Positions 1 through 64,000 of a stretch of 64,000 nt of DNA are shown one piece after another. The number at the start of each line of letters is the position of its first letter. Within the stretch, counting starts at the first letter, position 1. The notes beneath the pieces were generated by a model that was given only the letters and a program-made list of their open reading frames with translations, did not search any database and was not told where the DNA came from. The position numbers were made by a program, and so were the translations under genes. The stretch comes from Clostridia bacterium (lineage in GTDB: Bacteria; Bacillota; Clostridia; UMGS1883; UMGS1540). The stretch spans positions 26,590 through 90,589 of the forward strand of contig JAZSDN010000042.1 of NCBI GenBank assembly GCA_045531205.1, in the 5' to 3' direction.

Positions 1-330
1 TAAGGCGGATTTGCAAACCGCTATGCGAAGACCATTTTTGCTGATAATGATACTCCCGTCTTGAACTCGTCACTGAATTGGACGGCAGGCCATCAGAATG
101 GGCTGAGGTGAAATTCCTGTGGGAAGGTGCTGCTTCCGTTTTGATGTAAAGCAAACTTAACTTGATAATACTTACACATTCACCGATTATCTTTAATGTA
201 CGGCGGTCAAAAATCTAAAAGAAAGGAGAAACTCAAACTTTCGGTGATTTGAGTATTAAATATATGACTTAGTAAATCGAAAGGAGAACTCACATGAGAT
301 TTGCAAGAATCGGAAAGGTGGGTGCGTAAT

Positions 331-525
331 ATGAAAGAAATTCCTTTTTGGGAAAAGGCGAACTTAACCTTAGAGGAAGCTGCAGCGTATTTTAGTATCG
401 GACAGCAGAAATTACGTGACCTCACCGATAACGAGGATTGCGATTTTGTATTATGGATTGGATCCAAACGACTTATCAAGAAAAATAAATTCCTTAAATA
501 CATAGAGGAGCAATACTCGATATGA
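331..525 (+). CDS. xis: Excisionase (Xis, Tn916 family HTH DNA-binding protein)
   Basis: 65-aa ORF directly upstream of the integrase. MKEIPFWEKANLTLEEAAAYFSIGQQKLRDL resembles the Tn916 Xis N-terminus. ATG at 331 is preceded by a GGAAAGG RBS. Confidence 0.7.
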   Translation: MKEIPFWEKANLTLEEAAAYFSIGQQKLRDLTDNEDCDFVLWIGSKRLIKKNKFLKYIEEQYSI

Positions 526-649
526 AAAATTATATTAAATTTTACAATGGCTTGTACTGAAATTCCTGGACTACACAGCTAAAATATAGTATAATGAATA
601 TCGATAGTTAAGGTTCCTTCCGGTGCAAGCCATTAGGAAGGAGTTAATT

Positions 650-1888
650 ATGAATATAGAGAAAGGTAAAAAGAATAAACGGTTTGACAGTAACCGAAGG
701 GTGCTTCGCAAGGGCGAATCGCAGAGAAAGAACGGAACCTACGATTACAGATGGGTTGGCCCTGATGGAGTAAGGCACGCTGTATATGCGCCCACTCTGG
801 AAGAATTAAGAGAATTTGAAAAAGAAATTGTGATTGACGAATACGATGGAATTAAAACCGAAACAAAGAAGCTGACAGTTAACAATGTGTTTGATACCTG
901 GTGCGACTTAAAACGAGGTCTGAAAGATAACACATTTAAAAACTATCTTTATATGTATAATAACTATGTCAGAGACAGTTTTGGCAAGAATAGGATTGCG
1001 GATGTAAAGAAATCGGATGTGAAAAGGTTTTATAACACCCTCGCAGACGAAAGAATGTTATCTATATCCACCATCGATACAATTCACAATGTATTGCATC
1101 AGGTATTCGATTTAGCAGTGGATGATAACTGCATCCGTTCAAATCCTACTGACAAGATGCTCAAAGAACTGAAACAAGCTCACGATTTCGAAATCAAAGA
1201 GCGAAAAGCATTAACGGCAGATGAGCAAAGATTATTTCTGGACTTTTTGAAAAGAAAGCCTCAGTATAATCATTGGTATCCTCTATTCGCTGTAATGTTC
1301 GGTAGTGGCATGCGTATTGGTGAAGTGTCAGGACTTAGATGGTGCGATATTGACCTGGAAGAAGGAGTTATTGATATCAATCACACTCTCGTCTACTACA
1401 GCACAGGCAAAGGCAAGAAATGTAAATTTGCAATCAACACACCAAAGACGAAAAAGGGATACCGCAAAATTCCAATGATGGACTTTGTAAAGGAAGCATT
1501 CCTCCTTGAAAAAGCAAATCAGGACGAAACAGGTGTTAATTGTCAGGTAACCATTGATTGCTACACAGATTTCATATTTGTCAACCGATTTGGCAGTGTG
1601 CAGCATTACGGGACTGTCAATAAAGCAATCCGTAGGATTGTCCGTGACTACAATGACGAAGCATTGTTAAAAGAAGAAAATCCTGTCTTAATCCCCAACT
1701 TTAGTTGCCACAACCTTCGGCACACATTTGCCACAAGACTGTGTGAGGCAGATATAAATCTTTCGGTAATACAAAACGTCATGGGCCACAAAGAAATCAA
1801 GACAACATTAGAGATTTATACCCATGTAACCGAAGCAAAAAAGCGTGAGGAGGTCAATGCATTAGAAACCATGTTTTCATGGACATAA
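650..1888 (+). CDS. int: Tyrosine site-specific integrase, Tn916/Tn1549 family
   Basis: N-terminal LRKGESQRKNGTYDYRW resembles Int-Tn (TGESQRKDGRY). C-terminal catalytic motifs NLRHTFATRL and MGHKEIKTTLEIYTHV carry the R..H..R..Y signature. The xis-int pair sits at the element end. Confidence 0.85.
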   Translation: MNIEKGKKNKRFDSNRRVLRKGESQRKNGTYDYRWVGPDGVRHAVYAPTLEELREFEKEIVIDEYDGIKTETKKLTVNNVFDTWCDLKRGLKDNTFKNYLYMYNNYVRDSFGKNRIADVKKSDVKRFYNTLADERMLSISTIDTIHNVLHQVFDLAVDDNCIRSNPTDKMLKELKQAHDFEIKERKALTADEQRLFLDFLKRKPQYNHWYPLFAVMFGSGMRIGEVSGLRWCDIDLEEGVIDINHTLVYYSTGKGKKCKFAINTPKTKKGYRKIPMMDFVKEAFLLEKANQDETGVNCQVTIDCYTDFIFVNRFGSVQHYGTVNKAIRRIVRDYNDEALLKEENPVLIPNFSCHNLRHTFATRLCEADINLSVIQNVMGHKEIKTTLEIYTHVTEAKKREEVNALETMFSWT

Positions 1889-1897
1889 AATGTAACC

Positions 1898-1926
1898 TTA
1901 CGCCATTTACGCCATAACTTACGCCA
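1898..1926 (+). repeat. Three direct copies of TTACGCCA (1898-1905, 1907-1914, 1919-1926), candidate integrase arm-type binding sites
   Basis: Read directly in the sequence immediately after the int stop codon. Spacing of 9 and 12 bp is typical for arm-type sites at integrative element ends. Confidence 0.5.
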
Positions 1927-1948
1927 AGTGGAACACATTTTATGGAGA

Positions 1949-2012
1949 GTTATGAAGACTTGCGTAACGAGCAGAAAGAAAAGAGTGCTTGACAAAAGGG
2001 TTATGAAGACTT
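1949..2012 (+). repeat. Two direct copies of GTTATGAAGACTT (1949-1961, 2000-2012) flanking or overlapping an outward promoter
   Basis: Exact 13-bp repeats seen in the sequence. The second copy lies inside the spacer of a TTGACA-17-TATAAT promoter. Confidence 0.45.
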
Positions 2013-2017
2013 ATAAT
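1989..2017 (+). promoter_or_regulatory. Consensus sigma-A-type promoter (TTGACA-17 bp-TATAAT) reading outward from the element end
   Basis: TTGACA at 1989-1994, a 17-bp spacer, TATAAT at 2012-2017. Confidence 0.5.
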
Positions 2018-2141
2018 GAGTTATGTGGTTACAAGAATTGAAATCCCGACCATGAAAACACTTGATAAATAATAGCATTTGGTGTTTTACTACACCAAAA
2101 CTTGCACCAATATGTGCAAAATTGAAGAAAACACCTATCGT

Positions 2142-2176
2142 TTAAAGACTACGGAATTGAATTCCGTAGTCTTTTT
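2142..2176 (+). terminator. Intrinsic terminator (perfect hairpin AAAGACTACGGAATTGAATTCCGTAGTCTTTTTG)
   Basis: Perfect palindrome followed by a T-tract. It lies after the int and element-end region. Confidence 0.7.
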
Positions 2177-2277
2177 GTGTAACAATTAATGCAATAAATA
2201 AAATATCATTTCGCATTGAAAATATGAGTGAGATATGATATAATTGTCTATAACAAATTTCAAATGGAGGAAAAATT

Positions 2278-3564
2278 ATGAAAAAGTACAGCAAGGCAAT
2301 TTTAACAATTATTTTCATATTTATATGTAGCACATGTGTTTGCTTTTCTGTATCGGCTGCGGATGATACCGATGTCGTTGTAAGTTTACAAATTAATGAT
2401 CCAATAATGGAAGTGAATGGTGTAGAAACAGAAATAGATGTAGGGCGTGGTACTAAACCAATAATAACTGACGGAAGAACACTTGTCCCGATAAGAGCAA
2501 TTATCGAAGCGTTTGATGGTGTTGTTGGTTGGGATGGTGCTACACAAACAGTTACGCTGACTATGGCGGATGATGTTATAACGCTTGTGATTAACAATAA
2601 GACGGCATATCTGAACAACACCGCACATACGCTTGATGTTGCTCCTACTGTTATAAATGGCCGCACAATGTTGCCTATTCGCTTTATAGCGGAAGGCTTT
2701 AATCTCGGAGTGGCATGGGAAGGCGATACTCAAACTGTTACTATAATTCGCAACTCTTTTGACGCTCAAGAATACAATTACTTAATGAATGTTGTTCCTG
2801 CTTATTCTGGCTTACCGTATGTTGAAATTAACAACGGAACGCCGCTTTTTAAGGAATATGAAATTATTAGTGGCTCATTTGAATATTACAGTACCCTTGA
2901 CGAACTCGGTCGCTGTGATGTATGTATGGCTTCCGTTGGCAAGGATATAATGCCGACAGAAGAAAGAGAGAGTATAAGTTCTATAACGCCAACTGGTTGG
3001 ATAAATGCGAGTTATAATACAATCGCGGGTAAATACCTGTATAATAGATGCCATTTGATTGGTTATCAGTTAACAGGTGAAAATGATAATGAAAAAAATC
3101 TCATTACCGGAACAAGATATTTGAATATAGACGGGATGCTCCCGTTTGAAAATTTGATTGATGATTATATAGAAAATACAGGTAACAATGTAATGTACAG
3201 AGTAACACCTGTGTTTAAGGAAAACAATCTTGTTGCTGATGGTGTTTTGCTTGAAGCCTACTCTGTTGAAGATAATGGACAAGGGATTTCGTTCTGTGTG
3301 TACTGCTATAATGTTCAACCTACTATAATAATAGACTACACAACAGGAGCAAGTAGAATGGAAAATGATATACCAAATACTGAAACACCACCATTTGAAT
3401 CTGATGCTTCAAATGATGGAAACACAAGTCAAGGAGTATATCGCACACCCTCCGGTAAAAAATATCATTTAGATGCTGAATGTGGCGGAAAAAACAGCTA
3501 TTATGTGACAATAAAAGATGCGTTGGATGCAGCTCTTACACCGTGCTCTAAATGTGCAAAATAA
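2278..3564 (+). CDS. Secreted DNA/RNA non-specific endonuclease-like protein with copper-amine-oxidase N-terminal-type repeat domains and a C-terminal Cys/His cluster
   Basis: Signal peptide MKKYSKAILTIIFIFICSTCVCFSVSAADD. Two DGRTLVPIRAI and NGRTMLPIRFI repeats of copper-amine-oxidase N-terminal type. NRCHLIGYQL...N matches the nuclease active-site region (RGH motif family). C-terminus is KYHLDAECGG...PCSKCAK. Confidence 0.55.
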   Translation: MKKYSKAILTIIFIFICSTCVCFSVSAADDTDVVVSLQINDPIMEVNGVETEIDVGRGTKPIITDGRTLVPIRAIIEAFDGVVGWDGATQTVTLTMADDVITLVINNKTAYLNNTAHTLDVAPTVINGRTMLPIRFIAEGFNLGVAWEGDTQTVTIIRNSFDAQEYNYLMNVVPAYSGLPYVEINNGTPLFKEYEIISGSFEYYSTLDELGRCDVCMASVGKDIMPTEERESISSITPTGWINASYNTIAGKYLYNRCHLIGYQLTGENDNEKNLITGTRYLNIDGMLPFENLIDDYIENTGNNVMYRVTPVFKENNLVADGVLLEAYSVEDNGQGISFCVYCYNVQPTIIIDYTTGASRMENDIPNTETPPFESDASNDGNTSQGVYRTPSGKKYHLDAECGGKNSYYVTIKDALDAALTPCSKCAK

Positions 3565-3631
3565 AGAAAATGCGAAAACATTAGATAAATAATTTAATTT
3601 TGTAGGGGAGGGTTTCCATGCCCTCCCGAAA

Positions 3632-3697
3632 AAAGAACATAAAAACTGCAATGTCAATATCCTGACATTGCAGTTTTGTTTTGTATTAAATTCAGTC
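3632..3697. terminator. Two tandem hairpins (GGGAGGG..CCCTCCC and AAAACTGCAATGTCA..TGACATTGCAGTTTT) forming a bidirectional terminator
   Basis: Inverted repeats with flanking T and A runs, lying between convergent genes. Confidence 0.6.
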
Positions 3698-3919
3698 TTT
3701 AAATTCAAATAATTTTTTTAAGGGTATATTTAATGCTTCGGCAATATCAATTAGAGTGTCTAGTGTACATGAGCATGCCGCAGTTTCAATTCTTTGCATG
3801 TGATTTTTGCTGATACCGGTTTTTTCTGCCAGTTGCATTTGTGTCATACCCTGCTCTTTTCTATAATGAAGAATGTTTAAACCGATGCCAAGCCAAACAT
3901 CGTAATTCTTATTTTTCAT
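3692..3919 (-). CDS. XRE-family HTH transcriptional regulator
   Basis: MTQMQLAEKTGISKNHMQRIE helix-turn-helix. ATG at 3919 has a GGTGAG RBS. Confidence 0.7.
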   Translation of the reverse strand: MKNKNYDVWLGIGLNILHYRKEQGMTQMQLAEKTGISKNHMQRIETAACSCTLDTLIDIAEALNIPLKKLFEFKD

Positions 3920-4088
3920 ATACTCACCTCTACCATATATATTATATTCAATATGGCAAACTTTATCGACCAACAATTTTGTTGTTAAAACAACAAAATA
4001 GATTGACTAATGAGCAATATAATGGTATAATACAATGGTATTGATTGCAATTAAACCTAAATTGATTGATGCTGAAAGTGAGAAATAA

Positions 4089-4604
4089 ATGGAAGAGTTA
4101 ATAAACAGAAGCTGTTGTTTTATTGGACACCGTAAAATTGACAAAAGCGTAGAATTCAACAAGAACTTATACAACGAAATTGAAAAATTAGTAAATAGTG
4201 GCGTTGACATCTTTTTCTTTGGTAGCAAGAGCCAATTTGATAGTTTGTGTTATAGCATTGTTTCGGGATTAAGAGAAAAGTACCCTCATATCAAACGAAT
4301 ATATATTAGAGCAGAATACCCTGATATTAATGAAGATTATACTGATTATTTGCTGGAAAGTTATGAAGAAACCCAGTATCCTGATAAGCTCCGTAATTCC
4401 GGACGTGCTGTGTATGTAGAACGCAACCAGCAGATGGTAGACCGATGCTCGGTATGTGTTTTCTATTATAAGGAAAATTATTTACCTCCACCACGAAAAA
4501 ATTCAAAAAGAGAATTAACTAATTATCAGCCTAAAAGCGGCACAAAAACTGCTTACGAATATGCTGTAAAAAAGAAGAAAAGAATTATAAATGTAGCACC
4601 TTAA
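4089..4604 (+). CDS. DUF1273 / YpsA-like SLOG-family protein
   Basis: CCFIGHRKI..., paralog of the ORF at 32079-32585 (CCFTGHRPEKL...), an architecture typical of UPF0398/DUF1273. Confidence 0.65.
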   Translation: MEELINRSCCFIGHRKIDKSVEFNKNLYNEIEKLVNSGVDIFFFGSKSQFDSLCYSIVSGLREKYPHIKRIYIRAEYPDINEDYTDYLLESYEETQYPDKLRNSGRAVYVERNQQMVDRCSVCVFYYKENYLPPPRKNSKRELTNYQPKSGTKTAYEYAVKKKKRIINVAP

Positions 4605-4624
4605 ATTTAAATAAGAGAAAACAA

Positions 4625-4653
4625 AAAAGCAATGTTAAAACATTGCTTTTTTG
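4625..4653. terminator. Bidirectional intrinsic terminator (AAAAGCAATGTTTTAACATTGCTTTTTT)
   Basis: Palindrome with flanking A and T tracts between convergent genes. Confidence 0.65.
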
Positions 4654-4664
4654 TATATAAAATT

Positions 4665-5519
4665 CTACTGAATCTTCAAAGTTTCACCCGGATTTATTGA
4701 ATATAACTTTCCGTCGATATCGAACCAAATTTTAAAGAGGGTGGGGTTATAGCAAAGGGTGGAATCTGCACTGAAAACAAGCGAGTTATATGCAGTTACA
4801 TAATCATATATTTCAATGTTTGTAGCATACCAAATCTCATCGTTGTTTGCAATTTTTTTGCAGATATCTTCAAGTAAATCCCAGTTATTATTCATTCTGA
4901 ACTCGTATGTGTGACCCCACAGATAAAAAAGTCTTGGATGGCGGCGTGCCCCGTATACCTTTTCGGAATTATCAATGCTTATAAATTCGTCAAGATACTC
5001 CATAAGCTTTGGATTCTGGTGATGGGCCGTAGGCATCCATGCGTGCCAGTCTGTAGGAAGACGGAATAAATTGTTATCTCCGCCTAAAGTTCTTGAATAA
5101 ACGATATCAAGGTCAGTTAAATAACGCTTTATATTTTCGTAATTTGCACCGTTTGCAAAAAGAGTAATACCTGTGTCGGGGTATGCCATACCTCGTATAA
5201 TACGACCTGTTTTAGCTTCAAGCTCAAGGCGGCAATTTAAAACATCACGGATTCCGTCAATGGGACGCTGTGTGCCCTCGGCTCTGTGAAAAGCACCGTG
5301 AACAGCAACCTCGTGTCCTCTGGAATAGTAGATTTCTTCCATTTTTTCGGCAGTAAAATTATCTTTTTTATACGTGTCACCCACCATATTGAATGTGCAT
5401 TTTAAACCATAAGGCGAAATAATATCCGAAAATTGTATATCTTCATACGCACCGTCATCGTAACTCATTGTAAAAGCCTTGGATTTTCCTTCGGGAAATC
5501 TTAAAAATTTGTATCTCAT
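4665..5519 (-). CDS. Polysaccharide deacetylase family protein (NodB homology domain)
   Basis: FTMSYDDGAYED matches the TFDDG-type motif. Several His residues sit in conserved spacing. Confidence 0.7.
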   Translation of the reverse strand: MRYKFLRFPEGKSKAFTMSYDDGAYEDIQFSDIISPYGLKCTFNMVGDTYKKDNFTAEKMEEIYYSRGHEVAVHGAFHRAEGTQRPIDGIRDVLNCRLELEAKTGRIIRGMAYPDTGITLFANGANYENIKRYLTDLDIVYSRTLGGDNNLFRLPTDWHAWMPTAHHQNPKLMEYLDEFISIDNSEKVYGARRHPRLFYLWGHTYEFRMNNNWDLLEDICKKIANNDEIWYATNIEIYDYVTAYNSLVFSADSTLCYNPTLFKIWFDIDGKLYSINPGETLKIQ

Positions 5520-5642
5520 AAAACCCCTCCTTAATATGAGTTCAGTATAGCAAACAAAAAAATCAAAGTCAATATAAATTACAGTTGTTTTTTTGCTTTT
5601 TTTGTGTTAGAATACAAAAGGCTAAAAAGGAGAAATTTGCAA

Positions 5643-6749
5643 ATGATAAATTTTTTAAAGAAAAATGCAGTAATGACAATAGCATTTTTGGCAGCACTGG
5701 TAACCTCGTTTATTGTCCTGCCTGATAAAGAATATATAGGCTATTTTGACTTTAAAACATTAGTCTGTCTTTTTTGTGTCCTTGCAGTGGTGTGTGCACT
5801 AAAAAACATAAACTTTTTCTATATCCTTGCAAAAAGAATAGTACAGCTTTTTAAAACTGCAAGAATGAGCATTTTAGCTCTTGTATACATAACCTTTATA
5901 GGCTCAATGCTTATTGCAAACGATATGGCACTTTTAACATTTTTGCCGCTTGGATACTTTGTATTAACCACAACAGGTAAAGAAAAATATATGGCGTTTA
6001 CTTTTATAATGCAAAATATCGCAGCAAACCTTGGCGGAATGTTAACTCCCTTTGGAAATCCGCAAAATTTATATATCTATTCCTTCTACGATATTGCAAA
6101 CCTCGAATTTATGAAAATAATGGCACCGCCCTTTATTTTGTCTGTAGTTTTAATCACGCTTTTCTGCCTTATATTTGTAAAAAATGAACCCTTGAAAATT
6201 GAAGAAGACAAGGTAAAATTAGAACCCAAAAGAACAGTACTTTATCTTATTTTGTTTGCGTTTTCAATCCTCATAGTATTCAGGGGAATCCCTTATATTC
6301 TGGGACTTATAGTTATACCCGCAGTATTGTTTTTTGCAGATAGAAAAGCACTGAAAGACGTAGATTATCCCTTACTTTTAACCTTTGTATTTTTCTTTGT
6401 TTTTGCAGGGAATATGTCAAGAATGGATGCAGTTCAAAGCCTCTTCTCATTTTTGCTTTCAAAAAGCACATTTTTGTTTGGCGTACTGTCTTGCCAGTGT
6501 ATAAGTAATGTACCTTCAGCAATACTTTTGTCGCAGTTTACACAAAATTACAAGGAACTTCTTTTGGGTGTAAATATAGGCGGAGTAGGGACTTTAATAT
6601 CCTCGCTTGCAAGTCTTATCACATTCAGGGAATATGTAAAACATAATCCCAAAAAGACGTGGTATTATATCGGCTTATTCTCGCTTTATAACTTTGTATT
6701 TTTGTTAATTTTAACAGCTTTCGAGCTTTTAACAGCCTGCTCTTTGTAA
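5643..6749 (+). CDS. Integral membrane anion permease (ArsB/NhaD/citrate-transporter superfamily)
   Basis: About 10 predicted TM segments. AGGAG RBS lies before the ATG at 5643. Confidence 0.55.
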   Translation: MINFLKKNAVMTIAFLAALVTSFIVLPDKEYIGYFDFKTLVCLFCVLAVVCALKNINFFYILAKRIVQLFKTARMSILALVYITFIGSMLIANDMALLTFLPLGYFVLTTTGKEKYMAFTFIMQNIAANLGGMLTPFGNPQNLYIYSFYDIANLEFMKIMAPPFILSVVLITLFCLIFVKNEPLKIEEDKVKLEPKRTVLYLILFAFSILIVFRGIPYILGLIVIPAVLFFADRKALKDVDYPLLLTFVFFFVFAGNMSRMDAVQSLFSFLLSKSTFLFGVLSCQCISNVPSAILLSQFTQNYKELLLGVNIGGVGTLISSLASLITFREYVKHNPKKTWYYIGLFSLYNFVFLLILTAFELLTACSL

Positions 6750-6783
6750 CAAAAATAGAATTATAAATAAGTTAAAAATTTAA

Positions 6784-6812
6784 TTGACATATACTACCTG
6801 TTATGATATAAT
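6784..6812 (+). promoter_or_regulatory. Sigma-A-type promoter of the pyr operon (TTGACA-17-TATAAT)
   Basis: TTGACA at 6784-6789 and TATAAT at 6807-6812. Confidence 0.6.
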
Positions 6813-6819
6813 AATATAA

Positions 6820-6900
6820 ATTTAAATCTTTAAAGGCGATACAGAGATATCGGCAAGATTTTTAAATACTTTTGCGGGAGATAAATTAACCGCTTTTTTG
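6820..6900 (+). promoter_or_regulatory. pyr leader with intrinsic terminator (GCGGGAGATAAATTAACCGC TTTTTT) and a possible PyrR-type binding loop (GGCGAUACAGAGAUAUCGGC)
   Basis: Terminator hairpin at 6874-6899 lies upstream of pyrC. The CAGAGA loop resembles the PyrR anti-antiterminator loop (UCCAGAGAGG) but diverges from it. No pyrR gene is present in the window. Confidence 0.4.
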
Positions 6901-6959
6901 GTGTATTTATGCCTTGCTGATAAAAGCAGGGTATTTTTTGTACAGAAAGGAGAATTATA

Positions 6960-8141
6960 ATGGCTTACATAAAAACTACAACTAAACAAGTTATAATGTC
7001 CGATTTGTCAAAATCAGTTATTTCCTGCTGTGACGATAAATATTGTGTTTTTCCCGGCTTTTGTGATGTGCATGTGCATTTTCGCGAGCCGGGTTTTTCA
7101 TATAAAGAAACAATTTATTCGGGCAGTCGTGCTGCGGCAAAGGGAGGATATACGGCAGTATGCACAATGCCTAACCTAAACCCCGTGCCCGACAGTGCCG
7201 AAAACTTAAAAAAACAAACCGAGATTATAAAAAAAGATTCCTGCATCAATATCTACCCTTATGGCTCAATTACAAAATGCCAGATGGGGGAAGAGCTTTC
7301 TGATATGCAGAATATGACCGACGCAATAGCCTTTTCTGACGACGGGAAAGGGGTACAAAACCCCCTTGTTATGAAACAGGCTATGAAGGAAGCAAAAGCC
7401 TTGGGCAAAATAATTGTGGCACATTGTGAAGATAACAGCCTTTTGCACGGCGGATACATACACGACGGGGAATATGCAAAAAAGCACTCGCATCGTGGCA
7501 TCTGTTCCGAAAGTGAATGGGGTCCCATAAAAAGAGATTTGGAGCTTGCACGGGAAACAGGAGCAGCATACCACGTCTGCCATATTTCCTGTGCTGAAAG
7601 TGTTGAGCTTATAAGGCAGGCAAAAAAAGAAGGATTAAATGTCACCTGCGAAACAGCACCACATTACCTTGTTTTGGACGATAGCTTTTTACAGGAAGAT
7701 GGAAGATTTAAAATGAATCCGCCTCTTCGAAGTGAAAAGGACAGGCTTGCCCTTATAGAAGGTATATGCGACGGTACCATTGATATGATAGCAACAGACC
7801 ACGCTCCCCACAGCGAGGAAGAAAAATCAAAAGGACTCGAAAAAAGTGCCTTTGGCATAGTGGGAATAGAAACAGCATTTTCGGTGTTGTACACCCACCT
7901 TGTGCAAAAAAACATAATAAGCCTTGAAAAGCTTATTGACCTTATGGCAATAAACCCAAGAGAAAGATTTGGAATTCCCTTGGGGAATGATTTTACCGTT
8001 TGGGACTTGAATGCAGATATAACGGTAGATAAAAAAGACTTTATTTCTCTTGGAAAAGCAACACCGTTTGAAGGTATGAGCTTTAAAGCAAAATGCATAG
8101 CAACGGTGTGCAATGGAAAAACAGTATACGAACAAAATTGA
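6960..8141 (+). CDS. pyrC: Dihydroorotase
   Basis: DVHVHFREPG metal-binding motif. DHAPH near the C-terminus. Confidence 0.85.
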   Translation: MAYIKTTTKQVIMSDLSKSVISCCDDKYCVFPGFCDVHVHFREPGFSYKETIYSGSRAAAKGGYTAVCTMPNLNPVPDSAENLKKQTEIIKKDSCINIYPYGSITKCQMGEELSDMQNMTDAIAFSDDGKGVQNPLVMKQAMKEAKALGKIIVAHCEDNSLLHGGYIHDGEYAKKHSHRGICSESEWGPIKRDLELARETGAAYHVCHISCAESVELIRQAKKEGLNVTCETAPHYLVLDDSFLQEDGRFKMNPPLRSEKDRLALIEGICDGTIDMIATDHAPHSEEEKSKGLEKSAFGIVGIETAFSVLYTHLVQKNIISLEKLIDLMAINPRERFGIPLGNDFTVWDLNADITVDKKDFISLGKATPFEGMSFKAKCIATVCNGKTVYEQN

Positions 8142-8154
8142 GGAGGTTACATAA

Positions 8155-11100
8155 ATGGCAAAGAGAACAGATATTAAAAAAGTACTTATAATAGGCTCTG
8201 GCCCTATAGTTATAGGTCAGGCGGCAGAATTTGACTATGCGGGAACACAGGCTTGCTTGTCACTTAAGGAGGAAGGATACGAGGTAATACTTGTAAACTC
8301 AAACCCCGCAACAATTATGACAGATACATCAATAGCAGATAAAGTGTATATGGAACCTCTCACTTTGGAATACATAGCAAAAATTTTAAGATACGAAAGA
8401 CCTGATGCAATAGTTCCGGGTATTGGCGGACAAACAGGTTTAAACCTTGCCGTTCAGCTTGAAAAGAAGGGTATCTTAAAAGAATGCGGAGTAGAGCTTT
8501 TAGGTACAAGCAGTAAGAGTATCGAGCGAGCAGAAGACAGAGAACTCTTTAAAAGTATGTGCGAGGAAATAGGAGAACCCGTTATTCCTTCCGAAATCAC
8601 ATATAACATAGAAGATGCAAAAAGAGCCGCAAAAGAAATAGGCTACCCTGTAGTACTTCGCCCTGCATTTACCTTGGGCGGAACAGGTGGCGGCTTTGCA
8701 AATAACGAAGAAGAGCTTATGGAAATAGGTCTTAATGCCTTCAAGCTTTCACCTGTTTCACAGGTACTTATCGAAAAGAGCGTTAAAGGCTATAAAGAAA
8801 TCGAGTTTGAAGTTATGCGTGACTCATCAGACCACGCAATAACAATCTGCGGTATGGAAAATATCGACCCTGTAGGCGTTCACACAGGCGACTCACTTGT
8901 TGTAGCACCCATTCTTTCACTTTCAGACCACGATTTAAAAATGCTCAACGACAGTGCAATAAAAATAATAAAAGAACTTAAAATCGAAGGCGGCTGTAAC
9001 GTTCAGTTTGCTTTGAATCCCGATACAAGTGAATATTACTTAATAGAGGTAAACCCAAGAGTTTCACGTTCGTCAGCACTTGCATCAAAAGCAAGCGGAT
9101 ATCCCATTGCAAGAGTTACCGCTAAAATTGCCCTTGGTATGAAGCTTGAAGAAATAGCGGTTGCAGGCGGCACCGCGGCAATAGAACCAAAGCTTGACTA
9201 TATAGTTGCAAAATTCCCACGCTTCCCCTTTGATAAATTTACATCAGCAACAAATGTTCTCGGAACACAGATGAAAGCAACAGGCGAAGTAATGGGTATA
9301 GGCTCAACCCTCACAGAATGTCTTTTAAAATCTGTACGTTCTCTTGAAACAGGCGTTTGCCACTTCTATCTTGCAAAGTTCGATAAAATGACAGATGACG
9401 AACTTAAAGACTACATAAAAGAATTCAAAGACGATAACGTTTTTGCAGTAGCCGAGCTTTTAAGACGTAAAACAAGCATCGAAGAACTGCACGAAATTAC
9501 AAAGATTACAGAACTCTTCCTTGAAGCATTTAAAGAAATAATCGAAATGGAAGACATAATCAAAAATAATAAAAACGATATTGAGGTTCTTAAAAAAGCA
9601 AAAATTATGGGATTTGCCGACAAGTTTATCGCCCAGCTTTGGAATTGCCCCGAAATTGATGTTTACAACAAAAGAAAAGCAAACAAAATTATACCCGTGT
9701 TCAGAATGGTTGATACCTTGCACACAGGCAAATATATTGCATATCTTTATTCATCTTATACAGGCGAAAACGAATCAAGACTTACCGATAAAAAGAAAAT
9801 TATCGTACTCGGTGCAGGTCCTATCCGTATAGGTCAGGGCGTAGAGTTTGACTATTCAACAGTACACGCAGTACAAACCATTAAAAAGTCTGGGTACGAG
9901 GCTATTATAATCAACAATAACCCCGAAACAGTTTCAACCGACTATACAACTGCCGATAAGCTTTACTTTGAACCCTTAACACCCGAAGATGTTATGGCAA
10001 TAATCGACTTTGAAAATCCCGAAGGTGTTATAGCAACATTAGGCGGACAAACAGCAATAAACCTTGCAGAACCCCTTGTTGCAAGAGGAGTAAAAATTAT
10101 CGGTACAGACTGCGATGCAATAGACAGAGCAGAAAACCGTGACAGATTTGAAAAAATATTAAAAGAACTTTCAATTCCACAGCCACAAGGTAAAGCCGTA
10201 ACAAAAATAGAAGATGGCATAAAAGCTGCAAAAGAAATAGGTTACCCTGTTTTGGTACGTCCTTCATTCGTACTTGGCGGCAGAGCAATGCAGATAGTTG
10301 CGAATGAAGAACAATTAAAGCATTACCTTAAAACAGCGGTTGAGGTTGATGCAGATAAACCCGTACTTGTTGACAAATATATTCAGGGTAAAGAGGTTGA
10401 GGTTGATGCTATTTGCGACGGCAGAGACGTTTTTGTACCTGGTATTATGGAGCTTGTTGAAAGAACAGGTATTCACTCGGGCGACTCAATAAGTGTTTAC
10501 CCAACATTCAGTATTTCCGATAAAGTAAAGGGTATTATTTTGCAGTATGCAAAAAAACTTGGACTTGGAATAGGAATTATAGGTCTTTATAATATCCAGT
10601 TCATTGTTGATAAGGAAGACAATGTTTATATAATCGAAGTAAACCCCCGTTCTTCAAGAACAGTTCCCTTCCTTTCAAAATCAACAGGCTACTCGCTTGC
10701 AGATATCGCAACCGAAGTTATAATGGGTAAATCCTTAAAAGAACAGGGAATTTTTGATATATATCCAAAAGAGAAAAATCGTTTCTATGTAAAGGTACCC
10801 GTGTTCTCATTCAATAAAATAAAAGGACTCGACAGCTATCTTTCACCCGAAATGAAATCAACAGGTGAAGCAATAGGCTACGACGATAAATTAAACCGTG
10901 CCCTTTATAAAGCATTGCAGGCAAGCGGAATGCATCTGCAAAACTACGGTACAGTGCTTGCAACCATTGCCGATGACGATAAAGAAGAAGCACTTCCTTT
11001 AATAAAGAGATTCTATAACCTCGGCTTTAATATCGAAGCGACAGAAGGAACAGCAAACTTCTTAAAAGAACACGGCATACGCACCCACGTTCTTAAAAAG

Positions 11101-11328
11101 ATAAGCAGCGGAAGCGAAGAGATTTTAGATTCCATAAGACAGGGTCATATCGCCTATGTTATAAACACAAAAGCCGCAAATGCGACTCATCAGACAGGCG
11201 ACGGTCAGCAAATCCGCCACTGTGCAACAGAAAATAACGTAACAATATTCACTTCCCTTGACACAGTAAGAGTTTTACTTGATATTTTAGACGAAACCAC
11301 TCTTACAATATCAACAATTGATGCATAA
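8155..11328 (+). CDS. carB: Carbamoyl-phosphate synthase large subunit
   Basis: 1057 aa with a duplicated ATP-grasp half. EVNPRVSRSSALASKATG, EVNPRSSRTVPF and the MGS-like C-terminus are present. Confidence 0.95.
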   Translation: MAKRTDIKKVLIIGSGPIVIGQAAEFDYAGTQACLSLKEEGYEVILVNSNPATIMTDTSIADKVYMEPLTLEYIAKILRYERPDAIVPGIGGQTGLNLAVQLEKKGILKECGVELLGTSSKSIERAEDRELFKSMCEEIGEPVIPSEITYNIEDAKRAAKEIGYPVVLRPAFTLGGTGGGFANNEEELMEIGLNAFKLSPVSQVLIEKSVKGYKEIEFEVMRDSSDHAITICGMENIDPVGVHTGDSLVVAPILSLSDHDLKMLNDSAIKIIKELKIEGGCNVQFALNPDTSEYYLIEVNPRVSRSSALASKASGYPIARVTAKIALGMKLEEIAVAGGTAAIEPKLDYIVAKFPRFPFDKFTSATNVLGTQMKATGEVMGIGSTLTECLLKSVRSLETGVCHFYLAKFDKMTDDELKDYIKEFKDDNVFAVAELLRRKTSIEELHEITKITELFLEAFKEIIEMEDIIKNNKNDIEVLKKAKIMGFADKFIAQLWNCPEIDVYNKRKANKIIPVFRMVDTLHTGKYIAYLYSSYTGENESRLTDKKKIIVLGAGPIRIGQGVEFDYSTVHAVQTIKKSGYEAIIINNNPETVSTDYTTADKLYFEPLTPEDVMAIIDFENPEGVIATLGGQTAINLAEPLVARGVKIIGTDCDAIDRAENRDRFEKILKELSIPQPQGKAVTKIEDGIKAAKEIGYPVLVRPSFVLGGRAMQIVANEEQLKHYLKTAVEVDADKPVLVDKYIQGKEVEVDAICDGRDVFVPGIMELVERTGIHSGDSISVYPTFSISDKVKGIILQYAKKLGLGIGIIGLYNIQFIVDKEDNVYIIEVNPRSSRTVPFLSKSTGYSLADIATEVIMGKSLKEQGIFDIYPKEKNRFYVKVPVFSFNKIKGLDSYLSPEMKSTGEAIGYDDKLNRALYKALQASGMHLQNYGTVLATIADDDKEEALPLIKRFYNLGFNIEATEGTANFLKEHGIRTHVLKKISSGSEEILDSIRQGHIAYVINTKAANATHQTGDGQQIRHCATENNVTIFTSLDTVRVLLDILDETTLTISTIDA

Positions 11329-11600
11329 CCGAAAGAGAGTAATCCGAACCTGCCTAAAACGGTGGAATTTCGGCATCTTTTGGCTTGTCATCCTTGCAAG
11401 GCACAAAGCCTTGCTTCCTCTTCCGCACCAAAATCTACTCAAAATTTCATCCGTTTTAGGTCAATAGAATTTTTAGAGCAGCAGATTTTTGATTGCGGAA
11501 GGCAAAAACACAGGTAATCCTGGCGGATTACCGAGTATTTTAACACATCGAAAGCGAAAATCGGCCTCTAAAAATCAGAGTTCGGATTATTCACTTTCGG
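11329..11600 (+). ncRNA. 272-nt highly structured intergenic element closed by a 21-bp terminal helix (candidate structured RNA or miniature inverted-repeat element)
   Basis: CCGAAAGAGAGTAATCCGAAC (11329-11349) pairs 20 of 21 with GTTCGGATTATTCACTTTCGG (11580-11600). Nested long-range pairs include CCTAAAACGG/CCGTTTTAGG and TTTTTAGAG/CTCTAAAAA. Local hairpins include CAAGGCACAAAGCCTTG and GGTAATCCTGGCGGATTACC. It sits between carB and pyrK. Confidence 0.4.
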
Positions 11601-11613
11601 TTAAGGATAAATT

Positions 11614-12345
11614 ATGAAAAACTGTATTTTTAACATAAAAGAGAATATAGCCTTAACAGAAAATGTTTTTAAAATGACCTTGACGGGCGACACAAAAGAC
11701 ATTTTGCCAGGCCAGTTTGTAAACATAAAGCTTGACGGACTTTATTTAAGACGTCCCATTTCGGTGTGCGATGTAGATAACGGAAACCTTGTTATAATCT
11801 ACAAGGTGGTAGGTCACGGCACCGAAAAAATGAGCCTTATGAAAGAAGGCAGCCTTGATGTTTTAACACATCTCGGTAACGGCTACAGCTTAAAAGAATC
11901 AGGCGAAAAACCCTTGCTTTTAGGCGGCGGTGTAGGCGTACCCCCACTTTATATGCTTGCAAAAGAGCTTATAGCACAGGGTAAAAAAGTTTCGGTAATA
12001 CTTGGGTTTAATACCAAAAGCGAAATCTTTTACGAAAACGAATTCAAGGCTTTGGGAGCAGAGGTTTTTGTTACAACAGTTGACGGAAGCTATGGCACAA
12101 AAGGCTTTGTAACCGATAAAATGAAAGAGCTTGACTATACCTATATCTACACCTGCGGACCCGAAAATATGCTCAAAGCCGTATACCGCGAAAGTAAAAG
12201 TAGCGGACAGTTCAGCTTTGAAGAGAGAATGGGTTGCGGCTTTGGTGCTTGTATGGGATGTTCGTGCAAAACAATAACAGGCTATAAAAGAATATGTAAA
12301 GAAGGCCCCGTGCTATTTAAGGAGGAAATATTATGGGAAAGCTGA
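11614..12345 (+). CDS. pyrK: Dihydroorotate dehydrogenase electron-transfer subunit
   Basis: FAD/NAD-binding fold with a C-terminal 2Fe-2S ligand pattern CGFGACMGCSC. Confidence 0.9.
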   Translation: MKNCIFNIKENIALTENVFKMTLTGDTKDILPGQFVNIKLDGLYLRRPISVCDVDNGNLVIIYKVVGHGTEKMSLMKEGSLDVLTHLGNGYSLKESGEKPLLLGGGVGVPPLYMLAKELIAQGKKVSVILGFNTKSEIFYENEFKALGAEVFVTTVDGSYGTKGFVTDKMKELDYTYIYTCGPENMLKAVYRESKSSGQFSFEERMGCGFGACMGCSCKTITGYKRICKEGPVLFKEEILWES

Positions 12346-13244
12346 ATGTAAATCTTTGCGGCATAGAGCTTTCAAACCCCGTAATCCCCGCAAGCGGAAC
12401 CTTCGGATTCGGGTATGAATTTGCCGAAATTTATGATATAAACTGCCTTGGCACATTTTCGTTTAAAGGCACAACAAAGGATGCAAGATTTGGTAACCCC
12501 ACACCCCGAATTGCAGAATGCACAGCAGGGATGATAAATGCAGTAGGACTGCAAAACCCAGGGGTTGACAAGGTAATTTCAGAAGAATTGCCAAAGCTTA
12601 AAAAATGCTTTGATAAAAAAGTAATGGCAAATGTAAGCGGATTTTCGCTTGAAGAATATGCCTATACCTGCCAAAAGCTTGACTCTTGCGAGCAAATAGG
12701 CTGGTTTGAAGTAAATATAAGCTGCCCAAACGTTCACGGCGGAGGGATGAGCTTTGGTACATCGGCAAAAGCGGCGGCAGAAGTAACAGCGGCAGTAAAA
12801 AAAGTAACCACAAAGCCCGTTTTTATGAAGCTTTCGCCCAACGTTACCGATATTGTTGAAATAGCAAAGGCTTGCGAGGATGCAGGTGCCGACGGAATAA
12901 GTCTTATAAATACCCTTTTCGGTATGAGAATTGACTTAAAAACCAAAAAGCCTGTTATAAAAAATAAAATGGGCGGATTTTCAGGCAGTGCAATATTCCC
13001 CGTAGCTTTAAGAATGGTGTATCAGGTAGCATCTTCGGTAAAAGTGCCCGTTATTGGTATGGGCGGTGTAAGCTCGGCAGAGGACGTAATAGAAATGATG
13101 CTTGCAGGTGCAACCGCAGTTGAGGTTGGAGCTGCAAACCTTGTAAATCCTTACGCCTGCCGTGATATAATAAACGATTTACCAAAAGTAATGGAAAAAT
13201 ATAATATAAATAACTTGCAAGATATAATAGGAGGAGCGTTATAA
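12333..13244 (+). CDS. pyrD: Dihydroorotate dehydrogenase (class 1B) catalytic subunit
   Basis: SNPVIPASGTFGFG...ISCPNV...GGVSSAEDV. Confidence 0.9.
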   Translation: MGKLNVNLCGIELSNPVIPASGTFGFGYEFAEIYDINCLGTFSFKGTTKDARFGNPTPRIAECTAGMINAVGLQNPGVDKVISEELPKLKKCFDKKVMANVSGFSLEEYAYTCQKLDSCEQIGWFEVNISCPNVHGGGMSFGTSAKAAAEVTAAVKKVTTKPVFMKLSPNVTDIVEIAKACEDAGADGISLINTLFGMRIDLKTKKPVIKNKMGGFSGSAIFPVALRMVYQVASSVKVPVIGMGGVSSAEDVIEMMLAGATAVEVGAANLVNPYACRDIINDLPKVMEKYNINNLQDIIGGAL

Positions 13245-13942
13245 TGGGAAAAGATGTAATTGTAGCGTGTGACTTTGCGTCAAAAGAACAGGTTTTTGAA
13301 TTTTTGAATAAGTTTTCAGGAAGAAAACCTTTTGTAAAAATAGGTATGGAGCTTTTTTATGCAGAAGGACCCCAGATTGTCCGTGACATTAAAAAGCTTG
13401 GACACAAAATCTTTTTGGATTTAAAGCTTCACGATATTCCAAACACAGTAAAAAAGGCAATGGCAGTTCTTTCAGGACTTGATGTTGATATATGTAACCT
13501 TCACGCAGGCGGAACTATCCGTATGATGGAAGCGGCAATTGAAGGACTTACAAGAGAAGACGGCACAAGACCTTTGCTGATAGCAGTAACACAGCTTACC
13601 TCAACCGATCAGGAAAGTATGCAGCGTGATTTGCTTATAAACGAAAAAATTGACGAAGTTGTAATGCACTACGCAGAAAACGCAAAAAAAGCAGGACTTG
13701 ACGGGGTTGTATGCTCGCCACTTGAAGCAGAAGCAGTACATAAAAGATGCGGTAATGAATTTTTAACAATAACACCCGGCGTACGCTTTGCAGACGGCGA
13801 TATAGGCGACCAAAAACGTGTTATGACCCCTGCGGATGCAAAAAAAGCAGGCTCTGACTATATAGTTGTAGGCAGACCCATCACAGCAGCAGAAGACCCT
13901 GTTGCAGCTTATGAAAGATGCGTTAAAGAATTTGTTGATTAA
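13244..13942 (+). CDS. pyrF: Orotidine-5'-phosphate decarboxylase
   Basis: DLKLHDIPNTV and VVGRPI motifs. Confidence 0.9.
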   Translation: MGKDVIVACDFASKEQVFEFLNKFSGRKPFVKIGMELFYAEGPQIVRDIKKLGHKIFLDLKLHDIPNTVKKAMAVLSGLDVDICNLHAGGTIRMMEAAIEGLTREDGTRPLLIAVTQLTSTDQESMQRDLLINEKIDEVVMHYAENAKKAGLDGVVCSPLEAEAVHKRCGNEFLTITPGVRFADGDIGDQKRVMTPADAKKAGSDYIVVGRPITAAEDPVAAYERCVKEFVD

Positions 13943-13962
13943 ACTTTTAGGAGGATTTATAT

Positions 13963-14592
13963 ATGGAAAAGCTTATAGCAAAAGATTTACTTTCAATAAA
14001 GGCAGTATTTTTCAGACCCGAAGAACCCTTTACCTGGGCAAGCGGAATAAAAAGCCCTGTTTATTGCGATAACAGACTTACTCTTACTGCTCCCAAAGTT
14101 CGTACCGATGTTGAAAACGGACTTGCAGAGCTTGTAAAGAAATATTACCCCGAAGCAGAAGTTTTGATGGGAACATCAACAGCAGGCATTGCACACGCTG
14201 CAATTGTAGGTCATATTCTTGATATGCCTATGGGATATGTACGCTCGGGCGCAAAAGACCACGGCAGACAAAACCAGATAGAAGGAAAGCTTGAAGCAGG
14301 ACAAAAAGTAGTAGTAGTTGAAGATTTAATTTCAACAGGCGGCAGTGTAATAGAAGTTGTAAATGTTTTAAGAGAAGCAGGAGCAGAAGTTTTAGGTGTT
14401 GTAAGTATATTTACTTACGGAATGAAAAAGGGCATCGAAAGACTTGCAGCTGCAGATGTAAAAAATGTTTCGCTTACAAACTTTGATGTTATAGCATCAG
14501 TTGCAGCAGAAGAAGGCTATATAAAAGCTGACGATGTTCAAAGACTTATAGCATTCAGAAACAACCCATCAGACGAAAGCTGGATAAAATAA
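13963..14592 (+). CDS. pyrE: Orotate phosphoribosyltransferase
   Basis: PRPP-binding VVVVEDLISTGGS. Confidence 0.9.
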   Translation: MEKLIAKDLLSIKAVFFRPEEPFTWASGIKSPVYCDNRLTLTAPKVRTDVENGLAELVKKYYPEAEVLMGTSTAGIAHAAIVGHILDMPMGYVRSGAKDHGRQNQIEGKLEAGQKVVVVEDLISTGGSVIEVVNVLREAGAEVLGVVSIFTYGMKKGIERLAAADVKNVSLTNFDVIASVAAEEGYIKADDVQRLIAFRNNPSDESWIK

Positions 14593-14593
14593 A

Positions 14594-15985
14594 ATGAAAA
14601 AGATTATATTACTTCTACTTGTTTTTTGTATGCTTATGCCATTTTCAACTGCATTTGCAGCAGAAAAGGAAATAAGTGTTTATCTTGACGGAAAAAAACT
14701 TGCATTTGATGTTTTACCCGAAATTGTTAATAGCCGCACCATGGTTCCCATGCGTAAAATTTTTGAAGAAATGGGAGCCGAGGTCAGCTGGAACGGAGCA
14801 AACCGTAGCATAAATGCAACCTGCGGAAATCTTAAAATAAGAATGGCTATAGATTCAAACATTCTGCAGGTAAACTCAAAAGAATTCAAACTCGACCAGC
14901 CGCCGCAGATTAAAGATAGCAGAACTTTAGTGCCTCTGCGCGCAGTGGCAGAAGCATTTTCTGCAAAAGTAGACTGGGACGGAAATAAAAGAAGAGTAGA
15001 TATTTACTCTAAATATCCAGAAGAACTTGACAAATCTTTAAGCATTACTCTTGGCGAAAATTACGACAGACATTATTTTGATTTTTCAAGCGAAAGTGTT
15101 GACGGTGTAGAGTATTCGGTTACAGTAAAGGATAATAAAATTTTTTTCCGTGGAGGAACCGCACTTTTTTACAGTGCCGATATATTTATCTGGGAAGGCG
15201 ATACAGGTTACGGACTTGAAGATGCAAGCTGGAATACCAAGGACATCTACAAAAAATGCGACTTTGAAGTAGTAGCTTCGTGCCGTCAGTTTACAGACGA
15301 AAAAGTATATCTTAGTGCATGGGCAACAATAATGGACGGCAATTATGACGGACATGATTTTAACGATACAAAATCCTTTGTTTTGGAAAAACAAAACGGC
15401 GAATATGTAATATTGCAAGAAGAATCGCCTGTATACCAAAGCAACAAAGCCTTTGTTTCAAAGTGGGAAAACCCTGTAAAATATATAAAAGAAATAACTG
15501 ACAAAGATGTTATTGCGTTGTCAAACAAAATTTGTGCAGGCGCAAAGAATGATTACGATAAAGTTTTAAAAATTCACGACTGGGTAGCGGATAATATTTA
15601 TTATGATTTGAACGCTTTTTTCACAAATCGAATTACAATAACATCAGTTTCCGATGTTTTAAAACACAAAAGAACAGTTTGTGCAGGCTATGCAAATGTT
15701 ACAGAGGCTCTTATATGTGCCCAAGGCATACCTTGCCGCATTGTAAACGGTTATGCCCTGGGAATTGGCACCGAAGGAGAATGGACAAAAGAAAATTCAG
15801 CATATACAAAAACAAATCATGCATGGAACAGAGCCTATGTTGATAACAGATGGATAAATATTGACACTACATGGGACAGCGGCAATGAATATATTAACGG
15901 AGATTTTGAAAAGGGATACGTAGAGCATAAATATTTTGATATTACTGATTTAGAATTTTCAAACACACATAAATATATCAAATAG
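14594..15985 (+). CDS. Secreted transglutaminase-like cysteine protease-fold protein with copper-amine-oxidase N-terminal-type repeats
   Basis: Signal peptide. Two NSRTMVPMRKI and DSRTLVPLRAV repeats. Transglutaminase core Cys (CAGYANVTEALICAQGIPCRIVNGY), His (NHAWN) and Asp (DTTWD). Start is 2 nt after the pyrE stop. Confidence 0.7.
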   Translation: MKKIILLLLVFCMLMPFSTAFAAEKEISVYLDGKKLAFDVLPEIVNSRTMVPMRKIFEEMGAEVSWNGANRSINATCGNLKIRMAIDSNILQVNSKEFKLDQPPQIKDSRTLVPLRAVAEAFSAKVDWDGNKRRVDIYSKYPEELDKSLSITLGENYDRHYFDFSSESVDGVEYSVTVKDNKIFFRGGTALFYSADIFIWEGDTGYGLEDASWNTKDIYKKCDFEVVASCRQFTDEKVYLSAWATIMDGNYDGHDFNDTKSFVLEKQNGEYVILQEESPVYQSNKAFVSKWENPVKYIKEITDKDVIALSNKICAGAKNDYDKVLKIHDWVADNIYYDLNAFFTNRITITSVSDVLKHKRTVCAGYANVTEALICAQGIPCRIVNGYALGIGTEGEWTKENSAYTKTNHAWNRAYVDNRWINIDTTWDSGNEYINGDFEKGYVEHKYFDITDLEFSNTHKYIK

Positions 15986-15997
15986 AGGAGGGAAAAG

Positions 15998-16918
15998 ATG
16001 AGAAGTCTTATTGATATACTCGATTTTTCTACAGATGAAATAGAAGATTTAATAGCTACAGCGGAAGACATTATAGGAAATCCTGAAAAATACAGCGAAA
16101 AGTGTAAGGGTAAAAAGCTTGCCACACTCTTTTTTGAACCTTCCACAAGAACAAGGCTCAGCTTTGAAGCAGCAATGTACGAGCTTGGCGGAAATGTAAT
16201 AGGCTTTTCGGAGGCAACAAGCTCATCTTCTGCAAAAGGAGAAAGTGTCTCAGATACAGCAAAAGTTATAAGCTGTTATGCCGATATTATAGCAATGCGT
16301 CACCCAAAAGAAGGTGCGGCACTTGTTGCGGCAAAGGCGGCATCTATCCCCGTAATAAATGCGGGAGACGGCGGTCATTGCCACCCAACGCAGACTCTTG
16401 CAGACCTGTTGACAATACACAGAGAAAAAGGAAGATTTGATAATCTTACCATAGGATTTTGCGGAGACTTGAAGTTTGGCAGAACAGTACATTCTCTTAT
16501 AAACGCCCTGTCAAGATATCAAAACATAAAAATAGTACTTATATCTCCCGAAGAATTAAAGCTTCCAAGCTATATCAAAAAAGAAGTTTTGGTAAAAAAC
16601 AATATTCCTTATGTGCAGACGCAGAATCTTGAAGAAGTTATGCCAGAGCTTGACATTCTTTATATGACAAGAGTGCAGAAAGAACGTTTCTTCAACGAAG
16701 AAGATTATTTAAGACTTAAAGACAGTTATATTCTCACCCCGCAAAAACTTGCAGGTGCAAAAGAAGACCTTTCAATAATGCATCCCCTGCCAAGGGTAAA
16801 CGAAATAAGCGTAGCTATAGATGAAGACCCACGAGCATGCTATTTTAAGCAGGTTAAAAACGGTAAATATATGAGAATGGCGCTTATATTAAAACTTTTG
16901 AAGGAGGCGTCAAAATGA
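15998..16918 (+). CDS. pyrB: Aspartate carbamoyltransferase catalytic subunit
   Basis: STRTR and HPTQ motifs. Confidence 0.9.
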
Positions 16919-17331
16919 AAATAGATTCCATAAAAAACGGACTTGTAATAGACCACATATCCGCAGGAAACGCAATGAAGCTTTATGAATTGCTCGGACT
17001 TTCAAATCTTGACGTTTCGGTAGCAATAATAAAAAATGCACCCAGCAAAAAAATGGGCAAAAAGGACATCATAAAAATTGACGCAGGAATAAACATAAAC
17101 CTTGAGGTTATAGGTTATGTTGACCCGCTTGCAACAGTTAATGTTATAGAAGACGGTGTGCTTGTTAAAAAACTCAGCATAGATATGCCCGAAACAATTA
17201 CAAACGTAATAAAATGTAAAAACCCAAGATGCATAACCTCGGTTGAACAGGAGCTTGACCACTGCTTCAAACTTACTGACAGAGAAAATAAGGTTTACAG
17301 ATGTATATATTGCGAAACAAAAGCTAACTAA
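16915..17331 (+). CDS. pyrI: Aspartate carbamoyltransferase regulatory subunit
   Basis: C-terminal zinc domain CKNPRCIT...CIYC. Confidence 0.85.
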
Positions 17332-17348
17332 AAGAAAGGAGTATTAAA

Positions 17349-18854
17349 ATGGCTAAATTTATTAACGAACCATCACATACCTTTAATGAATATTTACTTA
17401 TACCTGGATACTCATCGGCAGAATGTATCCCTGCAAACGTATCCTTAAAAACTCCCCTTGTAAGACATAAAAAGGGAGAAGAAGCAAAAATCACAATGAA
17501 TATACCTATGGTATCGGCTATTATGCAGTCGGTATCGGGAGACAGACTTGCAGTTGCCCTTGCAACCGAAGGCGGTGTTTCCTTTATTTACGGCTCACAG
17601 TCAATAGAAGACGAAGCCGAAATGGTAAGAAGGGCAAAAAACTATAAAGCAGGCTTTGTAAAAAGTGATTCAAATGTATGCCCTGATGATACTTTGGCAA
17701 AAGTTATAGAACTTAAAGAACAGACAGGTCACTCCACCGTTGCCGTTACAGAAGACGGAACAGCCGACGGCAAGCTTTTAGGTATCGTAACAGGCAGAGA
17801 TTACAGAATAAGCCGTATGTCGCTTGACACAAAGGTTTCAGAGGTTATGACTCCCTTTGAAAAGCTTGTATGGGCAAAAGAAGGCACAACCTTAAAAGAA
17901 GCAAACGATATTATCTGGGATAACAAATTAAATTCCCTTCCCATAGTAAATGACGAAGGAAAGCTCTGCTACTTTGTATTCCGTAAAGACTACGATATGC
18001 ATAAGCAAAACCCCAACGAGCTTCTTGACTCCGACAAACGTTATGTAGTAGGTGCTGGTATAAATACACGTGACTATGCAGAGCGTGTACCCGCACTTGT
18101 AGATGCAGGAGTAGACGTACTTTGTATCGACTCATCAGAGGGCTTTTCCGAATGGCAGAAAATCACAATAGACTGGATACGCAAAAACTACGGAGAAAAG
18201 GTGTTTGTAGGTGCAGGAAATGTTGTTGATGCAGAAGGCTTCCGTTTCCTTGCAGACTGCGGTGCAGACTTTATAAAGGTTGGTATTGGCGGCGGTTCAA
18301 TTTGTATCACAAGAGAAACAAAGGGTATAGGCAGAGGACAGGCTACCGCATTGATAGAGGTTTGCGAAGAACGTGACAGATATTATGAAGAAACAGGCAT
18401 ATATATCCCCGTATGCTCCGACGGCGGTATAGTATACGACCACCATATCACGCTTGCACTTGCAATGGGAGCAGACTTTGTAATGCTTGGCAGATACTTT
18501 GCAAGATTTGATGAAAGCCCCTCAAACAGAGTAAGCATAGGCGGCACATACTATAAAGAATACTGGGGCGAAGGCTCTGCAAGAGCAAGAAACTGGCAGA
18601 GATACGACCTTGGCGGAGATAAGAAATTATCCTTTGAAGAAGGCGTTGATTCTTATGTTCCCTACGCAGGAAGCCTTAAGGATAACGTTGCACTTTCTTT
18701 AAGCAAAGTTAAGTCCACAATGTGTAACTGCGGTGCACTCACAATCCCCGAGTTACAGCAAAAAGCAAAGATAACACTTGTTTCTGCAACAAGCATAGTT
18801 GAAGGCGGCGCACACGACGTTATTCAAAAGGAAAAAAGTACAATAAATAAATAA
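17349..18854 (+). CDS. guaB: IMP dehydrogenase (IMPDH/GMPR family with CBS pair)
   Basis: Catalytic loop [15 protein letters not shown]-domain stretch at residues about 100-210. Confidence 0.8.
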
Positions 18855-18872
18855 GTTTTTGGTATTCAAGGC

Positions 18873-18901
18873 TTGACTAATTTTGTCAGATATGATAAAA
18901 T
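18873..18901 (+). promoter_or_regulatory. Promoter of the pur operon (TTGACT-17-TAAAAT)
   Basis: Read directly upstream of the riboswitch. Confidence 0.5.
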
Positions 18902-18916
18902 AATAAAGAAGAAAAA

Positions 18917-19060
18917 TTCTTTGTGACTGACGGAGTGTCATCGGAGATTCGAACTAAACTCCCCGATGACTAAGCGGTATACCGCAAGGGAACAAAGAAT
19001 ACTATTTAAAGCCGACCGTCTGGGCACATTTATTCTCTTATAGAGTAAGTGTGCCTTTTG
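18917..19060 (+). ncRNA. ZTP (ZMP/ZTP, pfl-motif) riboswitch with terminator expression platform
   Basis: P1 is TTCTTTGTG paired with CAAAGAA. GACTGACGGAG plus P2 GTCATCGGAG/CTCCCCGATGAC. The 3' pseudoknot strand CCGACCGTCTGGGCA matches the ZTP consensus CCGACCGCCUGGGCA and overlaps the terminator GGCACA...TGTGCC TTTT (19023-19059). Confidence 0.85.
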
Positions 19061-19104
19061 ATTTTTAAAAAGGCTTTTACAAAAAAACTAACAGGAGGCA
19101 GAGT

Positions 19105-19593
19105 ATGAAAAAAGTAGGCATAGTAATGGGCAGCGACAGCGATTTGCCAATAATAGAGAAAACAACCGATACATTAAAGAATCTTGGTATACCCTTTGAG
19201 GTACATGTATATTCTGCGCACAGAACACCCGAGCAGGCAAGGGAGTTCTCTTTAAAAGCACGCGAAAATGGTTTTGGTGTTATAATTGCGGCAGCGGGTA
19301 TGGCAGCACATCTTGCAGGAGCAATAGCTGCAAACACAACCTTACCCGTTATTGGTATACCCTGTAAATCATCAAATCTTGACGGCATTGATGCCCTTTT
19401 ATCAACAGTACAGATGCCTCCCGGCATACCTGTAGCAACTGTTGCAATAAATGGTGGAGTCAATGCCGCTTTACTTGCAGCACAGATTATTGCGGTTGAA
19501 GATAAAGACCTCGCGGCAAAACTTGATGCAAAAAGAGTAAGCGATGCCGAAGCAGTTTTGAAAAAAGATGCAGGAATTTTGGAAAGACTTTAA
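19105..19593 (+). CDS. purE: N5-carboxyaminoimidazole ribonucleotide mutase
   Basis: 162 aa. GSDSDLP and AGMAAHLAG motifs. Confidence 0.9.
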   Translation: MKKVGIVMGSDSDLPIIEKTTDTLKNLGIPFEVHVYSAHRTPEQAREFSLKARENGFGVIIAAAGMAAHLAGAIAANTTLPVIGIPCKSSNLDGIDALLSTVQMPPGIPVATVAINGGVNAALLAAQIIAVEDKDLAAKLDAKRVSDAEAVLKKDAGILERL

Positions 19594-19632
19594 TTGATTA
19601 TAAAAAATTTAAGATATAAAGGAGAAATTACA

Positions 19633-20319
19633 ATGGAAAAGAAATTGGTTTACACAGGAAAAACAAAGAACGTATTTGCACTTGATAACGGAAATTATCT
19701 CTTAAAATTCAAAGATGACTGCACAGGAAAAGACGGCGTGTTTGACCCGGGCGAAAATTCGGTTGGTCTTACAATCGATGGCGTAGGAGATGTAAACCTT
19801 CGTATGTCGATTTATTTCTTCGAAAAGGTTAACGCAGCAGGCATTAAAACACACTATGTAAGTGCAAATCTCGAAGATACAACAATGGAAGTTTTGCCAG
19901 CAAAGCCTTTTGGTAAAGGACTTGAAGTTATCTGCCGTCACAAAGCAGTAGGAAGCTTTTACCGCCGTTACAGTGATTATATAGAAGAAGGCGCAGACCT
20001 TCCGGCTTATGTTGAAACAACATTTAAAAACGATGAAAAGGGCGATCCTTTAGTAACAAAAGACGGTCTTTGCGATTTAGGCGTTATGACTGCCGAGCAG
20101 TATGACGATATAAAAGATATGACACAGAAAATCACACAAATCGTTGCCGACGACTTAAAGGAAAAAGGACTTATTCTTTATGATATCAAATTTGAATTTG
20201 GTTATGACAAAGACGGCAAAGTTATGTTAATAGACGAAATTGCATCAGGCAATATGCGTGTATATAAAAACGGCGAATATATCGATCCTATGACTCTTTC
20301 CAAACTTTTCTTTGCATAA
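19633..20319 (+). CDS. purC: SAICAR synthetase
   Basis: [10 protein letters not shown]-terminus. AGGAG RBS before the ATG at 19633. Confidence 0.9.
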
Positions 20320-20355
20320 AAATTAATCAATAACATCTACGAAAGGGGAAAAAAC

Positions 20356-21780
20356 ATGGGAGGATTTTTTGGGATTTCCTCAAAAAAAGAATGCCTTATA
20401 GACGTATTCTTCGGGACAGACTATCACTCGCACCTTGGTACAAAAAGAGGGGGTCTTGCGGCATACGATAAAGAAATAGGATTACAAAGAAAAATACACA
20501 ATATAGAAAACTCGCCATTCCGAACAAAGTTTGAACATGTGCTTGAAGAAATGAAAGGCACATCAGCCATAGGCTGTATAAGTGATACAGACCCGCAACC
20601 AATGCTTATAAGATCACACTTTGGGACTTATGCTATCAGTATGATTGGCAGAATAAACAATTCAGACGAGCTGATAGAAGAATGCATAGGCACCTGTGGC
20701 GGACACTTTGACGCAATGACAGGTGGCAGGGTAAACTCTGTTGAACTGCTTGCGGCTTTAATAAATCAAAAAAGCAACTTTGTAGAAGGTATAAAGTTTG
20801 CCCAAGACAGCATCGACGGGTCAGCATCAATTTTAATACTTAAAGATGACGGAGCGATTATTGCTGCACGTGACAAAGTGGGAAGACTTCCTGTCACAAT
20901 AGGAAAAAATGAGGACGGATACGCCGTATCATTTGAAAACTTTGCTTACAGAAAGCTTGGGTTTGAAGACGAATGCGAACTCGGCCCAGGCGAAATAGTA
21001 GAGCTCACCCCCGATTCTATGACACAGCTTGCCGCCCCCGGCGATAAAATGTGTATATGCTCATTTTTGTGGAGCTACTTCGGATATCCAACAAGCGAGT
21101 ACGAAGGAATAAACGTTGAAATGATGCGTTACCGTAACGGTCACATCATGGCAAGAAACGATAAAGAGCTTGATAATTCTTCTGGGGTTGATTATGTAGG
21201 CGGTGTTCCCGATTCAGGTACGCCCCACGCAATAGGCTATTCAAACGAAAGCGGAATACCTTTTGCAAGAGCATTTATAAAATACACACCCACCTGGGCA
21301 AGAAGCTTTACCCCCGCAACTCAAAACGAAAGAAAAAGAGTTGCTAAAATGAAACAGATTCCCGTACACGACCTTATAAAAGACAAAAATCTTTTGTTTG
21401 TTGACGATTCAATTGTACGTGGCACACAGCTTCGTGAAACGGTAGAATTTTTATATGACCACGGTGCAAAATCGGTACACATGCGTTCGGCATGCCCGCC
21501 CATAATGTACGGATGTAAATATTTAAACTTCTCTCGTGCTACAAGTGATATGGAGCTTATTGCAAGACGTATCATTTTAGAACTTGAAGGCGAAGAAGGA
21601 TTAAACCACATAGAAGAATACAGTAACTCAACAACAGAACGCGGCAAAAAATTAAGAGATGCAATTTGTAAGGAATTACATCTTGCTTCACTTGAATTCC
21701 AGTCGCTTGAAGGTATAATTGAAGCAATAGGACTTGATAAATGCAAGCTTTGTACCTATTGCTGGAACGGAAAGGAGTAA
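20356..21780 (+). CDS. purF: Amidophosphoribosyltransferase-like protein (PurF homolog, Fe-S type) lacking the N-terminal catalytic cysteine
   Basis: PRTase motif LLFVDDSIVRGTQL. C-terminal Cys ligands CKLCTYC. N-terminus MGGFFGI aligns to MCGIVGI with Gly in place of Cys1. An in-frame stop at 20317-20319 excludes any upstream extension. Confidence 0.75.
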   Translation: MGGFFGISSKKECLIDVFFGTDYHSHLGTKRGGLAAYDKEIGLQRKIHNIENSPFRTKFEHVLEEMKGTSAIGCISDTDPQPMLIRSHFGTYAISMIGRINNSDELIEECIGTCGGHFDAMTGGRVNSVELLAALINQKSNFVEGIKFAQDSIDGSASILILKDDGAIIAARDKVGRLPVTIGKNEDGYAVSFENFAYRKLGFEDECELGPGEIVELTPDSMTQLAAPGDKMCICSFLWSYFGYPTSEYEGINVEMMRYRNGHIMARNDKELDNSSGVDYVGGVPDSGTPHAIGYSNESGIPFARAFIKYTPTWARSFTPATQNERKRVAKMKQIPVHDLIKDKNLLFVDDSIVRGTQLRETVEFLYDHGAKSVHMRSACPPIMYGCKYLNFSRATSDMELIARRIILELEGEEGLNHIEEYSNSTTERGKKLRDAICKELHLASLEFQSLEGIIEAIGLDKCKLCTYCWNGKE

Positions 21781-21783
21781 ATT

Positions 21784-22824
21784 ATGAATACAACTTCCAA
21801 ATCAGATGCATACGCAGCAGCAGGCGTTGACATAACGGCAGGCTATAAAGCTGTTGAACTTATGAAACAGCATATAGCAAAAACCGTAACAGAGGGAGTT
21901 TGTTCCGACGTTGGCGGCTTTGGCGGACTTTTTGAACTTGATATAGAAAACATTTCAAAACCCGTACTTGTCAGCGGAACAGACGGTGTAGGCACAAAAT
22001 TAAAACTCGCATTTTTAATGGACAAGCACGATACAGTTGGTATCGACTGTGTTGCAATGTGTGTTAACGATATTATTTGCAGCGGTGCAAAGCCGTTAAT
22101 TTTCCTTGATTATATCGCTTGCGGAAAAAACGTTCCCGAAAGAATAGCCGATATAGTTAAAGGTGTATGCGAAGGCTGCGTTCAGTCAGGTGCGGCACTT
22201 ATCGGCGGCGAAACGGCAGAAATGCCCGGCTTTTACCCCGAAGATGAATATGACCTTGCAGGCTATTGCACAGGTATTGTTGATAAAGCAAAAATTATTG
22301 ACAATAAAAAAATGCAGGAAGGCGACGTTATAATAGCACTTCCTTCAAGCGGTGTTCATTCAAACGGATTTTCACTTGTAAGAAAAGTTTTTGATGTTGA
22401 AAATGCCGACATAAAAACTCCTGTTCCTGAGCTTGCAGGAAAATCAATAGGAGAAACACTTCTTACTCCCACAAAAATTTATGTAAAACCCGTACTTGCA
22501 CTTTTAAAAGAGGTAGAAGTACACGGAATTTCCCATATAACAGGCGGCGGCTTTTACGAAAATATTCCCCGTAGTATTCCCGAAGGTCTGGGTGCTAAAA
22601 TCGACAAATCAAAGGTACGTATTCTTCCTATATTCGACCTTATTGCAAAGACAGGAAATATAAGCGAAAGAGATATGTTCAACACCTTCAATATGGGCGT
22701 AGGTATGAGTATTATAGTGCCTAAAGAAGATGCAGACAAAGCACTCGAAATCTTAAAGGATTCAGGCGAAGACGCTTATATTATAGGCGAAATTATAAAA
22801 TCCGAAGAAAAGGTGATTTTATGA
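21784..22824 (+). CDS. purM: Phosphoribosylformylglycinamidine cyclo-ligase (AIR synthetase)
   Basis: [12 protein letters not shown] and GGETAEMPG motifs. Confidence 0.9.
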
Positions 22825-23423
22825 AAACCGCAAAAATAGCTGTTTTGGTATCCGGCGGAGGAACAAACCTTCAGGCTTTGATTAACGCAGAGAAAAAAGG
22901 AATAATCAAAAGCGGAAAAATAAGTATGGTTATTTCAAACAATGCAAACGCTTATGCACTTGAAAGAGCAAAAAAAGCCGATATTAAAACAAGCATTGTT
23001 TTAAAAAAGCAGTGTGCCGACCAAGCCGAATTTGAAGGAAAAATAATTGATATTTTAGACCGAGAAAAAATAGATTTAATAGTTTTGGCAGGCTTTATGA
23101 GCATTTTAAGCGAAAACTTTACAAAGCATTACGAAGGCAGAATAATAAATGTTCATCCTTCACTTATTCCTTCATTTTGCGGACAGGGCTTTTACGGATT
23201 AAAGGTGCACGAGGAAGCACTTAAAAAAGGCGTAAAGGTAACAGGTGCAACAGTACACTTTGTAAACGAAATTCCCGACGGTGGCGAAATCATAATGCAA
23301 AAAGCCGTTAACGTAAGGGAAGACGATACACCCGAAACCTTGCAAAAAAGAGTAATGCGCCTTGCCGAATGGCAGATACTTCCCAAAGCGGTTGAAAAAA
23401 TATGTGCTAAAATAAATATGTGA
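22821..23423 (+). CDS. purN: Phosphoribosylglycinamide formyltransferase
   Basis: [15 protein letters not shown] and [10 protein letters not shown] motifs. Confidence 0.9.
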
Positions 23424-23436
23424 AAGGAAATTAATA

Positions 23437-24156
23437 ATGGATATTTACAAGATAAATGATATAGCAGAGCTTATAAAAGGAAACTCTTACGTTGGAAGAG
23501 GTATAGTAATAGGAAAAACTCCCGACGGGGAAAATGCTTGTGCCGCATACTTTATTATGGGCAGAAGCCAGAACAGCCGTAACCGTATTTTCACCGAAAA
23601 GGGCGGCGAAGTTTTTACAGAACCCTTTGATGCATCAAAGGTAGAAGACCCAAGTCTTATAATATATGCCGCAATAAGAGAATACGAAAAAAATCTTATA
23701 GTAACAAACGGCGACCAGACCGACACAATTTACGAGGGTTTAAAAATGGGCAAAACCTTTGAAGCAGCCCTCGAAAGCCGTGAATTTGAGCCTGATGCAC
23801 CTAACTTCACACCTCGTATCAGCGGAATGATAAGCTTTGCTGATTCTGACTTCACATATAAAATGAGCATTTTAAAAAGCCTTGACGAAAATGGAAGCGA
23901 CTGTGCAAGATATGCATATTCCTATCCTTCAAAGGCAGGACTCGGACACTTTATTCATACCTACGTGTGCGACGGAAACCCCATTCCCACCTTCCAGGGC
24001 GAGCCTGAAAGAGTAGCAATGGAAAACGATATCGACAAGTTTGCAGATAAACTCTGGAACGCACTTGATAACGATAACAAAATTTCGCTTTATGTAAGAT
24101 ATACAAATCTTAAAACAGGCGAAGTTTCAAACAGAATGATAAACAAGAATAAATAA
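23437..24156 (+). CDS. purO: IMP cyclohydrolase, PurO-type (archaeal-like)
   Basis: 239-aa protein of the IMP_cyclohyd/PurO type. It lies immediately upstream of an AICARFT-only purH, a split arrangement known in Clostridia. Confidence 0.6.
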   Translation: MDIYKINDIAELIKGNSYVGRGIVIGKTPDGENACAAYFIMGRSQNSRNRIFTEKGGEVFTEPFDASKVEDPSLIIYAAIREYEKNLIVTNGDQTDTIYEGLKMGKTFEAALESREFEPDAPNFTPRISGMISFADSDFTYKMSILKSLDENGSDCARYAYSYPSKAGLGHFIHTYVCDGNPIPTFQGEPERVAMENDIDKFADKLWNALDNDNKISLYVRYTNLKTGEVSNRMINKNK

Positions 24157-24169
24157 GGAGGATTTTACT

Positions 24170-25354
24170 GTGAAAGAATTTGAATTAAAATATGGTTGTA
24201 ACCCAAACCAAAAACCCTCAAAAATATTTATGAAAGACGGAAGCGACCTTCCTATAGAAATTTTAAACGGCAGACCCGGCTACATAAACTTCCTTGATGC
24301 TTTTAACAGCTGGCAGCTCGTGCGCGAGCTTAAAGAAGCACTCGGATTACCCGCAGTAACATCCTTTAAACACGTAAGCCCCACTTCGGCAGCAGTTGGA
24401 ATAAAGCTTCCCGAAAAGCTTAAAAAAGCTTGCTTTGTAAGCGGTATCGAAGGATTTGAAGAATCCCCCTTAGCCTGGGCTTATGCAAGAGCAAGAGGAA
24501 CAGACAGAATGTGTTCGTTTGGCGATTGGGTAGCACTTTCCGATGTATGTGACGTTCCCACAGCTTTAATGATTAAAAACGAAGTATCCGACGGTATCAT
24601 AGCTCCGGGCTATGAACCCGAAGCTTTGGAAATCTTAAAATCCAAGAGAAAAGGTGGATATAACATAGTAAAAATCGACCCCGATTTCGTTCCTGAAGAA
24701 ATTGAACAGAAACAGGTTTTCGGTATCACCTTTGAACAGGGCAGAAACAACTTTAAAATAAATAAAGAACTTTTATCAAACATTGTTACACAAAACAAAA
24801 ATATGCCCGAAAGTGCAGTAAGAGATTTAATAATAGCACTTATAACCTTAAAATATACACAGTCAAACTCTGTTTGCTTTGCTTATGACGGACAGGCTAT
24901 CGGTGTTGGAGCAGGTCAGCAGTCAAGAATTCATTGTACACGCCTTGCAGGTACAAAGGCAGACACATGGTTCTTGCGTCAGCACGATAAGGTGTTAAAC
25001 CTTCCCTTTAAAGATACTCTGGGCAGACCCGACAGAGACAATGTAATCGACGGTTATATAAACAAAAACGAAGAAGATGTTTGTGCAGAAGGTAACTGGC
25101 AGAAATACTTTACCGAAAAACCAGAACCCTTAACAGACAAAGAAGCAAGAGAATATCTTGACACTATCGATAATGTTGCATTAGGTTCTGATGCATTCTT
25201 CCCCTTCAGCGATAATATTGAAAGAGCAAAAAAGAGCGGTGTAAAATATATTGCTGAACCCGGCGGTTCAATAAGAGACGATGCAGTAATTGAATGTTGC
25301 GATAAGTACGGAATGTCAATGGCATTTACAGGAATGCGTCTTTTCCATCATTGA
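24170..25354 (+). CDS. purH: AICAR transformylase domain protein (PurH lacking the MGS/IMP cyclohydrolase domain)
   Basis: GTG start with a GGAGG RBS. KYGCNPNQ in the AICARFT domain. No N-terminal MGS-like domain. Confidence 0.7.
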   Translation: MKEFELKYGCNPNQKPSKIFMKDGSDLPIEILNGRPGYINFLDAFNSWQLVRELKEALGLPAVTSFKHVSPTSAAVGIKLPEKLKKACFVSGIEGFEESPLAWAYARARGTDRMCSFGDWVALSDVCDVPTALMIKNEVSDGIIAPGYEPEALEILKSKRKGGYNIVKIDPDFVPEEIEQKQVFGITFEQGRNNFKINKELLSNIVTQNKNMPESAVRDLIIALITLKYTQSNSVCFAYDGQAIGVGAGQQSRIHCTRLAGTKADTWFLRQHDKVLNLPFKDTLGRPDRDNVIDGYINKNEEDVCAEGNWQKYFTEKPEPLTDKEAREYLDTIDNVALGSDAFFPFSDNIERAKKSGVKYIAEPGGSIRDDAVIECCDKYGMSMAFTGMRLFHH

Positions 25355-25373
25355 TTCTTGCGGAGGAACAGAT

Positions 25374-26645
25374 ATGAAAATTATGGTAGTAGGTGGCGGC
25401 GGAAGAGAGCATGCCATCATCAAAAAAATAAAAGAAAATAAAGAAGTAACCAAAATTTTTGCACTTCCCGGCAACGGCGGCATAGCTGCCGATGCCGAAT
25501 GTGTTGATATTGCAGCAACAGATATAGAAGCTGTAGCAGAATTTGCAGTAAAAAATAACATAGACTATGCAATAGTAGCACCCGACGACCCCCTTGTACT
25601 TGGCTTGGTTGATAAGCTTGAAGAAAAAAATATTCCCTGCTTTGGGCCCAGGGCAAACGCAGCTATTATTGAAGGCAGTAAGGTTTTTTCAAAAAATCTT
25701 ATGCAAAAATATAATATTCCAACAGCAGAGTACCGCGTGTTTGACAACGCAGAAGAAGCTTTAAAATATATCGAAACAGCCCCCATTCCCACAGTTATAA
25801 AGGCTGACGGATTGGCACTCGGCAAAGGTGTTATTATAGCAAACACAAAAGAAGAAGCAAAAAACGGAATTAAATCAATAATGCAGGACAAACAGTTCGG
25901 CAAAAGCGGTGACCGCATTGTTATAGAAGAATTTTTAACTGGCCCCGAGGTTTCAGTTCTTTCGTTTACCGACGGTAAAACAGTAGTTCCTATGATTTCT
26001 TCAATGGATCATAAACGTGCGGGCGATAACGATACAGGGCTTAACACAGGCGGTATGGGCACGGTTGCACCAAACCCCTATTATACAGAAGAAATAGCAA
26101 AAGAATGTATGGAAAAAATCTTTATTCCTACAATGAACGCTATGAATAGCGAAGGCAGAACTTTTAAAGGTTGTTTGTACTTTGGTCTTATGCTTACAGA
26201 AAAAGGCCCCAAGGTTATAGAATATAACTGCCGTTTCGGCGACCCTGAAACACAGGTTGTATTACCCCTTTTAAAAACAGACCTTTTAACAGTTATGCAG
26301 GCAGTTACAAACGAAACCTTGGCTGATATAAAGGTAGAATTTTGTGACAAACACGCTTGCTGTGTAATAATGGCATCAAAGGGCTACCCCGAAAAATACG
26401 AAAAAGGCTTTGAAATGGATATCCCCCAAAGCATTGCAGACAAAGTTTATGTTGCAGGTGCTAAAAAGAGCGAAGAAAAGCTTTTAACAAACGGTGGCAG
26501 AGTTTTGGGAGCAACTGAAATTGCAGACTCACTCGAAAATGCAATTTCGGGAGCCTATAAGCTTGTTTCACAAATCAAGTTTGACAATGCTTATTACAGA
26601 AATGACATAGGACAAAGAGCCTTAAAAGCAGACGGAGGAAAGTAA
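25374..26645 (+). CDS. purD: Phosphoribosylamine-glycine ligase
   Basis: MKIMVVGGGGREHAI N-terminus. ATP-grasp fold. Confidence 0.9.
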   Translation: MKIMVVGGGGREHAIIKKIKENKEVTKIFALPGNGGIAADAECVDIAATDIEAVAEFAVKNNIDYAIVAPDDPLVLGLVDKLEEKNIPCFGPRANAAIIEGSKVFSKNLMQKYNIPTAEYRVFDNAEEALKYIETAPIPTVIKADGLALGKGVIIANTKEEAKNGIKSIMQDKQFGKSGDRIVIEEFLTGPEVSVLSFTDGKTVVPMISSMDHKRAGDNDTGLNTGGMGTVAPNPYYTEEIAKECMEKIFIPTMNAMNSEGRTFKGCLYFGLMLTEKGPKVIEYNCRFGDPETQVVLPLLKTDLLTVMQAVTNETLADIKVEFCDKHACCVIMASKGYPEKYEKGFEMDIPQSIADKVYVAGAKKSEEKLLTNGGRVLGATEIADSLENAISGAYKLVSQIKFDNAYYRNDIGQRALKADGGK

Positions 26646-29600
26646 TGGTATACAGAGTTTTTGTTGAAAAGAAAAAAAGCCTTGCACACGAAGCAAAAGC
26701 TTTACTTTCTGATATTCACTCATTCCTTAATATAAAAGAGCTTACCGATATACGCATCATAAACCGTTATGACGCAGAAAACATATCGGAAGAACTTTTT
26801 GAATACGCAAAAAACACAGTATTTTCAGAACCACAGCTTGACATTGCAAGCGAAGAAATTGATACTGAAAATGCCGAGGTTTTTGCAGTTGAATTTCTCC
26901 CCGGACAGTTTGACCAGCGTGCAGATTCAGCCGCACAGTGCATACAGATTATTTCACAGGGAGAAAGACCGTTAGTTAGGTCTGCAAAGGTGTACGTTTT
27001 GTATGGCAACCTTTCAAAACAGAATATTGACGAAATAAAAAAATATGTAATAAATCCTGTTGAAGCAAGAGAAGCTACCCTCGAAAAACCCGAAACTATA
27101 AAAATGACCTACGAAATCCCCACAACAGTAAAAACTCTGGACGGATTTACAAAGCTTTCGGATGAAGAGCTCGAAAAATTTGTTTCGGAATATTCTCTTG
27201 CAATGGATAAGGACGATATTAAGTTCTGTCAGGACTACTTTGTAGCCGAAAAGCGTGACCCTACCATAACCGAAATACGTATGATAGACACATACTGGTC
27301 GGACCATTGCAGACACACAACCTTCTTAACAGTTATCGACAACGTAAAGTTTGAAGACGAGCTTTTGCAGTCTTCTTATAACGAATACATAAAAACAAGA
27401 GAAGCTTTAGGCAGAACAAAGCCTGTTTGCCTTATGGATATTGCAACACTGGCAGTTAAATATTTAAAAGCAAACGGAAAGCTTGATAAAATGGACGAAT
27501 CGGAAGAAATAAATGCCTGCACAGTTAAAATTAACATTGATGTTGACGGCAAAACCGAGCCCTGGCTTTTACTCTTCAAAAACGAAACACATAACCACCC
27601 AACAGAAATCGAACCCTTTGGCGGTGCGGCAACCTGTATAGGCGGCGCAATAAGAGACCCCCTGTCAGGCCGTTCTTATGTATACGGAGCTATGCGTATT
27701 ACAGGCGCAGCTGACCCGTTAAAACCTGTTGGAGAAACAATAAAGGGTAAACTCCCGCAAAGAAAAATTGTAACAACCGCAGCAGCAGGATATTCATCCT
27801 ACGGTAACCAGATAGGTCTTGCTACAGGTATTGTAGATGAAATTTATCATCCCGGATACGCTGCAAAGCGTATGGAAATAGGTGCAGTTATAGCAGCAGC
27901 ACCCGCCGAAAATGTAAGAAGAGAAGTTCCCGCCCCCGGCGATGTTGTAATACTGCTTGGCGGCTCTACAGGTCGTGACGGTATAGGCGGTGCAACAGGC
28001 TCATCAAAGGCACACAACTTAAATTCAGTTGAAGAATGCGGAGCAGAAGTACAAAAGGGTAACGCTCCTGAAGAGCGAAAGCTTCAACGTCTTTTCCGAA
28101 ACGGTGATGCCTGCCGTATGATAAAACGCTGTAACGATTTTGGTGCAGGCGGTGTATCAGTTGCAATAGGCGAGCTTGCAGACGGACTTTATATCGACTT
28201 GAACGCAGTTCCTAAAAAGTACGAAGGTCTTGACGGTACAGAGCTTGCAATAAGCGAATCGCAGGAGCGTATGGCTGTAGTTATCGAAAAAGAAAATGTA
28301 GATGCATTTTTAGCTCTTGCCGATAAAGAAAACCTTCAGGCAGTACCCGTTGCTACCGTACAGGCACAGCCAAGACTTGTAATGGAATGGAACGGACAGA
28401 AGATAGTAGATATAAGCCGTGAATTCTTAAATTCAAACGGTGCAGATAAGCATATTGACATAGAGGTTGCAAAACCCGAAAACTTTGATAAAAAGATAGA
28501 AGGCGGCTTTGCCGAAAACTATAAGAACCTTGTGTCAGACCTTAATATCTGCTCAAAACGCGGACTTTCCGAAAGATTTGACTCAACCATCGGTGCAGGC
28601 ACAGTTTTAATGCCCTTTGGCGGTAAAAATCAGCTTACTCCCGCACAGGCAATGGTACAAAAAATCTCGGTTGAGAAAAAGCATACCGACGATTGCTCTC
28701 TTATGAGCTGGGGCTATAATCCCTTCATTTCCGAAAAAAGCCCCTACCACGGTGCATATTTAGCAGTTGTAGAATCTGTGTGTAAGCTTGTAGCAAGCGG
28801 TGCAGAATTTTCCGACGTATATCTTACATTCCAGGAATATTTTGAAAAACCAGGAAAAGACGGAAAGCGTTGGGGCAAGCCTTTGGCAGCACTTATTGGT
28901 GCATTCAGAGCACAGATGGAACTTTCAATAGGTTCAATTGGCGGTAAAGACTCAATGAGCGGCTCGTTTGAAAACATCGATGTTCCTCCCACACTCGTTT
29001 CCTTTGCCGTTACAACCGAAAAAATTAAAAACATTATTTCGCCTGAATTTAAGAAAAGAGGCAATAAGGTTATTTTCTTAAAGGCGGAATATGATAAAGA
29101 CGGCCTTCCCAAAGCCGATTCCTTAATAAAACTTTTCGATAAAGTTACAAAGCTTGTAAGAAGCGGCAAAGCACTTTCGTGCTACACACCTTGTATGGGC
29201 GGTGTTGCAGAAGCTATATACAAAATGTGTATAGGTAACTCCTTCGGCTTTGAATTTAATAACAAATTATCACTTTCGGATATTTTTGCTTATAACTACG
29301 CTTCCTTTGTTGTCGAAGTTACAGATTACGATAACGAAGATGATGTAATAGGCTATGTTACAGACTGCAAGGAAATTTCATTTGATAAAGAAAAGCTTTC
29401 ACTTTCCGAACTTTCAGAAAAATACGAAGATAAGCTCGAAAGCGTATATAGCTGTAATATCAAAAAAGCCGACACAGCTTTGGCAGACTTTAGCTGCAAC
29501 GCAACATCATATCCTGCGCCTGCAGTAAAGGTAGCAAAACCCAAGGTGCTTATTCCTGCATTCCCCGGCACAAACTGCGAGTTTGACAGTGCAAAAGCTG

Positions 29601-30334
29601 TTATGGACGCAGGCGCTGAGGCAGAAATTATGGTTATAAATAACCTTTCAGCCGCAGGAATTCAAAGAAGCGTCGAAGAATTTGCAAAGAAGGTTGAATC
29701 GTCACAGATTATATTTATCCCGGGCGGCTTCTCAGGCGGTGACGAGCCCGACGGCAGCGGTAAATTTATAACAGCCTTCTTCCGTAACGCGGCAGTAAAA
29801 GAAGCAGTAACAAACCTTTTACAGCGTCGCGACGGACTTATGTGCGGTATCTGTAACGGCTTCCAGGCACTTATAAAATTGGGACTTGTTCCTTACGGCA
29901 AAATTATCGACACAGACGAAAATTGTCCCACACTTACATTTAATACAATAGGACGCCATCAGTCCAAAATTGTGCAGACAAAAATTGTTTCCAATAAATC
30001 TCCCTGGCTTGCACTTACAAATGTAGGAGAGGTATATAACGTACCCATCTCACACGGCGAAGGAAGATTTTTGGCAAGCGACGAAATCATAAAAGAACTT
30101 GGCAAAAACGGACAAATAGCAACACAGTATGTTGACTTTGATGCAAATCCGTCAAACGAAGTACACTTTAACCCCAACGGTTCAATGTATGCAATAGAAG
30201 GTATCACTTCGCCCGACGGCAGAGTATTCGGTAAAATGGGACACAGCGAACGTATAGGCGAAGGTCTTTACAAAAACGTTCCCGGTAATTACGATATACA
30301 AATGTTTAAGGCTGCAGTAAAATATTTTAAGTGA
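26645..30334 (+). CDS. purL: Phosphoribosylformylglycinamidine synthase, single-chain large form
   Basis: 1229 aa. FGAM synthase AIR-synthase-like domains. C-terminal glutaminase domain with GICNGFQAL. Confidence 0.9.
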   Translation: MVYRVFVEKKKSLAHEAKALLSDIHSFLNIKELTDIRIINRYDAENISEELFEYAKNTVFSEPQLDIASEEIDTENAEVFAVEFLPGQFDQRADSAAQCIQIISQGERPLVRSAKVYVLYGNLSKQNIDEIKKYVINPVEAREATLEKPETIKMTYEIPTTVKTLDGFTKLSDEELEKFVSEYSLAMDKDDIKFCQDYFVAEKRDPTITEIRMIDTYWSDHCRHTTFLTVIDNVKFEDELLQSSYNEYIKTREALGRTKPVCLMDIATLAVKYLKANGKLDKMDESEEINACTVKINIDVDGKTEPWLLLFKNETHNHPTEIEPFGGAATCIGGAIRDPLSGRSYVYGAMRITGAADPLKPVGETIKGKLPQRKIVTTAAAGYSSYGNQIGLATGIVDEIYHPGYAAKRMEIGAVIAAAPAENVRREVPAPGDVVILLGGSTGRDGIGGATGSSKAHNLNSVEECGAEVQKGNAPEERKLQRLFRNGDACRMIKRCNDFGAGGVSVAIGELADGLYIDLNAVPKKYEGLDGTELAISESQERMAVVIEKENVDAFLALADKENLQAVPVATVQAQPRLVMEWNGQKIVDISREFLNSNGADKHIDIEVAKPENFDKKIEGGFAENYKNLVSDLNICSKRGLSERFDSTIGAGTVLMPFGGKNQLTPAQAMVQKISVEKKHTDDCSLMSWGYNPFISEKSPYHGAYLAVVESVCKLVASGAEFSDVYLTFQEYFEKPGKDGKRWGKPLAALIGAFRAQMELSIGSIGGKDSMSGSFENIDVPPTLVSFAVTTEKIKNIISPEFKKRGNKVIFLKAEYDKDGLPKADSLIKLFDKVTKLVRSGKALSCYTPCMGGVAEAIYKMCIGNSFGFEFNNKLSLSDIFAYNYASFVVEVTDYDNEDDVIGYVTDCKEISFDKEKLSLSELSEKYEDKLESVYSCNIKKADTALADFSCNATSYPAPAVKVAKPKVLIPAFPGTNCEFDSAKAVMDAGAEAEIMVINNLSAAGIQRSVEEFAKKVESSQIIFIPGGFSGGDEPDGSGKFITAFFRNAAVKEAVTNLLQRRDGLMCGICNGFQALIKLGLVPYGKIIDTDENCPTLTFNTIGRHQSKIVQTKIVSNKSPWLALTNVGEVYNVPISHGEGRFLASDEIIKELGKNGQIATQYVDFDANPSNEVHFNPNGSMYAIEGITSPDGRVFGKMGHSERIGEGLYKNVPGNYDIQMFKAAVKYFK

Positions 30335-30345
30335 GGTAGATAAAA

Positions 30346-32022
30346 ATGGCATATTTATCAGATATTGAAATTGCACAAAAGTGCGAAATGAAACACATTA
30401 AAGAAATTGCAAAAACAGCTCATGTTGACGAAAAATATATTGAACAGTACGGAAACTATAAGGCAAAAGTAGATTTATCACTCCTTTCCGAAACCGATAA
30501 AAAAGACGGCAAGCTTGTTTTGGTAACCGCAATTACCCCCACCCCTGCAGGCGAAGGTAAAACCACCACAACAATAGGCCTTGCAGACGGATTAAAAAGA
30601 ATAGGGAAGGATGTAACAGTTGCCCTTCGTGAACCATCCCTCGGCCCCGTTTTCGGTGTAAAGGGCGGAGCAGCAGGCGGCGGCTATGCACAGGTAGTAC
30701 CTATGGAAGATATTAACCTTCACTTTACAGGAGACTTCCACGCGATAGGTGCAGCAAACAACCTTCTTGCAGCAATGCTTGATAACCACATTCAACAGGG
30801 CAACGCATTAGGAATAGATGTTCGTCGCATCACATGGAAAAGATGCGTTGATATGAACGACCGTCAGTTAAGATTTTTGGTTGACGGTATGGGCGGCAAA
30901 GCAAACGGTGTACCAAGAGAAGACGGATTTGATATCACCGTTGCAAGCGAAATTATGGCTGTGTTCTGCCTTGCAAATTCAATTACCGACTTAAAAGAAA
31001 GACTTTCAAAAATAATCGTAGGCTATACCTATGACGATAAACCCGTAACAGCGGGCGACTTAAAAGCAGTAGGTGCTATGACAGCACTTTTAAAGGATGC
31101 TTTAAAACCAAACCTTGTACAAACACTTGAAGGAACACCCGCCTTTGTTCACGGTGGACCTTTTGCAAACATAGCACACGGCTGTAACTCTGTAATGGCA
31201 ACAAAAATGGCACTTAAAATGGGCGACTATACTGTAACAGAAGCAGGCTTCGGTGCTGACCTTGGTGCAGAAAAGTTCCTTGATATTAAATGCCGTATGG
31301 CAAACCTCACACCCGATGCAGTTGTAGTAGTTGCAACTGTAAGAGCTCTTAAAATGCACGGAGGTCTTGCAAAAACACAGCTTGCAACAGAAGATTTGAC
31401 TGCACTCGAAAAAGGTATTCCTAACCTTTTAAGACACGTTTCAAATATTAAAAACGTTTATAAGCTTCCCTGCGTAGTAGCAGTAAACCGTTTCCCCACC
31501 GATACCGATAACGAAATTGACTTTATAATCAAAAAGTGCAGAGAACTCGGTGTAAACACAGTTTTATCAACAGTATGGGCAGACGGCGGACGCGGCGGCG
31601 AAGAACTCGCACGTGAAGTAGTACGTCTTTGTGAAGAAGAAAAAGGCAACTTTACCTTCTCCTATGATTTAAACAGCACAATAGAAGAAAAAATTGAAGC
31701 AGTTGTTAAAAAAGTATACGGTGGCGATGGTATAACAGTTATGCCCAACGCTAAAAAGCAAATAGAGCAGCTTACAGCACTCGGCTTTGATAAAGTACCT
31801 GTTTGCATTGCAAAAACACAGTACAGCTTCTCAGACGATGCAACAAAGCTCGGCGCACCCGAAAACTTTACAGTAACAGTTAAAAATGTAAAAATTTCTG
31901 CAGGTGCAGGCTTCATAGTTGTTTTAACAGGCGATATTTTAACAATGCCCGGCTTACCTAAAGTTCCCGCAGCAGAAAACATTGATGTTGACGAGGACGG
32001 AAAGATAACAGGCTTATTCTAA
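30346..32022 (+). CDS. fhs: Formate--tetrahydrofolate ligase
   Basis: [17 protein letters not shown]-loop, typical of FTHFS. Confidence 0.9.
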
Positions 32023-32029
32023 AACACGA

Positions 32030-32062
32030 TAAAAAGACGCAAAGAAGCCTTTGCGTCTTTTT
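32030..32062 (+). terminator. Intrinsic terminator (AAAAGACGCAAAG..CTTTGCGTCTTTTT)
   Basis: Hairpin plus T-tract after fhs. Confidence 0.7.
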
Positions 32063-32078
32063 AACAACGGAGAACAAT

Positions 32079-32585
32079 ATGAACGACATAAAAATAAAAA
32101 CCTGTTGCTTTACAGGTCACCGACCCGAAAAACTTAATATCCCCCAAAATGAAATTATCGAAAAATTAAGGATTGCCATAAAAAAAGCAATAGACGAAGG
32201 ATTTACAATCTTTATTTCAGGTATGGCACGAGGGGTAGATATGTGGAGTGCCGAAATTGTGCTCGAAGAAAAGAAAAATAATTCCGACATAAAGCTTGTA
32301 TGTGCTTCCCCCTTTGAAGGGTTTGAAAAATCGTGGTCTTATGCTTTTAGAGAAAAATACAAAAGCATACTTGATAGGGCAGACGATGTTAAATTTATAT
32401 GCGAAGGCTATTCAAAAAGCTGTTTTCATATAAGAAACAGATATATGGTCGATAACTCACAAAGAGTAATAGCAGCATATACGGGCGAATCGGGCGGAAC
32501 AAAAAACACAGTAATCTATGCCGAAAAAAAGGGTGTAGAAGTCTGCAACATTTTTGGAGAAGATTATGAATATTTTAGTTATTGA
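32079..32585 (+). CDS. DUF1273 / YpsA-like SLOG-family protein (second paralog)
   Basis: CCFTGHRPEKL...SGMARGVD. Paralog of the ORF at 4089-4604. Confidence 0.65.
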   Translation: MNDIKIKTCCFTGHRPEKLNIPQNEIIEKLRIAIKKAIDEGFTIFISGMARGVDMWSAEIVLEEKKNNSDIKLVCASPFEGFEKSWSYAFREKYKSILDRADDVKFICEGYSKSCFHIRNRYMVDNSQRVIAAYTGESGGTKNTVIYAEKKGVEVCNIFGEDYEYFSY

Positions 32586-32970
32586 CGGGCAGGGCGGACA
32601 GCTTGGTGCCCAGATTATAAAAGAAATATCTGCTAAATTTTCCGAGGTTGAGGTAACAGCAGTAGGCACTAATGCTACCGCAACAGCAGCAATGCTTAAA
32701 GCAGGAGCAAAGCGTGCCGCAACAGGCGAAAACCCTGTATTGGTTTCGGTACGTCGGGCAGATGTTATAATAGGCCCTGTAGGGATAGTTATTGCAGATT
32801 CTCTTCTTGGAGAAATAACGCCCAAAATGGCGGTAGCCGTAGGTCAGGCAGACGCAGTAAGAATACTTGTGCCAATAAACAAATGCGAAAATCTGATAGC
32901 AGGAGTTCCAAACATCAGTATTACAGAACTTATAAAGGATGTAATTTCAAGACTTGAAAAAATTATTTAA
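32566..32970 (+). CDS. DUF3842-like small protein
   Basis: MNILVIDGQGGQLGAQIIKEI..., with the start overlapping the end of the preceding DUF1273 gene. Confidence 0.45.
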   Translation: MNILVIDGQGGQLGAQIIKEISAKFSEVEVTAVGTNATATAAMLKAGAKRAATGENPVLVSVRRADVIIGPVGIVIADSLLGEITPKMAVAVGQADAVRILVPINKCENLIAGVPNISITELIKDVISRLEKII

Positions 32971-32984
32971 TTATCTTGCATAAA

Positions 32985-33115
32985 AAATAATAATGTGATA
33001 TACTTACAAGGTAGTCTATGAAAGACTATTTCGAAACAGAAGTTTCTTTATACAATACTATGAAGGTGTTGTTTTTTTCTGAATGGAAAAATAACACCTT
33101 TTATTTTTGAGAGGA
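32985..33115 (+). promoter_or_regulatory. Structured leader with intrinsic terminator upstream of an ECF S-component gene (candidate riboswitch or attenuator, class unassigned)
   Basis: Hairpins TAGTCTatgaaAGACTA and GAAACagaaGTTTC, followed by the terminator AAGGTGTTGTTTTTTTCTGAATGGAAAAATAACACCTT TTATTTTT directly before the RBS. Confidence 0.4.
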
Positions 33116-33122
33116 GCTTCTT

Positions 33123-33647
33123 ATGAAAACTAATAATGTAAGAAAAACTGTTTTATCCGCAATGTTTCTGGCAATAGCTTATGTGCTTCCCTTTTTAACG
33201 GGGCAAATTCCGAAAATAGGAGCAATGCTCTGTCCAATGCATATCCCCGTACTTCTTTGCGGATTTATATGCGGACCTGTCTGGGGCTTTGCAGTAGGGC
33301 TTATATCTCCGCTTTTTCGCAGTATAGCACTCGGTATGCCCCCAATGTTCCCAAAAGCAATATGTATGGCGTTTGAAATGGCAGTGTACGGACTTGTGTC
33401 GGGCATTTTACATAAAGTATTTCCAAACAAAAAAGGCTTTATATATTGCTCACTTTTAATTTCAATGCTTCTTGGCAGAATAGTATGGGGAATAGCAATG
33501 TATATATGTATGGGCATCAGCGGAGGAAGCTTTGGCTTTTCAGCATTTTTGGCAGGTGCAGTTACAAACGCTATCCCTGGAATATTACTTCAGATAATAC
33601 TTGTACCTGTAATAGTTATGTTACTTAATAAACAAAAATTAAAATAG
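33123..33647 (+). CDS. ECF transporter substrate-specific (S) component
   Basis: 174 aa with about 5-6 TM segments. Size and hydropathy fit ECF S components. Confidence 0.55.
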   Translation: MKTNNVRKTVLSAMFLAIAYVLPFLTGQIPKIGAMLCPMHIPVLLCGFICGPVWGFAVGLISPLFRSIALGMPPMFPKAICMAFEMAVYGLVSGILHKVFPNKKGFIYCSLLISMLLGRIVWGIAMYICMGISGGSFGFSAFLAGAVTNAIPGILLQIILVPVIVMLLNKQKLK

Positions 33648-33657
33648 GACTATAAAA

Positions 33658-34260
33658 ATGGAAATAAACGAACTCAAAAAGGAGTATGAACTTTTCCTGC
33701 CCCTTTTTACAAAAATTGATTCTATGCTTTGCAAGGGAAAAGTAACCTTGGCAATAGAAGGCGGTAGCGCAAGCGGAAAAAGCACACTCGGCAGTTTGTT
33801 AAAGCAAGTATATAATTGCCCGCTTTTTCATACAGATGATTTCTTCCTGCAACCTCATCAAAGAACTAAAGAACGCCTTTTAACTCCTGGCGGGAATATG
33901 GACAGAGAACGTTTTTTGGAAGAAATTTTATTGCCCGTAAGCAGAGGCGAAAAGGTGAAATATCAAAAGTTTAATTGCCAGACTCAAAGGTTAGCGGAAT
34001 TTGCGGAAGAAAACCCTTCAAACCTTAATATAATAGAAGGCGTATACAGTATGCATCCCGAGCTTGAAGGCTTTTATAACCTTTCAGTATTTTTGGATAT
34101 AGACGAAAAAACGCAGAAAGAACGCATTTTAAAACGCAATACAGAAGAAATGGCAAACCGCTTTTTTTCTGAATGGATACCGCTTGAAAAAGTTTATTTT
34201 GAAAAAATGCAGATACTGGAAAAATGTCACATAAAGTTTACAATAAATGACTTGACTTAA
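33658..34260 (+). CDS. P-loop nucleoside/nucleotide kinase-like protein (uridine kinase/PRK family)
   Basis: Walker A LAIEGGSASGKSTLGSLL. Confidence 0.5.
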   Translation: MEINELKKEYELFLPLFTKIDSMLCKGKVTLAIEGGSASGKSTLGSLLKQVYNCPLFHTDDFFLQPHQRTKERLLTPGGNMDRERFLEEILLPVSRGEKVKYQKFNCQTQRLAEFAEENPSNLNIIEGVYSMHPELEGFYNLSVFLDIDEKTQKERILKRNTEEMANRFFSEWIPLEKVYFEKMQILEKCHIKFTINDLT

Positions 34261-34303
34261 AAAAATGAATAAAGTATACTGAAATAAAAAAAGGAAAAAT
34301 AAA

Positions 34304-34972
34304 ATGACTTTTAAATCAAAAATCGAAAATATATGGTACCATTACAAATGGCATATACTCATAGCCTTGTTTATAGTTGTAGGAATAGTAACTATGACAC
34401 TGGATTTTGCCCTGAAAAAGGACGACGATTTTTCAATAGGCTATATGGGCGAAGCTTATGCTGATGACACATTTTTTAATCCCGTAAAAGAAGATATATC
34501 AAAAATCGTGGGTGACATAAACGGTGACGGCGATGTTTTGATAGATTATAATATCTCTGTGTATACCGAACCAAATTTCTTAACTTACGATTTAACAATA
34601 GCAGACCAAAGCAGTATAGGACTTGTTTTTTATTCAGGCAATGTAAGGCTTTATATTCTTGAAGAAAAATTTGTAAAAGAAAACAGTATATTCTTAAAAT
34701 CGCTTGAAGATATTTTGTCAGAAGAAAAACTTTCTGGCGGAATAATAAGAGAAGTAAATACACAAGACCCCGAATATACTCCCATAGAAAGCGATGGGAA
34801 AATTGTAGCAGTTCCCATCAAAAATTTTGAAAAGCTTGCAAATTTAAACTTTATGAATAAAGATAAACTTTATATAGCACTTCGTGCAATAACACATACA
34901 GACAGCGAAAAAGAAAATATTGAAATTATTGATCAAAAAGCACTTGAAGTATTTAAATATCTGACAAAGTAA
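34304..34972 (+). CDS. Membrane-anchored hypothetical protein
   Basis: N-terminal TM helix (WHILIALFIVVGIVTMTL). No recognisable domain. Confidence 0.4.
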   Translation: MTFKSKIENIWYHYKWHILIALFIVVGIVTMTLDFALKKDDDFSIGYMGEAYADDTFFNPVKEDISKIVGDINGDGDVLIDYNISVYTEPNFLTYDLTIADQSSIGLVFYSGNVRLYILEEKFVKENSIFLKSLEDILSEEKLSGGIIREVNTQDPEYTPIESDGKIVAVPIKNFEKLANLNFMNKDKLYIALRAITHTDSEKENIEIIDQKALEVFKYLTK

Positions 34973-34976
34973 TATG

Positions 34977-35005
34977 TAAAAAAGGCATCCTGCGGATGCC
35001 TTTTT
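34977..35005 (+). terminator. Intrinsic terminator (AAAAAGGCATCCGCAGGATGCCTTTTTTT)
   Basis: Hairpin plus T-tract. Confidence 0.7.
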
Positions 35006-35034
35006 TTAGTGAATTTAAAAATTTTCAAAAAAGT

Positions 35035-35100
35035 CTTGACAAAAGGAAAAAAATAGTTTATTATCTAACTGGAGCGTACTAATGCGATATAGTACACTTT
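35035..35100 (+). promoter_or_regulatory. Promoter (TTGACA-17-TATTAT) and palindromic candidate GntR operator (GTACTAATGCGATATAGTAC)
   Basis: Read directly upstream of the GntR gene. Confidence 0.4.
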
Positions 35101-35116
35101 AGAAAGGAGGCAGGCA

Positions 35117-35491
35117 ATGCTGGGAATAACCTTAAATAATCGTTATCCAATTCACGAACAACTTAAAAAAGGCATAGAAAAGCTTGTTTTAAAAGGCGTG
35201 CTCGAGCCTGATTCGCCCTTGCCTTCGGTAAGAGAGCTGGCAGCAGACCTTGCAATAAATCCAAACACGGTACAAAAAGCTTATACCGAGCTTGAAAGGG
35301 AAGGAATAACCTACTCTGTAAATGGTAAAGGAAGGTTTGTAACAAGTAATGTAGAGGTTGTACGCCGTGCAAAAATAAACCAAGCGTTAGAAGAACTTGC
35401 CGAAGATTTAAATAAACTTAAATCACTTGGTGCAAGCGACAGCGAAATCAGCGAATTTACGGCAAAGCACTTAAAGGAGGGAAATAAATGA
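35117..35491 (+). CDS. GntR-family (YtrA-like) transcriptional regulator
   Basis: LPSVRELAADLAINPNTVQKAYTELEREGI HTH. Confidence 0.75.
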   Translation: MLGITLNNRYPIHEQLKKGIEKLVLKGVLEPDSPLPSVRELAADLAINPNTVQKAYTELEREGITYSVNGKGRFVTSNVEVVRRAKINQALEELAEDLNKLKSLGASDSEISEFTAKHLKEGNK

Positions 35492-36390
35492 TAAAAGCAA
35501 CTGACATTCGCAAAGCATATCACAAAGAAAATGTGCTTGAAGATTTAAACCTGCACGTAAAAAAAGGCAGTATATACGGACTTATAGGCTCAAACGGAGC
35601 AGGTAAATCCACACTTTTAAATATTTTATCGGGAGTTTTCAAGCCCGATTTTGGAAAAGTACAAATTGACGGGGAAGAGGTTTTTGAAAACATAAAAATC
35701 AAAAATAAAATAGCATATATAACCGATAACCCCTATTACTTCAATTCTGCAACAGTCAAAGAAATGGCACTTTATTTAAACAAAATATATTCAAACTTTT
35801 CAATGCAGACCTTTGAAGAAATTTCAGCACTTTTCCCAATAGATATAAATAAAAGAATAAACTCTTTTTCAAAGGGGATGAAAAGACAGGTATCAATAAT
35901 CCTTTCACTTTCCCAAAACCCCGAAATTCTTTTGTGTGACGAAAGCTTTGACGGGTTAGACCCCGTAATACGCCAGCTTGTAAAAAGACTTTTTGTAAGT
36001 AGAGCCGCAGAAGGGAATATGACAGTAATTATAGCATCCCATAACCTCCGCGAAATGGAAAATCTTTGCGACACAGTAGGCGTTTTGCACGATAACAAAA
36101 TAGTTATCGAAAAGAGTATAGGCGATATAAAGAATATGATGCACCGTTATCAGGTGGCATATAAACCAATGATAGACACAGAAATTTTAGAACAAAGGCT
36201 CGACATTGTTTCCATGAATATACGAAACAATGTAATAGAGCTTGTAGCAAGAGGCGAGGATGAAGAAATTTATAAAACCCTCTCGGAATATGACCCCTTG
36301 CTTATCGATAAAACAGACCTGACATTAGAAGATATTTTTGTTTATGAAATGGAGGTAAAAGGATATGACTTCTCAAAAATGCTTTTGTAG
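35488..36390 (+). CDS. ABC transporter ATP-binding protein
   Basis: Walker A GSNGAGKST. Signature-like FSKGMKRQ. Walker B LLCDESFDGLD. Confidence 0.8.
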   Translation: MIKATDIRKAYHKENVLEDLNLHVKKGSIYGLIGSNGAGKSTLLNILSGVFKPDFGKVQIDGEEVFENIKIKNKIAYITDNPYYFNSATVKEMALYLNKIYSNFSMQTFEEISALFPIDINKRINSFSKGMKRQVSIILSLSQNPEILLCDESFDGLDPVIRQLVKRLFVSRAAEGNMTVIIASHNLREMENLCDTVGVLHDNKIVIEKSIGDIKNMMHRYQVAYKPMIDTEILEQRLDIVSMNIRNNVIELVARGEDEEIYKTLSEYDPLLIDKTDLTLEDIFVYEMEVKGYDFSKMLL

Positions 36391-38278
36391 ATTAAATATG
36401 TTTTTCGAAACCTTAAAGCAGTCAAAATACTTAATGATTTTACATACCATAGTTTTATTTTTGGTATCAACCCTTCCTGCCATAATAGAAGTAAACAATT
36501 TAAGAATGCGTATGGAAAAAGAACCCTTATTAAATTATTCTTACGCATACAACACAATTTCAGATTTTTTAAGCGGACAGACAATATTTATTGCCTTAGT
36601 TTCGGTAGCGATATGTACAATAAGTGCCATATTTATATATAACTACCTTTTTAAAACCACATCGGTACAGTTTTATTCCGCAATGCCCATAAAAAGAGAA
36701 AGTATGTATATCTCAAAATTTTTATCGGGTATGGTATCCTGGATTATACCTTTGGTTTTGATATGTGCAGTAAACGCTATAATATATTTCGGATATGGTT
36801 TAGAAGAGTTTTTTGAAATAAGCTTAATTTTCAAAGGCTTCGCAACAGCTCTTTTAAGCTACTTTGCAATGTGGAGCGTAGCGGTTTTTGCTGTGAGCGT
36901 ATCGGGCAACTTCTTTGCTGCTCTCATTGTTATTGGCGTAGTATTTTTAATATACCCCGCATCAACCATTACGGTTATGGGAACAGTACAGTCTTTCTTC
37001 GAAAATATAAGCATAAACTTCAATTACAATGTGGTTTATATTTTCCCGCCTGTATTGCCCGCACTTGATGATTTATACGGAATATCAAAAATGGTAACAG
37101 GCGATATAATTTATACAGCAGTGTATAGCGTAGTATTTTTCGTTTTGGGACTTATCTTTTATAAATTCCGCAAAAACGAACATACAAGTAACTTCTTTGC
37201 TTATAAATGGATAGGCATATTCTTTAAATATTACGCAACACTTTTGGCATCACTTTTGTTTGGGGCATTGTTCTTTGATATTTCAAACAATGTGTTCACA
37301 GCATACATAGGCTATATACTTATAGGCTTTATAGTATTTATAGTTTTGCAGGCAATATTTGAAAAGAACTTTAAAAGTATGTTCTCAAACATAAAATACT
37401 TTGCAATTTATATGGCAATAATCTGCATAGCAGTATACTATCCCATAACAAACAGGGAAGAGATTTCTAAAAAAATGCCAAACCCCGAAAACATAAAAAC
37501 ACTTGAAGTTAATATGAGTCTTGATAATCTTGAGCTTTCAGACCCGCAAAATATTGCAGCTGCTCTTTCCTTGTACGAATCGGCAACCCAAAACCAAGAT
37601 ACCGATAAACACTTTTGCTGGGTGTCGGTTGAAATAAAAAATAATCCTTTGTTCAGCGTACACCATAGTCCCAATAACTGGGCAGCAAAGGAACAAATAA
37701 ACCTGTTCCTCGAAAGAGTGTACGATACAAGGGAATACCAAGACCAAAAAGCTAAAGCAATAGATAACGTAACAAACATAGATTTTGTACAAAAGATTAT
37801 GACAATATATAATGACGAGAGAGTTCTTTCGCAAAAGAGCAGAGAACTGTTAAAAATTTATAAAAAAGATTTTATAAATTATTCCTACAGCGATATAAAA
37901 GACAGCGGCTTGTATGCTTCCATAGCAACAGACAATGGCGAGTTCTTTGTATATAATTGTTATCTTGATACAGTTGAATATTTAAAAAATAATTATGATA
38001 TAGAATTTTCGCCCGATAAGGTAGAAAGAATAAGAGTATTTACTTACCGGCACGATGAAGAAGGCAAATATTCCGAGCGTGATTTGTATTCAACAAACAT
38101 TCCGTCCGAAATGGCAGAATTTTTAAAATCCACTTCTCAAGTTACAAAAATGTACAGAGATAATATTGTGGTTGAAATAATGGAAAAGGGAAGAACAGAA
38201 CCTTATACCGCAGAACTTGAACTTTACTTTTTACCCAAAGATATAGTTTCTAAATTGAATTTAAATAATTTATACTAA
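36365..38278 (+). CDS. ABC-2-type permease with large C-terminal extracytoplasmic domain
   Basis: Multiple TM segments in the N-terminal 370 aa. A hydrophilic C-terminal domain of about 260 aa. Translationally coupled to the ATPase. Confidence 0.55.
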   Translation: MTSQKCFCRLNMFFETLKQSKYLMILHTIVLFLVSTLPAIIEVNNLRMRMEKEPLLNYSYAYNTISDFLSGQTIFIALVSVAICTISAIFIYNYLFKTTSVQFYSAMPIKRESMYISKFLSGMVSWIIPLVLICAVNAIIYFGYGLEEFFEISLIFKGFATALLSYFAMWSVAVFAVSVSGNFFAALIVIGVVFLIYPASTITVMGTVQSFFENISINFNYNVVYIFPPVLPALDDLYGISKMVTGDIIYTAVYSVVFFVLGLIFYKFRKNEHTSNFFAYKWIGIFFKYYATLLASLLFGALFFDISNNVFTAYIGYILIGFIVFIVLQAIFEKNFKSMFSNIKYFAIYMAIICIAVYYPITNREEISKKMPNPENIKTLEVNMSLDNLELSDPQNIAAALSLYESATQNQDTDKHFCWVSVEIKNNPLFSVHHSPNNWAAKEQINLFLERVYDTREYQDQKAKAIDNVTNIDFVQKIMTIYNDERVLSQKSRELLKIYKKDFINYSYSDIKDSGLYASIATDNGEFFVYNCYLDTVEYLKNNYDIEFSPDKVERIRVFTYRHDEEGKYSERDLYSTNIPSEMAEFLKSTSQVTKMYRDNIVVEIMEKGRTEPYTAELELYFLPKDIVSKLNLNNLY

Positions 38279-38279
38279 A

Positions 38280-38311
38280 AAAACAGGTCGGTTAAACCGA
38301 CCTGTTTTTTA
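38280..38311. terminator. Bidirectional terminator (AAAACAGGTCGGTTTAACCGACCTGTTTTTT)
   Basis: Perfect hairpin between convergent genes. Confidence 0.7.
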
Positions 38312-38319
38312 TGTAAACT

Positions 38320-38916
38320 TCAAAAAATATCCTGTCTTCCTTCAAGCGCCTTTGCCAAAGTAACCTCGTCAACATAGTCAAGGTCACCTCCAACAGGAAC
38401 ACCTCTTGCAATACGAGTAACCTTTACACCAAACGGAGCAATAAGCTTTGCAATATAAAGAGCCGTAGTGTCGCCTTCGGCACGTGGACTTAATGCCATA
38501 ATAACCTCACGCACATCGCCCTTTGCAATTCGGTTTACAAGCTCTTTTATTTTAATATCGTCAGGGCCTATTCCGTCTATCGGGGACATAACACCGTGCA
38601 AAACATGGTAAAGTCCGTTATACTCACGGGTTTTTTCCATGGCAGTAACATCCTTTGGTGTTTCAACAACACATATTACCGATGTATCACGCTTTGGGTT
38701 TGAGCATACCCCGCAAAGCTCTGCATCTGTAAAATCCTGACACATCCGGCAAAGATGAATACTCTTTTTAACATGGAGTATAGCCGAGGCAAAGCTTTCT
38801 GCCTGCGAGTCCGACATAGACATAACATAAAAAGCCATGCGTACAGCAGATTTTCTGCCCACTCCCGGGATTTTTTCAAACTGTTCTATTAAGTTTGCAA
38901 TAGGTGGAGAGTACAT
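38320..38916 (-). CDS. recR: Recombination protein RecR
   Basis: C4 zinc finger CRMCQDFTDAELCGVC. Toprim domain. Confidence 0.9.
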   Translation of the reverse strand: MYSPPIANLIEQFEKIPGVGRKSAVRMAFYVMSMSDSQAESFASAILHVKKSIHLCRMCQDFTDAELCGVCSNPKRDTSVICVVETPKDVTAMEKTREYNGLYHVLHGVMSPIDGIGPDDIKIKELVNRIAKGDVREVIMALSPRAEGDTTALYIAKLIAPFGVKVTRIARGVPVGGDLDYVDEVTLAKALEGRQDIF

Positions 38917-38932
38917 AACGTCACCTCAAAAA

Positions 38933-39283
38933 TTAAAACATACCCATGCCGGGCAAATTCATCCCTTGGGTAATTTTACCCATAGTTGAAGATGCAAGCT
39001 CATCAGCTTTTCTTAAGCCTTCGTTTACAGCCGCAACAATTAAATCTTCAAGCATTTCTGCATCGTCGGGGTCAATAACGTCGGGATTAATTTTAATCGA
39101 AACAACCTCTTTTTTACCGCTTACAGTAACAGTAACCGCACCTCCGCCAACAGAAGCCTCAACATTTTTATCTTCAAGCTCTTCCTGAGCTTTCAATAAA
39201 TCCTGCTGCATTTTCTGTGCCTGCTTTAACATATTGTTCATATTGGCACCGCCGCCCATACGTGGGAATCCGCCTTTTGCCAT
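38933..39283 (-). CDS. ybaB: Nucleoid-associated protein YbaB/EbfC
   Basis: [11 protein letters not shown]...[15 protein letters not shown]. Confidence 0.85.
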
Positions 39284-39298
39284 AAAAATCATTCCTTT

Positions 39299-40855
39299 CT
39301 AAAAAGCTTCAAGGCTTTTAAGTCTGTCATTATAACTTTCAGCCTTTTTTTCACTTATAATAATATCAGTTTCAATTTCGCAAGCCCTGAAAATTGCATC
39401 CTTCAAAAGCTTAAGATTATCTGCATCCAAAAGCTCACGGCATGTTACAAACTCATTGTGGTCTGCATATTCAAGACAAAGTCTTTCGTTTTCCTCCGAA
39501 AGAATGGCATTTTCAAGAGCAAACGCTACTTGCAAATGGTTTTCCGTAAGCAGAGAAGTTTTAATGTCTGCCCATTTACGCTTTATAGCATCCAATGTGC
39601 CAGAAGACTTTACCTCTTCTTTTTGCACTTTAGAAGCTTCCTTTTTAAATTCAGGTGCAGGCTTTTCTGCACTCTTTTGAGCTTTTGCAGGAGCCGGAGC
39701 AACACCTCGCTTAACCGCAAGCTCAAGCTCGCCTATTCTGGCCGCTAAAGCCGAAGGGTCTGCATCAAAAATGGGGTTTATCATTTTTATAACTGCAATT
39801 TCAAATAAAACCCTTGCGTTAAACGAAAACTTTGCCGCCGCAGCAGTTTCCGAAACAAGTCTTATAATATTTATAAGCTGTTCCTGCGAAAAAAGCTTTG
39901 ATACCGAAACAAATTTTTCAGCCTCTTCCTGCACCATGTCAAGCATTTTTGCGGCATCAGAGGTAAATTTGCATAAAAGCAGATTTCTTACATAGGCCGC
40001 AAAATCTTCAACAAACGAAGGGATATTTTTGCCCGAATCAACGTAATCTGTTATAACCTGCATTGCCTTTTCAGAGTCCTTCTCTGCAATAGCACAGGCA
40101 AGATAAGATAAAACTTCGGTATCAGTAACCCCTAAAAAAACAGAAATATCATCATAGGGAAGGTTACCGTCGCCAATAGCTCTGCACTGGTCTAAAATAC
40201 TTAAAGCATCACGCATCGAGCCGTCACCTTTTTCGGCAATAACACGAATACTTCTCGCATCAGGCTTTGCCCCTTCAGCTTGCATTATGCTTGTAAGCTG
40301 TTTTTCTATATCCGAGGTTGTAATTCTTTTAAAATCAAATCTCTGGCAACGCGAAAGAATGGTTGCAGGAACCTTATGAGCCTCTGTTGTTGCAAGAATA
40401 AATCTTACATGCTCTGGAGGCTCTTCCAATATCTTTAAAAGTGCATTAAAAGCACTTTGAGAAAGCATATGAACTTCGTCTATAATATAAACCTTGGTAT
40501 TAAGATGCGAGCCGCCAAAACGTGCCTCATCCCTTAAATCACGGATACTGTCAACACCTGTATTTGATGCAGCATCTATTTCGGTAATATCAAAAATCGA
40601 GCCGTCTAAAATCCCCTTGCAGTGCTCACATTCATTACAAGGATTTCCGTCTTGTGGATTTTGACAGTTTATTGCACGGCTTAAAATTCTTGCAGTAGAG
40701 GTTTTACCTGTACCGCGAAGACCGCAGAACAAATAGGCATGACCTACCCTTGATGACTTAACTTCGTTTTTAAGGGTTTTTGTAATATGCTCCTGCCCTA
40801 CAACCTGGTCAAAAATAAGCGGTCGCCATTTTCGGTATAATGCCTGATAAGCCAT
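39299..40855 (-). CDS. dnaX: DNA polymerase III subunits gamma/tau
   Basis: MAYQALYRKWRP N-terminus. Walker A GLRGTGKTS. Zinc module CQNPQDGNPCNECEHC. AAGGAGG RBS. Confidence 0.9.
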   Translation of the reverse strand: MAYQALYRKWRPLIFDQVVGQEHITKTLKNEVKSSRVGHAYLFCGLRGTGKTSTARILSRAINCQNPQDGNPCNECEHCKGILDGSIFDITEIDAASNTGVDSIRDLRDEARFGGSHLNTKVYIIDEVHMLSQSAFNALLKILEEPPEHVRFILATTEAHKVPATILSRCQRFDFKRITTSDIEKQLTSIMQAEGAKPDARSIRVIAEKGDGSMRDALSILDQCRAIGDGNLPYDDISVFLGVTDTEVLSYLACAIAEKDSEKAMQVITDYVDSGKNIPSFVEDFAAYVRNLLLCKFTSDAAKMLDMVQEEAEKFVSVSKLFSQEQLINIIRLVSETAAAAKFSFNARVLFEIAVIKMINPIFDADPSALAARIGELELAVKRGVAPAPAKAQKSAEKPAPEFKKEASKVQKEEVKSSGTLDAIKRKWADIKTSLLTENHLQVAFALENAILSEENERLCLEYADHNEFVTCRELLDADNLKLLKDAIFRACEIETDIIISEKKAESYNDRLKSLEAF

Positions 40856-40881
40856 ATTGGGTAAGCCTCCTTTGTAACTAA

Positions 40882-41152
40882 AATAAAAGTCGTACACCCC
40901 TTCTTCGAAATATTCCTACATACGGTTTCAATGCGGCTTGCTCTTGCCGGGCTGTCTTGCGGCACACACAGAATACCGCTTATCGCTGCTCGGTTCCCCG
41001 CCTGACGAGGTTCACGGGCCCATGTTGCGCAAGGACCGGCCGTCAACACCGCCCACAAAGGCCTGCTACACAGGAATACACCTTAGAAAGGGAGTTTGCC
41101 CCCGCTATAGCGGATTGCGGGTACAAGGCACCGCTAACTCCCCAGCTAGTAC
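40882..41152 (-). ncRNA. ffs: Signal recognition particle RNA (Bacillus-type long SRP RNA / scRNA)
   Basis: Minus-strand read GCGGTGCCTTGTACCCGCAATCCGCTATAGCGGGGGCAAACTCCC is close to B. subtilis scRNA. Domain IV is GTCAGGCGGGGAACCGAGCAGC with a GGAA tetraloop and AGCAGC. Length about 271 nt. Minus-strand promoter TTGAAT-17-TATAAT. Sits upstream of dnaX as in B. subtilis. The region is GC-rich in an AT-rich genome. Confidence 0.85.
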
Positions 41153-41216
41153 GACTTACTTATTATACACCATTTTTAAAATTTATTCAATATAAAAAAC
41201 AAAAAATTAAAAAAAA

Positions 41217-41245
41217 CTTGACAAAAGGCATTAAATTTAGTATAA
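41217..41245 (+). promoter_or_regulatory. Promoter for the tRNA locus (TTGACA-17-TATAAT)
   Basis: cTTGACAaaaggcattaaatttagTATAATaatg. Confidence 0.55.
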
Positions 41246-41263
41246 TAATGCCCGTAGCAAAAT

Positions 41264-41309
41264 AGGGGTATAGTTCAGCTGGTAGAGCAACGGTCTCCAA
41301 AACCCCGTG
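41264..41309 (+). pseudogene. Truncated tRNA-Trp-like fragment (5' acceptor, D arm and anticodon loop only)
   Basis: AGGGGTATAGTTCAGCTGGTAGAGCAACGGTCTCCAAAACC is nearly identical to the 5' half of the downstream tRNA-Trp, but the sequence after it has no T-arm or acceptor 3' strand. Confidence 0.6.
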
Positions 41310-41334
41310 CCTACAATTGAATATATTGCTCTTT

Positions 41335-41408
41335 AGGGGTATGATGTAATGGTAACATGCCGGTCTCCAAAACCGTTCTTGAGGGTTCGAGTCCTTCTAC
41401 CCCTGCCA
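41335..41408 (+). tRNA. trnW: tRNA-Trp (anticodon CCA)
   Basis: AGGGGTA...GGTCTCCAAAACC...GGTTCGAGTCC...TACCCCTGCCA. Anticodon loop is CU-CCA-AA. Closely resembles B. subtilis tRNA-Trp. CCA is encoded. Confidence 0.85.
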
Positions 41409-41416
41409 ATATATTT

Positions 41417-41445
41417 GGCTCAAACACTGGGTTTGAGCCATTTTT
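41417..41445 (+). terminator. Intrinsic terminator after tRNA-Trp (GGCTCAAACactggGTTTGAGCC ATTTTTT)
   Basis: Hairpin plus T-tract. Confidence 0.7.
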
Positions 41446-41808
41446 TATTGTCAAAACTCGAGAGCAGTAATCTTCAGTTTTTTGAGCATCAATTCTGATT
41501 TTCTTCGAAAATATTTCACGGCGCGTGGTCTTTTGATTCAGACATTTTTGCCCGAAATGAGCATCAATTTCGCATGCGGTCGCATCCGTTTCTAACGATT
41601 CCGTCTGCTACATCATCATTTTAGCATCACTTGATTTCGGCAATTCCGCCGATTTCGGTTGTAGAGAGCAATTCTGCGAGAATATTTTTAATTCTCGCAG
41701 ATATTTTTTTGTCCAAATACAATTCGGCTTTTCTTTGGTTACTGTATATTAAAATTTGATACACCCTGAGTTTAAATTCCCAGGGTGTATTTTGGTGTTT
41801 CAGATTCT

Positions 41809-43023
41809 TTATATTTCGAATCCATCTGTGATTCCATTCAGCCTTGAGGTGTCCTTCTTTACATAGTACATCTCAGTTATCTGTGATGTCGTGTGTCCGA
41901 GTATGTCTGCCACTTGCTTTGGGCTGAGTACTTTGATGCTACCATCAGGTTGTTTCACTCCGTTTACTAAGTTGGTTGCAAAGGTGTGCCTTAGCGAGTG
42001 CAGCCCTTTTCTTTCTATCCCTGCAGAATCCAGGATTCTATAGAATCTCTTTCGGAAGTTCACCGGCTTTGTGAAGTTGCCATGCTCATCGCATATCAGC
42101 GGCGTATCCTCTCCGAAGTAGTATTCTGCTCTAAGCTCTTTTATCGCCTCTATCGCGGCATCATTCAGTGGTGCGGTGCGATTGCTTGTCAGCGTCTTTG
42201 TTTTACCCACCTTGGCTGATTTTCCGCCTGTAGCTTTGGTGCCTTCTCGGTTGTATACTTCTTTCATCGAGTTTTGGATTTTCATTTGCCTTTTCTCGAT
42301 GTCGATATCTCGGTTATTTACCGCTAGTATCTCGCCAGGCCTTGCTCCTGTGTTGAGCATTAGGATATATGCGGCAGCTTGTTGGTGCTTTCGTTCTCCG
42401 TTTGAGTATGTGGCGTAGGCTTCTTCCTTGAACTTTTTGAGTTCATTCGGATCGAGTATGGTTATTGTCTCGCATTCAGGCAGTAGTTCCTTACCTTGTG
42501 CTGACAGGAAGTTTGGCTTTTTTATCATTTCCACATTATCCATTGGGTTCTTGCTTATCATTGCTTCGAGGTACATTGTCCTGAAGTATTCGTTTAGGAG
42601 TACATAGGCTTTCTTTACTGTTGAGAAGGATAATCCTTTGTTCATCCAGTGATTCAGCAGATTTTTTATATCCGCTGCTACGATGTCACCGACTACCTTA
42701 TCTCCGAGTATGGGATATACCTGATTTATTGCCGTACATTCGCATCTGTCGTATGTCGTTTGTTCTACTGCAGGGAATTTGAATATCTCAAGCCAATTCT
42801 GCATGCTGTCCTTGAGCAATTTCTTGCTTTCGTCAGACAGTTCGACCTGATTCTCGAATTCCGCAATGTAGGCGGTGATTTTCTTGTTGGCTTCCTGTTT
42901 GGTAGTTCCTGAGAAGGATTTCCTTTTGCGGTTGCCTTGCTCGTCCATGTACCATACGACTCCGCCCCAACGACCGTCTGTTCTTTTGAACACATTTCCG
43001 TTTGTAAGTAGCTTTCTCTGCAT
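41809..43023 (-). CDS. int: Tyrosine site-specific integrase (phage/ICE-type) adjacent to tRNA-Trp
   Basis: HSLRHTFATNLV and LGHTTSQITEMYY catalytic motifs. ATG at 43023 with AAAGGAAG RBS. The ORF-track N-terminal extension is probably spurious. Confidence 0.85.
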   Translation of the reverse strand: MQRKLLTNGNVFKRTDGRWGGVVWYMDEQGNRKRKSFSGTTKQEANKKITAYIAEFENQVELSDESKKLLKDSMQNWLEIFKFPAVEQTTYDRCECTAINQVYPILGDKVVGDIVAADIKNLLNHWMNKGLSFSTVKKAYVLLNEYFRTMYLEAMISKNPMDNVEMIKKPNFLSAQGKELLPECETITILDPNELKKFKEEAYATYSNGERKHQQAAAYILMLNTGARPGEILAVNNRDIDIEKRQMKIQNSMKEVYNREGTKATGGKSAKVGKTKTLTSNRTAPLNDAAIEAIKELRAEYYFGEDTPLICDEHGNFTKPVNFRKRFYRILDSAGIERKGLHSLRHTFATNLVNGVKQPDGSIKVLSPKQVADILGHTTSQITEMYYVKKDTSRLNGITDGFEI

Positions 43024-43213
43024 TATCTCACTTCCTTTATTTTGTATTACCATTTTGGCAACACAAACAATACCGTAAAGACCGTTACAAGTCAAGCGGT
43101 TTTGGCAAACAAATCTGCAAAGAATTTCAAAAGACATATAACAGTAATTTTATTGATATATAGTAAAAATTAAAGCTGTTTTATTTTGTGATGGTATTAT
43201 CATTAAAAAAATA

Positions 43214-44617
43214 GGCTCTATAATAAAAGTTGGGGTAACCAAGTAGAGCCTACGAAAAAATAATAAAAAAGGTAGAGCATATTTGGAAGAAATCCGTTAA
43301 AATGGAAATGACGAGTAACCATGAACGGAGAACCAAATATGCTCTACAAACATTTTACAGAAAAACTTCTCGGATTGCAAGGGTTAAATATCACAAATAT
43401 CGAGGAAAACGAAAAAAACATCTCAATATACGCAGAGTTGGAACGAAAAGAACATATATGTATCTGTTGCGGAGCGGTAACGGATATGATTCACGACTAC
43501 TGCACACAAGTAATCAAAGACATCTCGGCTTTCGGCAAGCTTGTAAATATCGTTTTACGAAAGCGAAGGTATCGATGTACTTGCTGTGGTAAAAGATTTT
43601 TTGAAGAAAATACATTTCTTCCTAAATATCATAGAATGACTAATCGTCTTGCAGCTTTTGTGATAGATAAACTCCGCGATGAACGCTCTTTCACAAGTGT
43701 AGCAAAAGAGGTTAACCTTTCGGTATCTACTGTTATCCGTATGTTTGATATCATCTCTTATCCTAAAGCCAAACTGAATACAGCTTTATCCGTTGACGAA
43801 TTTAAAGGAAACACAAACGGCGAAAAATACCAATGCATTTTAACAGATCCTATCAACAAGGTTGTTTTAGATATATTACCCGAGCGATACGGACACTATT
43901 TAACCAAATACTTTAAAAGCATACCACGAGAGGAACGGAAACAAGTAAAATACTTCGTAAGTGATATGTGGAGAACATATGCCGATACTGCCAATGTATG
44001 GTTTAAAGATGCAACTCTGATAATAGATAAATACCACTGGATAAGGCAAGCTATATGGGCATTTGAAAACATCCGAAAAAAAGAGCAAAAGAATCTTAGT
44101 CCCGAGCTTCGCAAATATTTCAAACGATCAAAGTCTCTGCTGATAAAGCGATATGATAAGCTCAAAGAAGAGCAAAGACAACAGGTTGATGTGATGCTTT
44201 ACTATTCTGCAAACATAAGCCGCGCTTATTGGTACAAAGAAGAATTCTTGAAAATATTAACTCACAAAGAACCGGAATTAGCTCAAAATGCATTGGCAGA
44301 ATGGGTGAAAAACGCGGAGCATTGCGGAATATTGCCGTTTGAAAAATGTGCTGATACTATTCGCAATTGGTATACAGGTATCACAAACTCTTTTTCTACC
44401 TCAATCACCAACGGCTTTACTGAAGGCTGTAACAACAAGATTAAAGTTCTTAAACGTAACGCGTACGGTTACAAGAATTTCAATAGATTCAGAAACCGTA
44501 TTTTACATATATTTTCCCATCAGCAGCTTCATAATCAACAAGCAGTCGTCTGATGACGACTGCCTGCCTAATCACTTTTTCATTTTAACTCTTTACCCCA
44601 ACTATTGACAAAGAGCC
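43214..44617 (+). mobile_element. ISL3-family insertion sequence (1404 bp) with imperfect 25-bp terminal inverted repeats and 8-bp target-site duplication AAAAAATA
   Basis: IRL GGCTCTATAATAAAAGTTGGGGTAA (43214-) against the reverse complement of IRR GGCTCTTTGTCAATAGTTGGGGTAA (ends 44617). Flanking 8-bp direct repeats AAAAAATA at 43206-43213 and 44618-44625. Confidence 0.8.
43339..44553 (+). CDS. tnp: ISL3-family transposase
   Basis: N-terminal zinc-finger ICICCGAVTDMIHDY...RYRCTCCGKRF. DDE_Tnp_ISL3-like body (DEFKGNTNGEKYQCILTD). Confidence 0.85.
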   Translation: MLYKHFTEKLLGLQGLNITNIEENEKNISIYAELERKEHICICCGAVTDMIHDYCTQVIKDISAFGKLVNIVLRKRRYRCTCCGKRFFEENTFLPKYHRMTNRLAAFVIDKLRDERSFTSVAKEVNLSVSTVIRMFDIISYPKAKLNTALSVDEFKGNTNGEKYQCILTDPINKVVLDILPERYGHYLTKYFKSIPREERKQVKYFVSDMWRTYADTANVWFKDATLIIDKYHWIRQAIWAFENIRKKEQKNLSPELRKYFKRSKSLLIKRYDKLKEEQRQQVDVMLYYSANISRAYWYKEEFLKILTHKEPELAQNALAEWVKNAEHCGILPFEKCADTIRNWYTGITNSFSTSITNGFTEGCNNKIKVLKRNAYGYKNFNRFRNRILHIFSHQQLHNQQAVV

Positions 44618-44658
44618 AAAAAATAAAAGCATAGCGCAGTTAATAAAAATTAACTTTA

Positions 44659-44871
44659 CTATACTTTAATTTTTAGCACGATTTTTAAAAATTTTTTGGT
44701 AACAGTTTTTATTGAAATGCCCGTTTTTAAGGGCATTTCAAGCGGCTCATAAAATGAACATTTTCCGTTTTTCCAACAGCTTATATACGGACAAGCTTCT
44801 GATCGCTTGTCCAGTTCGTAACTATCTTTACCTGTTTTGCATCTTGGACATATCTGTTTTTTCCAAATCAT
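44659..44871 (-). CDS. Small zinc-ribbon hypothetical protein
   Basis: MIWKKQICPRCKTGKDSYELDKRSEACPYISCWKNGKC. GGAGG RBS. ATG at 44871. Confidence 0.4.
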   Translation of the reverse strand: MIWKKQICPRCKTGKDSYELDKRSEACPYISCWKNGKCSFYEPLEMPLKTGISIKTVTKKFLKIVLKIKV

Positions 44872-45043
44872 ATCGCCGCCTCCTTTGCTGTTAATTTTCA
44901 AGGTTACCTTTCATCATCCCGACCTGCAACTGCTAACGCACAGTACATTGCTACAACAGAAAAAACTGCAACTATTCCAGCTATGATTCCAATAATAGTT
45001 TTCATAAATCTTGTCCTTTCTTTTTCAATTTTCTCTATTGTGC

Positions 45044-45625
45044 TTAGCTCTGGTCAGCATTTTTATTGCAAAATAGAGTAACTCGTGTTTTTCCACTATA
45101 TGTACAAGTATAGAGTACTAAATCATATCCACTATTTTGAACTTTCTCAACATCAGTTGGTTTTAGTACTTCCATTCTCGCAACACTATATGTATGCTTA
45201 TTCTTGCTTGTGTCTGTGAGAATGATTTCATCACCTATGTTGAGACTAGAGAGATTCCCAAAATGTTTTTTATAGTTATGAGCTGCAATTACTATATCGT
45301 CTGTATTGATACTACCAAATTGACGACATGGAGCAATTTTCAAACGCGCATAATCCCATTCTGATAACACGGGTAATTCTATTTCTATTTTAGGAATTTC
45401 AATAAATCCAATGTATTCATAACCATTTATATCAATTGTTATCTCATCGGAATCATTAGTTTCGTTATTATTCAGTTCACTGTTTTCCAAAGCACTCAAT
45501 ACATTCTCAGTTTCCTTATAAGACTGTTGTTCCTGATAATTATTATATAAAAATAGGCTTAGTGCTGAACAAATCAGCACTAAGCCAAATATAACAAATA
45601 TAGTGCCTATCCTACGAATATTCAT
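45044..45625 (-). CDS. srt: Sortase (transpeptidase) with N-terminal membrane anchor
   Basis: Catalytic TLxTC motif (LVLYTCTYSG). His in IAAHNYKKHFG. Arg in KTRVTLF. N-terminal TM IGTIFVIFGLVLICSAL. Start overlaps the stop of the upstream substrate gene. Confidence 0.8.
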   Translation of the reverse strand: MNIRRIGTIFVIFGLVLICSALSLFLYNNYQEQQSYKETENVLSALENSELNNNETNDSDEITIDINGYEYIGFIEIPKIEIELPVLSEWDYARLKIAPCRQFGSINTDDIVIAAHNYKKHFGNLSSLNIGDEIILTDTSKNKHTYSVARMEVLKPTDVEKVQNSGYDLVLYTCTYSGKTRVTLFCNKNADQS

Positions 45626-47004
45626 TATGATTTTTTCCTTTTTTTTAGTATAAGAAATAGGCCAGAAAGAAGGATAAGAAGACCTATTCCACCCAAAACA
45701 GGAATCGGCCAATTTAATTGTCCGGTTTGGATCAAAATGGCACTATTAGTTATATTTACTACATCGCCTGTTACTTTATAATACGGTGTGTATCCCTTCG
45801 GAATATTGACTTCTACAACCTTCCAATCTCCATGAGGGGAAAGATTATCCCATGTGTATGTCCAATTATTCCATTCTCCTAAATGTACTGTTTCGATTCC
45901 TTCTGCGCCGTTATATAGCTGAACAGTTACGCTGTCAGGTCTGTTACCTTCATCACTGTCATTCCATATCTTATTTACTGTCAGCTTTACAGGTTCTCCT
46001 TCATCTGGCACCGAAACCTCTGGCGGTGTATCAGTACCAGGTTCAGGATCATTTATAGGAGGATTATCTTCCTTTACATCGGGATCATCTTTGGGATCAG
46101 TTCCGGGCTTATCTTCCGGATCCTCTTCAGGTGGATTTGGTGGTTTTGGTGTATCAGACTTTTCAACATTGGTTATTATTGTTGTATTTCCGGTTGTCGA
46201 ATACTTCGCAGTATAACCATCCGGAACATCTGCTTCTTTTACACTCCATTTTGCCAACCTGCTTAATTTACTCCATGTGTACATCCATTGATTTTCTGCA
46301 TTTAATTCAATTGTTTCGTGGACTTTACCATTTTTGAGGAGGTTAACTGTAATGCTTTCTGGTCTGTCTTTACCGTCATCTTCCCAGAGTTTTCTAACGG
46401 TTAATTGACTGTTGTTTGTAGATGGTCCTGATGGTCGGTCGAATGCTTCGACAACGAAAATCCAATCAACCTCTCCTATTCTGTTAGCATAACGATTATC
46501 CAATTCTATAGGAACAGTTAATTCAACTTTTATCGTAGTAGATTCATTTCGATTAAACTGTCCCAATAAAGTGTTCTCAGATAGTTGGTTTTCCTTATCA
46601 GGTGAACCTTCGAAAATCAGTTTATCGCCATTCCATACTTTCATGGAAAGTTGCGAGAGAAAATCGTTCATAGACTCCAAAGTTTCTTCACCATTTACAA
46701 CTATCTCGCTGATAGGATTACTTTCATCATGTGATTTTGCTCGAATATATACCTTTATGTAGTCACAATCCGTTGCAGTGTTTTTTACAGTTATAGTTTC
46801 TGTTAAAACATCACCCGGCATTACGTTTTTGAAGTTCCGGAAGAGGTCTGTTTGTGAATAAATGCTTCCTGCACCAAAGTCGAACAAATCCTTTTTTCCT
46901 TTGTATGCAATCGTATGATTTTCCGCAAAAACAGGCAAGACAAAATTTAATGTCAAGACAAATGTAAGCAGAAAATATAACATTCTTTTACTTTTTAAAT
47001 GCAT
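45625..47004 (-). CDS. Surface protein: TasA-like N-terminal domain, two CnaB-type domains, and a C-terminal sorting signal with non-canonical LIQTG motif
   Basis: Sec signal ...VLPVFAENH. FRNFKNVMPGDVLTETITVKN resembles the TasA PGD motif region. Two LTVRKLWEDDGKDRPESITVNLLKNG...YTAKY and KLTVNKIWNDSDEGNRPDSVTVQLYNG...YTPYY CnaB repeats. C-terminus is LIQTGQLNWPIPVLGGIGLLILLSGLFLILKKRKKS (motif, hydrophobic stretch, basic tail). Confidence 0.7.
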   Translation of the reverse strand: MHLKSKRMLYFLLTFVLTLNFVLPVFAENHTIAYKGKKDLFDFGAGSIYSQTDLFRNFKNVMPGDVLTETITVKNTATDCDYIKVYIRAKSHDESNPISEIVVNGEETLESMNDFLSQLSMKVWNGDKLIFEGSPDKENQLSENTLLGQFNRNESTTIKVELTVPIELDNRYANRIGEVDWIFVVEAFDRPSGPSTNNSQLTVRKLWEDDGKDRPESITVNLLKNGKVHETIELNAENQWMYTWSKLSRLAKWSVKEADVPDGYTAKYSTTGNTTIITNVEKSDTPKPPNPPEEDPEDKPGTDPKDDPDVKEDNPPINDPEPGTDTPPEVSVPDEGEPVKLTVNKIWNDSDEGNRPDSVTVQLYNGAEGIETVHLGEWNNWTYTWDNLSPHGDWKVVEVNIPKGYTPYYKVTGDVVNITNSAILIQTGQLNWPIPVLGGIGLLILLSGLFLILKKRKKS

Positions 47005-47016
47005 TTTATTTCCTCC

Positions 47017-47592
47017 TTACTTACTTATCTGACCGTTGGTAACTGTTACACCCCAACTACTTTCTACTGCCTTTGTGGGTTTGCTTTGTATTGCAGATGC
47101 TAGGATTTCCACGCTAAGGCCGTAACCTTCCAAACCGCTTCCTTTAATGCTACAGTTTTCAATTAAAACTCCCGTTTCCTTCTGAGGAGAAACTGGCTTA
47201 GTGTAATAATAAAATCCATTTTTCTCAAGCCAGTCAGAATTATTTATGGTAATTGTATAATCCTTATCCTTTTGAGGCTCCATAGCGTATACATTACCTG
47301 CAGAATCTTTCCATGTTACAATTATAGCAGCACGAATGTAACTTTCTGTATCTCCGGTATTTAATACACGTACATTTGATTTGTCTACACTTGTACCATT
47401 TATAAATTTCTCTTCTACAACCTCACAAGCAACATTGGAATAATTAAAAGTGTTTTTTACTGAATCCGTCCGTGTAACTAAAAATGCCAATGTAGAGCCT
47501 GCCACAGCAGCAAAAATCGAAACTAATACAACGAGTATTATGCTTTTATTAAATCTTTGTTGTCTTCTTCTTGCGTGTTTGCCTCTACTCAT
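47017..47592 (-). CDS. TasA/camelysin-like protein with SipW-cognate-type signal peptide (fifth paralog)
   Basis: Signal ...FAAVAGSTLAFLVTRTDSVKNTF resembles the SipW-cognate class (GGT-x-A-[YF]-x-TD). Start overlaps the giant protein stop by 8 nt. Confidence 0.55.
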   Translation of the reverse strand: MSRGKHARRRQQRFNKSIILVVLVSIFAAVAGSTLAFLVTRTDSVKNTFNYSNVACEVVEEKFINGTSVDKSNVRVLNTGDTESYIRAAIIVTWKDSAGNVYAMEPQKDKDYTITINNSDWLEKNGFYYYTKPVSPQKETGVLIENCSIKGSGLEGYGLSVEILASAIQSKPTKAVESSWGVTVTNGQISK

Positions 47593-50500
47593 TAGTCTCG
47601 ACCTCCTCTTCACCAGATGTATCTGCTTTACTAGATGCATTTCCTTTACCAAATCTATTATCGCAATAAGCATTACCATCTAACCAAAATATTTTCGTCC
47701 TTTCGTTTTCAAAAGGAATCGCTGTTCCATCGGCATCGACAGAAACTTCTTTAATTGGGTCTTTTGGACTGTATCTCCAACTCCAATCGCTTATTTCTTT
47801 TACTTGATACTTACCTACAGGCAGATCCTTAATAGTTACACTATCGTTTCCATGGATGACTACTGTAATACTGATATTTGTATTGTTTGCATCAATACCT
47901 GTAACCTTAAAAATGAAACTTTGATTTTCGTCAATATCGTCAGCTCCCGACTTAGTTATGGTTAGATCAGCTAAAGCTCGTTTATAATAAAATGTATAAA
48001 CATTTAGCTCGGCCTTATCACCTTTCTCTATTTTTATATTAATTGAACCTGAATCACGAGAAGAAGTGTAGCCGTTAATTTGCTTTGCGTTTTTCACAAC
48101 CTGCGCACCATAACGGGCAATATCTCTTTCAGGTTCTGCAAGCACCTTATCTGTACCTTCCTCAACAAACCTGAACTCATACGGATACAGGTTTCTGTTA
48201 TAATACAGTTTTAGAACCAATCCTTCTGCTGTAACCGTACCAGATACTGTTGAGTTTCCTGTTTCAGGTGTAACATCTTTATCATTCGCAGTTGCACGGA
48301 TAAAATTGAAGCCATCAATCAGTAGGATAGATGCACTAAATTCGCCATTAATTGCAGTGTTTAAACTTGAAGTATTCTGATACACTGTATATCCTTCACC
48401 CTCTATATTTTGAATATAGTGGATTACTTGAACTGGAGCATGTTCAGTATCTTTAATATAATAAAAAGTAATTATGTTTTCCTGCTCATTGGCAGACAAC
48501 ACCAAGGTTTTCTGATAAGCATCAGGCATATATCCAGATATTATTTCAAAAGTCTCTGTTACAATGGCTTTAGTTGTCACAGAGTTTTTATCAAATTCGA
48601 GCTGTTCACCTGTCGCTTTATCAATATATCGCACTGTATAATTGACTTTATCTTTTGCAACATATACAAATGTAAATATGTTTTTCGAAGCATCATCCGC
48701 ACTCAGTGTAATGGAATGACTGCTTGTTTCGGGAAAATATCCTTCACGATACTCTTCATTAAGGTCATCTCCTGCTTTTGCAAGAAAAGTTTTTGTTGTT
48801 CCTGCCAATGCCTGACCTGTTGTTGAAGGTGCAATATAAATGAGTTTTTCTCCTTCTTCAACAGCATATTTAATTGTATAATTTACTAATACATTCGATG
48901 ACCATTTTCCATAAAGTACAAGGTCCTGATTAACAGGCATTGAAAAATCAAAAGCTCTTTCTTTGCCGTCACTTCCCTCGTAGAACCAACCCACAAATGA
49001 ATAACTGCCATTTGTAGGAGTTTCTGGTTTTTCTGCAAGGGATCCATGTGAAACTGTTTGAGTTTCACCTATCTGCTTATTAAGATCGTTAGTTTTGAAT
49101 ATCTTGACAGTATGTGTTTTTGGTGTCCATTTTGCATAGAGTGTTAAATCGTTTGCAGGCATCTTTACAGTCTCAAAATCAACCTTTGTATCACCGAAGA
49201 AGGGAGACTCGTACCAGCCTTCAAATACATATGCATCGGGTTCAAAATTTACAGGATAGTCTGGGTTAAAATTGTAACTCTTCAGAGGCGCCTCATACTG
49301 CACTCTGCCACCCGCATCAGATACAGTTGTACCATGATTGGAGAAAGTTAAGTTATAAGAAACACGATCATAATACAGATAATTCACATGGTCATAGCCA
49401 TTTCCAGAACCACCAAGTTTTGCGCTGTCTTGATTGTTCTGATAAGTACCAAACGCAGGATCCGCATTGCTCCGACTTCTGCTAAATCCGTCTATATTAT
49501 GGTATTCCTCTTCATAGGTAATATAATTAAAATTATGCTCAACGGACTTCATAAGTTTATATGTTTTACCATTGAATGTTCGGGTAGTTAATCCCGACAA
49601 TTCTTCACCATTGACAATTTCAACATAATAATATATCACACATTTCGTGCCTCGATTTTCACCAGTAAACGTTACATCATTGCCCGGCATAACGTCAAGC
49701 GTCTGCAATGCATAGCCATATGTATCGCCGTCTTTATCTGTCCATGAATATCCACTATATGAAGTACCATTTTCACTCACTATAGGAAAGTAGTGAGAAA
49801 TTTTTGACTCATATTTACGGTTAACTACCTTAACGATGCTTTTTGAGCTAGCATTTTTACAGCTGTTGTTGTGCGTATGTTCAATTTTTTCACAGTCATA
49901 ACAAACAGTGCTGTGAGTGTGTTCGTATCCATATGTACACTTATTTGTATTTGCTGGAGAGTAAGCACTATGATTGTGCCTCCTAGCATTACAACATTCA
50001 TCACAAGAATGTTGGTGTTCAGGCAAAGTACAAACAATCTTGCAGTTGTCATGAGAATGTTCCTCTAAAACGCAAAGTCCATCAGCTTCAAATATTAAGT
50101 TATATTTATTTCTTGTATAATAAACATTCACAACAGTTGAACCATCCCCCTGAACGGTAACATTTTCATCTGCATGAGAATATGTGAAGTGTTCATCATC
50201 TCTTTCAGAAAAATCACGTTCTTTATACTCAACACCATTGACTATCGTCCCGGATTCAGCTGGCACATTTTCTAACACACCAGCCTGAGAATAACCGTCA
50301 TCATCAGCATTTTCATACCAAAAAACAACATCAAAAGAAGTGTCTCCAACTGTCCACTGTGCCGTAAACCGTTTATTTTCTGCAGGCATGGTGTCAGGAA
50401 TTGGGCCGTCCCAACCTGTGAAAGAATAGCCAGGTCTGTTAGGTGTACCCACACTAATGGGTGTGCCATATCGGGCATAAATGGGTTCTACACCATATCC

Positions 50501-51946
50501 GCCACCCAAATCAAATGACATTAAATAATAATAACGATCATAATATATCTCTACTTCAGTACTTCCGTCTGCAGCAATTTCAAGAGTAGTATCATAGTTA
50601 TAAGCATAAAATCCTTTGTACTCTTTTTTTAGATTTTCACCAACTGTTGAACCCGTATAACCTTGCATCGTTTCGGTTTCGTCTAATATGTAATAATCAT
50701 TTTCTGCATTTTGTTTGTAATGATATACTTTAAATTCAACTTCTGCCGGATAGTATGTAACAGTATAAATTTCATCTTGTGTAATCGAAGAAATATCAAT
50801 AGTACAAGAATCCTCTTTGGGAGCAAATCCTTTTACCATAGGGTTTTGTATAGTCTCTTTTACCTCTGATCCTTTTGGAAATGTTCCGGACCATGACGGA
50901 GCTGCGATTTCGCCATTTTGATACACATAATTTATAATGACAGTATAGGTTTCAAGTTCACTTCCAGAATCTCCGTTTTCATCAGCAAGCATAACGCCAT
51001 TAACCTCGTCTGCATTTGAAAAAGTGCTTAATTTCATTATACTATATTCTGCATTCGCACCATTTTCAATTGGATTATTATCACCATCAAGGCTGTCATT
51101 CTCAATCGTTAATTCTGTGACATCTTCGTCATCACTGTGAATCTCATAATCTGTGGGACTTCCATTTTCTTGAGTTTCGTCTTCATCGAGTTTATCTTCT
51201 TCATACGGGATTACAGTTACTTCAATTGGGTCACCCTCAATTACCTTTGAGGATTTTCTTGTTGTAAGTCTTATTTTGGCTTGAAATTCATCTAGTACAG
51301 TAGCGACAACACCATATGATAGTAAAAATTCTGGTTCATCTGCTCCATAAATGTCAATCCAGGTTTCGTCAATGAAAATCTGCCATTGATAATCCACATC
51401 ACCAGACAAAGAACTTTCGCCAATGAGCTTTTTCTTCTCATATTGTGGCAACTCTATTTGTTCCCCAACTTCGTTACCTTCTTCATCAATAACAGTAATG
51501 TTGTCTTTTTCAGTTATCTCTATAATAAGTGAATCGTATGCATCAGCATCTTCGCCTAGGTAATTTTGAAATACCCAAGGATACTCAATTAATTTCTCCG
51601 GCGCCTCACAATCCGGAGCGGCCTCTACTTTATACCAAAGACAAGGTAAATCCCCTTCATTATTAGAAATATGGTAATCCGTAATAACAACTTTAAATCC
51701 TTCTTCCAAGTCTTCCTCAATAAGTTGATATTCTGTATCCCAAGATAAATTAGAAGGATCATCACTTACGGGGAAATAGTCATAGACATCAGTATTGAAT
51801 GTGGCTATACAACCAATATTCTTTTCATATTCAATTGTTTCTGAATATGCCATAGCAATAAGACTATTAAACAAACTTGTAACCAACATCGAAATTACGA
51901 GGAATACTGATATTGCCCTATTCTTTATATTGTTTTCTCTAATCAT
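47585..51946 (-). CDS. 1453-aa secreted surface protein with Listeria-Bacteroides (Flg_new) repeats, a His/Cys-rich repeat region and a C-terminal CnaB/prealbumin-like domain
   Basis: N-terminal signal ending SLIAMAYSE. Repeats GYSFTGWDGPIPDTMPAENKRFTAQWT, YVFEGWYESPF...LTLYAKWTP and YSFVGWFYEG...LVLYGKWS. EHSHDNC, EHQHSC, EHTHSTVC and EHTHNNSC cluster. C-terminus ...VTIKDLPVGKYQVKEI... with no LPXTG. Confidence 0.7.
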   Translation of the reverse strand: MIRENNIKNRAISVFLVISMLVTSLFNSLIAMAYSETIEYEKNIGCIATFNTDVYDYFPVSDDPSNLSWDTEYQLIEEDLEEGFKVVITDYHISNNEGDLPCLWYKVEAAPDCEAPEKLIEYPWVFQNYLGEDADAYDSLIIEITEKDNITVIDEEGNEVGEQIELPQYEKKKLIGESSLSGDVDYQWQIFIDETWIDIYGADEPEFLLSYGVVATVLDEFQAKIRLTTRKSSKVIEGDPIEVTVIPYEEDKLDEDETQENGSPTDYEIHSDDEDVTELTIENDSLDGDNNPIENGANAEYSIMKLSTFSNADEVNGVMLADENGDSGSELETYTVIINYVYQNGEIAAPSWSGTFPKGSEVKETIQNPMVKGFAPKEDSCTIDISSITQDEIYTVTYYPAEVEFKVYHYKQNAENDYYILDETETMQGYTGSTVGENLKKEYKGFYAYNYDTTLEIAADGSTEVEIYYDRYYYLMSFDLGGGYGVEPIYARYGTPISVGTPNRPGYSFTGWDGPIPDTMPAENKRFTAQWTVGDTSFDVVFWYENADDDGYSQAGVLENVPAESGTIVNGVEYKERDFSERDDEHFTYSHADENVTVQGDGSTVVNVYYTRNKYNLIFEADGLCVLEEHSHDNCKIVCTLPEHQHSCDECCNARRHNHSAYSPANTNKCTYGYEHTHSTVCYDCEKIEHTHNNSCKNASSKSIVKVVNRKYESKISHYFPIVSENGTSYSGYSWTDKDGDTYGYALQTLDVMPGNDVTFTGENRGTKCVIYYYVEIVNGEELSGLTTRTFNGKTYKLMKSVEHNFNYITYEEEYHNIDGFSRSRSNADPAFGTYQNNQDSAKLGGSGNGYDHVNYLYYDRVSYNLTFSNHGTTVSDAGGRVQYEAPLKSYNFNPDYPVNFEPDAYVFEGWYESPFFGDTKVDFETVKMPANDLTLYAKWTPKTHTVKIFKTNDLNKQIGETQTVSHGSLAEKPETPTNGSYSFVGWFYEGSDGKERAFDFSMPVNQDLVLYGKWSSNVLVNYTIKYAVEEGEKLIYIAPSTTGQALAGTTKTFLAKAGDDLNEEYREGYFPETSSHSITLSADDASKNIFTFVYVAKDKVNYTVRYIDKATGEQLEFDKNSVTTKAIVTETFEIISGYMPDAYQKTLVLSANEQENIITFYYIKDTEHAPVQVIHYIQNIEGEGYTVYQNTSSLNTAINGEFSASILLIDGFNFIRATANDKDVTPETGNSTVSGTVTAEGLVLKLYYNRNLYPYEFRFVEEGTDKVLAEPERDIARYGAQVVKNAKQINGYTSSRDSGSINIKIEKGDKAELNVYTFYYKRALADLTITKSGADDIDENQSFIFKVTGIDANNTNISITVVIHGNDSVTIKDLPVGKYQVKEISDWSWRYSPKDPIKEVSVDADGTAIPFENERTKIFWLDGNAYCDNRFGKGNASSKADTSGEEEVETNE

Positions 51947-52559
51947 TTACCAAATTCTCTCCTTCCGAATTGCTTGGCCAACCCTTGATATCTTTAACAC
52001 TTCCACCTTCGGGAATAGGATTGTTTGCTGTTTGCACCGCCTGTGCGTTGATAATTATTTTAGCTGTACAATTTTGATATTCATTTCCCATATTGGGGTT
52101 GAATTTCACTTCTTTAAAAAGTTCCTCTGTTAGCTGTTCAGGTTCAACGGCTGTTTTATAATAATAATATCCGTCACCGCCATCTATCCATCCATCAAGG
52201 ACAGAGTATTCAATGACTTTTTTGTTATCTCCTATTGTCAGGGGAAGAGATTCACCAGCAGGATTTGTAATAGTGGATTCTACATTAATCCGTATCCAAG
52301 CCTCATTGCTTCCTGCGTTTTTTACTTGTACAATTTTAGAGACTGTTTTCCCGGGCATTACACCTTTAATTCCTTCTTTTGGAAAATCAACTAAAACATC
52401 ATTACTCCCCTGTGTTTTTTCTATTACTTCAATATTAACACCTCCGGAGGTTATTATATTGTGTGCCACCTCTTCGTCAGTAAAATATGCTAGCGTACCT
52501 GATATTGCAACAGATAAACATATACCAACAATAGCATACAGAAATATTCTTTTCTTCAT
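51939..52559 (-). CDS. TasA/camelysin-like protein (paralog 4)
   Basis: MKKRIFLYAIVGICLSVAISGTLAYFTDEE signal. GVMPGKTVSKIVQVKNAGSNEAW motif. GGAAGGAG RBS. Confidence 0.65.
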   Translation of the reverse strand: MKKRIFLYAIVGICLSVAISGTLAYFTDEEVAHNIITSGGVNIEVIEKTQGSNDVLVDFPKEGIKGVMPGKTVSKIVQVKNAGSNEAWIRINVESTITNPAGESLPLTIGDNKKVIEYSVLDGWIDGGDGYYYYKTAVEPEQLTEELFKEVKFNPNMGNEYQNCTAKIIINAQAVQTANNPIPEGGSVKDIKGWPSNSEGENLVND

Positions 52560-52607
52560 ATTGTCGCTCCTTCCAATGACATTCTGCATATTATTAATTT
52601 GTTAGTT

Positions 52608-52661
52608 GCAGTTCACATAAGAACATTTGAACCGAAGCTCAAATGCTCTTATGTGAACTGC
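52608..52661 (-). promoter_or_regulatory. Large intercistronic stem-loop (23-bp stem, 22 of 23 paired) between TasA-like genes 3 and 4
   Basis: GCAGTTCACATAAGAACATTTGA-accgaagc-TCAAATGCTCTTATGTGAACTGC. No U-tract follows on the transcribed strand, so an mRNA stability or processing element is more likely than a full terminator. Confidence 0.5.
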
Positions 52662-52724
52662 TCCAAAACGGAGCAGTCCTGAACAAGACACTTTAGTTTG
52701 TAAGTTAATGTACGAATTTGTTTT

Positions 52725-53462
52725 TTATTGAGCAGGAACAACTGCTGTCCATTCCACATCATATGTACCGGGAACACCAAACTGGGTATTCAAAGCTTCA
52801 TAAGCTTCTTCAAATCCTGCTTTCTGGCCACCTTCCGCAGCAACAAGAATCTTTGGTGTTTCACCAAGAACATTGATAATTTCTGTCATCTGCTCATTGG
52901 TAACTTCCTTATCAAGATATACCTTGTTGATTGCAGTTGTAGCTGTAGTAACTTCGCTACCTAAAATACTTTCGTATGTGGCAACATAAACATTGTATAA
53001 GATTCCATCAATCTCCTGCTGATACATATTCCATGCACCACCATTTTCAGGATAACCAGGACCGTATGATGAATTGCCGTCTACATTTGTTTTGTGCCAA
53101 TTCCACTGACCGTCTGCCAATGATTCTTTATTAAAGTTCCAATGAAGTGTGTTGTTGTATGCTGCAAACTGTGGTTGATCTTCACTACCGCTATCAAGCA
53201 TTGAAGGAATAGCGATATGAACACGAACATATGCATCTTCTGAACCTGTATTTTTTACTGTAACTTCTTTTTTGATGTCAATACCAGGCATAAGTTTAGC
53301 ATTTTCTGAATCGAATTCTTCTATCAGATCAATTTTTACATCTCCAGTTGTAAATACATTAGTTGCTGTCTCTGTATCTGTGAAGTAAGCCAATGTGCCA
53401 CCGATGATTGCAACAGCAGCCAATGAAATTACTACACAAAGGGCTAAAATTTTCTTTTTCAT
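52725..53462 (-). CDS. TasA/camelysin-like protein (paralog 3; candidate major subunit)
   Basis: AAVAIIGGTLAYFTDTE SipW-cognate signal. LMPGIDIKKEVTVKNTGSEDAY. Followed by the stem-loop. Confidence 0.65.
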   Translation of the reverse strand: MKKKILALCVVISLAAVAIIGGTLAYFTDTETATNVFTTGDVKIDLIEEFDSENAKLMPGIDIKKEVTVKNTGSEDAYVRVHIAIPSMLDSGSEDQPQFAAYNNTLHWNFNKESLADGQWNWHKTNVDGNSSYGPGYPENGGAWNMYQQEIDGILYNVYVATYESILGSEVTTATTAINKVYLDKEVTNEQMTEIINVLGETPKILVAAEGGQKAGFEEAYEALNTQFGVPGTYDVEWTAVVPAQ

Positions 53463-53515
53463 GACTATAATCCTTTCGTCAAATTTTCTTTTACACTCAC
53501 CAAGGAATACTTAGA

Positions 53516-54142
53516 TTAGTTTGCATTGTTTGCAATCCCTTGCGCTTTTGCCCATGCTTCTGCAGGTGTAAATGGTGTGTTATTTGTTTTATTGAGTTGC
53601 ACTGCATAGGCTGTGAATGTGAGCGTAGGCTGGTTTTCACCATTGATTGCATTCATCTGTGCTTTTGTAACTTCAGGTCTTACAAGAACTTGGTTGTCTT
53701 CCCAAGTGAAATTCCCATCCTCACTACTTGTGTACTCGCCTGATGCTAAAAGTGAAAATTCCCTTGTTGTATCTTCTGCCTTAACTGTTCTGTAGTAAAC
53801 ACCATCTTCAAGTTTAGTCCAATCTGCAACTATTTTATAATCCGCCAAATATGTATCGTAGTTTATTGACTTGTCAATCTTTACAAACAGATAACAGTCT
53901 TCACTACCCTTTGCAACAGAAACTTTAGGATCCTTGTCAATAGTATGACCGGGAATCATCTTATAATCTTCTGTCGTCTCGTTTAAGGTAATTTCGATGT
54001 CGCTGTCGGTAAACACATTTGATACGGGCTTAGTATCATCAATTAACCACGCCATTGTACCACCGATTGTACCGCCTAAAATAAGTACCGCCGCCAGAAT
54101 AACTGCAAAAGCCTTATAGCTAATTCCAACATTCTTCTTCAT
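53516..54142 (-). CDS. TasA/camelysin-like protein (paralog 2)
   Basis: GGTIGGTMAWLIDDTK signal. YKMIPGHTIDKDPKVSV. Confidence 0.6.
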   Translation of the reverse strand: MKKNVGISYKAFAVILAAVLILGGTIGGTMAWLIDDTKPVSNVFTDSDIEITLNETTEDYKMIPGHTIDKDPKVSVAKGSEDCYLFVKIDKSINYDTYLADYKIVADWTKLEDGVYYRTVKAEDTTREFSLLASGEYTSSEDGNFTWEDNQVLVRPEVTKAQMNAINGENQPTLTFTAYAVQLNKTNNTPFTPAEAWAKAQGIANNAN

Positions 54143-54218
54143 GTCATTTCCCTCCTTTCCTGTTGATATTTATTTCATTAGAACGAAATTGTGTTTCATC
54201 CTTAGAAAACATATTTAA

Positions 54219-54860
54219 TTATTTTTTAAATGCTGCCCATGCTTCGTCTGCATTAGCAAATCCATCTGCCTGAATTGCGTGTGCTTCGACCTCAATTTTA
54301 AGCTCTGAAATTGTTGCAAGCTGTTCTTTAGTAATATCACCAGGAACCTTGATCGTTTCAAACAAGTCATCAAGCACAACATCTCCGTCTGGTGCTGCAA
54401 CAGTCTCTTTGTAACGGAACTCATAAGAACGAGTGTCATCTGCATTTTCTGTCTCGCCATAAAGAGTCCATTCTGCACTTACACCGCCAAAGAAATCACT
54501 AAGAGGTAAGCCATTTGGTGCAAAAATAGCATCAAGATCTTTTTGCTCGTTGATAGTAACAATCATTCTTACATATGATTTTTCGCTATCTTCTAAAACT
54601 GTCACTGTGGGATCTTTAAAGTATGTGTGTCCCGGAATCAAGTGGTATTCATTTTCTGCAACACGATTTCCATGATCTGTTGCATATGTACCATCAAGAT
54701 TCACTTTGGCTTCGTCAAGTTCAATATTGACTTTACCAACTGTGAATGTGTTTGTTACTGTATCGCTTGATGTGAGATATGCCATAGTGCCAAGAACAGA
54801 AGCGACTACGAGCAATACCGCACAAAAAGTGAATAGTAACGCTTTCTTTGTTGTTTTCAT
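54219..54860 (-). CDS. TasA/camelysin-like protein (paralog 1)
   Basis: VVASVLGTMAYLTSSDT signal. HLIPGHTYFKDPTVTV. Confidence 0.6.
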   Translation of the reverse strand: MKTTKKALLFTFCAVLLVVASVLGTMAYLTSSDTVTNTFTVGKVNIELDEAKVNLDGTYATDHGNRVAENEYHLIPGHTYFKDPTVTVLEDSEKSYVRMIVTINEQKDLDAIFAPNGLPLSDFFGGVSAEWTLYGETENADDTRSYEFRYKETVAAPDGDVVLDDLFETIKVPGDITKEQLATISELKIEVEAHAIQADGFANADEAWAAFKK

Positions 54861-54909
54861 ACGAAAACCTCCTTAAAAATAATTTATAGGGAGCCTTGCG
54901 GCATTGCCC

Positions 54910-55485
54910 TCATTTTGATGAGACTTCTGTCTCATTATCTAAGTCGGAAGCGGCATCATTTTCTTTTTCTTTTTCACTTTTGCTGTCAAATAATAAATCA
55001 GGAATAAAAAGCAAAAGAAGCAACACCGCTCCGACAGAGATAGCAATATAGGTTCCGGGTGGATTTTGGATAAAATCTGCAAAATATCCGAGGTATGGAA
55101 TTGAGAATATTGGCGAACCAATAACATTCTTATAATGAACAAGGCCTCCATCCACCGAATCGTTTGCATCACCTTTGGTTTTATATCTAATTACTGTTGA
55201 TTCTTCACTGTCTGGAACCACTTCAACAATACGATGCGTAGCAACCGTATCTTCATCAAGCATAAAGGTTATAGGATCTCCTGCCTGCAGTTTGGATGTG
55301 TCAACCTTTTTTACATATATTAGTGATCCAACATGATATGTGGGTTCCATCGAACCGGATAATACTGTAAACACCTGTAAACCAACAAATCTTACTCCAA
55401 CAAGCAGAATTGATATAATAACAGCTATTGTTACGATAACAGTTGTAGCTGCATTCCATATTTTTTTAATCTTTTGTTCCATCAT
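54910..55485 (-). CDS. sipW: Signal peptidase I, SipW (archaeal/eukaryotic-type)
   Basis: SGSMEPT catalytic Ser box. ...ATHRIVEV... GDANDSVD. N-terminal and C-terminal TM segments. Confidence 0.8.
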   Translation of the reverse strand: MMEQKIKKIWNAATTVIVTIAVIISILLVGVRFVGLQVFTVLSGSMEPTYHVGSLIYVKKVDTSKLQAGDPITFMLDEDTVATHRIVEVVPDSEESTVIRYKTKGDANDSVDGGLVHYKNVIGSPIFSIPYLGYFADFIQNPPGTYIAISVGAVLLLLLFIPDLLFDSKSEKEKENDAASDLDNETEVSSK

Positions 55486-55724
55486 ATAACCTCATTTTTA
55501 ACTCTTTCATAATTCGAAAAGAATTTTGCAGCTTCTTCCAAAGTTTCAAAATTCACTGTCTTTTGGTATAGATATTCTGCCATATCATTTAATTCTGATA
55601 ATGAATAATCAGCGACATCAATCTTTCTCATTATTGTTTTTGCCAATTCATTCTCTGTTCCAAAACGCAAATCTGATATGTATTGACATCCAATTCTGGT
55701 TTTGAGTTCTTCAAATAAATCCAT
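55482..55724 (-). CDS. Small acidic cytoplasmic hypothetical protein (80 aa)
   Basis: ORF sits between the regulator and sipW. No recognisable domain. Confidence 0.35.
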   Translation of the reverse strand: MDLFEELKTRIGCQYISDLRFGTENELAKTIMRKIDVADYSLSELNDMAEYLYQKTVNFETLEEAAKFFSNYERVKNEVI

Positions 55725-55753
55725 ATTTGCCTCCGTCTTTCTAATTAAAGAAA

Positions 55754-55993
55754 TTATCTTCTGTAAATTTTTAATATGATTCTACCGATAATTGGAATAT
55801 GACTAATATAAAATTCTCTTAGTATGTGTTTCCAATACTCTCGCTCTTCGCCATCGCTTCTTTGAATCTCCATTTTTATGTAGCTTCGTTCATCCTGATA
55901 TGGAATCCAAACATTAACTATGAAAGCCAAAACGATTAATGTGCCAAATAAAAGTAAAAATATTAATAATAAAAAATCGTATGTCTCATCCAT
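55754..55993 (-). CDS. Small single-pass membrane protein
   Basis: MDETYDFLLLIFLLLFGTLIVLAFIVNVW TM helix. Confidence 0.35.
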   Translation of the reverse strand: MDETYDFLLLIFLLLFGTLIVLAFIVNVWIPYQDERSYIKMEIQRSDGEEREYWKHILREFYISHIPIIGRIILKIYRR

Positions 55994-56055
55994 ATTTGCC
56001 TCCGGTGCCATATCATTAGAATGTGCTTTTTATTTATGAGTGATGTTCATTCTGT

Positions 56056-56613
56056 TTATTTTTGTAGTTTATTTACTGTTCTTTCATACAGATTTTCAAG
56101 TAACATTTGAGTTTTTTCCCTATCATCCCATATAGCGTAATCAACAACAAACGAAATAATAGAATAAATAAATGTTTCTGCATCCGCATACGAACAACCG
56201 AACAGCGAAACAAGTTCATTTGCGTATTTGTCATAAAAGAACCTAAAGTCCTTTGCCTTATCTCTCATTCTTTCGCCAAACACAGGACTTGTTGTTAATT
56301 GAATGGCTGTCCTCAGCTCATACTTGTATTTTTCCACTTCATCGAGTACGGTGTCAAAATAATGACGAATGTTGGCCCTGTTGTCCAAGGTATAACCAAT
56401 CAGTGCATCAACCACCTTTGACAGTCCATATTTTCCTGCACTTATCCAAATGTCGTCTTTATTCTCAAACCAATGATAGAGACTGCTTTGAGCAAGTTTT
56501 GTTTCCCTGCATAATTCTCCAATTGAAGCATGTGCCAACCCGGTTGTAAGCAAGTACTGCCATGTGGTTTTTATGATTTCCTTTTTTCTGTCGGACAGAT
56601 TATAAGTATCCAT
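56056..56613 (-). CDS. TetR/AcrR-family transcriptional regulator
   Basis: N-terminal HTH TTGLAHASIGELCRETKLAQSSLYHWFENKDD. Start at the internal ATG (56613); the upstream extension in the ORF track overlaps the operator. Confidence 0.7.
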   Translation of the reverse strand: MDTYNLSDRKKEIIKTTWQYLLTTGLAHASIGELCRETKLAQSSLYHWFENKDDIWISAGKYGLSKVVDALIGYTLDNRANIRHYFDTVLDEVEKYKYELRTAIQLTTSPVFGERMRDKAKDFRFFYDKYANELVSLFGCSYADAETFIYSIISFVVDYAIWDDREKTQMLLENLYERTVNKLQK

Positions 56614-56690
56614 TTCTTCCTGCCCTTTCTTGAAATTCTTGTCCCATATTTCGACAAAGTACTGTTCATTACAAAAGATGTTAAAAAAAT

Positions 56691-56718
56691 CACCTTGCAA
56701 CATAATTGAAATTATGTG
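56691..56718. promoter_or_regulatory. Palindromic operator-like site (CAACATAATT-GA-AATTATGTGG) downstream of the TetR promoter
   Basis: 10-bp inverted arms within the 29-bp repeat CACCTTGCAACATAATTGAAATTATGTGG. The minus-strand promoter TTGACA-17/18-TATAAT lies at about 56741-56775. Confidence 0.5.
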
Positions 56719-56844
56719 GGGAAAGACATCGCAGGTACATACTAAAAGCTTAGTAATTATAACACTTTTAGGAGGCGTTTGTCAATGGTTTGCAACTATT
56801 TTATAAAAATTCGTTATAATATTGAAAAACAGACATAACAAAAA

Positions 56845-56879
56845 AGACCGGTTATACAAATTTTACAATGCCCGGTCTT
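56845..56879 (-). terminator. Intrinsic terminator of the recombinase gene (AAGACCGG...CCGGTCTT followed by TTTTTTG on the minus strand)
   Basis: Hairpin plus U-tract on the minus strand. Confidence 0.7.
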
Positions 56880-56963
56880 AATGTTGTGTTTTATTTTAAA
56901 TAAAAGTAGATTAATTAATATCTTTTCTTCTTTTTTGAATGACTCTTATTTAAAAACACTTAT

Positions 56964-56992
56964 CACCTTGCAACATAATTTCAATTATGTGG
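56964..56992. repeat. Second copy of the 29-bp palindrome-containing repeat (central dinucleotide GA changed to TC)
   Basis: CACCTTGCAACATAATTTCAATTATGTGG against copy 1. The flanks match exactly and only the 2 central nucleotides differ. Confidence 0.5.
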
Positions 56993-57008
56993 TTTTTTTA
57001 TTTATGTT

Positions 57009-57848
57009 TTATAATCGTAAAAGTCCTAATTTTTGTATTTGTCTGCGGTGTACCTCACCTGTTTCCATAGTGTAGATACGGGTAGTGTTTACGCTTGAAT
57101 GACCGAGAATATCAGCGAGGCGTACAATATCTTTTTGTATGCTGTAATAGGTCCGTGCGAACAAATGACGGAGGTTGTGCGGGAACACTTTTTCTCTTGA
57201 AACTCCTGCATCTTCGCAAAGTGCTTTCATCATTTTCCATATAGAACTTCTATCAAGCGGCTTTCCTGTTTTGGTAATGAATATAGAACCGCTTGTTATT
57301 TTTTGCCCTCTTGCGTATCCCAGCAGCATTTTGCAAAGGTCTTTAGGGAGAATTACGACTCGCATTTTTCCTTTACAATTTATATTTGCTTTGCAATTTT
57401 TCGCAGCCTCAACCGTAATTGCAGACAATTCTGACACCCTGATTCCGCTTGAACAAATTGTCTGCATAAGATAATAAAGCCTTTCATTTTTCTTTTGCGT
57501 TGCAGCCACAAGTAATTTTTCGTATTCAGCCTTTGTAAGTTCCTTGCTTCTCTCTGCAAAAATCTGTTTTTGGATTTTGAGCATTTTAACCTTCAATCCG
57601 TGCCATTCGTTGTACGCAAAGAAACTGTTGAGAGATGATAAGACGGAATTTACAGATGCCGGAGCATAATGTTCTATTAATCCCTGTTTATATCTCAGCA
57701 CAAGAGCTTTGTCTATTTCTGCGCTGTTGCACCATTCCATAAAAGCTGTTATGTCCCGAATATACTTTTCCAGGGTTGAGGCTGACTTTTCTTCGTCTAT
57801 CAAGTGTTTTCTAAATTTTTGTATTAGTATGTTTGTGATTTTTTTCAT
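57009..57848 (-). CDS. Tyrosine recombinase (XerD-like small integrase)
   Basis: HNLRHLFARTYY...LGHSSVNTTRIYT catalytic motifs. 279 aa. Confidence 0.8.
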   Translation of the reverse strand: MKKITNILIQKFRKHLIDEEKSASTLEKYIRDITAFMEWCNSAEIDKALVLRYKQGLIEHYAPASVNSVLSSLNSFFAYNEWHGLKVKMLKIQKQIFAERSKELTKAEYEKLLVAATQKKNERLYYLMQTICSSGIRVSELSAITVEAAKNCKANINCKGKMRVVILPKDLCKMLLGYARGQKITSGSIFITKTGKPLDRSSIWKMMKALCEDAGVSREKVFPHNLRHLFARTYYSIQKDIVRLADILGHSSVNTTRIYTMETGEVHRRQIQKLGLLRL

Positions 57849-57933
57849 ATTTAGTCAACTCCTTTATTCTATTTTAACACTATTTTCAGAATATATAAGA
57901 GTTGTCAATAATTTGCGTTTTAAATTTTGCATA

Positions 57934-58155
57934 TTAAAAGGCGATTGTTATTTCGTTATCCGAAATACAGTCGCCTTCTTCATACATTTTCTTTGCCATA
58001 AGCAATGCGTGCTTGACATAGAGAATATTTAGTTGTTCTTTTATTTCTTTTGATTTTATACCTTGTTGAACCATCCTGAATATTTCAGCAACCACAGCAC
58101 TTTCAATTCCGTATTTGTCGCCGTGCATAATCTCTTCCAAAGTGTACTTTGCCAT
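57934..58155 (-). CDS. Small hypothetical protein
   Basis: ORF MAKYTLEEIMHGDKYG... sits between the RHH gene and the recombinase. Confidence 0.35.
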   Translation of the reverse strand: MAKYTLEEIMHGDKYGIESAVVAEIFRMVQQGIKSKEIKEQLNILYVKHALLMAKKMYEEGDCISDNEITIAF

Positions 58156-58217
58156 CCACACCACCTCCTTGTAACACAAACAATATCACAAGAAAGATAG
58201 CAAGTCCACGAAGGATT

Positions 58218-58583
58218 TTACAATTTTCCATGTCTTTTCTTAACATTTTCAATTGCCATCTCTTCAATGTCTTCCATGTAGTACTGCGTATAGGCTCCAC
58301 TCATAATCATCGTTTGCTTTTCGATGCTAACAGCGAATTTGAAAAGCATATCAACGACTCTGTCGGTATGACCTGCAATTGTAGAATCTACCGCTTGAAC
58401 CAACAGTTTATTCATGTATGTACCTATGCTATCATATTGAAGTTTCGAGAGGTATTCTTCGATAGCTTCACCGCAAAATGCACTCTCACTTTTGTAGCCA
58501 AGGTCCTCAACATAATTTTTAATTTGTCTTTGTACCCCGATAGGAACATTGAAAGTCATCTTTACTTTTCTGTTCTTCTTCAT
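58218..58583 (-). CDS. Ribbon-helix-helix-like DNA-binding protein (candidate relaxosome accessory protein)
   Basis: N-terminal beta-strand then helix pattern KMTFNVPIGVQRQIKNYVEDLGYKSESAF. Lies directly downstream of the relaxase. Confidence 0.4.
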   Translation of the reverse strand: MKKNRKVKMTFNVPIGVQRQIKNYVEDLGYKSESAFCGEAIEEYLSKLQYDSIGTYMNKLLVQAVDSTIAGHTDRVVDMLFKFAVSIEKQTMIMSGAYTQYYMEDIEEMAIENVKKRHGKL

Positions 58584-58601
58584 TATATTTTCACCTCCTT
58601 A

Positions 58602-59729
58602 TTACATTCCATGATGGATACCCATCGCAGAATCTTTTCTGTATTCTTTTGTTCTCTCTTTTGAATCCACAATTGATTTCGTGAACCCTTCCTTGATGTC
58701 ATAGTCAATCGACTGCTCAAACATTTTACAGATAGCAAAAATAATTCCGCCGTAGGGCAGGCTGCCTTGCTCTTTATCTGTATATAAATCATTCTTTTTG
58801 TTGTCATAGATAGCCGCCCTAAGAACAATATTTTCCAAGCGTCTTTGGAGATTAAGATTGTTCTCTAAGCTATCAAAACATTCTTCGGGATCCTTGCGAT
58901 AATATTTTAAGAGAGCTAACTGAACCTGACACCATTGTTGATACAAATCCTGCAGGTTTTGGTCCTTGCAAACAATTTTTACAACCGCATCAACTTTTTC
59001 CTTTTGCTCACTGGAAATGAATTGATAATTGTTCCTGCCTGTGTATCCATTAAGAGAGAATTTTAAGTCAACGAAAGCTTTGGCAAACCCATCGGGAGCT
59101 TCACCAATGTCTGCATTAAACTCACTCACTTTTTCTTTCACAGACTCAACAATTTTATCTCGAAGAGATTGTCTCTCATCATAGAGTTGTTTCATCTCAT
59201 CTTTGAAAATAGTTTTTGTTAATGAGTCTTTGTATCTGAGGTAGTCTCTCGCACAAAGAAATTCGCCGCCAGGTTCCTTATTGAACAGAAGAAAATGAAC
59301 ATGATAGTGTCCTTCCTCTTTATGAAACGCTGCGTACCATTTCATATTTTCAGCAGGAATTCTGTGGTAGGATGCAATCTCAAATTGCTTAGACCTGAGA
59401 AGATTTCTCCATGCCTCCGGCGTATCATACCCAAGTCTTTCTGCATCAGTTTGTCTGAGAGATATGACTTGTCTCCATACGATTCCGTTGTGATTATATA
59501 TTTCTTCTGACGCTTTACGCAGATTAACATAGTCCTCCTGACCAAACAAACCGTGTTCGCCCATCTTAACAACTCCCGGTCTCTCCGCAGCATATTGAGG
59601 AAAAACCTTCGACCTTATTGTGTTAATTGTTTTGTCAACTCTGTCTCTCCTTGAGATATAATTTGTGAAGCTTCCACCGACTGATTTGCCGGTCTTACTG
59701 TATTCTGTACATATAACAACTTTACTCAT
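58602..59729 (-). CDS. mob: MobA/MobL-family (MOBQ-like) relaxase
   Basis: N-terminal catalytic-Tyr region VVICTEYSKTGKSVGGSFTNYISRR. Histidine triad HKEEGHYHVHFLLFN. ATG at 59729 with a GGAGTG RBS. Confidence 0.65.
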   Translation of the reverse strand: MSKVVICTEYSKTGKSVGGSFTNYISRRDRVDKTINTIRSKVFPQYAAERPGVVKMGEHGLFGQEDYVNLRKASEEIYNHNGIVWRQVISLRQTDAERLGYDTPEAWRNLLRSKQFEIASYHRIPAENMKWYAAFHKEEGHYHVHFLLFNKEPGGEFLCARDYLRYKDSLTKTIFKDEMKQLYDERQSLRDKIVESVKEKVSEFNADIGEAPDGFAKAFVDLKFSLNGYTGRNNYQFISSEQKEKVDAVVKIVCKDQNLQDLYQQWCQVQLALLKYYRKDPEECFDSLENNLNLQRRLENIVLRAAIYDNKKNDLYTDKEQGSLPYGGIIFAICKMFEQSIDYDIKEGFTKSIVDSKERTKEYRKDSAMGIHHGM

Positions 59730-59789
59730 AATTTCACACTCCAATCTTAAAAATTCTTGTAATTTTGAAGACACCTGTTTTAACACCTG

Positions 59790-60060
59790 TTGAAACGCCC
59801 ACACGGCGCGGTCTGACGGGAATACCGCACACCCAAACCGCACCTGTAGATGCATTTTAGAAACTCTCCGCCGGGCTTCGCACGGCGATGTAAGCCTGCT
59901 TGGGGCGGAAAGCGCACCAAGCTTTATCCTGTTTCTATCATTTTCGCATGCTTCGTTCCTCGGGGCGCCCCGTCAGGTGATTTCTCGTACTTCCGTTTGT
60001 TCTTTTAAATCGATTTTAAGGGCTGACCATGCGGTTTATATGGCGGATACGAGAGGCTAA
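59790..60060. other. GC-rich 270-bp island immediately upstream of the relaxase gene (candidate oriT or structured RNA)
   Basis: Local GC is far above the surrounding AT-rich sequence. Palindromes such as CGGGGCGCCCCG. Confidence 0.4.
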
Positions 60061-60144
60061 CTTTTTGGTGTGGTGTACCTACCTTACCGCAAAATTTCCG
60101 TTTTCAAACCTGCTGTGGCGTTGGCATTGAAACGGGTAAATAAT

Positions 60145-60588
60145 TTATGCGGTTGCTTTCGGATGCTTTCTGTTATATTCATCAAGCATCTTCTGAGCTT
60201 TTGCCCGAGCTGCAACCTCGTTAACATTTTTCATCTGCTCATAATGATAATGTTCAATCGCATCCTGTATAGGACGAATTGTATATTTCAGGTTGCCGTT
60301 TCTTTTCTTACCATCTTTCAGAATTACTTCTGTAGGTTCGGTATAGATTAAGCACTTATCTTCAAGCTCTCTTACATATTTAGCAACAGTACCTTTACTT
60401 TTAATCTTAAGAGCCTTACCGATAGTTTTGTAGCTCGGGTAGCACTGATAAGTTTTTCTGTCCTCGATATACATGAGGTAGAAATATATTGCCAGTGCCG
60501 TTGCGCTTATATCCAACTGCATAATGTAGTTGGATATTATAAACACATTTCTAAGCTTGTGTTGCTGATTTAAATAATAGTACTTCAT
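60145..60588 (-). CDS. Winged-HTH (HTH_36-like) DNA-binding protein, replication/maintenance-type
   Basis: LDISATALAIYFYLMYIEDRKTYQCYPSYKTIGKALKI. Confidence 0.5.
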   Translation of the reverse strand: MKYYYLNQQHKLRNVFIISNYIMQLDISATALAIYFYLMYIEDRKTYQCYPSYKTIGKALKIKSKGTVAKYVRELEDKCLIYTEPTEVILKDGKKRNGNLKYTIRPIQDAIEHYHYEQMKNVNEVAARAKAQKMLDEYNRKHPKATA

Positions 60589-60959
60589 GCTGCTCCTCCT
60601 TTCGAGTTTTGATTTAAATGTTTCACATCATACTCCGCAAGTAGTTCCATCAATCCATTCTGATTTATCACACATGCAATGATTAAATACATTAGTATCT
60701 TCACTCCAAAGTCTCGATTCAAACTCACAAAGATTTTGATAGCACTGTCCAAATGTTCAGGCATCATTTTCTCTGAAAGTATGTATCTTATTTCATTATT
60801 CGAATAATTTTTATCTCCAACTTTGAATTCTTGCATGTCCCACAGCTGACTTATTGCGTGTCGAGAAAATGCTTTTAGTCTACCATTGGGAAATTCATTA
60901 TTTCTTGATGGATGATAGAAAGTGCTCTTTAGATAATCTTTAAATTCATATGTTTTCAT
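60585..60959 (-). CDS. Hypothetical protein
   Basis: ORF overlaps its neighbour by 4 nt. No recognisable domain. Confidence 0.35.
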   Translation of the reverse strand: MKTYEFKDYLKSTFYHPSRNNEFPNGRLKAFSRHAISQLWDMQEFKVGDKNYSNNEIRYILSEKMMPEHLDSAIKIFVSLNRDFGVKILMYLIIACVINQNGLMELLAEYDVKHLNQNSKGGAA

Positions 60960-60975
60960 AGTGTAAATTCACCTC

Positions 60976-61191
60976 CTACATAACATTAATTTTTGTCTCA
61001 ACCCATTGTTTGAAATTCTCTTTAGGAACAATCAATCTGTTCCCAACTTTCAGCGACGGAAAATCTTTTTCATGCATTAATTCGTATGCACTTGAAATTG
61101 ATATTCCTAACACTTTTGCAACTGTATCTGCATTTAGAAACAGAGGCAATTCATCGTAGGTTTTATAGATTGATTCTTTCAATACATTCAC
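60976..61191 (-). CDS. Excisionase-like HTH DNA-binding protein
   Basis: LFLNADTVAKVLGISISSAYELMHEKDFPSLKVGNRLIVPKENFKQW resembles the Xis/MerR-like DNA_binding_excisionase fold. Confidence 0.6.
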   Translation of the reverse strand: MNVLKESIYKTYDELPLFLNADTVAKVLGISISSAYELMHEKDFPSLKVGNRLIVPKENFKQWVETKINVM

Positions 61192-61371
61192 TTCCTTTCG
61201 TATTAAAATTTTATTTAAGGACCGCCGAATACAAATTTAATTTGCAAATAACAGATGTTGAATAAATCCGTTATCTGTGATACAATTATATAAAATCTGA
61301 TTTTAACATTACATAGATAATTGCAAAAAATTTATTTTGATAAAATGTATTATTTGCAAGGAGGGACAAAT

Positions 61372-62487
61372 ATGTACTACGAAAAGCAAGGACCTCATAT
61401 GAGAGTGTTTGATGGTGCGGATGGAAAATTATATTATTTGACAAAACATAGAAATAATAAAACAACTTTTTATATAGAAAAAAGTCCGGGTTCAATCGTT
61501 GTGACTTTATGTGAAACTGATTTTACAGAATACAAAAACAAAATTAACGAACTAAAAGAGATTCCATACTCATTTGACAAATTTGAATCTCTCAAAGAGC
61601 AGGTATGGAATATATGCGATATGTTAAAACCCTTAAATGAAAAGCTATATTTCTTTACCCACAATGCTGTTTATCTAATATTCGATAAACTGATCAACAT
61701 AAAACATCCAAGTGATTTGTTTGTTTTGGACGAAATATATAAAAAAGATATTGCGACAGCAATTGAAACTTTAGAGGAAGTCTTAGTACTTCAGGAAATC
61801 TTTAAATTCGCAATCAATCTCTGCCTCGATAAAGAAAATCTCCCCAAACGTCATGTGTCTGAGAAGTTAGTTGGATTTTTATTTAAACATAAACAATTTA
61901 ATAATTTTTTTGCGTGCTTTGGATATGCCTTAATGCCAAATAAAAACGGAAAGTTAGATTACGACAAAGTCAAGTATTTGAACGATAATAATATTAACGA
62001 TACCAAGGAGCAACTTGATTTTATGCACAAAAGCGGCCAACACTTAAGTCTGATGACATATACAATCATTGATTATTTACATGAGCTCATTTACTTTGAA
62101 TTTATGCATATGCTAAAGAGCGGGAGACAAGTTAAGGTGTGTAAAAACTGCGGTAGATACTTTGTTTTAGAAGATAAAAGAAAACGTGAATACTGTTATC
62201 GAATATATAAGGACGGTAAAACATGTAAAGAGGTAGGTCATACAAACACCTATAAAAAATCATTAGGAGACGAAGATTCTCCATTGAAAATAGGACAACG
62301 GTTGTATAATAAACTATTTTCAAGAATGGACAGAGCACGGAATAAGCTTCCTGAGCAGTTAACCGATAAGGATATGACAGAGGAAGAGTTCTTTGAATGG
62401 TCGAAAATTTATTCCTCTGCTAAAACTGACTATAAAAAAGGAATATTAATCGGCGAAAAGTTTATTGAGAAAATATGGAGAGATTAA
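61372..62487 (+). CDS. Hypothetical protein with C-terminal Cys4 zinc-finger-like motif
   Basis: Strong GGAGGG RBS before the ATG at 61372. VKVCKNCGRYFVLEDKRKREYCYRIYKDGKTCKE. Confidence 0.45.
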   Translation: MYYEKQGPHMRVFDGADGKLYYLTKHRNNKTTFYIEKSPGSIVVTLCETDFTEYKNKINELKEIPYSFDKFESLKEQVWNICDMLKPLNEKLYFFTHNAVYLIFDKLINIKHPSDLFVLDEIYKKDIATAIETLEEVLVLQEIFKFAINLCLDKENLPKRHVSEKLVGFLFKHKQFNNFFACFGYALMPNKNGKLDYDKVKYLNDNNINDTKEQLDFMHKSGQHLSLMTYTIIDYLHELIYFEFMHMLKSGRQVKVCKNCGRYFVLEDKRKREYCYRIYKDGKTCKEVGHTNTYKKSLGDEDSPLKIGQRLYNKLFSRMDRARNKLPEQLTDKDMTEEEFFEWSKIYSSAKTDYKKGILIGEKFIEKIWRD

Positions 62488-62490
62488 AAT

Positions 62491-62525
62491 AAGACGAAAA
62501 TAAAATCAATTTTATTTTCGTCTTT
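62491..62525 (+). terminator. Intrinsic terminator (AAGACGAAAATAAAAT..ATTTTATTTTCGTCTT)
   Basis: Perfect hairpin. Confidence 0.65.
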
Positions 62526-62668
62526 ATCTTTCATTTTAAAGATCTCAATATTAGCCATATCAATCTACTCACTTATTTTCTTAATACTAGCAATACAAAA
62601 TTAATTCATGTGAAACACTTTAAAGCATACTATGATAAACAACAAATATACACTAAGTTTAAACATTT

Positions 62669-63043
62669 TTATAAAACAAAAGAAAGTATAGGTATTTTAT
62701 TAGCATATGTGAAAATTAAAATGTCTTTAATACATGTAGTACTTTTTTTGTATAAACACCATAAAACAAAAGTATAACAATTGTTTTTTATAATATGATA
62801 CTGCTTTCCTTCGCCAGCAAAATTTTTTGAAGATTTTATAATATCTTCATCATTAAGGGCGCTATTAAAACTGATAAATTTCACACTTCTATTTCTTGAG
62901 AAATGAAATAAATCATCACACTTTACAATCTTATCATTAGCAAAAAAATTATTTGTTTTCGATGAATAATGATAAATTTGTGAACTATTTATATAGATAC
63001 CAATATGCGTAAAAACTTTATCTTTTCTAATAATGAAATACAT
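62669..63043 (-). CDS. LRAT/NlpC-P60-superfamily small protein (permuted papain-like fold)
   Basis: HIGIYI His-box and NNCYTFV (NC..F) catalytic Cys box in the order typical for LRAT-like proteins. Confidence 0.45.
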   Translation of the reverse strand: MYFIIRKDKVFTHIGIYINSSQIYHYSSKTNNFFANDKIVKCDDLFHFSRNRSVKFISFNSALNDEDIIKSSKNFAGEGKQYHIIKNNCYTFVLWCLYKKSTTCIKDILIFTYANKIPILSFVL

Positions 63044-63047
63044 AGAC

Positions 63048-63857
63048 TCACCTTGAATGTAAATATATAGTAATTAGATCATATATAAATATTATTTTTA
63101 TGCTTTCACTGACAATCCAATATACCGATTTTTTATTTGCAAAACATAAAAGCATCATTAAAATTATAAAAACATAAATAAGATATCTAATGAAACTTAT
63201 TTCAAGGAAAAATATTTCTTTCATTAAGAAGGCTGCCAATAAAAGTATAAAGGAAATGAAAAGACCAAAATTGACAGATGGGCGTTTTATGTTCGGAATC
63301 ACCTTGTCTCCATCTCGATCTCGAATGTCCATGAAAATCTCCCTGCCAAATGTAAACAAGAAAGCCATTACTCCCAACTCCACTATTTGCATATTGATTT
63401 TTCCTTCATAAAAAAGCGGAATCAAAACAACCGTTACAGAACAAAGTGCTGTGAATAGATTCTTCAAAATCCAATTTGCTTTACAATGCTTAGAATATAT
63501 GTAAAATACAATCAATATTGCAGACAGATATATGAAATATAAGATGTTTTGTAAAGTAATTGCATATAAAAATCCTAAGGCAATCATAATTTTATATAAT
63601 ATCTTTGCTTCACAAACAGAAAACATCCCTGATGGCAATGGCCGCTGAGGAGCACTGATCACATCAATTTGAATGTCAAAAATATCATTTTGAATATATC
63701 CTGCAATAATGACAAGTGCTAACGGAATGACAATATGTAATTCATATACACCAGCATAATTTAAAGAAATCATAGCCAATAATATACTCACACTTACGAT
63801 TGGCAACCGCAATAACCACAGCAAAGCAAATATCTTTCTATCAAGCTTTGTTAGCAT
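63048..63857 (-). CDS. UbiA-family prenyltransferase (integral membrane)
   Basis: NDIFDIQIDVISAPQRPLPSG matches the NDxxDxxxD Mg-binding motif. Multiple TM segments. Confidence 0.65.
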   Translation of the reverse strand: MLTKLDRKIFALLWLLRLPIVSVSILLAMISLNYAGVYELHIVIPLALVIIAGYIQNDIFDIQIDVISAPQRPLPSGMFSVCEAKILYKIMIALGFLYAITLQNILYFIYLSAILIVFYIYSKHCKANWILKNLFTALCSVTVVLIPLFYEGKINMQIVELGVMAFLFTFGREIFMDIRDRDGDKVIPNIKRPSVNFGLFISFILLLAAFLMKEIFFLEISFIRYLIYVFIILMMLLCFANKKSVYWIVSESIKIIFIYDLITIYLHSR

Positions 63858-64000
63858 AATATTCTTCTACTTCCTTTTCCAATAGCGTCTCGTTTTGCGA
63901 TTTAAAAGCTGTGTTCTTTTTAATCTTTACCTTTCGAAGAACCCTATATATCCAATAAAAATCAAAAATCATAATAAAAGACAACCTGGTTATATATAAT

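Follow-up and report, generated by a model that had tools for sequence, protein, structure and literature searches.

The folded carB-pyrK spacer of a Clostridia pyr operon is very probably one copy of an apparently undescribed MITE family dispersed in gut Clostridia

ERIC (IRU) sequences of Enterobacteriaceae are miniature inverted-repeat mobile elements (MITEs) of ∼127 bp with orientation-dependent effects on mRNA fate (PMC3184786). Correia elements (NEMIS/CREE) of Neisseria are often found in mRNAs, where their paired repeats are an RNase III substrate (PMC10969869). In Streptococcus pneumoniae, the 107-bp RUP has repeats that resemble an IS630-family element, and its mobilisation by IS630-Spn1 has been proposed; BOX and SPRITE are highly base-paired, multicopy intergenic pneumococcal repeats that share transcripts with adjacent genes (PMC3049150). 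Criteria for prokaryotic MITEs have been set out (PMC3184786, PMC11602168), with a size of about 50 to 800 bp (PMC11602168), and the others applied here were the absence of a transposase gene, inverted repeats of at least 10 to 15 bp, a target duplication of 2 to 10 bp, and dispersed copies.

We analyzed a folded spacer in a 64-kb stretch of DNA (the window), where the gene order around it is pyrC-carB-pyrK-pyrD-pyrF-pyrE and the spacer lies between carB and pyrK. The initial annotation had placed a strongly structured element at this position and had read it either as an RNA domain specific to the operon or as a MITE. NCBIfam equivalogs confirmed both flanking genes and with them the location (Table 1). 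The second of the two readings is the one that held, on inverted repeats, a TA duplication, dispersed copies, empty sites, and the lack of a transposase open reading frame (ORF). We put the probability at roughly 0.88 that the spacer is one copy of a ∼270-bp nonautonomous DNA transposon, a MITE, dispersed in the chromosomes of gut Clostridia. The family is apparently undescribed so far.

Like ERIC, the present element has terminal inverted repeats, a TA at both ends, an intergenic position near gene ends, and long stem-loops; ERIC sequences are cotranscribed with their neighbours, as we infer for the present element. It differs from ERIC in that its hosts belong to a different phylum, in being twice as long (274 nt), and in its predicted Y shape with two arms instead of a single hairpin. 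Correia elements are likewise MITEs with inverted repeats (∼25 bp in their case), and they too duplicate TA. They measure 104 to 157 bp and contain an IHF site and promoter elements, whereas the present element is larger, has another architecture, and has no sense-strand promoter-like site. RUP, like the present element, is a Firmicutes MITE, and the IS630 family is suggested here as well by the TA duplication, but the partner insertion sequence is known for RUP and none was found here, and length, sequence, and host differ. BOX is modular (boxA, boxB, boxC) and SPRITE is terminator-like, and TA-flanked 21-bp inverted repeats are reported for neither in PMC3049150. Going by these descriptions, the element is outside the Correia, ERIC, and RUP families, from which host, length, and architecture set it apart.

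Table 1. Coordinates of the element, its flanking genes, and other features of the window
Feature	Position	Strand	Basis or remark
MITE proper, 274 nt, A...T termini	11328..11601	+	Family copies, alignment breaks
Left TA target copy	11326..11327	.	Flank profile (54 copies): T 48/54, A 51/54
Right TA target copy	11602..11603	.	Flank profile: T 52/53, A 53/53
Left terminal inverted repeat, A-CCGAAAGAGAGTAATCCGAAC	11328..11349	+	Repeat pairing, 54-copy alignment
Right terminal inverted repeat, GTTCGGATTATTCACTTTCGG-T	11580..11601	+	Repeat pairing, copy alignment, flank profile
Left internal arm, long imperfect hairpin, tip GCAAGGC...GCCTTGC	11352..11461	+	Alifold columns 24-133
Right internal arm, long imperfect hairpin, tip GGTAATCC...GGATTACC	11469..11575	+	Alifold columns 141-251
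carB, carbamoyl-phosphate synthase large subunit, 1057 aa	8155..11328	+	NCBIfam NF003671 equivalog, 1429 bits
pyrK, dihydroorotate dehydrogenase electron-transfer subunit, 243 aa	11614..12345	+	NCBIfam NF000799/NF000798
carB TAA stop codon	11326-11328	+	Target TA plus first element base
pyrK Shine-Dalgarno AGGA	11604-11607	+	Sequence; directly abuts element
pyrK start codon ATG	11614-11616	+	Sequence
pemK RNA motif	44-122		Window start
Tn916-type integrase	623-1888		
ZMP/ZTP riboswitch	18913-19032		Few hundred bases upstream of a + strand ORF run
Large SRP RNA	40890-41154	-	
Tyrosine integrase	41809-43137	-	
ISL3 insertion sequence	43214-44617		25-nt inverted repeats
1453-aa ORF	47585-51946	-	
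MobL relaxase	58602-59855	-	

The stretch from 11329 to 11600 that the initial annotation had delimited is the inner 272 nt of the element, whose true ends lie one base further out on each side. Its 21-nt terminal helix with 20 of 21 positions paired was borne out, counting one G-U: 11329-11349 against 11580-11600 gives 19 Watson-Crick pairs, one G-U pair, and one A-A mismatch. The nested long-range pairs (CCTAAAACGG/CCGTTTTAGG and TTTTTAGAG/CTCTAAAAA) are present, as are the local GC-rich hairpins, which appear as arm tips in Table 1. A GC content far above that of the surroundings had also been claimed, but at 42.3% the element differs only trivially from carB (39.2%) and pyrK (40.4%); the window as a whole has 37.8%. 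In the pyr cluster, carA is absent beside carB, the gene upstream being a CitMHS-type transporter (5604-6749), and pyrE is separated from pyrB (15998-16918) by a 463-aa ORF (14594-15985) whose NCBIfam match, to a family of transglutaminase-related lipoproteins, is weak and far subthreshold. No sense-strand promoter-like site was found between carB and pyrK.

Strong structure was evident in the window copy. Its predicted RNA fold has an energy of -100.4 kcal/mol, compared to -60.2 ± 4.6 kcal/mol for 200 dinucleotide shuffles (z = -8.8), and none of the 200 shuffles folded as well. The opposite strand reached -108.1 kcal/mol with the same z of -8.8; since both strands fold equally, the structure is a property of the palindromy of the DNA and not of one RNA strand. 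When the copy was folded with its flanks, the closing stem ran through the TA repeats, and the last carB codons were paired with the pyrK Shine-Dalgarno region. Scoring for terminator-like hairpins marked the arm tips on both strands (5 sites versus 1.1 expected). An alternative central hairpin (11420-11439/11480-11501) was dropped because alignment column 109 covaries with column 46 and not with the alternative partner. The lack of a match to the PyrR binding consensus, as first annotated, was upheld by an Rfam 15 search of the region 11000-11900 at E ≤ 10, in which no other RNA family matched beyond chance. With the window copy at E ≤ 10 and a further pair of family members at E ≤ 1, Rfam returned only chance microRNA and snoRNA hits; Rfam 15 has no model for this family, and a search of the whole window at the gathering score gave no match anywhere across the pyr cluster.

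The ends of the copies identify the target. Copies begin with TA followed by G(A)CCGAAAG and finish with CTTTCGGC(T) followed by TA, the flanking TA being present on both sides in about 90 to 100% of copies. Terminal repeats of 21 to 22 nt are conserved in all 54 aligned copies, and the terminal base pair covaries (G44/A9 on the left, C44/T9 on the right), with the window copy in the A...T subfamily. Judging from the sequence, the target hit in the pyr operon is the TA with which the TAA stop codon of carB begins, so that the ancestral junction GATGCATAAGGATAAATTATG was split. The first A of the element rebuilds TAA, and beyond the second TA the AGGA-N6-ATG of pyrK continues as before the insertion; with stop codon and ribosome-binding site thus regenerated, carB and pyrK are both intact.

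We compared this junction with those in 80 metagenomic loci encoding PyrK relatives of 64 to 76% identity, in 55 of which carB lies upstream. None of the 55 orthologous carB-pyrK junctions contained the element, either by blastn or by an nhmmer profile of 54 copies. The closest relatives, which are only about 76% identical in DNA and are not conspecific strains, have a carB-pyrK spacer of 7 to 13 nt, and in the closest junctions the sequence is GATGCATAAGG...ATG, as would be left in the window if the element and one TA were taken out. The empty junction of L128 is GATGCATAAGGGGTCAATTATG, with a single TA, and can be set beside the empty site predicted for the window, GATGCATAAGGATAAATTATG; that of L124 and L127 is GACGCTTAAGGAGATAAGATG, and the blastn alignment of the window with L127 breaks off at 11328 and picks up at 11598. 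A second filled and empty pair was found elsewhere: L101 has ...GTTTA, then the element, then TAGGAGG..., and the orthologous L011 has ...TATATAGGCGG... with a single TA. Together, TA duplication and empty site establish that the element is an insertion. Copies have a mean identity of 95% within one assembly versus 82% between assemblies, and copies that are 100% identical occupy different sites of one metagenome-assembled genome (MAG) in two cases (L101/L043/L038 and L103/L005).

In other lineages, the carB-pyrK junction holds unrelated palindromic inserts of 70 to 260 nt (L125, L132, L198, L137, L163, L150, L187, L190, L188). The inserts of L132 and L198 have GGGAGGGTCTTGACCCTCCC arms in common, and a GTGTCCAAA...TTTGGG hairpin recurs in those of L150, L187, and L190. 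From these sequences, small structured repeats seem to have landed in this junction repeatedly.

The initial annotation had held that many dispersed copies would mark a MITE, and such copies were found. When species-representative genomes were scanned for exact occurrences of the terminal motif CCGAAAGNGANTAATCCGAAC, at least 119 stretches were recovered; these belong to about 39 assemblies, with as many as 11 in a single one. Among the matches listed, the hosts are nearly all uncultured Clostridia MAGs from the gut of humans, goats, sheep, roe deer, and buffalo. By blastn we identified 53 full-length copies of 268 to 272 nt that are 72 to 95% identical to the window copy; many more end exactly at contig ends, as expected because repeats break assemblies. 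The dispersed copies have unrelated genes and tRNAs as neighbours. No second copy was detected within the 64-kb window by short-word blastn or by the nhmmer profile of 54 copies, and collections of plasmids, phages, and viral contigs gave no match to the element. Neither the terminal-repeat string nor any description of this family was found in the literature searched. In the 54-copy alignment, full-length copies have frame-breaking indels and the consensus has stops in five of six reading frames, which means that no reading frame is conserved and the element is not coding.

Variants of the element were also recovered. One subfamily (L076:640-910, L034:1086-1356, and L085:6234-6504) has the same terminal repeats and a length of 271 nt with a largely different core. 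Shorter derivatives also occur: internally deleted forms measure 154 and 204 nt, and others, 47 and 57 nt long, are reduced to the terminal inverted repeats. Mini-elements of ∼57 nt were seen at L004, L019, L051, and L107 and of ∼52 nt at L110, L025, L105, L039, and L023, with further ones at L074 (47 nt) and L080 (57 nt). In some mini-forms the ends are internal sequences resembling the termini (CTTTCGGCT and CGAAAGCG), which suggests, at the level of sequence, that the outermost 7 to 8 nt define the ends used.

Several copies lie directly after tRNA 3′ ends, in both orientations, with the tRNA on the left flank at L043, L038, L111, L070, and L068 and on the right flank at L119, L007, and L005; some tRNA arrays hold several family copies or fragments. 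On contig JAZNUH010000003, L049 and L050 are inverted copies ∼5 kb apart, and L099 and L106 lie on the same contig. Conceivably, an opposite-oriented pair with ∼5 kb between its members might behave as a composite element or serve as a substrate for inversion. The match in an Oligoflexia MAG (L016) has the motif without further similarity and looks like chance. Five matches (L025, L045, L079, L080, and L082) come from a bin with the label Roseburia faecis; by sequence, one of them, L082, has its ortholog in the Clostridia MAG contig L018, and the label may reflect a binning or naming problem.

We further examined the fold across the family. The consensus of 54 aligned copies is a Y, with a stem formed by the terminal repeats and two arms of ∼105 nt. 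Cells of the alignment that are predicted to pair do so in 97.3% of cases, versus 91.1% in shuffles and 30 to 54% with slid partners. Both sides changed in 25 of 68 pairs, versus 13.6 in shuffles and 8 to 13 with slid partners, counts in which the independent compensatory events are fewer than the cells because the aligned copies are related. The both-side changes comprise 9 pairs in helices 2 to 4 (left arm) and 16 in helices 6 to 8 (right arm), and some pairs, such as columns 146/246, show up to four pair types. Helix 1, the terminal repeat, is conserved in sequence and has no compensatory double changes, the pattern to be expected of a sequence that a protein recognises. The subfamily with the different core (L076) keeps the shape of a stem with two arms (z = -10.9). 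Covariation in the helices had been proposed in the initial annotation as the sign of a functional RNA; it is present among dispersed paralogous copies and not among orthologous carB-pyrK spacers, and, being confined to the paralogs, it does not rescue the reading as an operon-specific RNA.

The mean fold energy of the family is -106.2 kcal/mol for the plus strand and -110.0 kcal/mol for the minus strand. An apparent strand asymmetry in G-T versus A-C departures (323 versus 27) was rejected as an artefact of the folding program, which accepts only G-U; after symmetric loop positions were added, the departures numbered ∼64 and 68. The copies do show an orientation with respect to genes. Between codirectional genes, 24 copies have the orientation seen in the window and 10 are reversed, while 7 copies lie between convergent and 7 between divergent genes. 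In 24 of 54 copies the right end has an outward Shine-Dalgarno sequence and start codon no more than 32 nt away, against 7 copies for the left end; a gene 3′ end is found 16 nt or less from the left end in 20 copies and from the right end in 5, and the distance from gene 3′ end to element is often 0, that is, an insertion in the stop codon. Overall, co-orientation with flanking genes is about 3.5:1. A link to replication was considered and rejected, as local GC skew gave only 33:21 and follows gene direction. The compensatory changes in the arms and the ∼3.5:1 co-orientation exceed the needs of a purely passive MITE.

In size, inverted repeats, target duplication, and dispersal with mobility, the family has the properties by which prokaryotic MITEs are recognised. 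Insertion at TA with TA duplication is what marks MITEs derived from IS630/Tc1-mariner, though it is not exclusive to IS630. IS630/Tc1-mariner is the best-known TA-duplicating family, and some IS5 subgroups make 2- to 3-bp duplications that contain TA. We propose that a DDE transposase, acting in trans, would bind the inverted repeats and insert the element at TA with a 2-bp duplication; it may belong to IS630/Tc1-mariner or to an IS5 subgroup, the TA duplication being the one feature from which its family is read. Among the 119 8-kb loci listed, no partner transposase with matching ends was found; in the loci listed there were no matching end pairs more than 653 nt apart and no recurrent ORF among 770 ORFs. 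Two candidates for the partner were rejected: the 1.7-kb difference between L056 and L076 corresponds to a transporter gene and a decayed copy, and the only insertion sequence of the window, ISL3, has unrelated inverted repeats. ISL3 falls, together with the tyrosine integrase, the 1453-aa ORF, and the MobL relaxase, in a part of the window (41335-64000) that looks like an integrated mobile element beside tRNA-Trp (41335-41408); other features noted in the window are included in Table 1.

In the pyr operon, transcription would continue across the element and include it in the pyr mRNA, and the transcript is predicted to fold into a closed Y, with the terminal-repeat stem and two arms of ∼105 nt. 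Such a fold would restore the proximity of the carB stop codon to the pyrK ribosome-binding site, and a ribosome terminating on carB would open the closing stem. On this model, the operon probably tolerates the element and is not regulated by it. The comparison with Correia and ERIC suggests that RNases could cut the long helices of the element and thereby change how stable the mRNA is, with RNase III or RNase E as possible processing enzymes.

Other explanations were weighed against a MITE. The initial annotation had entertained an operon-specific cis-acting RNA for regulation, processing, or sensing, such as a PyrR-type attenuator or a riboswitch for pyrK-pyrD-pyrF-pyrE. The element does sit within the operon and immediately precedes the pyrK ribosome-binding site, its fold is very stable (z = -8.8), and its closing helix extends into the Shine-Dalgarno region when flanks are included, but it is missing from all 55 orthologous junctions and present at more than 100 unrelated loci. 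Moreover, it has no Rfam match, its opposite strand folds equally well, and the TA duplication and empty site mark an insertion, so that we consider this reading extremely improbable. No more credible is a nonmobile repeat of the REP/BIME or terminator type, spread by recombination and kept as a terminator or protein-binding site. The arm tips do score as terminator-like on both strands (5 versus 1.1 expected) and the copies are intergenic; against this, about half of the copies sit within codirectional gene pairs just before a ribosome-binding site, where a terminator would be harmful, and the precise TA boundaries, the identical copies at different sites, and the clean empty sites indicate transposition.

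More thought is due to readings in which the element is mobile in another way or for another reason. It could move as folded single-stranded DNA with an enzyme of the IS200/IS605 type or another HUH/Y1 enzyme, inserting 3′ of a TA and itself ending in TA, with no true duplication and with the arms serving as DNA hairpins for transposition. This would accommodate the hairpin architecture conserved on both strands and the orientation bias of about 3.5:1, and in formal terms the TA...TA flanks could represent a target and an end motif. Near-perfect inverted repeats that reach the very ends with a covarying terminal base are, however, typical of DDE enzymes and not of IS200/IS605, the forms reduced to terminal repeats still appear mobile, the orientation by GC skew (33:21) is weaker than the link to adjacent genes, and no TnpA/TnpB-like gene is associated. 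Nor does the family have the subterminal hairpins without terminal repeats or target duplication that characterize PATE or REP/RAYT, and we regard movement of this kind as improbable. Somewhat better placed, while still unlikely, is a MITE that selection also maintains for a role as an RNA module, either as a compact Y-shaped transcript that escapes Rho-dependent polarity or RNases or holds stop codon and ribosome-binding site close enough for translational coupling, or as an RNase III site that uncouples the two halves of an operon; in such a case the orientation of the element would be important. Such selection would fit the 97.3% paired cells, the both-side changes that all fall in the arms, the same length and two-arm architecture in the L076 subfamily, and the position of the right end near Shine-Dalgarno sequences and start codons and of the left end near gene 3′ ends; Correia and ERIC are documented targets of RNase III or RNase E in mRNAs (PMC10969869, PMC3184786). 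On the other side, stability shows no strand asymmetry, G-T and A-C mismatches are about equal, compensatory changes in a palindrome can come from correction within the hairpin in the absence of selection, and the relatedness of the copies makes independent events fewer than cells. Taking the fold, the precise docking between stop codon and ribosome-binding site, and the co-orientation together, we likewise give only a small chance to a mobile RNA module, be it an insulated, operon-compatible insert or a portable RNase III site that would reset the stoichiometry of the two operon halves, or to a single-stranded intermediate of a novel transposase.

Reading the spacer as a MITE means that a covariation-supported "structured RNA" in a biosynthetic operon is a mobile repeat, which should be masked and not carried forward as a riboswitch-like candidate. 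The family also breaks MAG assemblies, with many copies at contig ends. It adds an apparently undescribed MITE family that is abundant among uncultured Clostridia of the human and ruminant gut, and the window copy is an example of harmless entry into a tight operon, in which the stop codon was rebuilt and the ribosome-binding site left undamaged. A modest lead on how host transcription shapes MITEs comes from the conserved two-arm fold together with the bias in orientation.

Follow-up and report, generated by a model that had tools for sequence, protein, structure and literature searches.

A conserved Clostridia operon predicted to build a TasA/BsaA-superfamily surface fibre tethered to peptidoglycan

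Genes for a SipW-type signal peptidase with TasA-like proteins and genes for a sortase with its substrate follow each other on the minus strand of the 64-kb window (the whole stretch of DNA that was analysed), which raises the question of whether they build a single surface structure. Between positions 45044 and 56703 this strand encodes a TetR-like regulator, two small ORFs, SipW, five TasA-like subunits (T1-T5), a giant protein of 1453 aa, an anchor protein (TasA fold, two CnaB domains and an LIQTGQ motif) and a sortase (Table 1). All the ORFs named in the original prediction, made from the DNA letters alone, are present in these places. We consider, with a probability of roughly two in three, that the operon builds a peptidoglycan-tethered surface fibre of the TasA/BsaA superfamily, with a swappable adhesin, a TasA-fold anchor and a dedicated sortase. 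The coupling of a TasA-type fibre to a sortase through a TasA-fold base, which had been predicted, is thus supported by comparative evidence (synteny and co-variation of sorting signal and sortase), while the parts of that prediction concerning the signal peptide of the giant and the TetR regulator did not hold.

Table 1. Positions in the window of the genes and elements of the operon, in the direction of transcription
Feature	Coordinates	Strand	Evidence or remark
Sigma-70 consensus promoter, TTGACA-18-TG-TATAAT	56756-56785	-	12/12 match, extended -10; pattern match only
TetR-like regulator	56056-56703	-	Weak TetR_N match, E 3e-4, below cutoff
Two small ORFs, joint span	55482-56011	-	No family matches
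orf85	55754-56011	-	One predicted TM helix
orf80	55482-55724	-	Overlaps SipW start by 4 nt
SipW-type (archaeal/ER-type) signal peptidase I	54910-55485	-	TIGR02228, Peptidase_S26
T1, TasA/BsaA-like, SipW-cognate signal	54219-54860	-	Triad N37/E50/K82
T2, TasA/BsaA-like	53516-54142	-	Triad N42/E55/K70
T3, BsaA-family	52725-53462	-	Triad N35/E48/K65; TIGR04090 77.6 bits (cutoff 60)
Perfect 25-bp stem-loop, T3-T4 intergenic	52608-52661	-	-51.9 kcal/mol, z -7.8
T4, TasA/BsaA-like	51939-52589	-	Triad N44/E57/K85
Giant, modular adhesin candidate, 1453 aa	47585-51946	-	Ordinary signal peptide, Flg_new repeats, Cys/His-rich segment
Giant C-terminal CnaB-type domain, aa 1325-1416	47699-47974	-	Conserved in all orthologues; core pLDDT ~90
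Giant C-terminal tail, TKIFWLDGNAYCDNRFGKG	47642-47698	-	Conserved W-L-x-G-x(5,6)-N-x-[FWY]
T5, TasA/BsaA-like	47017-47592	-	Triad N76/E89/K100
Anchor	45625-47004	-	Two Cna_B domains, E 7e-30; LPXTG-anchor model match
Sortase, 194 aa	45044-45628	-	H117/C175/R182; Pfam Sortase, E 1.5e-16

The signal peptidase obtained 96.3 bits with the archaeal-type signal peptidase I model TIGR02228 (cutoff 51.85) and 120 bits with the equivalog NF046067, under the cutoff of 190, which indicates a SipW-type enzyme, as predicted, and not an orthologue of Bacillus SipW. Its sequence shows the motifs SGSMEP, THRIV and GDAN. The signal peptides of T1-T5 have the form GGT-x-A-[YW]-[FL]. Those of T1, T3 and T4 pass the SipW-cognate signal model TIGR04088 (30.1, 42.5 and 31.3 bits, respectively; cutoff 19), and alignments of 42-72 orthologues showed that T2 and T5 share the motif; this profile has no match in the giant or the anchor. 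The five proteins are mutually homologous (hhalign probability 99-100%) and belong to the TasA/BsaA jelly-roll family, as had been proposed; T3 passes the BsaA family model.

An Asn-Glu-Lys triad is kept at 89-100%, at motif-equivalent residues, in each of the five T classes and corresponds to N35/E56/K74 of Clostridium perfringens BsaA. There the Asn is located in the donor strand and the catalytic Glu and the Lys in the acceptor, as tested by mutation (PMC11580942). Since all five classes keep this triad, an intermolecular isopeptide bond probably locks each joint between T subunits. Moreover, the T proteins have a conserved donor-strand motif, [YW][FL]TD...N-x-F. The classes occupy fixed places. 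T3, which is the candidate major subunit of the shaft, is found in 0 to 4 copies in other loci. The gene that follows T4 is invariably the giant or, in loci without one, the anchor, and the TasA-fold domain of the anchor has its closest relative in T4. T5 always lies between giant and anchor and is missing from the 4 giant-less loci that have their full upstream flank.

In the anchor, aa 1-27 form an ordinary signal peptide and aa 28-190 a TasA-fold domain. Next come a CnaB domain, a proline-rich linker and a second CnaB domain, followed by the LIQTGQLNWP sorting signal (LIQTGQ at 45718-45735), a TM segment and KKRKKS. Its end, LIQTGQLNWPIPVLGGIGLLILLSGLFLILKKRKKS, scores 21 bits with TIGR01167 (cutoff 15.9) and contains the motif, hydrophobic segment and basic tail of a tripartite sorting signal, the motif being non-canonical in that Ile replaces Pro. 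The original description of a chimera of a TasA-like N-domain, two CnaB domains and an LIQTG signal was therefore correct, as the TasA fold is present and homologous to T4. Such a chimera is not exceptional, a length of 400-430 aa being the most frequent one for anchors in the 80 best-matching loci. Short anchors entirely without CnaB also exist. The anchor carries Glu/Gln at the position of the isopeptide Lys of the T proteins, its possible catalytic Glu is not conserved, and K59, D53 and D65 are invariant. Given the missing Lys and the unconserved Glu, the last joint of the fibre may be non-covalent or may use K59/D53/D65.

The giant was indeed found to have Listeria-Bacteroides (Flg_new) repeats. 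Its AMAYSE sequence had been taken for the end of a SipW-type signal; however, its orthologues have ordinary signal peptides, so that giant and anchor both differ in this respect from the T proteins. Only the C-terminal 110 aa, comprising a CnaB domain and a tail, are conserved among giant orthologues. This CnaB domain matches those of the tip and minor pilins PitA, Cpa, FctB, GBS52 and BcpA, and its motifs DLTITK, Y.V.E and F.N.R suggest an intramolecular isopeptide bond. The tail is conserved yet has low pLDDT and is unstructured in the monomer model, which makes it a candidate mimic of a donor strand. When a donor-strand HMM was run against 1814 C-termini, giant tails were the top 4, with matches that are individually weak (best E 0.014) and non-independent, as the giants are homologous to one another. 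Judging from this conservation, the link of the giant to the fibre system is its C-terminal CnaB domain and tail and not its signal peptide. In other loci the position of the giant is in many cases occupied by VWA proteins, VWA or Flg_new modules being swapped.

The ATGA start of the sortase gene overlaps the stop codon of the anchor gene, and a comparison of 50 orthologues showed at least 95% conservation of H117, C175 and R182. None of the sortase class models reaches its cutoff; the best NCBIfam match is the class C model NF033745 (52.6 bits, cutoff 160), while the nearest relative in the PDB is 2kw8, a class D sortase (E 1e-7), class C sortases being also among the PDB relatives. With this score the enzyme was rejected as a class C pilin-polymerising sortase of SpaA-type pili. 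A SpaA-type shaft, with sorting signal and pilin-motif lysine, was likewise rejected, as within the window only the anchor has a sorting signal, with one substrate per locus. An adjacent sortase accompanies 49 of 52 LIxTGQ anchors and none of 17 xPxTG anchors (Fisher p 2e-13), and in ~1.3 Mb of related loci LIxTGQ is confined to anchors (53/53 cases). The sortase is thus most likely dedicated to the LIQTGQ anchor, and its predicted relation to the adjacent genes is upheld by this co-variation and by the conserved catalytic residues. That xPxTGD anchors do without a dedicated sortase implies that proteins of this family can be attached to the wall in a housekeeping-type manner.

The gene neighbourhood is also conserved across Clostridia. 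The order SipW-T1-T2-T3n-T4-Giant-T5-Anchor-(Srt), on one strand, was observed in all 45 loci with at least 9 kb of upstream sequence, among which SipW is present in 44, T4 in 44, T5 in 42 and the giant in 41. Collinear loci come from dozens of species of several Clostridia families; 374 species genomes were matched and 3134 cluster representatives match the anchor profile. A strong structure at the position of the T3-T4 stem-loop is kept in 22 of 27 loci. This hairpin divides SipW-T1-T3 from the tightly packed distal genes, which overlap or are only 12 nt apart, and probably marks an expression boundary between shaft genes and tip/base genes.

At the upstream end, the promoter that precedes the TetR-like gene is likely to be the start of the transcription unit. 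The association of this gene with the operon is not conserved, no TetR being present in the closest relative (L003) or detected in any of 82 loci. On this comparison the TetR-like gene is a local, non-conserved addition. The two small ORFs are also missing from L003 and from other loci, with the exception of relatives of orf80 in only ~4 of them, and a small ORF at 44659-44901, which had been included in the predicted region, shows no conservation elsewhere. The flanks contain a tRNA-Trp (41335-41408) with a tyrosine integrase beside it and an ISL3 transposase; a MobL relaxase and a second recombinase complete the mobile-element genes of the window. These genes flank the operon, but the boundaries of the proposed tRNA-Trp island were not found: a search of the window with up to 3 mismatches gave no further att-like copy of the tRNA 3' end, and the far end may lie outside the window.

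The fibre can be envisaged as follows. SipW would trim the special signal peptides of T1-T5 and thereby expose their N-terminal donor strands, after which the T subunits would polymerise by donor-strand exchange, each joint probably being locked through the N-E-K triad. T1-T3, encoded upstream of the hairpin, would be abundant shaft components, whereas T4, giant, T5, anchor and sortase, with genes tightly packed or translationally coupled, would probably be made in low amounts. The giant may act as a swappable adhesin, equipped in this operon with Flg_new repeats and in many relatives with a VWA domain, that enters the fibre through its C-terminal CnaB domain and donor-strand-like tail; as this tail would mimic a donor strand, we propose the giant as the donor-only end. 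The anchor, which has an ordinary signal peptide, a TasA fold and no canonical donor strand, would terminate the fibre as its acceptor-only end, a role that stays a candidate since its mature N-terminus has about the length of that of T3 and, in the monomer model, is folded back in cis. Its CnaB/proline stalk would span the wall, and the adjacent sortase would cleave LIQTGQxNWP and link the anchor to peptidoglycan. By analogy, C. perfringens strain 13 counts against this model, as its BsaA oligomers are membrane-associated and not wall-linked, and srtB is dispensable.

The same genes could instead produce a mostly released biofilm matrix, like BsaA of strain 13 and Bacillus TasA, with the anchor as nucleator or occasional tether, the giant secreted independently like BsaC and no pilus running from tip to base. 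BsaA polymers occur mostly outside the cell and secreted BsaC is monomeric; in addition, the match of T3 to the BsaA family, the lack of a sorting signal in the giant and that of an acceptor Lys in the anchor would all suit a matrix. Nevertheless we regard it as unlikely, because an ordered appendage is a better match for five non-interchangeable subunit classes in fixed order and for exactly one wall-anchored TasA-fold protein that has no donor strand. The tight coupling of the distal genes behind the hairpin also argues against a matrix, as does the fact that the conserved part of the giant is a pilin-type CnaB domain with its tail and not the binding modules. A reading of the T proteins as secreted metalloproteases of the camelysin type (Peptidase_M73), and not as structural subunits, is far less probable. 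The weak Pfam Peptidase_M73 matches of T2-T4 do not extend beyond the N-terminal signal and the first strands, the BsaA-family and SipW-cognate-signal matches are stronger and the N-E-K triad fits a polymerisation mechanism. Moreover, the solved TasA and fibre structures are structural jelly-rolls and are not known to contain a protease site.

The sortase might also be a class C-like pilin polymerase that joins the LIQT threonine to a lysine of another protein, for example in the CnaB domain of the giant or in another anchor, and not to peptidoglycan. Its best NCBIfam match and some of its PDB relatives are of class C, the C-terminal CnaB domain of the giant is pilin-like and the anchor contains CnaB domains as well. 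This role is improbable given a class C score so far under the cutoff and a closest PDB relative of class D, and it is difficult to reconcile with the single substrate encoded per locus, with short anchors that have no CnaB at all and with the housekeeping-type anchoring implied by xPxTGD anchors. Finally, the wealth of mobile-element genes in the window could suggest that two unrelated systems, a sortase with an LPXTG-like protein and a SipW/TasA matrix operon, were brought side by side by chance or shuffling. This is effectively refuted by the strict collinearity and by the anchor itself being a TasA-fold homologue of T4, and the close packing of neighbouring genes speaks against it too.

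A wall-tethered fibre would have its nearest counterpart in the C. perfringens bsa operon, which has a SipW peptidase, BsaA-family subunits joined by donor-strand exchange and locked by the N-E-K isopeptide, and a large accessory protein with a VWA domain, BsaC, matching the VWA giants of many loci. Beside it are found a BsaB-like paralogue bearing LPXTG in most strains and the neighbouring sortase gene srtB (PMC11580942), and the authors speculate that this paralogue anchors the fibres to peptidoglycan. Strain 13 is without the LPXTG variant. The present operon differs in having five fixed subunit classes and not two, an anchor from an unannotated TasA-fold family of its own, in many cases with a CnaB stalk, a co-directional sortase overlapping the anchor gene and paired with the non-canonical LIQTGQxNWP, a giant ending in a conserved CnaB domain and donor-like tail, and no two-component system. 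Bacillus subtilis tapA-sipW-tasA and the TasA/CalY/CapP system of B. cereus also rely on SipW for processing and use TasA jelly-roll subunits and donor-strand exchange, and their accessory protein TapA provides the strand with which the fibre begins and keeps the fibre attached to the cell. These systems are sortase-independent (PMC13082335) and have non-covalent anchoring, one or two subunit types, no N-E-K triad and no large adhesin.

The archaeal Tafi (TafA/C/D/E/F/G), ABP and AbpX pili and the bacterial AbpX-like loci with LPXTG anchors (PMC12337348; bioRxiv 10.64898/2026.01.04.697558) resemble the operon in having a signal peptidase of their own, jelly-roll pilins of major and minor type, a variable tip protein, a jelly-roll anchor and a regulator. 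However, Tafi pilins are exported by the Tat pathway and held by a TM helix, and AbpX has a signal peptidase with ten TM helices and a DUF5305 partner in contrast to the small SipW found here. With sortase-assembled pili of the SpaA/RrgB/PitA/PitB type the operon shares wall anchoring by sorting signal and sortase, a VWA or other tip adhesin, CnaB domains with probable intramolecular isopeptides and a tip-shaft-base logic. Its shaft subunits, in contrast, have neither sorting signal nor pilin-motif lysine, strand exchange and not sortase transpeptidation is expected, and its sortase is below every class cutoff. The likeness to chaperone-usher Fim/Pap pili concerns the working principle only (an ordered heteropolymer of Ig-like/jelly-roll subunits joined by donor strands, a two-domain tip adhesin, adaptor/terminator subunits and a stoichiometry-setting hairpin after the major-subunit gene), as there is no chaperone or usher, no sequence or fold relation and a Gram-positive host; the strand polarity may also differ.

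The original suggestion that no such architecture had been described holds in part. LPXTG anchors and sortases beside TasA-like genes were noted in two preprints, and bacterial TasA-superfamily loci with both have been presented along with AF3 donor-strand models in which the anchor takes part (bioRxiv 10.64898/2026.01.04.697558). The LIQTGQ/sortase pair, the CnaB stalk and the C-terminal module of the giant are absent from that work and from PMC12337348. New here are the N-E-K triad in all five T classes, the conserved CnaB domain and donor-like tail of the giant and the hairpin boundary, in a cluster that recurs in hundreds of species and yet is mentioned only in passing in the literature.

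On the best-supported reading, the minus-strand operon would encode a heteropolymeric TasA/BsaA-type fibre that is tethered to the wall. The ORF map agrees with the gene content of the original prediction, whose core, a fibre system combined with a sortase, is supported by comparative evidence, while several of its side claims had to be corrected. Profile searches back the family assignments. SipW scored 96 bits against the archaeal-type signal peptidase I model (cutoff 52), T1, T3 and T4 passed the SipW-cognate signal model TIGR04088, and T3 also passed the BsaA family model TIGR04090 (77.6 bits, cutoff 60); matches of T2-T4 to Peptidase_M73 were weak. The giant protein, the candidate adhesin, carries Flg_new repeats, the anchor has two Cna_B domains (E 7e-30) together with an LPXTG-anchor match, and the last gene of the operon encodes a sortase (E 1.5e-16).

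Genes of the operon and the basis of their assignment (window coordinates)
Feature	Coordinates	Strand	Basis
TetR-like	56056-56703	minus	ORF map
orf85	55754-56011	minus	ORF map
orf80	55482-55724	minus	ORF map
SipW	54910-55485	minus	ORF map; archaeal-type SPase I model
T1	54219-54860	minus	ORF map; TIGR04088
T2	53516-54142	minus	ORF map; weak Peptidase_M73
T3	52725-53462	minus	ORF map; TIGR04088, TIGR04090
T4	51939-52589	minus	ORF map; TIGR04088
Giant, 1453 aa	47585-51946	minus	ORF map; Flg_new
T5 (likely start MSRGK)	47017-47592	minus	ORF map
Anchor, 459 aa	45625-47004	minus	Two Cna_B; LPXTG-anchor model
Sortase (start MNIRRIG; ATGA overlaps anchor stop)	45044-45628	minus	Sortase profile

The five proposed TasA-like paralogues (T1-T5) proved to be mutually homologous over their full length (99-100% probability, hhalign with orthologue profiles). 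The SipW-type N-terminus GGT-x-A-[YW]-[FL]-TD...N-x-F..G.V.I.L.E is found in all five classes. In C. perfringens BsaA the intermolecular isopeptide bond involves N35, E56 and K74, as tested by mutation (PMC11580942), and the putative equivalents of this triad, located by motif, are kept at 89-100% in each T class.

No Pfam model fits the N-terminal domain of the anchor, Peptidase_M73 matched 0 of 49 members of its family, and the NCBIfam match of the window protein is limited to the LPXTG anchor region. Residues 28-200 retrieved more than 100 homologues, the majority of which are proteins of 205-300 aa in which a signal peptide precedes the domain and a short linker connects it to a sorting signal; Cna_B domains occur in a smaller share. 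When the five window paralogues alone were used in an earlier hhalign comparison just the MPGD motif aligned (84%), but deeper orthologue profiles raised the match between T4 and the anchor to 97.0% (E 1.2e-10, 118 columns), spanning the whole domain and covering the common motifs VMPG...V.N...Y.R and GNEY.N. As a search of PDB sequences with the anchor-family profile found no TasA, a fold comparison was used instead. The domain is therefore, as judged from profile alignment, a divergent member of the TasA superfamily, and the TasA-like N-domain foreseen for this protein is upheld by both the hhalign match and the fold comparison. In a full-database search the anchor profile recovered 3134 cluster representatives at E<=1e-3 and 587 at E<=1e-30. 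Unlike T1-T5, with their SipW-type N-terminus, the anchor has an ordinary signal peptide; moreover, the position of the isopeptide Lys is occupied by Glu or Gln in the alignment, K59, D53 and D65 are invariant residues of the anchor's own, and the N-terminal strand is folded in cis in the monomer model.

The giant protein also has an ordinary signal peptide. This signal peptide, ending in AMAYSE, had been taken for a SipW-type one, which can be discarded since the motif is not kept in the orthologues and TIGR04088 gives no match. Universal conservation is confined to the last ~110 aa, where residues 1325-1416 form a confident beta-sandwich in the AF2 model; the predicted CnaB fold resembles that of the tip and minor pilins PitA, Cpa, FctB, GBS52 and BcpA. 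A TasA-like acceptor domain in the giant was also considered and was dropped because of this CnaB fold. The homologue search with the C-terminus returned five proteins, so that the AF2 alignment was shallow (mean pLDDT 75, tail unresolved). The 19 residues following the CnaB domain have low pLDDT and contain a conserved W-L-x-G-x(5,6)-N-x-[FWY], whose spacing agrees with that of the donor-strand motif of the T proteins, [YW][FL]..x(5,6)N-x-F; after W-L-x-G there are 8-29 residues (commonest 13) up to the C-terminus. When an HMM built from 191 T donor strands was run on the C-terminal 30 aa of 1814 ORFs, giant tails were the top four matches and 7 of the top 12. With a best E-value of 0.014 and giants that are mutually related, this likeness of the tail to a donor strand is no more than suggestive. 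The N-terminal bulk is modular, with VWA in 5/9 and Flg_new in 2/9 sampled loci; BsaC of C. perfringens is likewise a VWA protein (PMC11580942). A dense Cys/His-rich segment at residues ~622-700 (window ~49849-50083; CVLEEHSHDNCKIVCTLPEHQHSCDECC...HTHNNSC), which may bind metal, lies in a region covered by just ~8-10 of 42 giant orthologues.

The sortase family keeps H117, C175 and R182 each in at least 95% of members. The window enzyme falls below the cutoff for every NCBIfam sortase class, and its nearest solved relative is the class D enzyme of B. anthracis 2kw8 (E 1e-7). A sortase gene lies next to the anchor in 49/52 loci whose anchor ends in LI[QPDH]TGQ, mostly with xNWP after it, whereas this is so in 0/17 where the ending is xPxTG[DERA] (Fisher p 2e-13). 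This tracking of signal type and sortase presence, together with the collinearity of the loci, ties the sortase to its neighbouring genes, as had been proposed. LIxTGQ is moreover restricted to anchors (53/53) across ~1.3 Mb of loci. The sortase and the LIQTGQxNWP signal are thus a cognate pair, and the anchor is probably the single substrate. A few LIQTGQ anchors lack an adjacent sortase, two of which, in loci L016 and L018, also lack the usual NWP (LIQTGQPIAPILL...); recognition may also depend on NWP. No sorting motif "LIQTG" turned up in the literature that could be searched.

Relatives of the anchor were found in 374 genomes in a scan of one genome per species, a lower bound since a single peptide pattern was used. 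The carriers are chiefly Oscillospiraceae, Lachnospiraceae, Christensenellales and Anaerovoracaceae; the closest is a Feifaniaceae MAG (L003, 79% identity), and cultured ones include Laedolimicola ammoniilytica, Brotocaccenecus cirricatena and Hominifimenecus sp. rT4P-3. The ORFs of 82 loci were labelled by jackhmmer with the window proteins as seeds, and conservation of gene neighbourhood across Clostridia was found as one collinear order, SipW-T1-T2-T3(x0-4)-T4-Giant-T5-Anchor-(Srt). Where the upstream flank reaches 9 kb or more (45 loci), every labelled gene lies on a single strand (SipW in 44, T4 in 44, T5 in 42, Giant in 41, T1 in 38, T2 in 35 and T3 in 27). In locus L002 (10749-20756) the cluster runs straight into another S26 peptidase and a sortase-pilus locus of the classical kind, comprising a 1899-aa SpaA/GramPos_pilinBB protein and two further sortases, so that two appendage types are co-located. 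In locus L080 the cluster is present twice in tandem on a single contig; one copy spans SipW to anchor, and the next begins with SipW and meets the locus edge at the giant.

Some loci depart from this distribution. The giant is missing from four loci with a full upstream flank, all contigs of MAGs labelled Saccharibacteria; T5 is absent too, T4 abuts the anchor, and the anchors end in a TM segment without a sorting motif. Two shorter contigs (L046 and L055) show the same T4-anchor end, and a minimal SipW-T-T-T4-Anchor variant without sortase is seen in L046, L047, L054, L055, L061 and L066, all Candidatus Saccharibacteria-labelled. This could be either a true membrane-anchored CPR form or a repeated binning artefact. 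A tie to the CPR "Pam" pilus was considered and set aside, as the preprint describing it has no TasA, SipW or LPXTG, refers to sortase just in a general introductory sentence and holds nothing connecting the two. Clostridia-type clusters were also found in MAGs labelled Alloprevotella, Bacteroidaceae, Raoultibacter and Akkermansia (L026, L034, L039 and L076); L026 has the gene order of L023 and L024 with almost equal ORF lengths. These four are probably mis-binned contigs rather than evidence for the system in Gram-negative bacteria.

The operon had been placed under the TetR regulator, upstream of which a sigma-70 consensus promoter is found (12/12 match). A conserved link of this kind is not supported by the comparison with other loci. 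Homology with L003 spans window 57235 to 45064 and skips ~55500-56650, with 72-79% identity on both sides of the gap and 77-79% over the main blocks; the TetR-orf85-orf80 block is thus absent from the closest relative, and TetR was not detected by the jackhmmer labelling in the other loci among the 82. It would seem that the block was inserted locally ahead of sipW or, alternatively, was lost from L003 by deletion. Location on a tRNA-Trp island was also proposed. A tRNA-Trp, a tyrosine integrase and an ISL3 transposase do lie on one flank (41335-44553), and a second tyrosine recombinase, a MobL relaxase, an HTH_36 protein and an excisionase-like HTH_17 protein on the other (57009-61191). However, no att-like second copy of the tRNA-Trp 3' end was found within the window and the IS/integrase flank is not common to L003 in the alignment, so that association with mobile elements is plausible, with island boundaries not delimited. 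Downstream of the sortase, a small Cys-rich ORF (44659-44901; CPRC...C...C...C) had no family match and no relatives in the other loci, and is probably outside the system although the originally predicted span takes it in. At 61000-64000, where LRAT-like and UbiA-family genes lie, GC falls to 0.29 against ~0.36 in the operon.

A perfect 25-bp hairpin (52608-52661, minus strand; -51.9 kcal/mol, z -7.8) without a following U-tract separates T3 from T4, and strong structure occupies this position in 22/27 related loci. Compared across loci, no gap is longer (median 147 nt) or more structured (median MFE -59.5 kcal/mol) than the one preceding T4, and T4-Giant-T5-Anchor-Srt are separated by 12-15 nt or overlap. 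The hairpin looks like a stoichiometry or mRNA-stability element between shaft and tip/base genes.

In the fibre that we propose, every step of which we infer, SipW would free the donor strands of T1-T5, and these subunits would polymerise by strand exchange, probably locked by Asn-Lys isopeptide bonds. The genes upstream of the hairpin (T1-T3) would supply the shaft, with the BsaA-like T3 as candidate major subunit, and the tightly packed distal genes the parts needed about once per fibre. The giant would be the sole component able to donate, through its tail, and not to accept, and the anchor is the sole TasA-fold component without a canonical donor strand; one donor-only and one donor-less protein would be exactly the pair that a linear chain requires. 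Polarity from giant to anchor would agree with the base-growth model of BsaA, in which the free N-terminus of the older subunit inserts into the newly secreted one (PMC11580942). The anchor would stop growth, its CnaB/proline stalk would span the wall, and the dedicated sortase would join it to peptidoglycan. Polarity, subunit order and the role of the tail are the least secure parts, and the anchor's lack of the Lys and its cis-folded N-terminal strand count against its proposed place as acceptor-only end.

The original prediction knew of no described system with this architecture. That does not hold for the concept of a TasA-type fibre with wall anchor and sortase, which is already in the literature through the bsa operon of C. 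perfringens and a 2026 preprint on AbpX. The former is the nearest described system: most strains have an LPXTG-bearing BsaB-like gene beside srtB, and wall anchoring was termed "speculative" by the authors (PMC11580942). In the AbpX preprint LPXTG anchors and sortases are frequent in bacterial TasA-superfamily loci, and the AF3 donor-strand models include an anchor of C. amylolyticum (bioRxiv 10.64898/2026.01.04.697558). Archaeal Tafi loci have the same parts list, with signal peptidase, major and minor pilins, tip protein and a TM-plus-jelly-roll anchor (PMC12337348; bioRxiv 10.64898/2026.01.04.697558), whereas the Bacillus systems are explicitly sortase-independent (PMC13082335) and the window operon encodes a sortase. 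The claim stands for the specifics of the cluster: no description was found in the literature of the conserved nine-gene cluster (SipW to sortase) or of how widely it occurs, of the anchor family, which lacks annotation, of the pairing between LIQTGQxNWP and the sortase, of the triad shared by the five subunit classes, of the C-terminal module of the giant or of the T3-T4 hairpin.

These features might together define a distinct and widespread class of Gram-positive surface appendage of gut Clostridia, "SipW-sortase pili", covalent from adhesin to wall. Such a pilus would carry a swappable adhesin attached by a C-terminal donor-strand mimic whose tail Asn forms an isopeptide bond with the first subunit, five specialised TasA-like subunits in fixed order joined by isopeptide-locked strand exchange, and a donor-less TasA-fold terminator linked to peptidoglycan by a new LIQTGQxNWP-recognising sortase subfamily. 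That all of this holds jointly is rather doubtful, with a probability of roughly three in ten.

The cluster also offers several leads. It suggests a testable role for BsaB-LPXTG, SrtB and BsaC of C. perfringens, the LIQTGQxNWP/sortase pair could become an orthogonal ligation tool, and the large family of TasA-fold anchors (~3,100 cluster representatives), which has no Pfam or NCBIfam model, could be named. The system is relevant to the TasA/pilus and gut-microbiome fields, and the cultured carriers make it testable. Its carriers number hundreds of Clostridia species of the gut and rumen, and hardly any adhesion machinery has been described for these. At present TasA-superfamily fibres are known either from Bacillus, as matrix scaffolds independent of sortase, or from archaea, as pili anchored in the membrane; the cluster would show their strand-exchange chemistry coupled to Gram-positive wall anchoring and a swappable adhesin.
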